A stretch of DNA of 64,000 nt, from NCBI GenBank assembly GCA_964016885.1, contig OZ024741.1, forward strand, positions 122,760,001 to 122,824,000, written 5' to 3'. This stretch comes from Eledone cirrhosa (Eukaryota). The translations under genes and the position numbers were made by a program. The notes below the pieces were generated by a model. It did no database searches, was not told the origin of the DNA, and saw only the letters and a program-made list of their open reading frames with translations. This document shows positions 1 to 64,000 of the stretch, piece after piece (position 1 is the stretch's first letter; the number at the start of each line of letters is the position of its first letter).

Positions 1-2965
1 TCAGTCCTTCAGTCTCCGATTTCAGTCCAGAGGATGCCAACCACTGATGGGTTAAAGTTCTGTCAGCATCAGGATTGTTACCTCTTTCTGGGTATTTTCC
101 ATACAGAGGTTTTTCTTGACATTTCTTAGCCAGTTTCTGTAGCAGTTCTTTCTTTACAGTTAGTTTTACCTGCTTTTCTTTTTCTGTGTTTTCCATTTCA
201 GCAGTAAATGGGACTTCTGAAATTTGTAGTCCATTACTGTATCTTTGTGCATCTTTTGTAATGGAGTATGATCTTTTGATGCTTTCGTGTTTCAAAACGA
301 GTTTGATCATCCAAACATGTGATTCCCTTAGATATGTAGATAATCCAATTGTTGCAGTTTTCAACGCAATATCTAACTGGATTAACCCACGTCCTCCTTC
401 TTTCCTAGGGAGAAATATTCTATCTGTATCTGCCTTAGGGTGATGCATTCTGTGCATGATTAAGAATTTTTTAATTTTTGTATCGAGCCTACGTATCTCT
501 GTGCTTGAGCAGTTGATGACATTGTAACTGTAGGTTACTACTGGTATGGCAAGCGTGTTTATGGCATCGATCCTATTCCTTGCATTCAATTCCGTTCTTA
601 AGATTGCTCTTACTCTGCGGTAACATTTCTTCCTTATCCTTTTCCTCATTGTCGAGTGCTTGATTCCGTCTCCTTCACAAACACCTAGATATTTGTAAGT
701 TTCCTCTTGATCAAGTTCTATTATCACATTCCCCCGATCAAGATTAATGTCTGAACTTTTCAGCAGCTTTCCTCTGGTGAACGTTGCTTTGGTGCCTTTT
801 ATCTAGTCCAAATTCCATTCTAATGTCATCACTGAACTGCTCCACAGTGGATAGCCCTTGCAATTTTTCTTCATTTTGTGCAAATAGTTTCAGGTCATCC
901 ATGTAGAACAAGTGATTAAAGGTTTTGTCATAGACTTTATATCGATGTATTGTTTCATTGAGCATTTTACTTAATGGTATAAGTGCGATGCAGAATAAAA
1001 GCGGTGATAAAGAGTCACCCTGAAAAATTCCACAATTAATATTAACTTCTCCAGCTTCCAGTGATTCCTTTTCACTGTTCAAAAGGAGTGTCGTTTTCCA
1101 TGTCTTCATACTGAATAACAGGAACCTCCTGACAACGGGAGATATTTTGAAAATCTCTAAGCATTTTTCAATCCAACTGTGTGGCAAACTATCGAATGCT
1201 TTTTTATAATCTATCCAAGCAATTGATATATTTTTGTGTCTATTATGACAATCTTCCAGTATCATTTTATTAACCAAAAGCTGATCTTTACAGCCATATG
1301 AGCCTCGTTTACACCCTTTCTGCTCATTGGTAAATAGATCATTTGTTATCAGGTGGTCATATGTATATTCAGTTAGGACTGATGTTAAAATTTTATACAT
1401 TGTGTTCAAGCAAGTTATCGGTCTGTAATTTTTGGGATTGTTTGTCTCATCATTCTTCGGAAACAGGAATGTAATGCCGTTAACTAGCCATGATGGTATC
1501 TTTTCTGGCTCCTTAACTATTGCATTGTAAAGTTGGACTAACAGCTCATGAGACTCTCTGAAGGCATTTATCCAAAAATTTTGTATTTTTTCTTTTCCTG
1601 GGGATTTCCATTTGCTGGTTTTTCTAAGAGCCAAACGCAACTGTTCAACTGTTATATTTTCCCATATTTGTTCCTCAAGGTGAGCTGTATCTTTCATTTG
1701 TCTGTCTATCCATGGGGCATGTATATTATGAATTTTTCTTCGGCCCAGATCTTTTACCAAAATTCTTGCACTTTCTCATTGGGTCGTATTGATTTAGCAG
1801 TTATTGTTGACTTGCCAATTTTTCTGTAGAAGTTTCTCTGATTGTTTTTGAACATATTATTGTCCTTATAGAATCTAGATCGTTTTTCAAAGCGCCTTAT
1901 ACGAGCAGCTTTGGCCGACACTTTTTGCTTGATTATTTCTATCAGCATGTCTATGTCACTTGTTGATTTTATACTGTATTTTCTTTTCAATTTTCTAAGT
2001 TTAGTTTGTTCAACATGTTCACCTACTTTGTAGTTTGTTAAAATTTCTGTCAGATCGGAGGAGGTTTATTTGGAGATTGATGTTCTCTTGCCAAGTAGAT
2101 TTCTTGTGGGAATTCCTCTGTTTTTTTTATTTTCACTCCACATAAGTGAGTGGTGACTTTAGCCGATGCATAATAGAAATGATTTAAATCAGTAATGTTT
2201 AGTTTGTTTGTGATGATAATGTTTTTGAGAATTATGTTAGTCTTGTGTATTATCTTTTGGTTCTGTGTGGAGTTCTGGATCTTAGGGAGAGTGTCTCGTT
2301 CCCCCAAGTCAGATTCTTTCATTTTCATCTATTCGATCATAATTTCATCCTTCAAGTTGGCAAGTTCGTTCTCATTCATTTCTTTATCATTTACGATCTC
2401 ATTGTTTTCATTTTGAGTTTCATAATGAGCATGCACTCCTTCCACTTTTTCGATCCTTTCTTTAATTTGTTTTGTTGTCAGTGATATATGTCTGTTCTGT
2501 ATTCGATCTATTTGATGGGTAGAACATGGCAGTGTAGAAAGCCTCAAGGACTTCTTTATTGTCTTCGCTTGACCATTTTTCTCTCTTTTTCTTTGGATTT
2601 CTTGGTGGTGAGCATGGAGGGCCAAACAGTAGGAGTATTCCGGTTATGGGAGTTCTCCAGCTCCGAAGTGATGGGAAGGTTTGAACCATTAGCTGATTTT
2701 TCAACCCCAGTCTGGTTTCTCTCTGAGGGACGCGGCCCTCTTTGACCCGGGTGACGACCGATCCGGTATGAGATTTTATCATTTGACATTTACTTTATTT
2801 TGTCGCGTTTTATCCTTAACCACCAAGGGATAATCATTTCGTGTTACCACTTCTAGGACGAGTGTCAACCAAGACTAGAGGGGTCGTTCTCCCCTAGAGA
2901 CACGGCTATTCCCCGCACAGCCCCCATCCTGGTATTTCTTGGTCACGGGGTTTTCTTTTTTTGCT
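1..2965 (-). mobile_element. Decayed R4/Dong-like (RLE-type) non-LTR retrotransposon, 5' part; continues beyond window start
   Basis: Frameshifted - strand fragments: N-terminal KWSSEDNKEVLEAFY (2462-2782), KQKVSAKAARIRRF...FYR (1754-1990), RT (744-1760), and near 1-120 EKPLYGKY...WL..GLKSETEG, typical of R4-clade ORFs. GC-richer 5' UTR at ~2790-2950. Confidence 0.85.
744..1760 (-). pseudogene. Reverse transcriptase domain fragment of the R4/Dong-like element
   Basis: NYRPITCL, WIDYKKAFDS, GIFQGDSLSPLLF and HLFYMDDLKL motifs; frame broken on both sides. Confidence 0.9.
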
Positions 2966-3918
2966 GTTTTTTAAATTGTTATTATCATGAGTGGTTCCTT
3001 AATGTGAGCATTGCGTGACTTAAGAATGAAATTATTATTAATAATATAATATACTTTTTGTTGAAGTTGCCTGTTATTGTTGTTGGCTATGTCGGTGGTG
3101 GTGCTGGGGCTTTTTCTATTGTTGGTGGGGAAGGGGGGAGCCAGCAGTGCCATAGCCGTTGACGTTTGACCGAGTCACTAAGTCAGTCTATTTATATCTT
3201 TTGCTAGCCTCTCCCTTTTCTAGTGATACCACCACCTACCCCTTTCTTAAGTTAACAGAAGGTAGTGGGGGAATAGTGGTGGTAGCAATGAAGGAGTGGT
3301 GGCGGCGGTGATGGGATAGTGGTAGCAATGATGGAGTGGTGGCGGCGGTGACTATAGTGATGGCGTTGTCGTTACTGAGTTTTGTTGAATAGACTGTAGT
3401 AGTATGCGTTTGTTTGATCTATGTATCTATGCCGTTTGTCGCGTATGTTTAATATATGTGTTGACATATTTTCTGAATATTTGAATTAAACATTTTGTTA
3501 AAACTTGAGACAATAATAATAGTAATTCTTCTTATTATGCTGGGATTGGTAGTGGTGGTGGTGAAATGGCCGTTATCTGGTTGTTGTATTTAGTGTACAC
3601 AGAGGGGTGATGGGATAGATGGTGTATCTAGTTTGTGGTGTTGGTGAAACTGCTGTTATTTGGCTGTTCTATACAGTATTGACAAGGGGGTGGGGGTTCT
3701 TCCATTTATAACCATTTTCTTTGTTGGATATAAAATTTATAATACAAAATTGAATATTTGAGCGATATAACAGGATATTGTGGATCCGAATTTTCTGAGG
3801 TCCAATCCTGGCGCATTATGTCTCATTTGTACTAAGAATTGTTATATCACAATTGTTTTAAATATGTTAAAATTCAAAAATTTACGGGAGAGATTCCATA
3901 ACACTGTATCCATCAGGT

Positions 3919-5373
3919 ATGTCTTCTTCCCTCATTCTTCCCATAAATGTTGAGCTCAAACGCCCGAAATGCTTTCGCTGTGGGTCGAAGACTCACCTCA
4001 GGACCTTCTGCAATGAGAAGACCCTGAGAAAGGAGAACACCCCTCCTTCCAAAACCAGCTCTACTGCTACCAGCAACAGGACAGGCGGCAAGCAGGAAGG
4101 ATAGGTCCGTGGCACCCATACCCACGCCACGGAAATCAAGAACAGCAGCAGCAGTGGAAGTATTAACAACAACAACAGCAGCAGCAGTGGAAGTATTAAC
4201 AACAACAACATCAGCAGCAGCAGCAGTGGAAGTATTAACAACAGCAACAGTAAGACCAACTGCAGCTGCAACAGAGACTCCACTGCAATCATCACCAACA
4301 AGAACAAGTAAAAGAGTGGAGCTGGTACCCCTACCCGACCTCACAGAATCGGACATGGAGTGTGAGGTGAGAGAGGGATGATAAAAGGTCGCAAGAAGGC
4401 ATACACGCAGAAGCAGCACATCGTCGCCTTCAAAAATGGAGGGAAGAAATGAAAAAAGGGTAAAGGCTACTGCAAAAAGACTTACAGCAGCAACACCACC
4501 AACACCATCACCACCGGCGGCAACCCCACCGCCAACAACAACACCTTCAACACCACCACCACAAGCACCAACATCGCAAACACAACAACAAAACACACAC
4601 ACCCAGCAACAACGACAAGAAAATAGCAGAACCACACCCCACCCCCAGGAAATAAATACACTCTCAGCAATAAATACACACAAGAAACTAATGACTTACA
4701 TAATTGAATACACAGACATTTCACAGCACGACTACATAATACCAGCACCAATCAAAACACCAACGAACATAAAACTGCTAAGAATATGACAGAAACAATA
4801 CACAAACATTAACATGAAATTCCCCGACGCAGTTGGTGATTTCAGAGACCTAGGAGGGACACTCCACCGGAGAGTATATTCGGATATACTCACAGAAGAG
4901 CCGACGACCAGCCGAAGGGACGATTCAACGGTCCCTTCACCAGACAATCAAGGTAAGTGATCCTTTCTCACTTGCCCCGTTCCTCACCCAACATGGCCGT
5001 ACTCAGAATAGGCAGTATAAATGCGCGTGGCCTGGGGTCATCTTGGAAGGAGGGTCACCTGCTCAACGACCTCAGGTCACTAAACATAGATGTGCTAGCC
5101 ATCAGTGAGACCAGAATCTCCGAAGCACAAGCCTCCGCACTGATCTTTGGCGGCTACGATGTATACGCATTTTCCAGCCGTCCAGGATCGGGGGGAGGGG
5201 TTTTCGTCCTTTTTCGCAGAGGCTTGGATCTCGTCATACAGGCCATAATGTAAGTCGGTGGTTATTGCAACTATTCTGTTCGTTTTTAACATTTTTCCAA
5301 TAACTTTTCTACAAGAAAGATAAAATGTCTTCTAATAATAGTTACGATGATGGTGATGATGATGATAATTTAT

Positions 5374-5419
<46 letters not shown>

Positions 5420-6490
5420 GACCCAGAAGGTAAGTCGGTGGTGCTGAACGTGACCGGCAGCGAAGGCAATGCTTTCAGGCTAGTAGCCGTCTATGCCCCA
5501 ACAGGGGCAGGACGGCCACATTTCTTCAGACATCTAGAGACCTTTCTTGGAACGTCCCACTCTTTAGTGTTAGTGGGCGACTGGAACGGTATCTTGGATG
5601 CACGCTGGGATTGTGTGGGGCTAGTGGATAGGGGAGGAGGGTGCAAGAGCCTCACCAACCTGCTCATACGTTTTGAACTGTCTGAAAGGTATCGACTGGA
5701 TTACCCGAATGTGCCAATGTGGACATGGACAAACCGCATCAGGTAATCCAGATCGTATCTCGATATGGTATTCTGCAGAGAACTAGATAAGGCTAGTATA
5801 AGTTGTCCACAATTTAAAATAGTCAACTACACAGACCACAAATTTGTGATCTATGAGATCGACATAGACAGACTTCATAGACAAGGTCCCGGTTATTGGA
5901 AGCTGAACGCTTCTCTCCAGGCGCGCAAAGCCTACAGAGACCGGATTAGCGTATTAGTTAAGCGAGCGTTGACGGGAGCGGTAGTCAACAACAGGTGGTG
6001 GTTCGCCCTGAAAAGGGAAATTAAAGTAGAGTCGATTGGGTTTAGCAAAGGACTAGTGATAGAGACTGGTCTGCCCTACGAGCTTTATGCATTTATGCCA
6101 GACTTGTTCGGTGACCTCTTAGCAGACGTCTACTGCAACTGGCAGCAGAACGGGAGCATTCCTAGTTTTGTGAGCCGGGTAGTAGTGGCGCTACTGAGAA
6201 AAGACCCGAATAAGGGGGATGTTATCGATAACTTCAGGCCTATAACCCTGCTAAACGCAGAGTTCAAGATTTTGCCCAAGGTGTTAGCAACGAGGTTGGC
6301 GCTTGTCGTCAAGCGTCTGGTGGGAGAGGTGCAGACATGCGCCATTCCGGACAGATCCATACACGACAACCTCCATTTCATGCGATACATCATAGAGAGG
6401 GTGGTTAAGGAACCTGGCACGGATGGGGCCCTGATCAACTGGATCAATCCAAAGCATTCGATAGGGTCGACCATCAGTACCTGACGGCAG
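3919..6490 (+). mobile_element. Decayed L1-Tx1 LINE, lineage A (3' half of ORF1, ORF2 endonuclease and partial RT)
   Basis: CCHC knuckle CFRCGSKTHLRTFC; ORF1 sequence very similar to the array ORF1. ORF2 ATG ~4993 (SINARGL, AISET, VYAP, GDWN, TDH, GPGYWKLN, FRPITLLN). Stops, an insertion at ~5263-5419, an internal deletion at ~6065; ends inside RT. Confidence 0.92.
5263..5419. repeat. AT-rich insert ending in (GAT)n/(AAT)n inside lineage-A ORF2
   Basis: Interrupts the endonuclease coding sequence; GTAAGTCGGTGGT occurs on both sides (5250-5262 and 5430-5442). Confidence 0.6.
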
Positions 6491-9400
6491 CCACCTCATC
6501 GTAATCGACGAAGGTAGAAGGCCTAGGTGTGTCGTTTGTGGTGAAGGAACCCACCTAAGGTCTTTCTGCCCTCAGGCTTAAAAGTTGAGTCCACCTACCT
6601 CTCTTACCCACCCCAGTGACTCAACCATCAACACCACCACCAGCAGAAATGGCAGCAACAACAGAAGCAACTGTAGCAGCAACAACCCCAGCAACAGTAG
6701 CAAAACCAAAACCACCACCACCCAACGCGCCAGAACTAGCACCAGCGCCTACACCATCCACCACGCCACAACTAAAATCAACTCCTGTAGAGGAATTTAC
6801 ACTCCCCGACCTATCGCAACTGGAGACAGATTGTGACGACGAGGAGGGGGAAACGGTATCAAGAAAAAAGAAAAAAGATAAAGAAACCAAAAAAGAAAAA
6901 AATCCCTTTCCTTACCCCTCCAAAAAAAAATACAGAGGGGAAACAAATAAACTATCAAACCGAAAAGTTAGGACAGCTAAGCCACCATCCACACCAGCAT
7001 CACCAGCCCCATCACCACAAATACCAACACCATCACCATCATTAATCCCAGCACCACCATCACCAACACCACACAAGTCATCAAAAAGCGAAACAGAACA
7101 AACCGACAACAAACGCAAACAAAACAAAACAACCAAAACGATACACACTACACAGCATTAAATTTGAACAACAACCAATTATTACACTACATCCAACACA
7201 ACACCAGCATCACATACAAAGCCCACACAACAACCCAAAAGTTCACAGCACCTCTACACATACAAATCATTTGCATCACATAGAAAACGAACACGACACT
7301 AAAACAAAAATTCCCCAAAGACATCGGAGACTTCCGACAAGTACTCTCCAGGAGGATTTATAAGGACATCCTTCCGGAGGAGGTCACAAGCAGTGAAAAG
7401 GATGGCGAAACCATCCTTCCTCTACGAGAAGTAAGGTAAGTGGTCTTTCCCATCTTTTACACTCCATTTTAACATGACCGCACTCAGAATAGGCAGCATA
7501 AATGCGCGTGGCTTGGGGTCGTCATGGAAGCAGGGCCACCTGGTCAACGACCTGAGGTCACTAAACATAGATGTAGTGGCCATCAGCGAGACCAGAATCT
7601 CCGAAGCACGGGCATTGGCACCGATCTTCGGCGGCTACGATGTGTACGCATCTCCCAGCCGTCCTGGATCGGGGGTGGAGTTGCTGTGCTTTTTTAGAGA
7701 GGTTTGAATCTCGCCATACGGGCCATCTTCCTGGACCCAGAAGGTAAGTTGGTGGTGCTGGACGTGACCAGCGGAGACGGGCAAGCTTTCAGGCTAGTGG
7801 CCGTCTATGCCCCGACAGGAGCAGGGCGGTCTGATTTCTTCCGGCGTCTGGAGACCTTTCTTGGAACGTTCCGCTTTTCAGTGTTAGTGGGCGACTGGAA
7901 CGGGATCTTAGATGCACGCTGGGACTGTGTGGGATTAGCGGATAGGGGAGGAGGGTGCAAGAGCCTCACCAACCTGCTCAGGCGTTTTGAACTGTCTGAC
8001 AGGTACCGATTGGGTTTCCCGAATGTACCAATGTGGACTTGGACAAACCGCATCGGGTCATCCAGATCATATCTAGATAGAGTATTTTGTAGGGAAATAG
8101 ATATGTCTAGCATAGGCTGTCCACAATTCAAGATATTCAGCTACACGGACCACAAATTCGTGATTTGTGTGCTTGGCTTAGGTAGGCTTCATAGACGAGG
8201 ACCCGGCTACTGGCGTCTTTACCAGCGAGCAAGGCCTACAGAGACCGGATTAGCGAACTAGTTAAGCGGGCGTTGACGGGGGCCATCGTCAACAACAAGT
8301 GGTGGTTTGTTCTGAAAAGAGCGATTAGAATAGAGTCCATTAGTTTTAGTAAGGCTTGAGCAGTAGAGAAAAATAGAACAGAGGGAGAACTAGTTAGACA
8401 ATTAGACGACGCGCTTAGCAAAGGCATCGCAACCGACGTACTTGCGGCGAAATTGCTCTTCACCAATTCTTCAATGCAAAGCACGAAGGCTGCGTTGTCA
8501 GAGCTAGGGTGCGTGTTCTCAGACACGGGGGACGAAAGCCGTTAAATGGGCTCGAGTGGCGGAGGCGCGTCGTGGCAACAAAGTCACGATCCGGGCTTTT
8601 TGTCGACCACAACGGGCGCATGCTACTCGATCCCGGGCAAATGTGTGAGGCTTTTCAGCGACACTTCGCTCAGCTGTTCGAGAGCAGCGGCGGGCCGTAT
8701 CGAGGGCTGGACTTTAGTGTCTACCTCGAGGGACTGCCGCGGCTCTCGTCCACTGAGGCAAAGTCTTGCGAAAAGCCGATAACAGCCGCTGAAGTAAGGG
8801 AGGCAATGACTGGCTGCACAAGGGGTAAATCGCCTGGTTTCGATGGTCTGCCTTATGAACTTTACGTACAGATGCCAGACTTGTTGGGAGGCCTCTTGGC
8901 TGACGTCTACTGCAACTGGTAACAGAACGGGAGAATTCCCAGCTCTGTGAGCCGAGGAGCGGTGGCGCTGCTGAGAAAGGATCTGAACAATGGGGATAAC
9001 ATATAATTTCAGGCCCATAACGCTGCTAAACACTGAGTTCAAAATTTTGGCCAAGGTGCTAGCAAAGAGGTTGGCGCTTGTCGTTGGTGGTCTGGTGGGA
9101 GAGGCGCAGACATGCGCCATTCCCGACAGATCCATCCACGACAACCTCCACCTCATGCGATACATCGTAGCTAGGGAACCTGGCACGGGTGGGTCCTTGA
9201 TCAATTTAGATCAGGGAAAAGCTTTCGATAGGTTCGACCATCGTTACCTAGCGGCAGTCCTGAGGGCGGCTGGCTTTCGGCCTGTATTCAGAGGCCGGAT
9301 CGCTGCCATGCACAGCGACATCTGCTCTGTGGTGAGAGTGAACGGTCACCTTTCGGAACCGTTCAACATCATGCGCTCGGTCCGCCAAGGATGTCCCCTC

Positions 9401-11072
9401 TCGTCCTTCTCGAGCCATTACTGCATAAACTGGAGACGTTGAGGGGCATCCCGCGCGAACTAGGACGCGGAAGATCCGTGTCAGCATATGTCACCGTAGT
9501 GGTGTCGAACGCCAAACACATCGAGGCAATCGGCACTACACTAAGAGAATACGAAGCGGTGACAGGAGCAATGATCAACCAGGAAAATTCAGTGGCCTGC
9601 CCTGCGCTGGATGGACGGCCCGGTTAAATTGCTAGGGGTCTGGTTCGGTCCGGAGCTCCAGACGGACAAAAACTGGGACGAGGTGACGAGCAGAGAGGCT
9701 TCTCTCACTCAGAAATGGGCCGAGAGGAAGCTATCCCTCAAAGGTCGAGCGGAGGTGGCTAACGCGTACATTGCGCCCGTCATCTACTACCGCCTGACCG
9801 TCGTACCTAGTCCTCAGCCCCGCCTGACTGCGCTGGAGCGTTTACTATTTCGCTTTTTGTGGAAGGGACGCGCTCCGATGATAAGGCGGTCCATCTGCTG
9901 TCAACACCCGCTACGTGGAGGGCTGGGCATGCCGTGGCTGATGATGCGCAGACACGCGCTCAGGCTACGACATCTCCACCTCTTCCTCGACGGTGATCAG
10001 GTGTGGTCGCCGTTTGCTAGACGCGTCTTTCCGCAGCTTGTCTCCTTGACGGAGCTGCAGTCCTGGGTCAAGCGAAGGCCGCGAGGGAGCGCTTGGAGAC
10101 TGGAATGTCTTCAGGCGTTCACAGCCCTCGACCAATCTGGCAATGTTATCGGTGGAAACTCCACCTTGGCGTTCTATAGAGGATTATTGGAGGGGAGAGC
10201 GACGACGTACTTGGAGAAACTCTAGGCGTCGACGAAAATCAACTAGCCAATCTCTTCGGAAGAACTTTCGGGCCGAGGCCTATGGACAACTTCCAGAAAT
10301 CCCTGGCCTGGCAGTGCTACCGAAGATCTTTGTCAGTTAGGGATAAACTCTACAGGCATGGAGGTGCCGTCAGCGGGGCTCTCTCCGAGTTGCGCGCAGG
10401 GTAACGAAAGCGTACTGCACGCACTCGTCCAGTGTCCGAGCATTGCTGACTTGTGGGTTTATGTCGAACACCTGATGTCGCGTGTAGGACGGATTCAGCT
10501 ATCAGCTGAGTCCATCGTAAGGATTGTCCCGCCCCCTTTCTTTAGCCGGGAAGGGCAGGCAGTTTTTATCCGCCTGGTGGCCATAGCGAAAGAGATAGGA
10601 TGGTGGACACGTTTGAAAGGGCTGAAGACGAGCACCTAGCTCTTCGGTGATGCCCTGATTAACTTTTTCAAATTTCATTTGAAAAGGAAAATCAGGGTAG
10701 CGAGGGAAATGCTCTCTCCCAGCATTTTGTTGAAAGATGGGTGAGAGAGGCAAGAATGACTCGAGTGAATGGGCCTACTCTGAGTATGTGTCTGTGAATT
10801 AAAGGTGGAAAACTGGGAGAGGTCACTTGCCCTGGTATCAGTGTCACTGTGGATTTTTAATAGGCTTTCTCCACGAATGTCCCTCGGAAGTCTCCCCCCT
10901 ATTGGGGAATTTTATCATTGTTATTTTATTACATCCTCTGTCTTTTGTTTTTTTTACACGCAGAAATGCCCGTTTGTACCGTCCTGTATTGTCCTGTACT
11001 GTCCTTAATGTCTACTTTGTGTAAACCCTTGTGGTTAATAAAGAAAGCATTATTATTATTATTATTATTATT
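6491..11072 (+). mobile_element. Decayed L1-Tx1 LINE, lineage B (5'-truncated in ORF1, near-complete broken ORF2, 3' UTR, (ATT)8 tail)
   Basis: Divergent ORF1 knuckle CVVCGEGTHLRSFC. ORF2 from ATG 7474 to ~10797 in several frames, highly similar to the array ORF2. AATAAA followed by (ATT)8 at 11049-11072. Confidence 0.95.
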
Positions 11073-11261
11073 GGTGGATTGGCAGTATCGGTAGAAGGTC
11101 GGACGCCATGCTTTGACGTATAGAGTTACGGCTCTTTCCATTCTGAGTTCAAATCCCGCCGAGGTTAACTTTGCCTTTCATCCTTTCAGGGTCGATAAAA
11201 TAAAGTACCAGTAATACACTGGTTAATTGCTGGCCTTGTGCCAAAAGTAGAAACAATTATT
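11073..11261 (+). mobile_element. tRNA-derived SINE (octopus-type), short variant
   Basis: A-box-like GGTGGATTGGCAGTATCGG, B-box GAGTTCAAATCC, core GCCTTTCATCCTT..GGGTCGATAAAATAAAGTACCAG, ATT tail; many copies in the window. Confidence 0.9.
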
Positions 11262-11497
11262 GGTGTTATTTAACCGGAAAATTTGCCTTGAATATTAAGC
11301 CGCTACCTGCAACCTCAGATAGTCAGGACCTATCAGAGGGTCCTTGTTGTTTCCAGTAGGTATGCCTTCTGGAATGTTTCAAAAAGGGGGCTGAAATCTC
11401 TTCGAACTAGTACATAGTGCTCCTACGACGATGGGCACGACCTTGATGTCGTGACAATCCCAAATCCTTTTCATTTCCCACTATAGTTCCTAGTACC
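11262..11497 (-). mobile_element. 3' fragment of an R4/Dong-like element (RLE C-terminus and 3' UTR)
   Basis: - strand reads WEMKRIW...IKVVPIVVGAL...FQKAYLLETTR, resembling the RLE-element C-terminal motif (IPIVVGALG...QKA.LLGT.R). Confidence 0.7.
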
Positions 11498-13310
11498 AGT
11501 TAATCCCCCGCTTCAAACTGCATGGAACAGATAATTCTAACTGATTGATCGACATTATCAGTTCATCGAAAATTCTACGCCTTATATTATTTTTTTTGTT
11601 TATATTGATATTAAGATTATTATTATGAAATGAAACCAAACTGCATCAGTCTGCATGCGTTATTTTGTGATTTAGTATTATATCCGTGAGAGACATATAT
11701 TTGCATACATGTCTTATCTTTAATAATTATGTATCAGTTAGATCTAGACATATTCTCTCGTATTGGGTTAATAACTTGGTTTCAGAGGCTATGAATATAA
11801 ACAAATGTTGCTAGTTAATATTTAGCTTCATGAGGATTCAATGGATTTCTGCTTCTTTTGTCGGTTATTTTCGTCGGAAAGTCGGATATTATGGCTTTTT
11901 GATGATCAACATTTGATTACTTGAAGCTAGCTAAAGAACAAAAGACAATGGCTCCATAAATGAGTTGGGTTCAATGAAAGTGAAGCATTAAAAAATAAAT
12001 AGTAATGTTAGTTTGCATCTGGGAATTTAGATCAGAAATAACGGCTTCATTTCATGATGCACCTGGTGAATATTTAAATCGTTTATCACCTAGTGCAAAT
12101 TGACATGAAATGGTGCTTTCAAAAGATTTGACAAAACCATCTAACAATGTGTCAAAAATGAAAAAAAGGATTTACCATATTTTGAAATAACCTCAGAAAC
12201 ATTTTCGTGAGAAAATTACAGCTACATCTCATGAGAATACATTGAAGAAGTTAAAAGAGAAAACTTTTATATAATGTTTGTGAAAGTAAGTAAAATCGAT
12301 AATGAAATTAGCCGACACTTGAACTTTTATTATTCATTGAGTGTAGACTTAGATGGTTCTATGAATTATACACATACTGTTATGTTTAGTAATGTTTTGA
12401 CCATAGAGTAGCTGTTGTAATTTATTGTGCATATTTGAGAAACTTTCAAAACACGACGTATTACTTTCAATAGAAATCTTGACAAAGACTTCTATATAAA
12501 ATTTTTATGCTATTTTATGCGATATTTGTGCAAATTTATGTGCTTCTGGTTTTAACGATAATTCGGCAGAACTCAGTGTTGTTAAATTCACCAAAATTGA
12601 TGAATACTAAAAATTGTTAAAATTCTTGCATAATAAAATTTCGCATTTCAGTTTGTGTTCTTATTTTGCGTGTGTTCACAGCTTGTTTTATATATAGTTC
12701 ATTTTTTCCTCCTTTACACTTCTGATTTAAATGTCTGTGTTTTTAGGCTCCAATACAATCACATCCCGCGTTATGTTTTTATTGCATCGCTAATTAGCTC
12801 ATTCCTTTGTCGTGTTGGCGTTCTAATGAATACTATGAATATCCAGCAAGAATAATGAATTGTCTTTTGGTTTAAGAGATAATTTTAATTTTACACAAAT
12901 TCGACCGTTGGATTTGTAAGATAAGATGAGTTGCAATGTTTGGTCATGGAGTTTTGAAATGTATCTATTCATTTCTTTTATAATCGGGAAGAATACTATA
13001 TGTTGCAAATCTCCAATGAAACTTACACCCACCACACACTTACACATACATATATATCATATGTGTGTGTGCGGTGAGTACATATGCGTATGTAGATAAA
13101 TACATAATATATATATGAATATATATTTTTACGCACACACACACACACATATATATATGTATATATTTAATATTTTGTTTACAGCTTTCCAATAATTGAC
13201 AGAAAGGGAATTGTCACAAAATTCCTATTAATTTATTTTTATAAGTTTAAACTATAGATATGTTTTGAAACGAAATTTTGATATGGTAATATGAGAACTA
13301 ATATGGCATT

Positions 13311-13311
<1 letters not shown>

Positions 13312-13365
<54 letters not shown>
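13312..13365. repeat. (TAC)n microsatellite
   Basis: About 18 perfect units, seen directly. Confidence 0.95.
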
Positions 13366-13366
<1 letters not shown>

Positions 13367-13689
13367 AAATGTATCGCCTGTTATAACGGTGGTGCCTTAG
13401 AGACGTTACAAATAGTTAACTAAGAATGTGTTTTAACACAAATCAGCGAAAACAAAATTAATTTAATCACTGAATTATAATTAAAGACGTAATGCTTCTA
13501 GCTTCAATGTATGTAATAGTTTCAGGTGACCCATTTATTGAGGAAATATACGAATGTAACATATGTAGGTCATCCAGAGATGAACATACTGTATGTTACA
13601 TGAACAATATACGGGATTTTGTCGATTTTGAGGATGCGTTTTATTTGTTCGGCCAAATCTACGGTCTAATCTTTAATATAATAGTTTTT

Positions 13690-13974
13690 ACTTTTTGGCG
13701 CAAGGCCAACAATTACTCTAATCTATTACTGGTGCTATATGTTATCGACCCCGTACGGATGAAAGGCAAAGTTAATCTTAATATAATTGTTTCTACTTTT
13801 GGCACAAGGCCAGCAAATACCCTGTACATTACTGGTACTTTAATTTATCGAGCCCCGTAAGGATGAAAGGCAAAGTTAACCTCGGCGGGATTTGAACTCA
13901 GACCGTAAAGGGACGTAACTATGCTATAAATCATGGCGTCCAACCCTCTACCGATACTGCCAATTCACCGCCCT
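13690..13974 (-). mobile_element. Two tandem SINE copies (one full, one partial)
   Basis: Reverse complement of the SINE consensus; the core is repeated at ~13740 and ~13845. Confidence 0.85.
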
Positions 13975-13978
13975 TTAA

Positions 13979-14833
13979 TCTATATATTAATTTCAACAAT
14001 GTCAGTATTCCGTGTGTCATAATTCTCGATTATCATTGGTTCATAGGTTTCAAACGACTCCGCCCACCTCAACGACGCCAAGCACAAATTAATATGCATA
14101 ATGCCAATAAGGGAGTGAGAGGGGAGAGTAAGAAAGAGAGAGGCAAAGTGAACTCTGTAACTAATACCATGTGTACGTGTGTATGTACGTGCGCGTATGT
14201 TTATGTGTGTGTGCGTGCAGCGTTCCAAAGAAAGTAAAAACAATTCGACTTTATCAAACAGTGAACAACAGTGGCGACAGCGTGCAGCCAGCAATGAAGA
14301 AAAACGGGCCGAACAGCGCCATCAGAACGCCGAACTTCAGAGGCGAAGGCGTGCCGCCATGAATGAAGAGAAACTGGCTGAACAACGCCAACAAAACACT
14401 GGACCCAAGCAGCGACGGCGTGCTGCGATGGTTGAAGACGAACTGGCTGAACATCATCTTTTATATTAATTATCTATATCTATATCTACATATATAATAT
14501 AAAAAATTGGAACTTCCATCATCCTTTTGAGAAACATGGAATAACCACGTCTATGCAATGATACACGTTTTACAGTCAGGCAGAAGATGAACCATCTGCT
14601 AGAGGTCACTATTCTAGGTGGGAGCACCTAGAATTGTTCATATACTATGCACAAACGGTACAACGAAGAATCTGGTATATCTGGAAGATTTTTTTTACTG
14701 TTTTTTGTATCACACAGACACCACGAACTCGCCTCATACTGTAACCAGACAAACATCCAATACAGCCATTTCCTCTTTTATTTGTCTTCTCTTATCATCT
14801 GTTTACCCGGGCGAAGCTGGGTACGTCAGCTAT
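13979..14833 (+). mobile_element. Non-autonomous Helitron (internal-deletion derivative of the adjacent element)
   Basis: Starts A|TCTATATATTAA and matches 14834-15550 with deletions. Then jumps to the 3' module ending in hairpin TACCCGG..CTGGGTA and CAGCTA. Confidence 0.88.
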
Positions 14834-15312
14834 TTATTAATTTGAAGAACATCAGTATTCCGTGTGTCATAATTCTCGATTAACATTGGTTCATAGGTTT
14901 CAAACGACTCCGCCTACCTCAACGACGCCAAACTTAAATTAATATGCATAATGCCAATGAGGGAGTGAGAGGGGAGAGTGTGAACGCTGTGTTCAATAAC
15001 TATTAACATGTGTGCGTGTGTATGTACGTGCGCGTATGTTTATGTGTGTGTGTGCGTGCGTGCAGCGTTCCACAGAAAGTAAAAACTATCAACACGTGTG
15101 AGTGTGAGCGTGTGTTAGTTTGCGCGCCTGTGCGCGTTTCCATGCGTGTATGTGTGTGGCGTTCCACAATCGCCACGCAGTTTATCTGTCTGTCTGCCTG
15201 TCTCTCAGTCAAACATACACAGAGTTGTGAAGGGAGTAAATAGGGACCTTTCTTTACATTGACTTACATCTTTTATATTTATTATTGTGTCATTTTTTGA
15301 CAATTGCTCGAA

Positions 15313-18300
15313 ATGAATACTGATAATAAAAGCAATTCGACTTTATTAAACAGTAAACTACAGCGGCGACGGCGTGCAGCCAGCAATGAAGAAAAACGGG
15401 CCGAACAGCGCCATCGGAACGCCGAAATTCAGAGGCGAAGACGTGCCGCCATGAATGAAGAGGAGCTGGCTGAACAACGCCAACGAAACAATGGAGCCAA
15501 GCAGCGACGGCGTGCTCCGATCGTTGAAGAAGAACTGGCTGAGCATCATCAGCAGATGGCCAGAATTCAGCAGCAACGGCGTGCTGCAATGGATGAAGAG
15601 GAGCTGGCTGAACAGCGCCAGCGCAATACAGAAGTTCAGAGAATGTGTCGCCAAAGTGCTCCTCATTCCAGTAAAGAGGCTAGAAGGCGAACGGATGATA
15701 TTAAAAATGGATCAAGGCAACCGTGTCATTTTCAGATTTGTGGACAAGCAGAGTGCCCACATTGTGGAGCATTGCTTTGGAGGCACGAAAAGACGTGGAC
15801 CACAATGTGCTGTCATAAAGGAGCAGTTCAACTAGAACCCTTGCGAATGCCTGATGATGAGGAGTCACGGGAGTTTAAAATACTAAGTATGTGGGGTGAT
15901 CAAGGAGACCGAGGTCGATTACTGCGCAAATATTCGAGGCAAATTAACAATTCATTAGCTTTAGCTTCGCAGAGAGTTAGCGAGATGTTTGAGAGTGGAG
16001 CATGGCAACCGAATGTAGTCATTCAAGGCCGTTTGTATCATTGTATCGGTAATTTAGAAGTTACCCCAGGAAGCTTCGATTCGCTCAAATTTACGTTAAC
16101 GATCCAGATTATAGTGAATCGGAGGTGGATATCAAGATCGGTTGGATGAAGTTGCCGGGAAATATAACTGAACTTGATCGGCAAAGGTTAAGTGATTTGA
16201 TCCGTGATTTGCAATCATGACTTAGACAGTGTAATCCTTATGCTATGGATTTCGTGTTGGTGGCAGAACTGCAAAATGTTCAGCAGCAAACATTGGTGAT
16301 TAAGGCTGACGCAGTGCCAATGAATGAACACGAACAGCAATATAAGGTCCCTGGACGATTTCGTGAAGTTGCTGTGTTGATGGACGATAAGCCTGGATCG
16401 AAAGATATCATCCTCATTCGCAGAGATGGTGGTCTCAAGACTATCAATGAGTCAAATAGGGCATACGATCCATTGCATTATGTTCTTTTATTCCCAAAAG
16501 GTGAAAATGGATGGAACATGTCTGTTCATTTAGATGATCATGAGAATCAGCATCAACAGGGAGGTGGCAATAGACACAATAATTCGATTCGTGACTTTTA
16601 CGCGTTGCATTTGAACGAGAGGAATCAACAGAGAAATGCGCTATTTCAAGCCAGCAGATTGTTCCAGGAATACTGTTGTATGGCATTCGCAAAGATCGAA
16701 AATCAAAGGCTAAATTATATAGCTACACATCAGCAACATATCAGAGCTGAATTGTATAATAATATACAGGATGCGATAACAGCCGATGAGGCCAATTACA
16801 AGCAAATTGGTCGACGCATCATTTGGCCATCGTCGTTCATCGGCGGCCCGAGATATATGAACATTCGCTATCAGGATGCAATGGCTATTGTCAGAAAGTT
16901 TGGAAAGCCAGATTTGTTTATAACGGTTACATGCAATCCTGAATGGACTGACATTAAGGATGCACTTTTGCCAGGACAACAGCCAAAGGACCGTCCTGAT
17001 ATTGTGGCAAGAGTATTCAAAGGATATCTGAAAAAGATAATGGATGATGTGAAAAAAGAGGGAATCTTTGGAGGTATAGTTGCTTTTACATACGTAATTG
17101 AATTCCAAAAAAGTGGTTTGCCACATGCACATTTGCTGATCATTTGACATAGAGATTGCAAATTGAGATGTGCTGAGGATGTCGACAGCATTGAGTGTGC
17201 TGAACTGCTGGAGAATGTTGCACTACGCAACTTGGTGGCAAAGTCAATGGTACACAACCAATGCGGAGTGGCAAATCGGAAAGCGCCTTGCATGAAAAAT
17301 GGCCAATGCAGTAAGCACTTTCCGAAATCTTTTGTCACAAACACTTCCTGGAACGATAGGGATGCTCATCCCTCATACAGAAGACGGTCGCCCGCCGATG
17401 GCGGTTTGGTCGAAAATGTAAACGGTCGACAGGTTACAAATCAATGGGTTGTGCCATACAATCCATATTTGATTATGAAATATCGTTGTCATATTAATGT
17501 GGAAATTTGTAGCTCAGTGAAAGCTTGCAAATATCTATTCAAATATGTTTACAAAGGTCATGATCGGGCAATGATCAATGTCAGGAATGAGGAAGCGTAT
17601 CAAGGAGATGAAGTTGGCAGGTTCCAGGATGTTCGCTCGATTGGATCTAGCGAAACTTGCTGGAGATTGTTCTATTTTGATCTCAATGAACGCAAACCCA
17701 GCGTTCAGAAAGTGACGGTTCACTTAGAGAATAGGCAAATGCTCTGTTTTCAGGACACTAGAAGAGGTGTCGAAAGAATTGCTAACGCATCACCTCCTAA
17801 GACGGAATTGACTGAGTCGTTCAAGAATAATAGGGAACATGCTTTGAACCCGGATCAAAGGCAGCTCTACTGCGATTTCCCCTCGCACTCTACGTGGGAT
17901 AAGAAGGGAAAGAAATGGTATGATAGAAAACAAAAGTTGAGATTCATGACTATTGGACGGGTTTGTAATGTCCATCCAGCATCTGGTGATGTGAATTATC
18001 TCCGAATTCTGTTGCATAGTGATTTTTCGAGAGGTAAACAGAGCTTCGCTGATTTGAAAACAATCAATGGCGTGGAATATGAAACATACCAGGCTGTGTG
18101 TCAGCATCTGGGACTCCTTCAGGATGACGCTGAATGGAATAACGCCATGGAAGCTGCAGGAACAACACAGATGCCAGCTCAAATAAGGCAGTTGTTTGTC
18201 ACGATTCTAGGATTCTTCAACCCTGCCGATCCAAGAGAGTTATTTGATCGCCATTGGGGAATTATGGCTGATGATTTTAGTCATCATCTTCAGGTCGATG

Positions 18301-19966
18301 ATGAAAATTTGATGAAAGCTATTGTTTTGCTCAATATTGAGCAACTGCTTGAAGTTCAATTCAAATGTTTAAGAGATTTCGATTTGCCAATTCCTGATGA
18401 AGAAATGCGGCAACGTGTCTTAGCATTGAACATGAGATTGCAGCTTAGACGGTTGCCACTCGATCGGAGGGAACTATTCCAGTTTGATCCACTGGAACAG
18501 CAACGTATTGTGGATGATCGTATGCCAATGTTGACCCAATCTCAGAGAGAATTGGTCGATGGCGTTCTCCACTCGATTTCCACTAATGAGCAACTTTGTG
18601 CTTTCATAGATGCTCCAGGAGGCACCGGAAAAAGACATTCTGTTTCAACACTATGTTATCGGCAGTCAGAGCTCAGAGGAAGATTGCTCTGTCTGTGGCC
18701 ACCAGTGGGGTCGCTGCCACTTTGCTGAGTGGTAGAAGGACCTTCCACTCATGCTTCAAAGCTCCATTGGCTCCGGATGTGTTGAGTGTCTGTAATATTA
18801 CAGGACAAAGTGAACTCGCGGCCGTTATACGCAATACGTCTCTGATTATTTGGGACGAGGCTCCTATGGCACACAGACATTTGCTGGAGGCATTGGACAG
18901 AACTTTGAGAGATATCTGCAGGAGTGACCTGCCATTCGGTGGTAAGACTATCGTTCTTGGTGGAGATTTCAGACAGGTGCTCCCAATTGTTAGGAATGCT
19001 AAAAGAGCGCAAATTGTCGATGCATGTCTGAAAAAGTCCCCGTTGTGGCGCCATTTTAGAGTTTTGCGATTACACGATAATATGCGACTTCGTATGTCCG
19101 GGCAAAACGAAGAGGCTGAGACATACGGCTGATGGTTGATGCAGTTGGGAAACGATGAATTGCCACACATTGGTGATAATCAGACTGTAAGAATCCCAGA
19201 CCATTTGGTCATGCCACTGGGCTGCCAAGCATTGATTGACTGGGTGTTCCCTAATTTGAATGCTTTTTGGCAGAATATCTCCTGGATATCGGAACGCGTT
19301 ATTCTAACTCATACGAATGCAACGGTCGATGAAATAAATTCACAAGTATCCGGAATGTTTCCTGGAGAGGAATGGTTGACCGTCAGTGCGGATGCAATGG
19401 AGCCTAATCAGCAGAAACATATGGATGTTCCGACTGAGTATCTGAATTCACTTCAAATACCCGGATTTCCCCCACATATTTTGAGGTTGAAAAAGGGTAT
19501 GCCGATTATATTGCTTAGAAATATCAATCATAAAATGGGTCTTTGCAATGGTACCAGATTGATTGTTGAGAGATTGATTAACAGAAGAGTTTTAGAAGCT
19601 AAACTCCCAGGCAGAGAGGAATCGGTTCTCATTCCGAGGATCATGCTGAGACCAAGTGAAGATCTGCTGCCATTCATTTGGCAAAGGAGACAGTTTCCCG
19701 TCAATTTGGCCTTCTCCATGATTGTCAACAAAGCACAGGGACAGACTTTCAAGCGAGCCGGTGTCTACTTGAATGATCCACCATTCAGCCATGGGCAACT
19801 GTATGCTGCTGCATCTCGAGTGTGCGATCCTGATGGTATACAATTTTCAATTAATACCACTAACAGAGGAACAACCCAGAATATTGTCTATAATGAAGCT
19901 GATGTATGCATATCTTTAATGCTATCAATAAGCGACGTAAATGATTCGGACATTGGTGTCCTTTGA
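15313..19966 (+). pseudogene. Helitron Rep/helicase (RepHel) pseudogene
   Basis: 23-aa N-terminal repeats; zinc finger CPHC...CC; Rep motifs PDLFITVTCNP, EFQKSGLPHAH (HUH), KYLFKYVYKG; Pif1 motifs DAPGGTGK, IIWDEAPM, GGDFRQ, NKAQGQT, SHGQLY. Frameshifts at ~16070 and ~18630; stops at ~16220, 17147 and 19132. Confidence 0.95.
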
Positions 19967-20701
19967 TCAGTATTGTGAGCTTTGACAGAGTTATCATTTA
20001 TGTTCAATGTCATTTATTGTCGATAATGAGCAATAAAAACCAACAAGTATTGGTAGAAATTGCCTTCAAATTTATCGCTTCTGATTGCAGTGGTAATAAA
20101 ACCTCATCATATGCTGAGTCTGGCAAAACGTTTGGTACCTATGGCCGGCCAGGGCTAGAATAATATTGAAAAACGATTCTATTTTCGAAGTAGAAGGATC
20201 CGCCATTTGGAGTTCAAACCAGGCCACCTCCCCGAGTTGAACTCTGGGCAATATTGACTGTCTATTACTCATTGGCTAAGACCTGGAAATTACTGAATAC
20301 ATTTTTGTGTCATATAATTTGTTGTTTCATTATTATAGCTGACCACTTATAGATAAGCATGTTATCCATATCCATATTAATTTGGCATTTGTATAAACCA
20401 TTTTAAGTAAATAGGGACCTTTTTTTACATTGACGGACATCTTTTATATTAATTATCTATATCTATATCTACATATAATATAGAAGATTAGAACTTCCAT
20501 CATCCTTTTGAGAAACGTGGAACAACCACGTCTATGCTATGGTACACGTTTTACAGTCAGGCAGAAGATGAACCATCTCCTAGAGGTCACTATTCTAGTT
20601 TTTTGTATCCCACAGACAACACGGACTCGCCTCATACTGTAACCAGACAAACATCCAATACAGTCATTTTCTCTTTTACCTGTCTTCTCTTATCATCTGT
20701 T

Positions 20702-20731
20702 TACCCGGACGAAGCTGGGTACGTCAGCTAG
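20702..20731 (+). terminator. Helitron 3' terminator hairpin and CTAG end
   Basis: TACCCGGACGAAGCTGGGTA stem-loop, 6 nt upstream of the terminal CTAG. Confidence 0.9.
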
Positions 20732-22362
20732 TCTTAATATAATGCTGTGTAAAGATGAAAAATAAGTTGTTCTCATGGAAGTACAGAGAACCATAATTTA
20801 TTGCCTGAATTAAATGAAAAAGATTATGATATGTAAATATTACAAAAGGTGGTGTTATAGACTTAAAACATGGTATTGTCTCATTCTTTTCTCATTCAAC
20901 ATCAATTTCGCATATTTGTTTAATCTTTTTAATTTCTGAGATTCTGAACAAAAATAGGAAGGAGATTGATATTGTTCATCTCCCCATCCTTTGCAAATGA
21001 TTCATCCAATTAGTGCCATAGCAACAAATACTCTATAAATAAGAAGAATTTGCTTTTGAACAGGATTGTACAAAGATGAAAGTGTTGAAAAATGGATTAA
21101 GATAATAAATATAAAAAGAGAGATATTATAAATAGAAAAAATAGGGATTAAATTAAGAAAAAAAAACAAGTGAGAATCAGGAGCAAATTTGATAAGTCGT
21201 ATATCTCAATTGCGTCCCGCAGACAAGATGCTAGAGGCATTGACGCCGAACTTCAATTGAGAACCAATATATTACCCATCCTTCAAACGCGCTGCACTCA
21301 TCACGAAAGAAAAGGCTAGTTTGGGAACCGTGGTCTTCACGTAGAACGACACTAAAAGTTAGCTGTTGGTCATGTCCCAGTATTTAGATATCTTACACTT
21401 CTCTTCGTTATGGGCATCAGTGCCCGGGTTTGTGGTCGAAGTGAAAAGGTTCGACCCGGGGAACCCGTCGCAGCATATGGCGTCCCAGATTAGAGATTTA
21501 CTCCCTTCGAACGGGTATAGGTTTATCCTGTCTGGGCGGTTATCTTTCTTACTGTTTAAATAATAAAACTGTTCATATACATGGTATCTGGTTTTAATTC
21601 TTTAAATAGACAACTATAGTTTAGGTGACTTCACTATTTACTCGATCAAGCTCTATTAATATTAATGTCCTTGTTGTTAGCATCTTCAAAATATGTTTTG
21701 TCTTGGTTTAGTACCCGAATCAAATATGTTGATATTCAATGTTCATCAGCAAATCTCATCTAGTATACACACTTTATGTCTCCACCTCTCATTAACCGTG
21801 CAACGGTGTGAAACTATTGTCTAACGGATTTCAAAGAAAGCTAAAGCTTGCTCTGTGTATAACCTTTCCTTAGCGATGCAAATATATTGATTTTGTAACC
21901 ATTTATACAACCTATCACACAGATAAAATAAATAGTAATATAACAAAAGCGAGAGAAAAACTTTAGAAGAATATCATTGTTATTTTAATAAGGATAGAAT
22001 AAAGTATATCTGCATGAAAATAAATGCAATAAATTGGAACGGTTGCTTAGTATTCGTTAGATATATACGACATAGCAATAAAGTGATATGACCTAATCAT
22101 ACATCAGTGACATGTCATTTATGTGTATATCATTTTCCCTATATTCAACAGAAAAATTGTTAGAGAAAAGAATGAAAGCAGACACACAAACGCTATAACA
22201 TAACATGTATGCTCTTTTAATCTATATCAAAGCATATAAATATTTATTTGATTTTCGTCTGAGGATGTCGCTTCTTACATGTGGCTGCTGGGATGTCATT
22301 TTAATACTTAATTAAGAGCATAGCTACTAATATGTGGATTTCTTTTCTCGGTCATTAAAATA

Positions 22363-23568
22363 TTGAGTTGTACAGAACGTTCGCACCCATTTTTAAAAGG
22401 AGGTATTTAGGAAGAGTTTTCTGGAAATATTGCAGGTTGCATATGTGGACATATATGAGAAGTGACGTTGGTATGCATTATGTGCATTTCTCATTTTCTA
22501 TTACGCCGTCAAAAGAGACGCAACATGGATTTATTCAAATCGTTTATTCTATGTTGTTCAATTTATGACTCCAAATCTGGCCTAAGCGCAGAAGCATCGA
22601 GTCGGCACATTAACGATGCATTTGGGTCACAGTCCATGTCTGAATGCATTGCCAGGGACTGGTTTGCAAGCTTCCATTCCGGTGATTAAAGTCTTGAAGA
22701 TCGATCTCGCGCAGGACGCCCATCCTACTTCAATGACAAGCAAATGTGTGAGCTGGTGGAAGCCGAACCACGCTAGACATCACATTCATCTTTCTAAAGT
22801 GCTTGGGGAATAGAAAACACTCATTCCTAATCACTTGATGCAATAGAGAAATTGTCCACGCTGGACCAATGGGTGCCTCCAAATCTGACTTGCCTTAATC
22901 GTGAATGTCGAGCGGCGACTGATTTCTCTGCTCTCCTATCATCGCACAACCAACTGGTTAAGTTCCATTGTCTTTTGTGATGAAAAATGGTATCTAGATT
23001 AATGTCAAGCGCAAACGATTGTAGGCTGAAAAAGCGAGTGCGCTACAACAACAAGCAAAAGCTGACTTCCACCCTCGCAGGAGTTTGGTGTGGCTGGAAA
23101 AGTGTCATCCACTACGAGCTGCTGCCTTCGACCACCAGCATAAATTCTGATGTCTGTTTGCAACAACTTGACAGATTAGCGGTAAAAGTCGCCCAGGTTC
23201 ACCCGTACCATGGTCCTGTTCAATGCCTTAATGATAATGCTAGTGGCATACATTAAGGATGACTCACGAGAAGCTGCTCGAGCTAAATTGGGAGATTCTG
23301 CCCCACTCGCCGTATTTACCCGACCTTATGCCTACAGACTATCACTTTTTGCTCTTAACGTGCAATGCAGTCGAAGACCTTCGCCAATGAATACCAATTA
23401 AATCAGTAACTGACGGATTTCTTTGCATCGAAGCCAGAAGAATTATACAGGGAATCAAGTGCTTTCCTAAATAATGGCAGACCGTAATCACAAATAACGG
23501 CAATTATTGCATTAAAATCTAAGTCAATAGAAATTTGAGAAATGGTGAGAACTTTCTGTCAAACCTAA
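22363..23568 (+). mobile_element. Decayed mariner DNA transposon (~1.2 kb)
   Basis: Imperfect ~29-bp TIRs (TTGAGTTGTACAGAACGTTCGCACCCATTT vs reverse complement TTAGGTTTGACAGAAAGTTCTCACCATTT); TA on the left, CA on the right. Transposase remnants WF..F.SGD, WVP, CDEKW, DNA, HSPYLPDLMPTDYHF. Confidence 0.9.
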
Positions 23569-24119
23569 CAGAAATGTAAAAGGACGACTAACAGAAATGA
23601 TAAATGTTAATCTATCGAAGGATGTTACTGGCCTGAATAACATCACACATTGTTCCGGATCTAATGAGATTCAAAGGAAATATATCTCTTTCTATCCAAG
23701 TAACTCCAAAAAGTGGATTTTATAAATTCAAAGAACACTCTATCAGGTTGGTGTTGATTCTGCTCTACACCTTTCTCTTATTTGATCATTTATTTTTCTT
23801 ATTACAAACATTCTATAATATAAATGGATTTTGTTGAATAAAATCAAGGGAAAAAAGAGTAAAAACACTTTAAACCTAAAATTGATCTATTCGAGTTAGG
23901 ATGCAATATTTGCTACTCGGTCATTAAAACGTGCATCCATTTAATTTTTCTCATTATATGTTTTCCAAAATTCTGTATTAAATTATAAAGACCAAATGCA
24001 TGTATTCTGATGTGGAACATTATAAACGTAGTTTTAACACTAATAGATAATGCCTTAAATTTTACTTTAATTAAATTATGTAATCTTTGCAATAAAAAAT
24101 TAAATAATGGAAAGAAAAG

Positions 24120-24560
24120 TTGGGGCGGGAATCTTCACTCATATCTTTAGTATATATTTCAGCTGCCTTCCGAAAACAGGAAGGCTGCCTCCTTAGGCAC
24201 TATGAATTCCCCTCAATTTGGCAGACTAAAACCACAGTTCAGGGATTGAGCACACCGGCTTCTTTTCGGATTTTTTCCGCTTCTCTGCGTAACGGGCGTC
24301 AGTGTCCGAGTTTTTGGCAGCAGCAAAAAGTTTGGAGGCAAAGATGTCGCAGCACATATATCCCACATTAGAAATTTATTAACTTCGAAACGGAAATGGG
24401 TTGTCATGCCTGAATACTTGCCACCAGCACTGATCACGATCAAGGCAGCGTGCTGAGAGAATCCACTTGCACTGCAGTGACAGGAGTATGGATGTTGGCT
24501 GTCCTGGCTCCACAATTGTATTTGTATGGCTCTCCAAGGGGCAGGGTGCACTCATCGTGA
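24120..24560 (-). pseudogene. Possible relic of a LINE ORF1 with gag-like zinc knuckles
   Basis: Broken frames give CCCQKLGH and PN..HSA...PVF/RKAAEI-like remnants; heavily decayed. Confidence 0.3.
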
Positions 24561-24668
24561 ATATTTCAAAATTAAATGCGATGTGTATAAAAGGTAGTTG
24601 TTAGCGTTTCCACGTTGTTCAAGGAAATAATAACCCTGGAAATAATACTTTGTGAGTTAGATAATAAT

Positions 24669-24856
24669 TATTTCTACTTTTGGCACAAGGCCAGCAATTA
24701 TCCCAGTGTATTACTGGTACTTTATTTTATCGACCCCGTAGGGATGAAAGGCAAAGTTAACCTTGGCAGGATTTGAACTCAGACCATAAAGGGACGTAAC
24801 TCTTTGCTGCAAAGCATGGCGTCTGACCCTCTACCGATACTGCCAATCAACCGCCC
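24669..24856 (-). mobile_element. Full-length SINE with 18-bp TSD
   Basis: TGTGAGTTAGATAATAAT at 24651-24668 and 24857-24874. Confidence 0.92.
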
Positions 24857-25839
24857 TGTGAGTTAGATAATAATGGTGAAAGAATGGCATATTTGAATCC
24901 CATGGCAGAACAGTGGGATGCTATCTGTTTGCAAAGTGGTATGTGTGCTGAAGTTTCTTGTGTGTCACATTCTGTCCGTATTTGAGGGTGCATGACATGT
25001 CAATTTGCAGGACGTCAATCTTTAACTGGAATTTGAACGCAGAAAGTAAAGTGCCAAAAACAATATCGGAAGTTATCTAGCCTCATGTCCAAGCAATTCT
25101 GCTAATTTAGCATCCAAGAACGTTATACTATTTATTAAACCAGGAAAGATAAAGATAACCTCAAGAGGATTTGAAATCAGAATGCATTGCACAATATATA
25201 AAGCACAACATAATAAAATATATTGCAGTAACATTAAATCACAATAAAAATGGGATGCTTTTCATAGCCTGGCTTTTATATTTCTCTCGCGATATTACCA
25301 GCTCTAGAGGAATTTTGATAGTTCTAAGATTACTATAACAACTATGATAAATATGTACTATTGGGTTCCGAATCATTCCTATCTTTAAATTACATTACAA
25401 ATTGTTTCAATATTGATATTTAATTCTACGTCTGTTTAGGCATTTATTTCCAAATTAATATAACACTTCTTAGTCATTAAATATTTAATATAAACATTCC
25501 TTGGGCTAATCATCAACATTTTCGTACATTAGTGAAAGAAACAAAATTTACTCTAGGTAGTGTGTTTACGTATAACATTTTCATATACATGATAGATAAA
25601 ATTCTGGATTATGATTTACATTATGCCTTCAGGATTCAACTTAATCGTCCCGCGTTCTATGTATAAAATATGTTCATTCATGTATATATATATATATCTA
25701 ACATGTTGTGTATATGTTTGTTCTTTTGACACCGAATATTGTTGAAATGAAACAAGAAATCGAATTTAGCGTCGAGACAAATAAAATAATAATTAAATAA
25801 AGAATGAATAAAAGAAAAATTGAGAGAAACCTTTCAAAT

Positions 25840-26400
25840 TATAATAGAAGATATACAGTGGAATCGTGAATTGTCTATTTACGATTGAACCGAAGAAGCC
25901 ACAGTGGTACTGCACGACGCAAGAAAAATCTTCACAAAAGTAACATGACACTTAAAAAAATAAACCATTGAAAGCAGCGCATTTGCTTTTATAGACAGCA
26001 TCTATTAATGTACGCAGTAAATGTTTAAATCAGCATGGAATCGCAGACAGAGATAAATAGAAGGGAAGCAAAGAAAGTAATCAAAAATATCCTTGTGTGT
26101 AACGGGGAAATTTGTAAGAACGTTTGAAAATAGTCAGTAAAAAAGGAATTTCAAGCTAGAGACAATCAGAAGATAAACATCACGGATGTAACTTTGATAA
26201 CCGAAACTTCCGAGCAGCTTATTTTAGACGACGTGAGAATCTAAAACATGTTATTACTCTTCTATCTCTCTTCCCTTTGTAGATGAGGGATGGCGATAGT
26301 GGATACGAGTGAAGGCATTAAAATCAGTTCACATCAGACAATCTAATTTGTGTTCTGACAGATAGACGATATTGAAGAATTTTGCAGGAAAGTGGAAGAC
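25840..26400 (+). pseudogene. Possible highly decayed BEL/Pao LTR-retrotransposon pol relic
   Basis: Scattered remnants such as EEATVVLHDARKIFTK and DNRNFRAA in an order reminiscent of BEL RT/integrase; no long ORF. Confidence 0.25.
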
Positions 26401-26939
26401 GAAAGAGGAAGAGGGGAACGAGGAGAAGGACGTGGAGGTTGAAGAAACATACCTAGAATTTATGTTTCTCATTTAATGTCTCACTCGACAGTTTTTATCT
26501 CTTGACTGAGAATCCTTCTTTGATTTGCCGTATTTTTCTTGTCTTCACTTTTATCGTTTCTTCTGCAGTGCGTCATGTGTAGCAGAAGGGAAAACCAATA
26601 CTATCAATGATTATTCAATGTTATTTGATAAAGGGCTAACGAGAACCAGTATCATCTTATCATTACTTGAGAAAAATCGCGCATTTCTGATAAAAACTAA
26701 AATTCTAACAAATAAGCAGAAAAATAAAAAAGCGAAACTTAAGTTCGAAATACCCACTCCAGAAAAAAACAACACACACATCAACAACACAATAAAAAAT
26801 CAAGCAACAATACCCAGACAAATTATAAATAAGTACATAATTAAAATATGTGTGTATCAATATGCAGAGATATAAAAGAAATAAAATAATATAAATCAAT
26901 GTAGTCGAGGAGAAATTCAGTTTTAAATATCTCAAACTC

Positions 26940-27705
<766 letters not shown>

Positions 27706-28100
27706 GCATATCACTTCCAGACATCCTGTTATGGTGCCAATTGTTATTTTTTATTTCTTTTATTTGAACTGCGATCCTTCACACAATTATTATCTTATAA
27801 CCAACTACCGTACCATACCACACCACACCACGCCATGCCACACCATGCCGTGCCACACCACAATCCACCATATCCCGCTACACCGTACCACCTCACGCCG
27901 TATACAGACGTACATTACATATGTGACCCATGTTGCTCATTCTCGACACACTATTTCTTATCTGATATCAATCCAAAGTAGTAGCACACAATCATTAAAT
28001 AATAACGAGGCGGAAGCAATAGAAGACCAGCTGTAGCTGATATAAATATGTGCTATTCCACTGCATACTTACTAGTTTCGGACAGCCTGTATTATTTTCA

Positions 28101-29070
28101 TACGATCTGAGTTCAAATCCCGCCGAGGTTAACTTTGCCTTTCATCCTTACCGGGTCGATAAAATAAAGTACCAGTAATGTACTTGGTAATTTATGGCCT
28201 TGTGCCTAATGTAGAAATAATTATTATAAATGGCGGTGGATTGGCAGTATCGACAGAGGGTCGGACGCCATGCTTTGCAGCAGAGAGTTACGGTCCTTTA
28301 TGGTCTGAGTTCAAATCCTGCCAAGGTTAATTTTGCCTTTCATCCTTATGGGGTCAATAAAATAAAGCACCAGTAATGTACTGGATAATTGCTGGCCTTG
28401 TGCCAAAAGTAAAAATAATTATTATAACGGTGGTGGATTCGCTGTATTGGTGGAGAGTCGGACGCCATGCTTTGCAGCACAGTTACGTCCCTTTACGGAC
28501 TAAGTTCAAATCCCACCGAGTTTAACTTTGCCTTTCATCCTTACGGGGTCGATAAAATAAAGTACCAGTAATGTACTGGTAATTGCTGGCCTTGTGCCAA
28601 ATGTAGAAACAATTATTATAAAGGGCGGTTAGGGCAGTGGATTGGCAGTATCGGTAGAGAGTCGGACGCCATGTTTTGCAGCATAGAGTTACCGCCCTTT
28701 ATGGTCTGAGTTCAAATCCCGCCAAGGTTAACTTTGCCTTTCATCCTTACGGGGTCGATAAAATAAAGTACCAGTCCAGCACTGGGGTCGAGTTAATCGA
28801 CTTTCTCCTCCTCACAAATTACTGGCCTTGTGTCTATAGTAGAAATAATTATTGAGGGTGGTGGATTGCCAGTATCAGTAGAGTGTCGGACACTAATCTT
28901 CGCGGCACATCCTTTTGTGTTCTGAGTTCAAATTCCACCGAGGTTAGCTTTGCCTCTCATCTTTACAGGGTCGATAAAATAAAGCACCAGTAATCCACTG
29001 GACTCGATTTAGTCGAATCTCCCCCTCTCCCAAAATTGCTGGTCCTGTAGAAACAATTAATATTATTGTT
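28101..29070 (+). mobile_element. Head-to-tail stack of 5 SINEs
   Basis: Units at ~28101, 28231, 28428, 28625 and 28855, each ending AGAAA..ATT. Short and long variants (long has an extra GTCGA..TCGAC stem). Confidence 0.92.
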
Positions 29071-29309
29071 ATTATTTTGTTAGTCCGTCTATCAACACGT
29101 GTTACATATCACTCTCGTAATTTTTTTATTATTCCTATTACTGTCAAAAGTATTTTGTTGAACATTTGATATTCTCTTATAGTTAAACTAAACAGAATCT
29201 TCGAGGGCTGGTTAGTGCTTCTCTGCCTCTAGCCCTTAGGGTCTAAACCTGTGATTGTTTTCCAAACAAACCCCTCGATGTTTTCATAAATAAGATGGCC
29301 CTATTGTAA

Positions 29310-29846
29310 ACAAATCCCTCCCCATGTTCTTTTGGCCGTGAAGGTCAGAGAAGTTTCATACGTCTGGTTGCTGTAGCAATAAAGTTTAAGGTAGACGCAA
29401 CTGAACGGGCTGTAAACAGACACTTTCCTCTTCGACCAAATCCATATCAACTTGTTTAACTTCGTCTTAAAAAGGAAGATGAGAGTGTGAGAAGGAAGTG
29501 CTGCTGCAGTACATTTATTAAAAGGTGGGTGAATGTAGCGAGGATGGCTCAAATTAATGGGCCTACTCTGAACATGGACCTGGTAAATGGAGTGTTCACA
29601 GAGGAGAGGGACACCTTTCTCAAGTGCTACTTGCTATTAGGGTGTTTCTGATTTGTGAAATTTCAAACAACATCTGGGAGATGCTCCTCCCAATTGAGGA
29701 ATTCTGTGGTTATATGTTTATTGTTAAAGGTTTTCTGCTTTCGTTTTCTTTTTACACATTTTATATACAACTCCGCTGTCCCCAATGTTTTGTATTGTCA
29801 TTTATGTCACGGCCGTAGTGTACAATGTAGAAATGATTATTATTAT
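29310..29846 (+). mobile_element. Old 3' fragment of a related Tx1 LINE
   Basis: Broken frames give REGQRSFIRLVAVA...LKRKMRV...RWVNVARMAQINGPTL, homologous to the array ORF2 C-terminus; 3' UTR and ATT tail follow. Confidence 0.8.
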
Positions 29847-29849
29847 GAA

Positions 29850-30879
29850 AGTTGTGGATTGTCAGTATCGGTAGAGCGTCGTAGAACATGCTCTGCGTTA
29901 CGGCCCTTTACGTTTTGAGTTCAAATCCCCCTGAGTTTAAGTTTTGCCCTTTGTCCTTATAGGGCTAATGAAATAAAAATACCAGTAAAGTACTGAAGTC
30001 GATTTAATCGACTTTCCCCTCCCCCAAAAGTGTGGCCTAAATCAGAAACCGTTATTACTGTTATTGTTAGGGCGGTGGATTGGCAGTATCGGTAGAGGGT
30101 CGGACACCATGCTTTGCAGCATAGAGTTACGGCTCTTTATGATCTGAGTTCAAATCCCACCGAGGTTAACTTTGCCTTTCATCCTTACGAGGTCGATAAA
30201 ATAAAGTACCAGTCACTTACTGGGGTCTATTTAATTAACTTTCACATCCCCCAAAATTGCTGGCCTTGTGCCTATATATGACACCATTATTACTATTGTT
30301 GTTGTTATTTAGTTAGGGTTTTCTATGGTTTGGGTTCAAATTCTGCTGAGTCAACTTTGGTTTTCATTCTTACTGGGTCGCTACAATAAAGTGCCATGTA
30401 ATTACTGCTGTTGATATAATTGAATATTCCGTTTCCCCAATATGCCGCCCTTCTGCGAATGTTAAAAGTCACTATTACTGAGGGTGATGTGAGTAGTGGA
30501 TTGGCAGAATCGTTAGTACATCGGACAAAAGACTTTGCAGCATTTTGGTAAGGCCTTTAACGTTCTGAATTTTAATCTGTTACTAACAAAATACTGTATG
30601 ATGTAATCAACTTCTCCCCTTCTAAATCTGCTGGCCTTCTACCTAAATTAGACATCATTATCATTATTCTCATTTTTGGCGGTGGATGGCAGTATCGGTA
30701 GAGAGTCGGACGCCATGCTTTGACGCATAGAGTTACGGCCCTTGCCATTCTGAGTTCAAATCCCGCCGAGGTTAACTTTGCCTTTCATCCTTACGGGGTC
30801 GATAAAATAAAGTACCAGTAATGTACTGGGTATTTGCTGGCCTTGTGCCTAAAGTAGAAACAATTATCATTATTCTCAT
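29850..30879 (+). mobile_element. Second stack of about 5 SINEs of mixed age
   Basis: Units at ~29850, 30068, 30315, 30495 and 30678. The last has a 17-bp TSD ATTATCATTATTCTCAT (30657-30673, 30863-30879). Confidence 0.88.
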
Positions 30880-30885
30880 GTATCA

Positions 30886-30960
30886 ATACTACTACTACTA
30901 CTACTACTATTTGTATTATTATTATTATTATTATTATTATTAGTAGTAGTAGTAGTAGTA

Positions 30961-30997
<37 letters not shown>
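30886..30997. repeat. Compound trinucleotide microsatellite (TAC)(ATT)(AGT)(AGC)
   Basis: Seen directly. Confidence 0.9.
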
Positions 30998-30998
<1 letters not shown>

Positions 30999-31309
30999 TG
31001 GTTAGTACAGAGGCTCTGTCCCTTATCTCAATCACCTAATTAATTCAATCATTAAACCGTCATTTCTGAAACGTTTCACTAATTATGGAAGATATTAATA
31101 AAAAATTACACATCCCTAACACATGAAGCAATGAGATTTCACAAAGGCCACTTTTTTTTAATGCTACAATATGGGCGAAATTTATGTGTTTGGAATTTTT
31201 ACATAAACCAGTTGAAGTCATAATTGTTTATCTTACTATGATTGTTTTCTTTGATACTCAACTGGATTAGTTTGTTACGCAAGTAATATCATTGACAAAT
31301 TTCAGACCA

Positions 31310-31895
31310 ATATATACTTGAGAATTACTTAACATATACTTGATAAACACTTTCTTGACACATGGGAATTACTTAGCATATATAATATATGCGAGTCGCT
31401 TAACATACACATTTTGATTTACTTAAAATCTGCCTAGGAATTACTTTATTTATATTTGGGAATTACTTCACATATAGCTAACAAGTACAGAAGTTATACC
31501 TGGGAAATATTTGACAAAATGCTGGGAATCAGATAAGATATACTTGGGAAATCTTTAACATATAGCTGAATAATACAGAAGAAATACTTGAGAAATATTT
31601 GACATTTAGCTTGGAATTACAAATGATATATCTGGAAAATATTCGACATATAGGTGGGAATTACAAAAGATGTACATGGGAATAAAATAGATATACCTGG
31701 GAATTACTTTATATACAGCTGGGAATTATTTGACATGGGGCTGGGGATTAAATAAAGTATATCAAGTAAATAATTGACATAAAGTTGGGAATTAACTAAG
31801 ATGTACCTGGGAAATACTTGGGATATTGCTGAGAATTATGTAACATCTATCTGGAAATTACATAACATATAGCTGGAAATTACATAACATATATC
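31310..31895. repeat. Degenerate ~22-bp minisatellite (approximate consensus CTGGGAATTACTTAACATATAG)
   Basis: TGGGAATTAC/GAAATA cores recur at ~22-nt spacing. Confidence 0.8.
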
Positions 31896-32168
31896 GAGCA
31901 TGTTTAAAACCTGGTGGAGTTTATCTCCTCTCCGATAACGAATACAGTCGATTTCTTCCAGAAAAGGCGAGAAAGCGAGATTTTTCTATCGTAAGCGAAT
32001 AATTAAGAAGTTTGTTTAGCAACGACCTGGATTCTGATTCTGACCTGACCCACTGCGTAGTGCTATTAGCATGTGATTTCTACTTTGACCCCAGGCTGAC
32101 AAATTCATTCTGAGCCAAATTTAGTAGGCGGAAACTATACTGAATTTTGCGTTATATACTTTGTGTAG

Positions 32169-32204
<36 letters not shown>

Positions 32205-32332
32205 GTTATTAGGAGTATTCCAAAGCTTGGTAGAACAAGTTGTGAGGAAAGTTCTCAACATACGTTAAGGTGACTCGACAGGTTGGTAGGGATTCTGTAG
32301 TGGAAACACGAACAAACGAGGAGTGTAATCAA

Positions 32333-32697
32333 AGAAGAGAAATAGGACGAAGGTAAACAATTACAAAAGAATTTAATCCACGTATTTACAATTGTTTCAT
32401 CAGAATTTCAGTCCATTATTGCTACACCATGTTATAATAGGCAATCAAGAAAGATACTGTGGCATCCGAATTTTCAAAATACAAGGTTGGAATGACCTTA
32501 GGAAATGAAACTACCCCTTATTTCATTTCCTAAGGTCATTCCAACTTTGTATTTTGAAAATTCTGATGCCACAGTATCTTTCTTGATTGGCTATTATAAC
32601 ATAGTGTAGCAATAATGGACTGAAATTCTGATGAAACAATTGTAAATACGTGGATTAAATGCTTTTGTAATTGTTTACCTTCGTCCTATTTCTCTTC

Positions 32698-32698
<1 letters not shown>
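32333..32698. repeat. Long inverted repeat with 178-bp arms and 10-nt spacer
   Basis: 32333-32510 is the reverse complement of 32521-32698, with about 5 mismatches counted by eye. Confidence 0.95.
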
Positions 32699-33321
<623 letters not shown>

Positions 33322-33324
33322 CTG

Positions 33325-34512
33325 AAGAGGCGGATTTTCAGGTCTTTACGATGGTCCGACTTCCACACCGATCTCAAACTGTGGCACGCCGCCCAAGCTT
33401 TGCTCTTCCTCTCAACCACATCACCTTCCGTATTCCCAATTTTTGCTCCCAAATACAGGAAGCCCTCAACCAATTCTAGCGGCTTCCCGCCTACATTAGT
33501 GATCCCCTCTGGCGTCTCAATATTTTCTTGTCCTGGGTATGACATTAAACTACATCGGAGTTCAGGAGCTGTGGGGAATGCGGAGTTACCCCTTAGTTGT
33601 CTTAACTCCCAGGTCTTCTCTGGTCCGGAGTAGTAGTACCTGTTAGCACTCCATTTATGGGTTAAATAACTACCCTATTCGAGTGGCGCCGGTAATGTAT
33701 TGTCAGCTATTGAAAAGAAATATGGAGAGTCGGTCTAACAGCACTAGGATTAGAGCCCCTAATTACACTGTCAAGGAGCAGTCTGGTCGTTATGACTCTG
33801 CTGGCTTAGAGCCACGGAGAGGGCCAGTGGATGATGGATCAGCTGTCTCTGAGACAAATATAAAGAATGCAGTTTTGTCCTGCAGAAGAGCCATCAAAAT
33901 GGGCACTTTGAATGTGAGGACTATTCGGACGCTGGAGAAGAGAGAGGAGTTGGGAGATCTGTTCGAGGAGAGTGGTATACAGATACTTGCGATCCAAGAA
34001 CACAGGATCCTACACGATGAGCCCGTGAGGAGTGTGATGATTGGGAAGAGGAGCCAGCTCATCACCACATCGGCAGTGAAGAAATTGCTGTAGTGGAGTC
34101 TGTGCTGCTGTACGGGTCTGAGACTTGGACACTGACCAAGAAACTCACTCAGATGGTGGATGGGTGCTACACGAGAATGCTGAGGATGGCTCTGAACATT
34201 AATCAGTATACACTGAGGATGAAAAACTCAGAGCTGTATGGTAGCCTCCCAAAAGTCAGCTCAAAAGTGACACAGAGGAGACTGAGGTTAGCTGGACATG
34301 CTCACCGACATCCAGAGTTGACATTGCACTCAGTGCTCCTGTGGGAGCCCCTATATGGACACACTGGAAGAGGAAGACCAAGGTTAACGTATGTTGATGC
34401 CCTAAGGCCAGACACTGGTCTGTTGGAGACGCAGGACATGGCAGCCATAATGAGGGACAGAGACCGCTGGAGAGAACTAGTCCATGGATCTCTGGAATTT
34501 TACCCGCCCTAG
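33325..34512 (+). mobile_element. Rearranged RTE-clade LINE (inverted segment, 5' segment, 3' segment) with 11-bp TSD
   Basis: - strand FLYLGAKI...KIRLFR (33321-33530); + strand 5' UTR and endonuclease start GTLNVRT, ILAIQEHR (33530-34085); + strand C-terminus VESVLLYGSETW, RRLRLAGH, RGRP, DRDRWR. TSD ATACATATCTG at 33314-33324 and 34513-34523. Confidence 0.9.
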
Positions 34513-34602
34513 ATACATATCTGTGCGCGTGGGTGTCCGTAACGGAGCTTGTTGCTCAGACAAAATGAGATCGATTACACAAATATCAGGCTTTCAATAT
34601 TT

Positions 34603-34614
34603 ACACACACACAC

Positions 34615-34707
<93 letters not shown>

Positions 34708-35253
34708 TGGGGATGATATAATTGATTAAATCCTTTCAAATTAGTGCCCTAGTGTGGCCGTTGTCTAATGACTGAAACCAGCAAAAGAAGTGAAGAGGCA
34801 ATAAACCACCGTTGAATTTGATCTGAAGTACTGTATTGGCAAGACGAGAATTATTTTAGAAGACACATTTATAGTTTTTTCGGTCTGTGAATTCATGAAT
34901 GCTTCGAAGAGTAAAGGCGGAGAAAGAGAGGGGGCAACAAAATCGAAAACAGATCGATATTCTGTCCAGCCATATTATTTAATCTTTGACAGCAAATAAA
35001 ACATTATTCTAGGCAGGACTTAACCAAACGCCAAATATTATAAATAGCCAAAACAATACGCACACACGGTCGCTCGAACATACGTACAGACGCAAAAACA
35101 AATATGTACAAATATGCATACACAGGGACACACACACACACGTACACACATACACAGGGAAACACTAAATAGATATGTACAAATGTATATATACATACAC
35201 ACACAGACCTACATATATACACAGGTATTATATGTTAGAGTATATATATATAT

Positions 35254-35325
<72 letters not shown>

Positions 35326-35421
35326 TCCCTCATATATGCCTCATTCCATAAACACATGAATAAGTTTGTATTATAAATCAAAAAACCAATGAAGTGTTTG
35401 AGAGGTTTCTATGTAAATCTA

Positions 35422-35452
<31 letters not shown>

Positions 35453-35523
35453 ATTTATTTATCTTTATCTGTCTGTCTCTCTATCTTTATATATCTATAT
35501 CTATATCTCTCTCTCTCTCTCTC

Positions 35524-35587
<64 letters not shown>

Positions 35588-35845
35588 CAAGTACAGTATA
35601 CATGTTTATATATTTACGCGTACATATAAGTGTATCTATGCGTGTGTGAGTGTGTGCATATCTACCCACTAACGTTTAAGCAGACTAATCTTGCCTGACT
35701 TCAGTAACAGTGAATTCTTCAGAATAAACAAAATCAAAATACAGGCAAGAATGTCATTGTACCATGTTTAAAATATCTGACTTTCAATTTTTTATAGACA
35801 TGTCTGATGAATTCATACACACGCACACATACATGTATAATATAC

Positions 35846-35925
<80 letters not shown>

Positions 35926-35965
35926 ATGTAAGTATATATGCATGTATGTATGTATATATGTAGGT
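34603..35965. repeat. Dinucleotide/tetranucleotide microsatellite-rich region, with a decayed 3' end of a second SINE type at ~34706-34790
   Basis: (TA)n, (TG)n, (CTAT)n. The segment GTGCCCTAGTGTGGCC...AATGACTGAAAC..AAAAG resembles an octopus SINE 3' end (from memory). Confidence 0.75.
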
Positions 35966-36549
35966 ATGTATGTATTGCATTTGAAAATAAAACGGTGTTT
36001 ATTGTGCGTTTTCCTTTTCGTAATCTACTGTTGTTGATTACACCTGTACAACTCACATGATTTCTCTTTTCTGAAGCTGCAAGTGCAGACTTTTGACTAT
36101 CTGAATATGATCTGAAGTTTATTATATAAGTTTTAACTCTTCTGCTTCCTAACATTCCTCTTTATTTATCAGCCATATTTTCCTGTGATTTTCATGAACA
36201 TTGTAACGAGGATTCTTCATTTGTTATACATTGAACAACTCACTTAACACGCTGGAGGTTTGCAGATGACATAACTATTACATCAAATGTATGTTGGCCT
36301 GATGCATACATTAGAAATTGTTACCTTGTGTCTAAAGTAGGTAAGAGTACATCGATCGTTCGTTTTTGTTTTGAGCCGAATCTGTTTTACATTTGAAAAG
36401 TGGATGAGAACCCTAAAATATGTAGAAATATAATGTCATCCTTTGGACTTTATATATTTCTACTGTATTGTACTGGCGTTTTGAAACTTATCAGTCATTA
36501 ATATTAATTTTAATACAAAGAGTGATGTGCGCATGCACGGAGATGATAT

Positions 36550-36750
36550 AAAATAGCTTATAAAATAGGGAGAAGTTGCTTAGAGACGGAAAAAGCCGTT
36601 GTCATCGATCCCTATGAGGAAACCAACATTGTATCAGGTTCAAAACGTGTAGACGGTATCGGAAAAATAAAAGATTCGCTTCCTCGTAGCGACCGATTGC
36701 AACTTTTCTTCGGTTTTTAAGGATTTTCCCCCTATTTTTAAAGCTATTTG
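36550..36750. mobile_element. Old foldback/MITE-like palindrome
   Basis: AAATAGCTTATAAAATAGGGG versus CCCCTATTTTTAAAGCTATTT, with imperfect complementarity extending about 80 bp inward. Confidence 0.6.
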
Positions 36751-36799
36751 ATAGCTTCTCTGCATCTGAGCACATCAATCATCTTATTAATATTGATAT

Positions 36800-37003
36800 T
36801 AATGTTTTCTAATTTAGGTAGAAGGCCAGCAATTTCAAGAGTTGTGATAGTAGAGTATATCGACCCAAGTACTTGACTGGCACATTTATTTTATCGACCT
36901 CGGATGGATGAAAAGCAAAGTTGATCCCGGCAAGATTTGAATTCAGAACGTAAAGAGCAGAAATAAATGCGGCTAAGCATTTGACCTTGTCGATTCACAG
37001 CAC

Positions 37004-37004
<1 letters not shown>
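36800..37004 (-). mobile_element. Older SINE copy abutting the distal (ATT)14 tail of the Tx1 array
   Basis: - strand GAATTCAAATC, GCTTTTCATCC..GAGGTCGATAAAATAA, GCTGGCCTT...AGAAAAC; head degraded. Confidence 0.8.
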
Positions 37005-37049
<45 letters not shown>

Positions 37050-37309
37050 TTTCTTTATTAACCACAAGGGTTTACATAAAGTAGACATTAAGGACAGTGC
37101 AGGACAATGCAGGACGGTACAAATGGGCATTTCTGCGTGTAAAAAAACAAAAACAGAGGATGTAACAAAAATAACAATGAAAATAACAATGAAAAATTCC
37201 CCAATAGGGGGGAGACTTCGGAGGGACATTTGTGGAGAAAGCCCAGTAAAAAGCCACAATGACCCTGACCACCAAGGCAAGTGCCCTCTCCCAGTTTTCC
37301 ACCTTTAGT

Positions 37310-40300
37310 TTACAGATATATACTCAGAGTCGGCCCATTCACTCGGGCCATTCTTGCTTCTCTCACCCATCTTTCAACAAAATGCTGGGAAGAGAGCACT
37401 TCCCTCTCTACTCTGATTTTCCTTTTCAAATGAAATTTGAAAAAGTCAATCAGAGCATCACCGAAGAGGTAAGTGCTCGTCTTCAGCCCTTTCAAACGTG
37501 TCCACCATACTATCTCTTTCGCCATGGCCACCAGACAGATAAAAACTGCCTGCCCTTCCCGGCTAAAGGAGGAGGGCGGGGCAATCCTCACGATAGACTC
37601 AGATGATAGCTGGATCCGTCCTAAACGCGACAGCAGGTGTTCGACATAAACCCACAAGTCAGCAATTTTCGGACACTGGACGAGTGCGTGCAGGACGGTT
37701 TCGTCGCCCTGCGCGCATCTCGGACATGCCCGGCTGACGGCACCTCCATGCCTGTAGAGTTTATCCCGAACTGGCAAGGCTCCTCGGTAGCACTGCCAGG
37801 CCAGAGATTTCTGGAAGTTGTCCATAGGCCCTGGCCCGAAAGTTCTTCCGAAGAGATTGGCTAGTTGATTTTCGTCGACGCCTAGAGTTTCCCCAAGTAC
37901 GTCGTCGCTCTTCTCCTCCACTAATCCTCTATAGAACGCCGAGGTGGAGTTTCCACCGATCACATTGCCCGATTGGTCGAGGGCTGTGAGCGCCTGAAGA
38001 CATTCCAGTCTCCAGGCGCTCCCTCTCGGTCTTCGCTTGACCCAGGACTGCAGCTCCGTCAAGGAAACGAGCTGGGGAAAAACGCGTCTAGCAAACGGCG
38101 ACCACACCTGATCACCGTCGAGGAAGAGGTGGAGATGTCGTAGCCTGAGCGCGTGCCTGCGCATCATCAGCCACGGCATGCCCAGCCCTCCACGTAGCGG
38201 GTGTTGACAACAGATGGACCGCCTGACCATCGGAGCACGTCCCTTCCACAAAAAGCGAAAGAGCAAACGCTCCAGCGCAGTCAGGCGAGGCTTAGGACAA
38301 GGTACGACGGTTAGGCGGTAGCAGATGACAGACGCGATGTACGCGTTAGCCACCTCCGCTCGACCTTTCAGGGATAGCTTCCTCTCCGCCCATTTCTGGG
38401 TGAGAGAAGCCACCCTGCTCGTCACCTCGTCCCAGTTTTTGTCCGTCTGGAGGTCCGGACCGAACCAGACCCCTAGCAATTTAACCGGTCCGTCCGTCCA
38501 GCGCCCGACGACGCTGTTGGACGGCATGGACCTGCCTCTCCAGGTGCCGAGCTGCAGGCCCACTGACTTTTCCTGGTTGATCATTGCTCCTGTCACCGCT
38601 TCGTATTCTCTTAGTGTAGTGCCGATCGCCTCGATGTGTTTGGCGTTCGACACCACTACGGTGACATCGTCCGCATATGCTGACACGGATCTTCCGCATC
38701 CTAGTTCGCGCGGGACTCCCCTCAACGTCTCCAGTTTGTGCAGTAATGGCTCGAGCGTCAATACGTACAAGAGGGACGAGAGGGGACATCCTTGGCGGAC
38801 CGAGCGCATGATGTTGAACGGTTCCGACAGGTGACCGTTCACTCTCACCACAGAGCAGATGTCGCTGTGCATGGCAGCGATCCAGCCTCTGAAGACGGGC
38901 CCAAAGCCAGCCGCCCTCAGGACTGCCGCCAGGTAACGATGGTCGACCCTATCGAAAGCTTTCGACTGATCTAAATTGATCAAGGACCCACCCGTGCCAG
39001 GTTCCCTAGCTACCCTCTCTACGATGTATCGCATGAGGTGGAGGTTGTCGTGGATGGATCTGTCGGGAATGGCGCATGTCTGCGCCTCTCCCACCAGACC
39101 ACCAACGACAAGCGCCAACCTCTTTGCTAGCACCTTGGCCAAAATCTTAAACTCTGTGTTTAGCAGAGTTATGGGCCGGAAATTGTCTATGTTATCCCCC
39201 TTGTTCGGATCCTTTCTCAGCAGTGCCACCGCTCCTCGGCTCACAGAACTGGGAATTCTCCCGTTCTGTTGCCAGTTGCAGTACACGTCCGCCAAGAGGC
39301 CTCCGAACAAGCCTGGCATCTGTACGTAAAGTTCATAGGGCAGACCATCCAAACCAGGCGATTTACCCCTTGTGCAGCCAGTCATTGCCTCCCTTACTTC
39401 AGCGGCTGTTATCGGCTTTTCGCAACACCTCGCCTCAGTGGCCGAGAGCCGCGGCAGTCCGTCGAGGTAGACACTAAAGTCCATCCCTCTACCCGGCCCA
39501 CCGCTGCCCCCGAACAGCTGAGCGAAGTGTCGCTGAAAAGCTTCACACATTTGCCCGGGATCGAGTAGCATGCGCCCGTCGTGGTCCACCAAAGACCGGA
39601 TCGTGGCTTTGTTGCCACGACGCGCCTCCGCCACTCGGGCCCATTGAACGGCTTTCGTCCCCTCGTGTCTGAGAGCACGCACCCTTGCTCTGACAACGCA
39701 GCCTTCGTGCTTTGCATTGAAGAATTGGTCAAGGGCCAATTTCGCCGCAAGCACGTCGGTCGCAATGCCTTTGCTAAGCGCCTCGTCTAATTTTCTAACT
39801 AGTTCTCCCTCTGCTCTATTTTTCTCTATTGCTAAAGCCTTACTAAACCTAATCGATTCTATTCTAATCGCTCTTTTCAGAGCAAACCACCACTTGTTGT
39901 TGACGATGGCCCCCGTCAACGCCCGCTTAACTAGTTCGCTAATCCGGTCTCTGTAGGCCTTGCGCGCTGGTAAGGACGCGTTTAGCTTCCAGTAGCCGGG
40001 TCCTCGTCTATGAAGCCTATCTAAGTCAAGCACACAGATCACGAATTTGTGGTCCGTGTAGCTGACTATCTTGAATTGTGGACAGCCTATGCTAGACCTA
40101 TCTATTTCCCTACAAAATACTCTATCTAGATATGATCTGGATGACCCTATGCGGTTTGTCCAAGTCCACATTGGCACATTCGGGAAATCCAATCGGTACC
40201 TGTCAGACAGTTCAAAACGCCTGAGCAGGTTGGTGAGGCTCTTGCACCCTCCACCCCTATCCGCTAATCCCACACAGTCCCAGCGTGCATCTAAGATCCC

Positions 40301-40729
40301 GTTCCAGTCGCCCACTAACACTAAAGAGCGGGACGTTCCAAGAAAGGTCTCCAGACGCCGGAAGAAATCAGGCCGCCCTGCTCCTGTCGGGGCATAGACG
40401 GCCACTAGCCTGAAAGCTTGCCCGTCTCCGCTGGTCACGTCCAGCACCACCAGCTTACCCTCTGGGTCCAGGAAGATGGCCCGTATGGCGAGATCCAAAC
40501 CTCTCCGAAAAAGCACAGCAACTCCTCCACCGGATCCAGGACGGCTGGGAGATGCGTACACATCGTAGCCGCCGAAGATCGGTGCGAAGGCCCGTGCTTC
40601 GGAGATTCTGGTCTCGCTGATGGCCACTACATCTATGTTTAGTGACCTGAGGTCGTTGAGCAGGTGACCCTGCTTCCATGACGACCCCAAGCCACGCGCA
40701 TTTATGCTGCCTATTCTGAGTGAGGTCAT
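37310..40729 (-). CDS. Tx1 ORF2p (APE endonuclease, RT, C-terminal zinc finger), 1139 aa, copy 1
   Basis: SINARGL, ISET, VYAP, GDWN, YLDR, TDH; GPGYWKLN; FRPITLLN, LDQSKAFD, VRQGCPLS, YADD; CPRC...H....C. Confidence 0.97.
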   Translation of the reverse strand: MTSLRIGSINARGLGSSWKQGHLLNDLRSLNIDVVAISETRISEARAFAPIFGGYDVYASPSRPGSGGGVAVLFRRGLDLAIRAIFLDPEGKLVVLDVTSGDGQAFRLVAVYAPTGAGRPDFFRRLETFLGTSRSLVLVGDWNGILDARWDCVGLADRGGGCKSLTNLLRRFELSDRYRLDFPNVPMWTWTNRIGSSRSYLDRVFCREIDRSSIGCPQFKIVSYTDHKFVICVLDLDRLHRRGPGYWKLNASLPARKAYRDRISELVKRALTGAIVNNKWWFALKRAIRIESIRFSKALAIEKNRAEGELVRKLDEALSKGIATDVLAAKLALDQFFNAKHEGCVVRARVRALRHEGTKAVQWARVAEARRGNKATIRSLVDHDGRMLLDPGQMCEAFQRHFAQLFGGSGGPGRGMDFSVYLDGLPRLSATEARCCEKPITAAEVREAMTGCTRGKSPGLDGLPYELYVQMPGLFGGLLADVYCNWQQNGRIPSSVSRGAVALLRKDPNKGDNIDNFRPITLLNTEFKILAKVLAKRLALVVGGLVGEAQTCAIPDRSIHDNLHLMRYIVERVAREPGTGGSLINLDQSKAFDRVDHRYLAAVLRAAGFGPVFRGWIAAMHSDICSVVRVNGHLSEPFNIMRSVRQGCPLSSLLYVLTLEPLLHKLETLRGVPRELGCGRSVSAYADDVTVVVSNAKHIEAIGTTLREYEAVTGAMINQEKSVGLQLGTWRGRSMPSNSVVGRWTDGPVKLLGVWFGPDLQTDKNWDEVTSRVASLTQKWAERKLSLKGRAEVANAYIASVICYRLTVVPCPKPRLTALERLLFRFLWKGRAPMVRRSICCQHPLRGGLGMPWLMMRRHALRLRHLHLFLDGDQVWSPFARRVFPQLVSLTELQSWVKRRPRGSAWRLECLQALTALDQSGNVIGGNSTSAFYRGLVEEKSDDVLGETLGVDENQLANLFGRTFGPGPMDNFQKSLAWQCYRGALPVRDKLYRHGGAVSRACPRCAQGDETVLHALVQCPKIADLWVYVEHLLSRLGRIQLSSESIVRIAPPSSFSREGQAVFICLVAMAKEIVWWTRLKGLKTSTYLFGDALIDFFKFHLKRKIRVEREVLSSQHFVERWVREARMARVNGPTLSIYL

Positions 40730-40764
40730 GTTTAAAATAGAGTGGAAAAGATGGGAAAGACCAC

Positions 40765-42858
40765 TTACCGTATTTTTGGTAGAGGAGGGATGGTTTTTAC
40801 ATCCCTTTTCACTTGATCGTCTGGTGAAGGGACCGTTGAATCGTCCCTTCGGCTGGTCGTCGGCTCTTCTAAGAGAATGTCTGAATATACTCTTCGATTA
40901 ATGGTTCCTCCTAGGTCCCTGAAATCACCAACTGCGTTGGGGAATTTCGTTTTAATGTTTGTGTATTGTTTCTGTGCTATTTTTAGCAGTCTTATGTTAG
41001 TTGGCGTTTTGATTGGTGCTGGTATTATGTAGTCCTGTTGTGAAATGTCTGTGTGTTCAATTATGTAAGTCATTAGTTTCTTGTTGTGTGTGTTTATTGC
41101 CGTGCATTTGTTTTTCTGGGGGTGGGGTGTGGTTCTGCTATTTTCTTGTCGTTGTTGCTGGGTGTGTGTGTTTTGTTGTTGTGTTTGCGATGTTGGTGCT
41201 TGTGGTGTTGAAGGTGTTGTTGGCGGTGGGGTTGTCGCCGGTGGTGATGGTGGTGCTGGTGTGGGTGGTGATGGTGTTGGTGGTGTTGCTGCTGTGGGTC
41301 TCTTTGCAGTAGACTTTACCCTTTTCTCATTTCTTTCCTCCCTTTTCAAAGGCGACGATGCGCTGCTTCTGCGTTTGTGCCTTCTTGAGACCTTTTGCCA
41401 TCCCTCTCCCACCTCACACTCCATGTCTGATTCTGTAAGGTCGGGGAGGGGTACCAGCTCCACTCTTTCACTTGTTGTTGTTGGTGATGTTTGCACTGGA
41501 GTCTCTGTTGCAGCTGCATTTGGTATTGCTGTTGTTGTTGTTAATATTTCCACTGCTGCTGCTGTCTTTGATTTCCGTGGAGTGGGTATGGGTGCCACGG
41601 ACCTATCGTTCCTGGTTGCCGCTTGTCCTGTTGCTGGTAGCCGTGGAACCGGATTCGGGAGGAGGGGGGTTTTCTCCTTTCTCAGGGTCTTCTCGTTGCA
41701 GAAGGCCCTGAGGTGAGTCTTCGATCCACAGCGAAAGCATTTCGGGCGTTTGCCCTCAACACTTATGGGCAGTTGAGTGCCGTTATCGAAGTCTATCACA
41801 TCCGGGATAGCTTCGATGCACTCCTGGTTGGTTTGGATTAGCATCTCAATGGAGGAGCCGACCCAATCTTCTCTTACTTTTTTCTGTACTTGCAGTACAG
41901 TTGTTTTGTCCTCGATTCCGACGAGGACAGACGCGGCCAGCCAAGAAGGGGTCATTCCGGGGGGGACGTGGGTCAGTTTGACCCTCACAATTTTTTGCCC
42001 GCAGTAGGAGGGCACCAACACCATTTCCTCGCTCCTTAGGGTCACTACTGATTGGGCTTTTGCCTCCTGGGGTGTGGCAAAAAGTACGTCTACGGTGGCG
42101 TATTTTTTGCCTCGGGTGATGTGCGTTTTCCTCTGCCACACAGACCCCAAGGCTTTTTGTATTTGGGCCTCTGTGGCTCTTTCCACCCTACGGGATTTTG
42201 TACTTACTGTACGGTACGTGACCGTACAGTGCTCTTGGGTTTCGAAAAAATTTTTCGCTGCCTTGCAGATTGCTCGGTGTCCGTTCTTTGTCACCATCTT
42301 CTTCGCTTCCTCTAATTCCTCATTTGTTATGAGGATTGTTTCCAGGTTTTTCGCAATACCTGCAAATGAGATTGGTTTTTCTCTGCTGTTGTTGTTGTCG
42401 TCAGAGCTGCTGGTACTTTTGTTGTTGCTGCAGGTACTACGACTACTGCCTCCGCCGCTGTTGCTGTGGTTGTTGTTGGTGTTGCTGCTGCTAATGCTGT
42501 TGTTGTTTATGCTGCTGGTGATGCTGTTGCGGCTGCTACTGTTGTTTTCATTGTCACTGTTGCTGTTGTTATTACGGCTGCTACTGCTGTTATTCCTGAC
42601 GTCAGACGAATGAACTGGGTTTTCGTATTTCCCGCACACCTGTTTCGTCGCTGTCGTCGTCGTCGTGGAGAAACCTTGCACGCTTTGCACGAGACTTTTC
42701 TTTTCTTTCGTCGCTTGCGAAAGAGAAGGTAGGGAGAGAGACACATTTAAAGAAGGGAGGGAGAGAGACAATCTTCTCTCTCCTGTAGTGATGATTGAGG
42801 AAGAAGAAGACGGAATGAGTGGGAGTGACGTATGAAATTTTTTTTTTTTGGTAGCCAT
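40765..42858 (-). CDS. Tx1 ORF1p (S/N-rich region, RRM-like, CCHC knuckle, P/T/Q-rich region), 697 aa, copy 1
   Basis: Real ATG (MATKK) at 42858; CFRCGSKTHLRAFC; VRVKLTHVPP RRM-like strand; frame open. Confidence 0.92.
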   Translation of the reverse strand: MATKKKKFHTSLPLIPSSSSSIITTGERRLSLSLPSLNVSLSLPSLSQATKEKKSLVQSVQGFSTTTTTATKQVCGKYENPVHSSDVRNNSSSSRNNNSNSDNENNSSSRNSITSSINNNSISSSNTNNNHSNSGGGSSRSTCSNNKSTSSSDDNNNSREKPISFAGIAKNLETILITNEELEEAKKMVTKNGHRAICKAAKNFFETQEHCTVTYRTVSTKSRRVERATEAQIQKALGSVWQRKTHITRGKKYATVDVLFATPQEAKAQSVVTLRSEEMVLVPSYCGQKIVRVKLTHVPPGMTPSWLAASVLVGIEDKTTVLQVQKKVREDWVGSSIEMLIQTNQECIEAIPDVIDFDNGTQLPISVEGKRPKCFRCGSKTHLRAFCNEKTLRKEKTPLLPNPVPRLPATGQAATRNDRSVAPIPTPRKSKTAAAVEILTTTTAIPNAAATETPVQTSPTTTSERVELVPLPDLTESDMECEVGEGWQKVSRRHKRRSSASSPLKREERNEKRVKSTAKRPTAATPPTPSPPTPAPPSPPATTPPPTTPSTPQAPTSQTQQQNTHTQQQRQENSRTTPHPQKNKCTAINTHNKKLMTYIIEHTDISQQDYIIPAPIKTPTNIRLLKIAQKQYTNIKTKFPNAVGDFRDLGGTINRRVYSDILLEEPTTSRRDDSTVPSPDDQVKRDVKTIPPLPKIR

Positions 42859-43071
42859 GTTTTTTTGTTTAAAATGAAATTTTGGGTACAAAACCCCAAT
42901 AACTGGCTATTTAACCCCGAAGGGCCAAATAACGGACAGAAAGACCCCTCTCACGAGGAGGAGGGTGTCTTTATCAACAATTTGGTTCAAGTTTTAAACA
43001 ATTTACAATTGTTTTAACGGTTAAAAATTACTATACCTTACAGAGCCGAGCCTCCGTCAACCATGGCATTC
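42859..43071 (-). promoter_or_regulatory. Structured 5' UTR / probable internal promoter of the Tx1 element (same in all four full copies)
   Basis: Several hairpins, including a 12-bp stem with cUUCGg loop (42906-42933); uORF MVDGGSAL (43038-43064). Promoter function is inferred from L1-clade biology. Confidence 0.55.
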
Positions 43072-43372
43072 AATAATAATAATAATAATAATAATATTAA
43101 TAATAATAATGATTTCTTTATTAACCACAAGGGTTTACATAAAGTAGACATTAAGGACAGTGCAGGACAATGCAGGACGGTACAAATGGGCATTTCTGCG
43201 TGTAAAAAAACAAAAACAGAGGATGTAACAAAAATAACAATGAAAATAACAATGAAAAATTCCCCAATAGGGGGGAGACTTCGGAGGGACATTTGTGGAG
43301 AAAGCCCAGTAAAAAGCCACAATGACCCTGACCACCAAGGCAAGTGCCCTCTCCCAGTTTTCCACCTTTAGT

Positions 43373-46300
43373 TTACAGATATATACTCAGAGTCGGCCCA
43401 TTCACTCGGGCCATTCTTGCTTCTCTCACCCATCTTTCAACAAAATGCTGGGAAGAGAGCACTTCCTTCTCTACTCTGATTTTCCTTTTCAAATGAAATT
43501 TGAAAAAGTCAATCAGAGCATCACCGAAGAGGTAAGTGCTCGTCTTCAGCCCTTTCAAACGTGTCCACCATACTATCTCTTTCGCCATGGCCACCAGACA
43601 GATAAAAACTGCCTGCCCTTCCCGGCTAAAGGAGGAGGGCGGGGCAATCCTCACGATAGACTCAGATGATAGCTGGATCCGTCCTAAACGCGACAGCAGG
43701 TGTTCGACATAAACCCACAAGTCAGCAATTTTCGGACACTGGACGAGTGCGTGCAGGACGGTTTCGTCGCCCTGCGCGCATCTCGGACATGCCCGGCTGA
43801 CGGCACCTCCATGCCTGTAGAGTTTATCCCGAACTGGCAAGGCTCCTCGGTAGCACTGCCAGGCCAGAGATTTCTGGAAGTTGTCCATAGGCCCCGGCCC
43901 AAAAGTTCTTCCGAAGAGATTGGCTAGTTGATTTTCGTCGACGCCTAGAGTTTCCCCAAGTACGTCGTCGCTCTTCCCCTCCACTAATCCTCTATAGAAC
44001 GCCGAGGTGGAGTTTCCACCGATCACATTGCCCGATTGGTCGAGGGCTGTGAGCGCCTGAAGACATTCCAGTCTCCAGGCGCTCCCTCTCGGTCTTCGCT
44101 TGACCCAGGACTGCAGCTCCGTCAAGGAAACGAGCTGGGGAAAAACGCGTCTAGCAAACGGCGACCACACCTGATCACCGTCGAGGAAGAGGTGGAGATG
44201 TCGTAGCCTGAGCGCGTGCCTGCGCATCATCAGCCACGGCATGCCCAGCCCTCCACGTAGCGGGTGTTGACAACAGATGGACCGCCTGACCATCGGAGCA
44301 CGTCCCTTCCACAAAAAGCGAAAGAGCAAACGCTCCAGCGCAGTCAGGCGAGGCTTAGGACAAGGTACGACGGTTAGGCGGTAGCAGATGACAGACGCGA
44401 TGTACGCGTTAGCCACCTCCGCTCGACCTTTCAGGGATAGCTTCCTCTCCGCCCATTTCTGGGTGAGAGAAGCCACCCTGCTCGTCACCTCGTCCCAGTT
44501 TTTGTCCGTCTGGAGGTCCGGACCGAACCAGACCCCTAGCAATTTAACCGGTCCGTCCGTCCAGCGCCCGACGACGCTGTTGGACGGCATGGACCTGCCT
44601 CTCCAGGTGCCGAGCTGCAGGCCCACTGACTTTTCCTGGTTGATCATTGCTCCTGTCACCGCTTCGTATTCTCTTAGTGTAGTGCCGATCGCCTCGATGT
44701 GTTTGGCGTTCGACACCACTACGGTGACATCGTCCGCATATGCTGACACGGATCTTCCGCATCCTAGTTCGCGCGGGACTCCCCTCAACGTCTCCAGTTT
44801 GTGCAGTAATGGCTCGAGAGTCAATACGTACAAGAGGGACGAGAGGGGACATCCTTGGCGGACCGAGCGCATGATGTTGAACGGTTCCGACAGGTGACCG
44901 TTCACTCTCACCACAGAGCAGATGTCGCTGTGCATGGCAGCGATCCAGCCTCTGAAGACGGGCCCAAAGCCAGCCGCCCTCAGGACTGCCGCTAGGTAAC
45001 GATGGTCGACCCTATCGAAAGCTTTCGACTGATCTAAATTGATCAAGGACCCACCCGTGCCAGGTTCCCTAGCTACCCTCTCTACGATGTATCGCATGAG
45101 GTGGAGGTTGTCGTGGATGGATCTGTCGGGAATGGCGCATGTCTGCGCCTCTCCCACCAGACCACCAACGACAAGCGCCAACCTCTTTGCTAGCACCTTG
45201 GCCAAAATCTTAAACTCTGTGTTTAGCAGAGTTATGGGCCGGAAATTGTCTATGTTATCCCCCTTGTTCGGATCCTTTCTCAGCAGTGCCACCGCTCCTC
45301 GGCTCACAGAACTGGGAATTCTCCCGTTCTGTTGCCAGTTGCAGTAGACGTCCGCCAAGAGGCCTCCGAACAAGTCTGGCATCTGTACGTAAAGTTCATA
45401 GGGCAGACCATCCAAACCAGGCGATTTACCCCTTGTGCAGCCAGTCATTGCCTCCCGTACTTCAGCGGCTGTTATCGGCTTTTCGCAACACCTCGCCTCA
45501 GTGGCCGAGAGCCGCGGCAGCCCGTCGAGGTAGACACTAAAGTCCATCCCTCTACCCGGCCCCCCGCTGCCCCCGAACAGCTGAGCGAAGTGTCGCTGAA
45601 AAGCTTCACACATTTGCCCGGGATCGAGTAGCATGCGCCCGTCGTGGTCCACCAAAGACCGGATCGTGGCTTTGTTGCCACGACGCGCCTCCGCCACTCG
45701 GGCCCATTGAACGGCTTTCGTCCCCTCGTGTCTGAGAGCACGCACCCTAGCTCTGACAACGCAGCCTTCGTGCTTTGCATTGAAGAATTGGTCAAGGGCC
45801 AATTTCGCCGCAAGCACGTCGGTCGCAATGCCTTTGCTAAGCGCCTCGTCTAATTTTCTAACTAGTTCTCCCTCTGCTCTATTTTTCTCTATTGCTAAAG
45901 CCTTACTAAACCTAATCGATTCTATTCTAATCGCTCTTTTCAGAGCAAACCACCACTTGTTGTTGACGATGGCCCCCGTCAACGCCCGCTTAACTAGTTC
46001 GCTAATCCGGTCTCTGTAGGCCTTGCGCGCTGGTAAGGACGCGTTTAGCTTCCAGTAGCCGGGTCCTCGTCTATGAAGCCTATCTAAGTCAAGCACACAG
46101 ATCACGAATTTGTGGTCCGTGTAGCTGACTATCTTGAATTGTGGACAGCCTATGCTAGACCTATCTATTTCCCTACAAAATACTCTATCTAGATATGATC
46201 TGGATGACCCTATGCGGTTTGTCCAAGTCCACATTGGCACATTCGGGAAATCCAATCGGTACCTGTCAGACAGTTCAAAACGCCTGAGCAGGTTGGTGAG

Positions 46301-46792
46301 GCTCTTGCACCCTCCACCCCTATCCGCTAATCCCACACAGTCCCAGCGTGCATCTAAGATCCCGTTCCAGTCGCCCACTAACACTAAAGAGCGCGACGTT
46401 CCAAGAAAGGTCTCCAGACGCCGGAAGAAATCAGGCCGCCCTGCTCCTGTCGGGGCATAGACGGCCACTAGCCTGAAAGCTTGCCCGTCTCCGCTGGTCA
46501 CGTCCAGCACCACCAGCTTACCCTCTGGGTCCAGGAAGATGGCCCGTATGGCGAGATCCAAACCTCTCCGAAAAAGCACAGCAACTCCTCCACCCGATCC
46601 AGGACGGCTGGGAGATGCGTACACATCGTAGCCGCCGAAGATCGGTGCGAAGGCCCGTGCTTCGGAGATTCTGGTCTCGCTGATGGCCACTACATCTATG
46701 TTTAGTGACCTGAGGTCGTTGAGCAGGTGACCCTGCTTCCATGACGACCCCAAGCCACGCGCATTTATGCTGCCTATTCTGAGTGAGGTCAT
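43373..46792 (-). CDS. Tx1 ORF2p, 1139 aa, copy 2
   Basis: Intact; all endonuclease, RT and zinc-finger motifs present. Confidence 0.97.
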   Translation of the reverse strand: MTSLRIGSINARGLGSSWKQGHLLNDLRSLNIDVVAISETRISEARAFAPIFGGYDVYASPSRPGSGGGVAVLFRRGLDLAIRAIFLDPEGKLVVLDVTSGDGQAFRLVAVYAPTGAGRPDFFRRLETFLGTSRSLVLVGDWNGILDARWDCVGLADRGGGCKSLTNLLRRFELSDRYRLDFPNVPMWTWTNRIGSSRSYLDRVFCREIDRSSIGCPQFKIVSYTDHKFVICVLDLDRLHRRGPGYWKLNASLPARKAYRDRISELVKRALTGAIVNNKWWFALKRAIRIESIRFSKALAIEKNRAEGELVRKLDEALSKGIATDVLAAKLALDQFFNAKHEGCVVRARVRALRHEGTKAVQWARVAEARRGNKATIRSLVDHDGRMLLDPGQMCEAFQRHFAQLFGGSGGPGRGMDFSVYLDGLPRLSATEARCCEKPITAAEVREAMTGCTRGKSPGLDGLPYELYVQMPDLFGGLLADVYCNWQQNGRIPSSVSRGAVALLRKDPNKGDNIDNFRPITLLNTEFKILAKVLAKRLALVVGGLVGEAQTCAIPDRSIHDNLHLMRYIVERVAREPGTGGSLINLDQSKAFDRVDHRYLAAVLRAAGFGPVFRGWIAAMHSDICSVVRVNGHLSEPFNIMRSVRQGCPLSSLLYVLTLEPLLHKLETLRGVPRELGCGRSVSAYADDVTVVVSNAKHIEAIGTTLREYEAVTGAMINQEKSVGLQLGTWRGRSMPSNSVVGRWTDGPVKLLGVWFGPDLQTDKNWDEVTSRVASLTQKWAERKLSLKGRAEVANAYIASVICYRLTVVPCPKPRLTALERLLFRFLWKGRAPMVRRSICCQHPLRGGLGMPWLMMRRHALRLRHLHLFLDGDQVWSPFARRVFPQLVSLTELQSWVKRRPRGSAWRLECLQALTALDQSGNVIGGNSTSAFYRGLVEGKSDDVLGETLGVDENQLANLFGRTFGPGPMDNFQKSLAWQCYRGALPVRDKLYRHGGAVSRACPRCAQGDETVLHALVQCPKIADLWVYVEHLLSRLGRIQLSSESIVRIAPPSSFSREGQAVFICLVAMAKEIVWWTRLKGLKTSTYLFGDALIDFFKFHLKRKIRVEKEVLSSQHFVERWVREARMARVNGPTLSIYL

Positions 46793-46827
46793 GTTTAAAA
46801 TAGAGTGGAAAAGATGGGAAAGACCAC

Positions 46828-48894
46828 TTACCGTATTTTTGGTAGAGGAGGGATGGTTTTTACATCCCTTTTCACTTGATCGTCTGGTGAAGGGACCGTT
46901 GAATCGTCCCTTCGGCTGGTCGTCGGCTCTTCTAAGAGAATGTCTGAATATACTCTTCGATTAATGGTTCCACCTAGGTCCCTGAAATCACCAACTGCGT
47001 TGGGGAATTTCGTTTTAATGTTTGTGTATTGTTTCTGTGCTATTTTTAGCAGTCTTATGTTAGTTGGCGTTTTGATTGGTGCTGGTATTATGTAGTCCTG
47101 TTGTGAAATGTCTGTGTGTTCAATTATGTAAGTCATTAGTTTCTTGTTGTGTGTGTTTATTGCCGTGCATTTGTTTTTCTGGGGGTGGGGTGTGGTTCTG
47201 CTATTTTCTTGTCGTTGTTGCTGGGTGTGTGTGTTTTGTTGTTGTGTTTGCGATGTTGGTGCTTGTGGGGGTGGTGTTGAAGGTGTTGTTGGCGGTGGCG
47301 TTGTCGCCGGTGGTGATGGTGGTGCTGGTGTGGGTGGTGATGGTGTTGGTGGTGTTGCTGCTGTGGGTCTCTTTGCAGTAGACTTTACCCTTTTCTCATT
47401 TCTTTCCTCCCTTTTCAAAGGCGACGATGCGCTGCTTCTGCGTTTGTGCCTTCTTGCGACCTTTTGCCATCCCTCTCCCACCTCACACTCCATGTCTGAT
47501 TCTGTAAGGTCGGGGAGGGGTACCAGCTCCACTCTTTCACTTGTTGTTGTTGGTGATGTTTGCACTGGAGTCTCTGTTGCAGCTGCATTTGGTATTGCTG
47601 TTGTTGTTAATATTTCCACTGCTGCTGCTGTCTTTGATTTCCGTGGAGTGGGTATGGGTGCCACGGACCTATCGTTCCTGGTTGCCGCTTGTCCTGTTGC
47701 TGGTAGCCGTGGAGCCGGATTCGGAAGGAGGGGGGTTTTCTCCTTTCTCAGGGTCTTCTCGTTGCAGAAGGCCCTGAGGTGAGTCTTCGATCCACAGCGA
47801 AAGCATTTCGGGCGTTTGCCCTCAACACTTATGGGCAGTTGAGTGCCGTTATCGAAGTCTATCACATCCGGGATAGCTTCGATGCACTCCTGGTTGGTTT
47901 GGATTAGCATCTCAATGGAGGAGCCGACCCAATCTTCTCTTACTTTTTTCTGTACTTGCAGTACAGTTGTTTTGTCCTCGATTCCGACGAGGACAGACGC
48001 GGCCAGCCAAGAAGGGGTCATTCCGGGGGGGACGTGGGTCAGTTTGACCCTCACAATTTTTTGCCCGCAGTAGGAGGGCACCAACACCATTTCCTCGCTC
48101 CTTAGGGTCACTACTGATTGGGCCTTTGCCTCCTGGGGTGTGGCAAAAAGTACGTCTACGGTGGCGTATTTTTTGCCTCGGGTGATGTGCGTTTTCCTCT
48201 GCCACACAGACCCCAAGGCTTTTTGTATTTGGGCCTCTGTGGCTCTTTCCACCCTACGGGATTTTGTACTTACTGTACGGTACGTGACCGTACAGTGCTC
48301 TTGGGTTTCGAAAAAATTTTTCGCTGCCTTGCAGATTGCTCGGTGTCCGTTCTTTGTCACCATCTTCTTCGCTTCCTCTAATTCCTCATTTGTTATGAGG
48401 ATTGTTTCCAAGTTTTTCGCAATACCTGCAAATGAGATTGGTTTTTCTCTGCTGTTGTTGTTGTCGTCAGAGCTGCTGGTACTTTTGTTGTTGCTGCAGG
48501 TACTACGACTACTGCCTCCGCCGCTGTTGCTGTGGTTGTTGTTGGTGTTGCTGCTGCTAATGCTGTTGTTGTTTATGCTGCTGGTGATGCTGTTGCGGCT
48601 GCTACTGTTGTTTTCATTGTCACTGTTGCTGTTGTTATTACGGCTGCTACTGCTATTATTCCTGACGTCAGACGAATGAACTGGGTTTTCGTATTTCCCG
48701 CACACCTGTTTCGTCGCTGTCGTCGTCGTCGTGGAGAAACTTTGCACGCTTTGCACGAGACTTTTCTTTTCTTTCGTCGCTTGCGAAAGAGAAGGGAGGG
48801 AGAGAGACAATCTTCTCTCTGCTGTAGTGATGATTGAGGAAGAAGAAGACGGAATGAGTGGGAGTGACGTATGAAATTTCTTTTTCGTAGCCAT
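46828..48894 (-). CDS. Tx1 ORF1p, 688 aa, copy 2
   Basis: ATG at 48894; lacks the 27-nt NVSLSLPSL duplication; frame intact. Confidence 0.92.
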   Translation of the reverse strand: MATKKKFHTSLPLIPSSSSSIITTAERRLSLSLPSLSQATKEKKSLVQSVQSFSTTTTTATKQVCGKYENPVHSSDVRNNSSSSRNNNSNSDNENNSSSRNSITSSINNNSISSSNTNNNHSNSGGGSSRSTCSNNKSTSSSDDNNNSREKPISFAGIAKNLETILITNEELEEAKKMVTKNGHRAICKAAKNFFETQEHCTVTYRTVSTKSRRVERATEAQIQKALGSVWQRKTHITRGKKYATVDVLFATPQEAKAQSVVTLRSEEMVLVPSYCGQKIVRVKLTHVPPGMTPSWLAASVLVGIEDKTTVLQVQKKVREDWVGSSIEMLIQTNQECIEAIPDVIDFDNGTQLPISVEGKRPKCFRCGSKTHLRAFCNEKTLRKEKTPLLPNPAPRLPATGQAATRNDRSVAPIPTPRKSKTAAAVEILTTTAIPNAAATETPVQTSPTTTSERVELVPLPDLTESDMECEVGEGWQKVARRHKRRSSASSPLKREERNEKRVKSTAKRPTAATPPTPSPPTPAPPSPPATTPPPTTPSTPPPQAPTSQTQQQNTHTQQQRQENSRTTPHPQKNKCTAINTHNKKLMTYIIEHTDISQQDYIIPAPIKTPTNIRLLKIAQKQYTNIKTKFPNAVGDFRDLGGTINRRVYSDILLEEPTTSRRDDSTVPSPDDQVKRDVKTIPPLPKIR

Positions 48895-49385
48895 GTTTTT
48901 TTTGTTTAAAATGAAATTTTGGGTACAAAACCCCAATAACTGGTTATTTAACCCCGAAGGGCCAAATAACGGACAGAAAGACCCCTCTCACGAGGAGGAG
49001 GGTGTCTTTATCAACAATTTGGTTCAAGTTTTAAACAATTTACAATTGTTTTAACGGTTAAAAATTACTATACCTTACAGAGCCGAGCCTCCGTCAACCA
49101 TGGCATTCAATAATAATAATAATAATAATAATAATGATTTCTTTATTAACCACAAGGGTTTACATAAAGTAGACATTAAGGACAGTGCAGGACAATGCAG
49201 GACGGTACAAATGGGCATTTCTGCGTGTAAAAAACAAAAACAGAGGATGTAACAAAAAATAACAATGAAAAATTCCCCAATAGGGGGCAGACTTCGGAGG
49301 GACATTTGTGGAGAAAGCCCAGTAAAAAGCCACAATGACCCTGACCACCAAGGCAAGTGCCCTCTCCCAGTTTTCCACCTTTAGT

Positions 49386-52300
49386 TTACAGATATATACT
49401 CAGAGTCGGCCCATTCACTCGGGCCATTCTTGCTTCTCTCACCCATCTTTCAACAAAATGCTGGGAAGAGAGCACTTCCTTCTCTACTCTGATTTTCCTT
49501 TTCAAATGAAATTTGAAAAAGTCAATCAGAGCATCACCGAAGAGGTAAGTGCTCGTCTTCAGCCCTTTCAAACGTGTCCACCATACTATCTCTTTCGCCA
49601 TGGCCACCAGACAGATAAAAACTGCCTGCCCTTCCCGGCTAAAGGAGGAGGGCGGGGCAATCCTCACGATAGACTCAGATGATAGCTGGATCCGTCCTAA
49701 ACGCGACAGCAGGTGTTCGACATAAACCCACAAGTCAGCAATTTTCGGACACTGGACGAGTGCGTGCAGGACGGCTTCGTCGCCCTGCGCGCATCTCGGA
49801 CATGCCCGGCTGACGGCACCTCCATGCCTGTAGAGTTTATCCCGAACTGGCAAGGCTCCTCGGTAGCACTGCCAGGCCAGAGATTTCTGGAAGTTGTCCA
49901 TAGGCCCTGGCCCGAAAGTTCTCCCGAAGAGATTGGCTAGTTGATTTTCGTCGACGCCTAGAGTTTCCCCAAGTACGTCGTCGCTCTTCCCCTCCACTAA
50001 TCCTCTATAGAACGCCGAGGTGGAGTTTCCACCGATCACATTGCCCGATTGGTCGAGGGCTGTGAGCGCCTGAAGACATTCCAGTCTCCAGGCGCTCCCT
50101 CTCGGTCTTCGCTTGACCCAGGACTGCAGCTCCGTCAAGGAAACGAGCTGGGGAAAAACGCGTCTAGCAAACGGCGACCACACCTGATCACCGTCGAGGA
50201 AGAGGTGGAGATGTCGTAGCCTGAGCGCGTGCCTGCGCATCATCAGCCACGGCATGCCCAGCCCTCCACGTAGCGGGTGTTGACAACAGATGGACCGCCT
50301 GACCATCGGAGCACGTCCCTTCCACAAAAAGCGAAAGAGCAAACGCTCCAGCGCAGTCAGGCGAGGCTTAGGACAAGGTACGACGGTTAGGCGGTAGCAG
50401 ATGACAGACGCGATGTACGCGTTAGCCACCTCCGCTCGACCTTTCAGGGATAGCTTCCTCTCCGCCCATTTCTGGGTGAGAGAAGCCACCCTGCTCGTCA
50501 CCTCGTCCCAGTTTTTGTCCGTCTGGAGGTCCGGACCGAACCAGACCCCTAGCAATTTAACCGGTCCGTCCGTCCAGCGCCCGACGACGCTGTTGGACGG
50601 CATGGACCTGCCTCTCCAGGTGCCGAGCTGCAGGCCCACTGACTTTTCCTGGTTGATCATTGCTCCTGTCACCGCTTCGTATTCTCTTAGTGTAGTGCCG
50701 ATCGCCTCGATGTGTTTGGCGTTCGACAACACTACGGTGACATCGTCCGCATATGCTGACACGGATCTTCCGCATCCTAGTTCGCGCGGGACTCCCCTCA
50801 ATGTCTCCAGTTTGTGCAGTAATGGCTCGAGAGTCAATACGTACAAGAGGGACGAGAGGGGACATCCTTGGCGGACCGAGCGCATGATGTTGAACGGTTC
50901 CGACAGGTGACCGTTCACTCTCACCACAGAGCAGATGTCGCTGTGCATGGCAGCGATCCAGCCTCTGAAGACGGGCCCAAAGCCAGCCGCCCTCAGGACT
51001 GCCGCTAGGTAACGATGGTCGACCCTATCGAAAGCTTTCGACTGATCTAAATTGATCAAGGACCCACCCGTGCCAGCTTCCCTAGCTACCCTCTCTACGA
51101 TGTATCGCATGAGGTGGAGGTTGTCGTGGATGGATCTGTCGGGAATGGCGCATGTCTGCGCCTCTCCCACCAGACCACCAACGACAAGCGCCAACCTCTT
51201 TGCTAGCACCTTGGCCAAAATCTTAAACTCTGTGTTTAGCAGAGTTATGGGCCGGAAATTGTCTATGTTATCCCCCTTGTTCGGATCCTTTCTCAGCAGT
51301 GCCACCGCTCCTCGGCTCACAGAACTGGGAATTCTCCCGTTCTGTTGCCAGTTGCAGTAGACGTCCGCCAAGAGGCCTCCGAACAAGTCTGGCATCTGTA
51401 CGTAAAGTTCATAGGGCAGACCATCCAAACCAGGCGATTTACCCCTTGTGCAGCCAGTCATTGCCTCCCGTACTTCAGCGGCTGTTATCGGCTTTTCGCA
51501 ACACCTCGCCTCAGTGGCCGAGAGCCGCGGCAGTCCGTCGAGGTAGACACTAAAGTCCATCCCTCTACCCGGCCCCCCGCTGCCCCCGAACAGCTGAGCG
51601 AAGTGTCGCTGAAAAGCTTCACACATTTGCCCGGGATCGAGTAGCATGCGCCCGTCGTAGTCCACCAAAGACCGGATCGTGGCTTTGTTGCCACGACGCG
51701 CCTCCGCCACTCGGGCCCATTGAACGGCTTTCGTCCCCTCGTGTCTGAGAGCACGCACCCTAGCTCTGACAACGCAGCCTTCGTGCTTTGCATTGAAGAA
51801 TTGGTCAAGGGCCAATTTCGCCGCAAGCACGTCGGTCGCAATGCCTTTGCTAAGCGCCTCGTCTAATTTTCTAACTAGTTCTCCCTCTGCTCTATTTTTC
51901 TCTATTGCTAAAGCCTTACTAAACCTAATCGATTCTATTCTAATCGCTCTTTTCAGAGCAAACCACCACTTGTTGTTGACGATGGCCCCCGTCAACGCCC
52001 GCTTAACTAGTTCGCTAATCCGGTCTCTGTAGGCCTTGCGCGCTGGTAAGGACGCGTTTAGCTTCCAGTAGCCGGGTCCTCGTCTATGAAGCCTATCTAA
52101 GTCAAGCACACAGGTCACGAATTTGTGGTCCGTGTAGCTGACTATCTTGAATTGTGGACAGCCTATGCTAGACCTATCTATTTCCCTACAAAATACTCTA
52201 TCTAGATATGATCTGGATGACCCTATGCGGTTTGTCCAAGTCCACATTGGCACATTCGGGAAATCCAATCGGTGCCTGTCAGACAGTTCAAAACGCCTGA

Positions 52301-52805
52301 GCAGGTTGGTGAGGCTCTTGCACCCTCCACCCCTATCCGCTAATCCCACACAGTCCCAGCGTGCATCTAAGATCCCGTTCCAGTCGCCCACTAACACTAA
52401 AGAGCGGGACGTTCCAAGAAAGGTCTCCAGTCGCCGGAAGAAATCAGGCCGCCCTGCTCCTGTCGGGGCATAGACGGCCACTAGCCTGAAAGCTTGCCCG
52501 TCTCCGCTGGTCACGTCCAGCACCACCAGCTTACCCTCTGGGTCCAGGAAGATGGCCCGTATGGCGAGATCCAAACCTCTCCGAAAAAGCACAGCAACTC
52601 CTCCACCCGATCCAGGACGGCTGGGAGATGCGTACACATCGTGGCCGCCGAAGTTCGGTGCGAAGGCCCGTGCTTCGGACATTCTGGTCTCGCTGATGGC
52701 CACTACATCTATGTTTAGTGACCTGAGGTCGTTGAGCAGGTGACCCTGCTTCCATGACGACCCCAAGCCACGCGCATTTATGCTGCCTATTCTGAGTGAG
52801 GTCAT
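49386..52805 (-). CDS. Tx1 ORF2p, 1139 aa, copy 3
   Basis: Intact; several private substitutions in the endonuclease domain. Confidence 0.97.
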   Translation of the reverse strand: MTSLRIGSINARGLGSSWKQGHLLNDLRSLNIDVVAISETRMSEARAFAPNFGGHDVYASPSRPGSGGGVAVLFRRGLDLAIRAIFLDPEGKLVVLDVTSGDGQAFRLVAVYAPTGAGRPDFFRRLETFLGTSRSLVLVGDWNGILDARWDCVGLADRGGGCKSLTNLLRRFELSDRHRLDFPNVPMWTWTNRIGSSRSYLDRVFCREIDRSSIGCPQFKIVSYTDHKFVTCVLDLDRLHRRGPGYWKLNASLPARKAYRDRISELVKRALTGAIVNNKWWFALKRAIRIESIRFSKALAIEKNRAEGELVRKLDEALSKGIATDVLAAKLALDQFFNAKHEGCVVRARVRALRHEGTKAVQWARVAEARRGNKATIRSLVDYDGRMLLDPGQMCEAFQRHFAQLFGGSGGPGRGMDFSVYLDGLPRLSATEARCCEKPITAAEVREAMTGCTRGKSPGLDGLPYELYVQMPDLFGGLLADVYCNWQQNGRIPSSVSRGAVALLRKDPNKGDNIDNFRPITLLNTEFKILAKVLAKRLALVVGGLVGEAQTCAIPDRSIHDNLHLMRYIVERVAREAGTGGSLINLDQSKAFDRVDHRYLAAVLRAAGFGPVFRGWIAAMHSDICSVVRVNGHLSEPFNIMRSVRQGCPLSSLLYVLTLEPLLHKLETLRGVPRELGCGRSVSAYADDVTVVLSNAKHIEAIGTTLREYEAVTGAMINQEKSVGLQLGTWRGRSMPSNSVVGRWTDGPVKLLGVWFGPDLQTDKNWDEVTSRVASLTQKWAERKLSLKGRAEVANAYIASVICYRLTVVPCPKPRLTALERLLFRFLWKGRAPMVRRSICCQHPLRGGLGMPWLMMRRHALRLRHLHLFLDGDQVWSPFARRVFPQLVSLTELQSWVKRRPRGSAWRLECLQALTALDQSGNVIGGNSTSAFYRGLVEGKSDDVLGETLGVDENQLANLFGRTFGPGPMDNFQKSLAWQCYRGALPVRDKLYRHGGAVSRACPRCAQGDEAVLHALVQCPKIADLWVYVEHLLSRLGRIQLSSESIVRIAPPSSFSREGQAVFICLVAMAKEIVWWTRLKGLKTSTYLFGDALIDFFKFHLKRKIRVEKEVLSSQHFVERWVREARMARVNGPTLSIYL

Positions 52806-52840
52806 GTTTAAAATAGAGTGGAAAAGATGGGAAAGACCAC

Positions 52841-54937
52841 TTACCGTACTTTTGGTAGAGGAGGGATGGTTTTTACATCCCTTTTCACTTGATCGTCTGG
52901 TGAAGGGACCGTTGAATCGTCCCTTCGGCTGGTCGTCGGCTCTTCTAAGAGAATGTCTGAATATACTCTTCGATTGATGGTTCCTCCTAGGTCCCTGAAA
53001 TCACCAACTGCGTTGGGGAATTTCGTTTTAATGTTTGTGTATTGTTTCTGTGCTATTTTTAACAGTCTTATGTTAGTTGGCGTTTTGATTGGTGCTGGTA
53101 TTATGTAGTCCTGTTGTGAAATGTCTGTGTGTTCAATTATGTAAGTCATTAGTTTCTTGTTGTGTGTGTTTATTGCCGTGCATTTGTTTTTCTGGGGGTG
53201 GGGTGTGGTTCTGCTATTTTCTTGTCGTTGTTGCTGGGTGTGTGTGTTTTGTTGTTGTGTTTGCGATGTTGGTGCTTGTGGTGGTGGTGTTGAAGGTGTT
53301 GTTGGCGGTGGGGTTGTTGCCGGTGGTGATGGTGGTGCTGGTGTGGGTGGTGATGGTGTTGGTGGTGTTGCTGCTGTGGGTCTCTTTGCAGTAGACTTTA
53401 CCCTTTTCTCATTTCTTTCCTCCCTTTTCAAAGGCGACGATGCGCTGCTTCTGCGTTTGTGCCTTCTTGCGACCTTTTGCCATCCCTCTCCCACCTCACA
53501 CTCCATGTCTGATTCTGTAAGGTCGGGGAGGGGTACCAGCTCCACTCTTTCACTTGTTGTTGTTGGTGATGTTTGCACTGGAGTCTCTGTTGCAGCTGCA
53601 TTTGGTATTGCTGTTGTTGTTGTTAATATTTCCACTGCTGCTGCTGTCTTTGATTTCCGTGGAGTGGGTATGGGTGCCACGGACTTATCGTTCCTGGTTG
53701 CCGCTTGTCCTGTTGCTGGTAGCCGTGGAGCCGGATTCGGAAGGAGGGGGGTTTTCTCCTTTCTCAGGGTCTTCTCGTTGCAGAAGGCCCTGAGGTGAGT
53801 CTTCGATCCACAGCGAAAGCATTTCGGGCGTTTGCCCTCAACACTTATGGGCAGTTGAGTGCCGTTATCGAAGTCTATCACATCCGGGATAGCTTCGATG
53901 CACTCCTGGTTGGTTTGGATTAGCATCTCAATGGAGGAGCCGACCCAATCTTCTCTTACTTTTTTCTGTACTTGCAGTACAGTTGTTTTGTCCTCGATTC
54001 CGACGAGGACAGACGCGGCCAGCCAAGAAGGGGTCATTCCGGGGGGGACGTGGGTCAGTTTGACCCTCACAATTTTTTGCCCGCAGTAGGAGGGCACCAA
54101 CACCATTTCCTCGCTCCTTAGGGTCACTACTGATTGGGCCTTTGCCTCCTGGGGTGTGGCAAAAAGTACGTCTACGGTGGCGTATTTTTTGCCTCGGGTG
54201 ATGTGCGTTTTCCTCTGCCACACAGACCCCAAGGCTTTTTGTATTTGGGCCTCTGTGGCTCTTTCCACCCTACGGGATTTTGTACTTACTGTACGGTACG
54301 TGACCGTACAGTGCTCTTGGGTTTCGAAAAAATTTTTCGCTGCCTTGCAGATTGCTCGGTGTCCGTTCTTTGTCACCATCTTCTTCGCTTCCTCTAATTC
54401 CTCATTTGTTATGAGGATTGTTTCCAAGTTTTTCGCAATACCTGCAAATGAGATTGGTTTTTCTCTGCTGTTGTTGTTGTCGTCAGAGCTGCTGGTACTT
54501 TTGTTGTTGCTGCAGGTACTACGACTACTGCCTCCGCCGCTGTTGCTGTGGTTGTTGTTGGTGTTGCTGCTGCTAATGCTGTTGTTGTTTATGCTGCTGG
54601 TGATGCTGTTGCGGCTGCTACTGTTGTTTTCATTGTCACTGTTGCTGTTGTTATTACGGCTGCTACTGCTATTATTCCTGACGTCAGACGAATGAACTGG
54701 GTTTTCGTATTTCCCGCACACCTGTTTCGTCGCTGTCGTCGTCGTCGTGGAGAAACCTTGCACGCTTTGCACGAGACTTTTCTTTTCTTTCGTCGCTTGC
54801 GAAAGAGAAGGGAGGGAGAGAGACACATTTAAAGAAGGGAGGGAGAGAGACAATCTTCTCTCTGCTGTAGTGATGATTGAGGAAGAAGAAGACGGAATGA
54901 GTGGGAGTGACGTATGAAATTTCTTTTTCGTAGCCAT
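52841..54937 (-). CDS. Tx1 ORF1p, 698 aa, copy 3
   Basis: ATG at 54937; intact. Confidence 0.92.
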   Translation of the reverse strand: MATKKKFHTSLPLIPSSSSSIITTAERRLSLSLPSLNVSLSLPSLSQATKEKKSLVQSVQGFSTTTTTATKQVCGKYENPVHSSDVRNNSSSSRNNNSNSDNENNSSSRNSITSSINNNSISSSNTNNNHSNSGGGSSRSTCSNNKSTSSSDDNNNSREKPISFAGIAKNLETILITNEELEEAKKMVTKNGHRAICKAAKNFFETQEHCTVTYRTVSTKSRRVERATEAQIQKALGSVWQRKTHITRGKKYATVDVLFATPQEAKAQSVVTLRSEEMVLVPSYCGQKIVRVKLTHVPPGMTPSWLAASVLVGIEDKTTVLQVQKKVREDWVGSSIEMLIQTNQECIEAIPDVIDFDNGTQLPISVEGKRPKCFRCGSKTHLRAFCNEKTLRKEKTPLLPNPAPRLPATGQAATRNDKSVAPIPTPRKSKTAAAVEILTTTTAIPNAAATETPVQTSPTTTSERVELVPLPDLTESDMECEVGEGWQKVARRHKRRSSASSPLKREERNEKRVKSTAKRPTAATPPTPSPPTPAPPSPPATTPPPTTPSTPPPQAPTSQTQQQNTHTQQQRQENSRTTPHPQKNKCTAINTHNKKLMTYIIEHTDISQQDYIIPAPIKTPTNIRLLKIAQKQYTNIKTKFPNAVGDFRDLGGTINRRVYSDILLEEPTTSRRDDSTVPSPDDQVKRDVKTIPPLPKVR

Positions 54938-55438
54938 GTTTTTTTGTTTAAAATGAAATTTTGGGTACAAAACCCCAATAACTGGTTATTTAACCCCGAA
55001 GGGCCAAATAACGGACAGAAAGACCCCTCTCACGAGGAGGAGCGTGTCTTTATCAACAATTTGGTTCAAGTTTTAAACAATTTACAATTGTTTTAACGGT
55101 TAAAAATTACTATACCTTACAGAGCCGAGCCTCCGTCAACCATGGCATTCAATAATAATAATAATAATAATAATAATGATTTCTTTATTAACCACAAGGG
55201 TTTACATAAAGTAGACATTAAGGACAGTGCAGGACAATGCAGGACGGTACAAATGGGCATTTCTGCGTGTAAAAATCAAAAACAGAGGATGTAACAAAAA
55301 TAACAATGAAAATAACAATGAAAAATTCCCCAATAGGGGGGAGACTTCGGAGGGACATTTGTGGTGAAAGCCCAGTAAAAAGCCACAATGACCCTGACCA
55401 CCAAGGCAAGTGCCCTCTCCCAGTTTTCCACCTTTAAT

Positions 55439-58400
55439 TTACAGATATATACTCAGAGTAGGCCCATTCACTCGGGCCATTCTTGCTTCTCTCACCCATC
55501 TTTCAACAAAATGCTGGGAAGAGAGCACTTCCTTCTCTACTCTGATTTTCCTTTTCAAATGAAATTTGAAAAAGTCAATCAGAGCATCACCGAAGAGGTA
55601 AGTGCTCGTCTTCAGCCCTTTCAAACGTGTCCACCATACTATCTCTTTCGCCATGGCCACCAGACAGATAAAAACTGCCTGCCCTTCCCGGCTAAAGGAG
55701 GAGGGCGGGGCAATCCTCACGATAGACTCAGATGATAGCTGGATCCGTCCTAAACGCGACAGCAGGTGTTCGACATAAACCCACAAGTCAGCAATTTTCG
55801 GACACTGGACGAGTGCGTGCAGGACGGTTTCGTCGCCCTGCGCGCATCTCGGACATGCCCGGCTGACGGCACCTCCATGCCTGTAGAGTTTATCCCGAAC
55901 TGGCAAGGCTCCTCGGTAGCACTGCCAGGCCAGAGATTTCTGGAAGTTGTCCATAGGCCCTGGCCCGAAAGTTCTTCCGAAGAGATTGGCTAGTTGATTT
56001 TCGTCGACGCCTAGAGTTGCCCCAAGTACGTCGTCGCTCTTCCCCTCCACTAATCCTCTATAGAACGCCGAGGTGGAGTTTCCACCGATCACATTGCCCG
56101 ATTGGTCGAGGGCTGTGAGCGCCTGAAGACATTCCAGTCTCCAGGCGCTCCCTCTCGGTCTTCGCTTGACCCAGGACTGCAGCTCCGTCAAGGAAACGAG
56201 CTGGGGAAATACGCGTCTAGCAAACGGCGACCACACCTGATCACCGTCGAGGAAGAGGTGGAGATGTCGTAGCCTGAGCGCGTGCCTGCGCATCATCAGC
56301 CACGGCATGCCCAGCCCTCCACGTAGCGGGTGTTGACAACAGATGGACCGCCTGACCATCGGAGCGCGTCCCTTCCACAAAAAGCGAAAGAGCAAACGCT
56401 CCAGCACAGTCAGGCGAGGCTTAGGACAAGGTACGACGGTCAGGCGGTAGCAGATGACGGACGCGATGTACGCGTTAGCCACCTCAGCTCGACCTTTCAG
56501 GGATAGCTTCCTCTCGGCCCATTTCTGGGTGAGAGAAGCCACCCTGCTCGTCACCTCGTCCCAGTTTTTGTCCGTCTGGAGGTCCGGACCGAACCAGACC
56601 CCTAGCAATTTAACCGGTCCGTCCGTCCAGCGTCCGACGACGCTGTTGGACGGCATGGACATGCCTCTCCAGGTGCCGAGCTGCAGGCCCACTGACTTTT
56701 CCTGGTTGATCATTGCTCCTGTCACCGCTTCGTATTCTCTTAGTGTAGTGCCGATCGCCTCGATGTGTTTGGCGTTCGACACCACTACGGTGACATCGTC
56801 CGCATATGCTGATACGGATCTTCCGCATCCTAGTTCGCGCGGGACCCCCCTCAACGTCTCCAGTTTGTGCAGTAATGGCTCGAGAGTCAATACGTACAAG
56901 AGGGACGAGAGGGGACATCCTTGGCGGACCGAGCGCATGATGTTGAACGGTTCCGACAGGTGACCGTTCACTCTCACCACAGAGCAGATGTCGCTGTGCA
57001 TGGCAGCGATCCAGCCTCTGAAGACGGGCCCAAAGCCAGCCGCCCTCAGGACTGCCGCTAGGTAACGATGGTCGACCCTATCGAAAGCTTTCGACTGATC
57101 TAAATTGATCAAGGACCCACCCGTGCCAGGTTCGCTAGCTACCCTCTCTACGATGTATCGCATGAGGTGGAGGTTGTCGTGGATGGATCTGTCGGGAATG
57201 GCGCATGTCTGCGCCTCTCCCACCAGACCACCAACGACAAGCGCCAACCTCTTTGCTAGCACCTTGGCCAAAATCTTAAACTCTGTGTTTAGCAGAGTTA
57301 TGGGCCGGAAATTTTCTATGTTATCCCCCTTGTTCGGATCCTTTCTCAGCAGTGCCACCGCTCCTCGGCTCACAGAACTGGGAATTCTCCCGTTCTGTTG
57401 CCAGTTGCAGTAGACGTCCGCCAAGAGGCCTCCGAACAAGTCTGGCATCTGTACGTAAAGTTCATAGGGCAGACCATCCAAACCAGGCGATTTACCCCTT
57501 GTGCAGCCAGTCATGGCCTCCCTTACTTCAGCGGCTGTTATCGGCTTTTCGCAACACTTCGCCTCAGTGGCCGAGAGCCGCGGCAGTCCGTCGAGGTAGA
57601 CACTAAAGTCCATCCCTCTACCCGGCCCCCCGCTGCCCCCGAACAGCTGAGCGAAGTGTCGCTGAAAAACTTCACACATTTGCCCGGGATCGAGTAGCAT
57701 GCGCCCGTCGTGGTCCACCAAAGACCGGATCGTGGCTTTGTTGCCACGACGCGCCTCCGCCACTCGGGCCCATTGAACGGCTTTCGTCCCCTCGTGTCTG
57801 AGAGCACGCACCCTAGCTCTGACAACGCAGCCTTCGTGCTTTGCATTGAAGAATTGGTCAAGGGCCAATTTCGCCGCAAGCATGTCGGTCGCAATGCCTT
57901 TGCTAAGCGCCTCGTCTAATTTTCTAACTAGTTCTCCCTCTGCTCTATTTTTCTCTATTGCTAAAGCCTTACTAAACCTAATCGATTCTATTCTAATCGC
58001 TCTTTTCAGAGCAAACCACCACTTGTTGTTGACGATGGCCCCCGTCAACGCCCGCTTAACTAGTTCGCTAATCCGGTCTCTGTAGGCCTTGCGCGCTGGT
58101 AAGGACGCGTTTAGCTTCCAGTAGCCGGGTCCTCGTCTATGAAGCCTATCTAGGTCAAGCACACAGATCACGAATTTGTGGTCCGTGTAGCTGACTATCT
58201 TGAATTGTGGACAGCGTATGCTAGACCTATCTATTTCCCTACAAAATACTCTATCTAGATATGATCTGGATGACCCTATGCGGTTTGTCCAAGTCCACAT
58301 TGGCACATTCGGGAAATCCAATCGGTACCTGTCAGACAGTTCAAAACGCCTGAGCAGGTTGGTGAGGCTCTTGCACCCTCCACCCCTATCCGCTAATCCC

Positions 58401-58858
58401 ACACAGTCCCAGCGTGCATCTAAGATCCCGTTCCAGTCGCCCACTAACACTAAAGAGCGGGACGTTCCAAGAAAGGTCTCCAGACGCCGGAAGAAATCAG
58501 GCCGCCCTGCTCCTGTCGGGGCATAGACGGCCACTAGCCTGAAAGCTTGCCCGTCTCCGCTGGTCACGTCCAGCACCACCAGCTTACCCTCTGGGTCCAG
58601 GAAGATGGCCCGTATGGCGAGATCCAAACCTCTCCGAAAAAGCACAGCAACTCCTCCACCCGATCCAGGACGGCTGGGAGATGCGTACACATCGTAGCCG
58701 CCGAAGATCGGTGCGAAGGCCCGTGCTTCGGAGATTCTGGTCTCGCTGATGGCCACTACATCTATGTTTAGTGACCTGAGGTCGTTGAGCAGGTGACCCT
58801 GCTTCCATGATGACCCCAAGCCACGCGCATTTATGCTGCCTATTCTGAGTGAGGTCAT
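55439..58858 (-). CDS. Tx1 ORF2p, 1139 aa, copy 4
   Basis: Intact; all motifs present. Confidence 0.97.
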   Translation of the reverse strand: MTSLRIGSINARGLGSSWKQGHLLNDLRSLNIDVVAISETRISEARAFAPIFGGYDVYASPSRPGSGGGVAVLFRRGLDLAIRAIFLDPEGKLVVLDVTSGDGQAFRLVAVYAPTGAGRPDFFRRLETFLGTSRSLVLVGDWNGILDARWDCVGLADRGGGCKSLTNLLRRFELSDRYRLDFPNVPMWTWTNRIGSSRSYLDRVFCREIDRSSIRCPQFKIVSYTDHKFVICVLDLDRLHRRGPGYWKLNASLPARKAYRDRISELVKRALTGAIVNNKWWFALKRAIRIESIRFSKALAIEKNRAEGELVRKLDEALSKGIATDMLAAKLALDQFFNAKHEGCVVRARVRALRHEGTKAVQWARVAEARRGNKATIRSLVDHDGRMLLDPGQMCEVFQRHFAQLFGGSGGPGRGMDFSVYLDGLPRLSATEAKCCEKPITAAEVREAMTGCTRGKSPGLDGLPYELYVQMPDLFGGLLADVYCNWQQNGRIPSSVSRGAVALLRKDPNKGDNIENFRPITLLNTEFKILAKVLAKRLALVVGGLVGEAQTCAIPDRSIHDNLHLMRYIVERVASEPGTGGSLINLDQSKAFDRVDHRYLAAVLRAAGFGPVFRGWIAAMHSDICSVVRVNGHLSEPFNIMRSVRQGCPLSSLLYVLTLEPLLHKLETLRGVPRELGCGRSVSAYADDVTVVVSNAKHIEAIGTTLREYEAVTGAMINQEKSVGLQLGTWRGMSMPSNSVVGRWTDGPVKLLGVWFGPDLQTDKNWDEVTSRVASLTQKWAERKLSLKGRAEVANAYIASVICYRLTVVPCPKPRLTVLERLLFRFLWKGRAPMVRRSICCQHPLRGGLGMPWLMMRRHALRLRHLHLFLDGDQVWSPFARRVFPQLVSLTELQSWVKRRPRGSAWRLECLQALTALDQSGNVIGGNSTSAFYRGLVEGKSDDVLGATLGVDENQLANLFGRTFGPGPMDNFQKSLAWQCYRGALPVRDKLYRHGGAVSRACPRCAQGDETVLHALVQCPKIADLWVYVEHLLSRLGRIQLSSESIVRIAPPSSFSREGQAVFICLVAMAKEIVWWTRLKGLKTSTYLFGDALIDFFKFHLKRKIRVEKEVLSSQHFVERWVREARMARVNGPTLSIYL

Positions 58859-58893
58859 GTTTAAAATAGAGTGGAAAAGATGGGAAAGACCAC

Positions 58894-60987
58894 TTACCGT
58901 ACTTTTGGTAGAGGAGGGATGGTTTTTACATCCCTTTTCACTTGATCGTCTGGTGAAGGGACCGTTGAATCGTCCCTTCGGCTGGTCGTCGGCTCTTCTA
59001 AGAGAATGTCTGAATATACTCTTCGATTGATGGTTCCTCCTAGGTCCCTGAAATCACCAACTGCGTTGGGGAATTTCGTTTTAATGTTTGTGTATTGTTT
59101 CTGTGCTATTTTTAGCAGTCTTATGTTAGTTGGCGTTTTGATTGGTGCTGGTATTATGTAGTCCTGTTGTGAAATGTCTGTGTGTTCAATTATGTAAGTC
59201 ATTAGTTTCTTGTTGTGTGTGTTTATTGCCGTGCATTTGTTTTTCTGGGGGTGGGGTGGAGTTCTGCTATTTTCTTGTCGTTGTTGCTGGGTGTGTGTGT
59301 TTTGTTGTTGTGTTTGCGATGTTGGTGCTTGTGGTGGTGGTGTTGAAGGTGTTGTTGGCGGTGGGGTTGTCGCCGGTGGTGATGGTGGTGCTGGTGTGGG
59401 TGGTGATGGTGTTGGTGGTGTTGCTGCTGTGGGTCTCTTTGCAGTAGACTTTACCCTTTTCTCATTTCTTTCCTCCCTTTTCAAAGGCGACGATGCGCTG
59501 CTTCTGCGTTTGTGCCTTCTTGCGACCTTTTGCCATCCCTCTCCCACCTCACACTCCATGTCTGATTCTGTAAGGTCGGGGAGGGGTACCAGCTCCACTC
59601 TTTCACTTGTTGTTGTTGGTGATGTTTGCACTGGAGTCTCTGTTGCAGCTGCATTTGGTATTGCTGTTGTTGTTAATATTTCCACTGCTGCTGCTGTCTT
59701 TGATTTCCGTGGAGTGGGTATGGGTGCCACGGACCTATCGTTCCTGGTTGCCTCTTGTCCTGTTGCTGGTAGCCGTGGAGCCGGATTCGGAAGGAGGGGG
59801 GTTTTCTCCTTTCTCAGGGTCTTCTCGTTGCAGAAGGCCCTGAGGTGAGTCTTCGATCCACAGCGAAAGCATTTCGGGCGTTTGCCCTCAACACTTATGG
59901 GCAGTTGAGTGCCGTTATCGAAGTCTATCACATCCGGGATAGCTTCGATGCACTCCTGGTTGGTTTGGATTAGCATCTCAATGGAGGAGCCGACCCAATC
60001 TTCTCTTACTTTTTTCTGTACTTGCAGTACAGTTGTTTTGTCCTCGATTCCGACGAGGACAGACGCGGCCAGCCAAGAAGGGGTCATTCCGGGGGGGACG
60101 TGGGTCAGTTTGACCCTCACAATTTTTTGCCCGCAGTAGGAGGGCACCAACACCATTTCCTCGCTCCTTAGGGTCACTACTGATTGGGCCTTTGCCTCCT
60201 GGGGTGTGGCAAAAAGTACGTCTACGGTGGCGTATTTTTTGCCTCGGGTGATGTGCGTTTTCCTCTGCCACACAGACCCCAAGGCTTTTTGTATTTGGGC
60301 CTCTGTGGCTCTTTCCACCCTACGGGATTTTGTACTTACTGTACGGTACGTGACCGTACAGTGCTCTTGGGTTTCGAAAAAATTTTTCGCTGCCTTGCAG
60401 ATTGCTCGGTGTCCGTTCTTTGTCACCATCTTCTTCGCTTCCTCTAATTCCTCATTTGTTATGAGGATTGTTTCCAAGTTTTTCGCAATACCTGCAAATG
60501 AGATTGGTTTTTCTCTGCTGTTGTTGTTGTCGTCAGAGCTGCTGGTACTTTTGTTGTTGCTGCAGGTACTACGACTACTGCCTCCGCCGCTGTTGCTGTG
60601 GTTGTTGTTGGTGTTGCTGCTGCTAATGCTGTTGTTGTTTATGCTGCTGGTGATGCTGTTGCGGCTGCTACTGTTGTTTTCATTGTCACTGTTGCTGTTG
60701 TTATTACGGCTGCTACTGCTATTATTCCTGACGTCAGACGAATGAACTGGGTTTTCGTATTTCCCGCACACCTGTTTCGTCGCTGTCGTCGTCGTCGTGG
60801 AGAAACCTTGCACGCTTTGCACGAGACTTTTCTTTTCTTTCGTCGCTTGCGAAAGAGAAGGGAGGGAGAGAGACACATTTAAAGAAGGGAGGGAGAGAGA
60901 CAATCTTCTCTCTGCTGTAGTGATGATTGAGGAAGAAGAAGACGGAATGAGTGGGAGTGACGTACGAAATTTCTTTTTCGTAGCCAT
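58894..60987 (-). CDS. Tx1 ORF1p, 697 aa, copy 4
   Basis: ATG at 60987; intact. Confidence 0.92.
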   Translation of the reverse strand: MATKKKFRTSLPLIPSSSSSIITTAERRLSLSLPSLNVSLSLPSLSQATKEKKSLVQSVQGFSTTTTTATKQVCGKYENPVHSSDVRNNSSSSRNNNSNSDNENNSSSRNSITSSINNNSISSSNTNNNHSNSGGGSSRSTCSNNKSTSSSDDNNNSREKPISFAGIAKNLETILITNEELEEAKKMVTKNGHRAICKAAKNFFETQEHCTVTYRTVSTKSRRVERATEAQIQKALGSVWQRKTHITRGKKYATVDVLFATPQEAKAQSVVTLRSEEMVLVPSYCGQKIVRVKLTHVPPGMTPSWLAASVLVGIEDKTTVLQVQKKVREDWVGSSIEMLIQTNQECIEAIPDVIDFDNGTQLPISVEGKRPKCFRCGSKTHLRAFCNEKTLRKEKTPLLPNPAPRLPATGQEATRNDRSVAPIPTPRKSKTAAAVEILTTTAIPNAAATETPVQTSPTTTSERVELVPLPDLTESDMECEVGEGWQKVARRHKRRSSASSPLKREERNEKRVKSTAKRPTAATPPTPSPPTPAPPSPPATTPPPTTPSTPPPQAPTSQTQQQNTHTQQQRQENSRTPPHPQKNKCTAINTHNKKLMTYIIEHTDISQQDYIIPAPIKTPTNIRLLKIAQKQYTNIKTKFPNAVGDFRDLGGTINRRVYSDILLEEPTTSRRDDSTVPSPDDQVKRDVKTIPPLPKVR

Positions 60988-61200
60988 GTTTTTTTGTTTA
61001 AAATGAAATTCTGGGTACAAAACCCCAATAACTGGTTATTTAACCCCGAAGGGCCAAATAACGGACAGAAAGACCCCTCTCACGAGGAGGAGGGTGTCTT
61101 TATCAACAATTTGGTTCAAGTTTTAAACAATTTACAATTGTTTTAACGGTTAAAAATTACTATACCTTACAGAGCCGAGCCTCCGTCAACCATGGCATTC

Positions 61201-61231
<31 letters not shown>

Positions 61232-64000
61232 TTTTCTTTATTAACCACAAGGGTTTACATAAAGTAGACATTAAGGACAGTGCAGGACAATGCAGGACGG
61301 TACAAATGGGCATTTCTGCGTGTAAAAACACAGAGGATGTAATAAAAAATAACAATGAAAGATTCCCCAATAGGGGGGGGGGAGACTTCCGAGGGACATT
61401 TGTGGAGAAAGCCCATTAAAAGGCCACAGTGACCCTGATCACCAGGGCAAGTGCCCTCTCCCAGTTTTCCACCTTTAATTTACAGAGTAGGCCCCTTCAC
61501 ACGGGCCATACTTGCTTCTTTCACCCATCTTTCAACAAAATGCTGGGAAGAGAGCACTTCCCTCTCTACCCTGATTTTCCTTTTCAAATGAAATTTGAAA
61601 AAGCTAATCAAGGCATCACCGAAGAGGTAAGTGCTCGTCTTCAGCCCTTTCAAACGTGTCCACCATACTATCTCATTCGCCATGGCCACCAGACATATAA
61701 AAACTGCCTGCCTTTCCGGGCTAAAGAAAGAGGTCGGGGCAATCCTCACGATGGACTCAGCTGATAGCTGGATCCGGCCTACACGTGACAGCAGGTGTTC
61801 GACATAAACCCACAAGTCAGCAATGCTCGGACACTGGACGAGTGCGTGCAGGACGGTTTCGTCGCCCTGCGCGTATCTCGGACATGCCCGACTGACGGCA
61901 CCTCCATGCCTGTAGAGTTTATCCCGAACTGGCAAAGCTCCTCGGTAGCACTGCCAGGCCAGGGATTTCTGGAAGTTGTCCATAGGCCCCGGCTCGAAAG
62001 TCCTTCCGAAGAGATTGGCTAGTTGATTTTCGTCGACGCCTAGAGTTTCTCCAAGTACGTCGTCGCTCTTCCCCTCCACTAATCCTCTATAGAACGCCAA
62101 GGTGGAGTTTCCACCGATCACATTGCCCGATTGGTCGAGGGCTGTGAGCGCCTGAAGACATTCCAGTCTCCAAGCCCTCCCTCTCGGTCTTCGCCTGACC
62201 CAGGACTGCAGCTCCGTCAAGGAGACGAGCTGGGGAAAGACGTGTCTAGCAAACGGCGACCACACCTGATCACCGTCGAGGAAGAGGTGGAGATGTCGTA
62301 GCCTGAGCGCGTGTCTGCGCATCTTCAGCCATGGCATGCCCATCCCTCCACGTAGCGGGTGTTGACAGCAGATGGACCGCCTGACCATCGGAGCGCGTCC
62401 CTTCCACAAAAAGCGAAAGAGCAAACGCTCCAGCGCAGTCAGTCGGGGCTTGGGACAAGGTACGACGGTCAGGCGGTAGTAGATGACGGACGCGATGTAA
62501 GCGTTAGCCACCTCCGCTCGACCTTTCAGGGATAGTTTCCTCTCGGCCCATTTCTGTGTGAGAGAAGCCACCCTGCTCCTCACCTCGTCCCAGTTTTTGT
62601 CCGTCTGGTGGTCCGGACCGAACCAGACCCCTAGCAATTTAACCGGTCCGTCCGTCCATCGCCCGACGACGCTGTTGGACGGCATGGACCTGCCTCTCCA
62701 GGTGCCGAGCTGCAGGGCCACTGACTTTTCCTGGTTGATCATTGCTCCTGTCAACGCTTCGTGTTCACTTAGTGTAGTGCCGATCGCCTCGATGTGTTTG
62801 GCGTTCGACACCACTACGGTGACATCGTCCGCATATGCTGACACGGATCTTCCGCATCCTATTTCGCGCGGGACGCCCCTCAACGTCTCCAGTTTGTGAG
62901 TAATGGCTCGAGAATCAATACGTACAAGAGGGACGAGAGGGGACATCCTTCGCGGACCGAGCGCATGGTGTTGAACGGTTCCGAAAGATGACCGTTCACT
63001 CTCACCACAGAGCAGATGTCGCTGTGCATGGCAGCGATCCAGCCTCAAAAGACGGGCCCAAAGCCAGCCGCCCCCAGGACTACCTCTAGGTAACGATGGT
63101 CGACCCTATCGAAAGCTTTCGACTGAGGTGGAGGTTGTTGTGGATGGTTCTGTCGGCAATGGCGCATGGCTACGTCTGTCCCACCAGACCACCAACGACA
63201 AGCGCCAACCTCTTTGCTTACCTTGGCCAAAATCTTGAACTCTGTGTTTAACAGAGTTATGGGCCAGAAATTATCTATGTTATCGGCCTTGTTCGGATCC
63301 TTTCTCAGCAGCGCCTCTGCTCCTCGGCTCACAGGGGGAATTCTCCCGTTCTGTTGCCAGTTGCAGTAGACGTCCGCCAAAAGGCCTCCGAACAAGTCTG
63401 GCATCTGTACGTAAAGTTCATAGGGCAGACCATCCAAACCAGGCGATTTACCCCTTGTGCAGCCAGTCATTGCCTCCCGTACTTCAGCGGCGGTTATCGG
63501 CTTTTCGCAACACTCCGCCTCAGTGGCCGAGAGCCGCGGCAGTCCGTCGAGGTCGACACTAAAGTCTATCCCTCGATCCGGCCCACCGCTGCCCCCGAAC
63601 AGCTAAGCGAGATGTCGCTGAAAAGCTTCACACAGTTTCCAGGAATCGAGTAGCATGCGCCCGTCGTGGTCGACCAAAGACCGGATCATGGCTTTCTTGC
63701 CACGACGCGCATCCGCCACTGGGGCCCATTGAACGGCTTTCGTCCCCTCGTGTCTGAGAGCACGCTCTCTAGCTCTGACGACGCAGCCTTCGTGCTTTGC
63801 ATTGAAGAATTGGTCAATGGCCAATTTCGCCGCAAGTACGTCGGTCGTTATGCCTTTGCTAAGCGCCTCATTTAAGTTTCTAACTAGTTCACCCTATGTT
63901 CTATTTTTCTCTATTGCTAAAGTCATCCTAAACGTAATGGACTCTATTCTAATCTCTCTTTTCAGAGCAAACCACCACTTGTTGTTGACGATAGCCCCCG
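61201..64000 (-). mobile_element. Array copy 5: older, decayed Tx1 (3' half visible, continues beyond window)
   Basis: (ATT)10 tail. ORF2 broken by frameshifts, a stop at ~63045 and a deletion at ~63126; visibly more substitutions than copies 1-4. Confidence 0.95.

What the first reader, a model, noticed from the sequence alone, without database searches (positions are those of the whole stretch)
40730..40850. The array element is a recombinant: lineage-A ORF1 joined to lineage-B ORF2, breakpoint visible
Seen: the array ORF1 matches relic A (3.9-4.95 kb) up to ...CCTTCACCAGAC(G/A)ATCAA. At ~40812 it switches to GTGAAAAGGGATG..AAACCATCCCTCCTCTAC...GGTAAGTGGTCTTTCCCATCTTTT, which matches relic B (7394-7460). 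B has a very different ORF1 but the closer ORF2 and spacer; A has the close ORF1 but a different spacer and a more distant ORF2. The crossover is offset, so about 14 homologous codons appear twice (TTSRRDDSTVPSPD then VKRDVKTIPPLPK). Inference: a recent ORF1/5'-module swap founded the young subfamily.
Basis: partly seen in the sequence, partly recalled or inferred. Interest (0 to 1): 0.75.

Follow-up and report, generated by a model that had tools for sequence, protein, structure and literature searches.

The report
Hybrid LINE joined at splice donor
The tandem jumping genes here belong to a family of over 2,000 copies whose front half comes from one older LINE family and back half from another, joined exactly at a splice-donor motif, likely because an RNA running from one element into its neighbour was spliced and copied back into the genome once.

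Summary
Observation confirmed. The array elements (L1-group non-LTR retrotransposon, 'C') carry the whole 2.26-kb 5' module of family A joined at window 40812|40811 to the last 42 ORF1 bases, spacer, ORF2 and 3'UTR of family B. ORF1 and ORF2 trees conflict (100/100 each). Both parents are multicopy families; the C junction has 2,289 exact matches, A's 79. The swap founded the C lineage but is much older than the array (early C copies differ ~6%, array copies ~1%). Four A-like basal copies keep the raw join; a later +G restored B's frame. Modelled chance is 0.1-3%, and 1 of 50 ordinary deletions fits GT-AG. Against: poor acceptor, no RNA run, no other spliced copy, and a 5-nt microhomology nearby. 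Splicing about 0.55. The scan noted this same family and idea before on other DNA of this genome.

The parts
37009..43071 (-). Array copy 1, full-length type C non-LTR retrotransposon (6,063 nt) ending in an (ATT)n tail
40812..43071 (-). A-derived 5' module: 5'UTR plus ORF1 up to A's donor position (...GATCAAG)
   Evidence: 87-97% to A copy L140 and 46-65% to three B copies in 250-nt bins
40765..42858 (-). ORF1, about 697 aa, one CX2CX4HX4C knuckle; last 14 codons from B
   Evidence: no Pfam family above cut-off
40811..40813 (-). Chimeric join: A AAG| (followed by GTAAGT in A) meets |TG (preceded by CAG in B); 2-nt shared AG
40769..40811 (-). B-derived ORF1 tail (42 nt plus one inserted G), homologous to the A codons just upstream
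40730..40769 (-). B-type donor motif G|GTAAGT over the ORF1 stop, and B-type spacer
37310..40729 (-). ORF2 (endonuclease, RT, zf-RVT), B lineage
37275..37304 (-). Start of 3'UTR, predicted to pair with the donor plus spacer
   Evidence: duplex -40.7 kcal/mol vs -25.4 +- 3.2 in 100 shuffles
43072..61200 (-). Array copies 2-4, type C, head to tail, same join
61201..64000 (-). Copy 5 (3' part), B type; its B-type junction lies beyond the window
3913..6490 (+). Relic A: 3' part of ORF1, donor AAG|GTAAGT at 4952|4953, A spacer, 5' part of ORF2
6490..11072 (+). Relic B: 3' half of ORF1, CAG|TG at 7393|7394, spacer, ORF2, tail; directly behind relic A on the same strand

Best explanation
The array element is a hybrid LINE with family A's 5'UTR and ORF1 joined to family B's ORF1 tail, spacer, ORF2 and 3' end exactly at A's splice-donor motif, and it likely arose once when an RNA running from an A copy into a B copy behind it was spliced and then retrotransposed. 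Shown: the chimera, its parents, its polarity, the GT-AG fit of the join, A-to-B tandems with donor and acceptor about 6 kb apart, and the order raw join, then +G, then younger subfamilies. Inferred: read-through of A's weak tail, U1 use of the donor, use of a cryptic CAG 42 nt before B's own donor, and cis retrotransposition by B's ORF2 (trans-splicing or RT jumping onto the free 5' exon would give the same join). The raw join ended ORF1 4 nt early in a shifted frame; the +G put the stop back on B's donor motif, and that form spread.
For: Incongruent trees: ORF2 puts C inside B, ORF1 puts C with A, 100/100 each; one switch along the whole element. Early C copies are pure A before and pure B after the join; the four raw-join copies with a pure B tail are the most A-like upstream (A-state at 20, 18, 11 and 6 of 29 sites against 3-4 in later C). 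AG|GTRAGT occurs only 1-2 times in each of four A copies. Enumerating breakpoints in three window sizes, 0.14-0.46% give this donor plus an AG, 0.75-2.7% if 2 nt of homology is required, 0.12-0.21% for YAG. Only 1 of 50 internal deletions fits GT-AG, and not at a strong donor. A 10-nt in-register match (AAGGTAAGTG) lies 42 nt away and was not used. 14 of 79 A copies have a B 5' part as first downstream element within 7 kb; one full A-B pair has a 6,195-nt donor-acceptor span. A GTAAGT or AG|GTA motif sits 37-45 nt before the ORF2 ATG in A, B, C and other ORF1 types, in different frames. Precedent: SVA_F1 and pt_SVA_D6 (PMC6139936).
Against: The acceptor is poor: 40% pyrimidine and several AGs just upstream. 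No other spliced product was found: 0 joins from the C donor, 2 small indels from the B donor, 1 non-AG deletion among 19 hits from the A donor, and only A among foreign partners of the B acceptor (5 of 22 hits); these patterns cover only part of the possible exon starts. A 2-nt homology is typical of the family's ordinary deletions (29 of 50 have 2 nt or more). A 5-nt AGTGA homology lies 3 nt inside A's intron side, so a switch plus a GTAAG slip could give the same join. Homologous exchange between subfamilies is common here. One event, chosen after the fact by its success. The donor is predicted to be hidden by the 3'UTR.
Confidence: 0.55

Rival explanations
1. Same hybrid, but made by reverse-transcriptase template switching between A and B RNAs, or by a DNA deletion across an A-B tandem, at short homology; the donor position is chance or the result of a switch at AGTGA followed by loss of GTAAG between two AAG repeats.
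For: Microhomology-type deletions are common (50 junctions, 0-6 nt); many homologous mosaics; 5-nt AGTGA match beside the join; an 8-nt slip deletion at the B donor exists in one copy; strand switching is the standard model for mouse L1 mosaics (PMC3600994 section 11); selection may favour joins that remove A's donor.
Against: No copy with the predicted intermediate, 0 matches at one mismatch; a direct join lands on donor plus AG in at most about 3% of cases; better homology in register was not used; 49 of 50 deletions are under 1.7 kb while this one would be about 6 kb.
Confidence: 0.35
2. A 5'-truncated B copy inserted into an A copy at the ORF1 end, and A's promoter then drove the hybrid (nested-insertion model).
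For: Proposed for ORF1 shuffling in PMC4120745; truncated and nested copies occur among A loci.
Against: These elements sit at (ATT)n tails and A's ORF1 end has no such run; none of the four raw-join copies shows A's remainder behind its tail, though the source locus may be lost; the exact donor position stays unexplained.
Confidence: 0.07
3. The array type is ancestral and A and B are each derived from it.
For: C is the most abundant form (2,289 vs 79 exact junction matches).
Against: C is nested within both parents' diversity; its oldest copies are pure A plus pure B; a more distant type shares A's single DQGK* end; B has its own 5' end and homologous ORF1.
Confidence: 0.02

Closest known systems
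Recombinant mouse L1 families L1MdTf and L1MdGf (Sookdeo et al. 2013, PMC3600994; passages and section 11 read)
   Same: A new active family takes 5' end and ORF1 from one family and ORF2 from another; trees on the two sides conflict.
   Different: Their breakpoints lie in the 5' part of ORF2; the three mechanisms listed are DNA recombination, RNA/DNA heteroduplex and strand switching; 'splic' occurs 0 times in the text. Here the join is out of register by 14 codons and on a GT-AG pair.
SVA_F1 (MAST2 exon 1) and pt_SVA_D6 (STK40 exon 1) (Damert 2018, PMC6139936; passages)
   Same: A retroelement subfamily founded by splicing a new promoter-bearing 5' part onto an internal acceptor.
   Different: Non-autonomous elements, host exons, 84-94 copies; here both parts are autonomous LINEs, a whole ORF1 is swapped and the product has over 2,000 copies.
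SpIREs (Larson et al. 2018, PMC5860796; abstract and Discussion part 1)
   Same: Spliced L1 RNA can be retrotransposed.
   Different: Splicing is within one element and the products are called dead ends; here it would be between two families and the product outgrew family A.
mRNA/LINE-1 chimeric insertions (bioRxiv 10.1101/2025.02.02.635956; passages)
   Same: 5' partners end at splice donors and join LINE sequence; cis- and trans-splicing proposed.
   Different: Partners are host transcripts, not another LINE's ORF1.
ORF1 shuffling in CR1/L2 (Metcalfe and Casane 2014, PMC4120745; passages)
   Same: Whole ORF1s move between ORF2 lineages.
   Different: Deep-time inference, other clades, nested insertion proposed; no base-level join.
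Tx1-clade elements Kibi and Koshi (as described in PMC4494074; passages)
   Same: Endonuclease-RT elements inserted at microsatellites.
   Different: Target here is (ATT)n; clade membership was not tested by phylogeny.

Membership tests
L1-group non-LTR retrotransposon | ORF2 with APE endonuclease, RT and C-terminal zinc domain | tested here: met
   PF03372, PF00078, PF13966 above cut-off; best solved relative human L1 ORF2p, E 1e-51 vs R2 1e-21
L1-group non-LTR retrotransposon | Separate ORF1, no LTRs, simple-repeat 3' tail | tested here: met
Tx1 clade | RT phylogeny with reference Tx1 elements | not tested
   No named Tx1 reference came from the tools (searches gave no useful names; Atlas unavailable). 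The label Tx1 is recalled.
Tx1 clade | Target preference, e.g. a microsatellite | tested here: inconclusive
   All four array borders and several A and B heads follow (ATT)n; no genome-wide flank count
Inter-family recombinant LINE | Incongruent trees on either side of one breakpoint | tested here: met
Inter-family recombinant LINE | Both parents exist as independent multicopy families | tested here: met
Splice-born retroelement subfamily (SVA_F1 type) | 5' part ends at a donor (GT follows in the parent) | tested here: met
   AAG|GTAAGT, 79 exact A matches
Splice-born retroelement subfamily (SVA_F1 type) | 3' part starts after an acceptor AG with pyrimidine tract and branch point | tested here: inconclusive
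   CAG present; tract only 40% pyrimidine; branch point not tested
Splice-born retroelement subfamily (SVA_F1 type) | Donor is shown to be used in RNA | not testable with these tools
   no RNA holder listed
Splice-born retroelement subfamily (SVA_F1 type) | A source arrangement that puts donor upstream of acceptor in one transcript | tested here: met
   A-to-B tandems; the actual source locus was not identified

The most novel reading that the evidence does not exclude
Tandem-forming LINEs with a conserved splice donor at the end of ORF1 can swap their whole promoter-ORF1 module by ordinary spliceosomal splicing between neighbouring copies, and one such splice founded a dominant, still young autonomous LINE lineage: exon shuffling between retrotransposon families.
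Probability: 0.5. Interest if true: 0.72.

Novelty: new variant of a known kind. Interest (0 to 1): 0.48.

Why it matters
ORF1 and 5' swaps are a known engine of LINE evolution, but the mechanism is usually inferred from blurred, in-register breakpoints. Here both parents, the raw founder join, the frame-restoring step and the later expansion all survive in one genome at base resolution. If splicing made the join, it adds a route absent from the three-mechanism list in PMC3600994 and is an exception to the dead-end view of spliced L1 copies. It is directly testable with RNA from A-B tandems or a minigene. If not, it is still a clean, ordinary example of module swapping.

Tried and rejected
RNA: no RNA holder listed; contigs of 4 runs of unrecorded kind laid on 40200-41150 gave no usable joint; no evidence either way. 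Searches for other spliced copies gave nothing; the A-donor pattern covered 8 of 14 alternative first dinucleotides and only the GACG variant. Two-step intermediate: 0 matches. Mini-intron fusing ORF1 to ORF2: in frame for B and C on paper but not for the main A subtype (read), and would have caught a copy lacking it and found none; dropped. Independent origins of the join: raw-join and +G copies share derived A-side alleles, so one origin is simpler. The A-B tandem whose B carries the extra G is not the evident source: its A has other alleles and its B lacks those of the main +G branch. Spacer/3'UTR pairing as the reason for the join: B and C spacers prefer B-type 3' ends, but the A spacer pairs with both (-49), so it does not fix the breakpoint. 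B copy number was not counted. Protein searches gave no clade name. Literature searches listed no paper on a splice-made LINE-LINE hybrid family; the library lacks most subscription journals and Repbase Reports; no supplements were read.

Full report
What is there. The window holds four complete head-to-tail copies of a 6.06-kb element on the minus strand (37009-61200), part of a fifth, and two decayed relatives, A (3.9-6.5 kb) and B (6.5-11.1 kb), on the plus strand. ORF2 has endonuclease, RT and zf-RVT domains and its best solved relative is human L1 ORF2p; ORF1 has a CCHC knuckle read from the translation. It is an L1-group non-LTR retrotransposon; 'Tx1' is a recalled label that I could not test. 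The host is a 3.0-Gb assembly; that it is an octopus is my recall from a neighbouring SINE, untested.

The observation. Confirmed base by base. I then sampled the genome: 30 loci each for the array type (C), A and B (each search scored 40 candidates, so these are the closest copies, not a random sample). 29 of 30 A loci are 82-92% alike to C upstream of the join and mostly 79-86% in ORF2; 30 of 30 B loci barely align upstream and are 93-98.5% alike downstream. Along full-length copies there is one switch: the first 2.26 kb are A-like (87-97% to L140), the rest B-like (95-100% after the junction bin), and B has an unrelated 5' end. The ORF2 tree (81 of 99 rows; 18 dropped for deletions; 25 near-identical young copies left out beforehand) nests all C in B, 100/100. 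The ORF1-end tree (99 rows) groups all C with A against B, 100/100. Bootstraps had not fully settled, but these two branches are long.

Polarity and history. Exact 26-mer counts: C join 2,289, A end 79, older C with a B-like GGATGG 489 (28-mer). Early C copies are pure A before the join and pure B after it. Seven copies lack the extra G (five, two more). Three of them belong to later branches and likely lost it again; the four with a pure B tail are the most A-like upstream, so the founder had the raw join. That join read ...DDQVKRMEKPSFLYE. and stopped 4 nt before B's stop; the +G restored B's frame. Early C copies differ by 5.7-6.1%, like A (6.5%) and B (4.9%) copies, whereas array copies are 98.9-99.4% alike. 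So the swap founded the lineage, not the youngest burst. Later exchanges continued: two B copies carry young-C ORF2 alleles, one A copy has a late-C 5' part, and the young C 5'UTR looks A-like again. Copy 5 is B-type.

The join. In A the next bases are GTAAGT; in B the preceding bases are CAG. I noted this before looking at earlier findings. AG|GTRAGT occurs once or twice per A element. A breakpoint enumeration gives 0.14-0.46% for this donor plus any AG, or 0.75-2.7% if 2 nt of homology is demanded; the windows were my choice. Among 50 distinct internal deletions (61 rows before merging overlapping loci; a few duplicates may remain) one fits GT-AG. The substrate for cis-splicing exists: 14 of 79 A copies have a B 5' part as first downstream element, and one complete pair spans 6,195 nt from donor to acceptor. 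A donor-like motif precedes the ORF2 start in A, B, C and other ORF1 types, in different frames, weaker in two of them.

Against splicing. The acceptor is weak. No second spliced product turned up from the A, B or C donors or at the B acceptor, although C has thousands of tandem copies; coverage of these patterns is partial. Two bases of homology is normal for this family's deletions. A 5-nt AGTGA match lies just inside A's intron side, one of 13 matches of 5 nt or more in the region, so a switch followed by a 5-nt slip is possible; its intermediate was not found. The donor and spacer are predicted to pair with the start of the 3'UTR, which would hide the donor in finished RNA but not necessarily during transcription. 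There is no RNA evidence (see Tried and rejected). Weighing a likelihood ratio of very roughly 30-300 for splicing against a low prior of a few percent (my judgement, not a computed result) gives about even to modest odds: 0.55.

Comparison. Inter-family L1 recombinants are well known (PMC3600994), as is ORF1 shuffling (PMC4120745). Splice-founded subfamilies are known for non-autonomous SVA (PMC6139936); spliced L1 copies are called dead ends (PMC5860796); exon-LINE chimeras at donors are reported in a preprint. Nine searches listed no paper on a splice-made hybrid of two autonomous LINEs; coverage is limited and supplements were not read. Several earlier notes of this scan describe the same family on other DNA, most favouring splicing, one favouring short homology; they are not independent support.

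Verdict. The recombinant is real and well resolved (about 0.98). As a recombinant it is a new member of a known kind; the out-of-register join on a donor, with founder copies preserved, makes it a new variant. Interest 0.48; about 0.72 if splicing is shown.

Noticed in passing
L138+L177 (G000:C2:46.71-46.73 Mb, minus): Full-length A followed head to tail by full-length B whose acceptor side carries the extra G typical of C; none of the other B junctions read has it. Independent slip, back-recombinant or assembly error.
   Followed up: partly
window 40730-40769 and 37275-37304 (minus): Donor plus spacer is complementary to the start of the 3'UTR 3.4 kb away (-40.7 kcal/mol vs -25 shuffled).
   Followed up: partly
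window 6484-6495: Relic A's ORF2 runs straight into the middle of relic B's ORF1: a deleted A-B tandem or a truncated B insertion.
   Followed up: no
window 5247-5420: AT-rich insert with an (AAT)n run inside relic A's ORF2, next to A's second AAG|GTAAGT motif, with GTAAGTCGGTGG at both ends.
   Followed up: no
window 11073-11260 and 36800-37000: Both relic B and the array end just before copies of the same SINE-like repeat, which is abundant at 13.7-14, 24.7, 27-31 kb.
   Followed up: no
L141 (L079), L142 (L084), L140 (L055), L154 (L108): Further mosaics with apparently in-register crossovers between A, B and C subfamilies.
   Followed up: partly
L150, L223, L094:8250-8620, L161, L196, L198, L224: At least five more ORF1-end types of the same group, each with a donor-like motif before the ORF2 start; one shares A's spacer and ORF2 but has an ORF1 only about 70% alike.
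   Followed up: partly
patterns, genome-wide: No point change at the +2 T of the C or B donor was matched, while 18 changes at the second base after the join were; may only reflect mutation bias.
   Followed up: no
window 14-20 kb: Long plus-strand ORFs (15301-19966) and repeats of another element, not examined.
   Followed up: no
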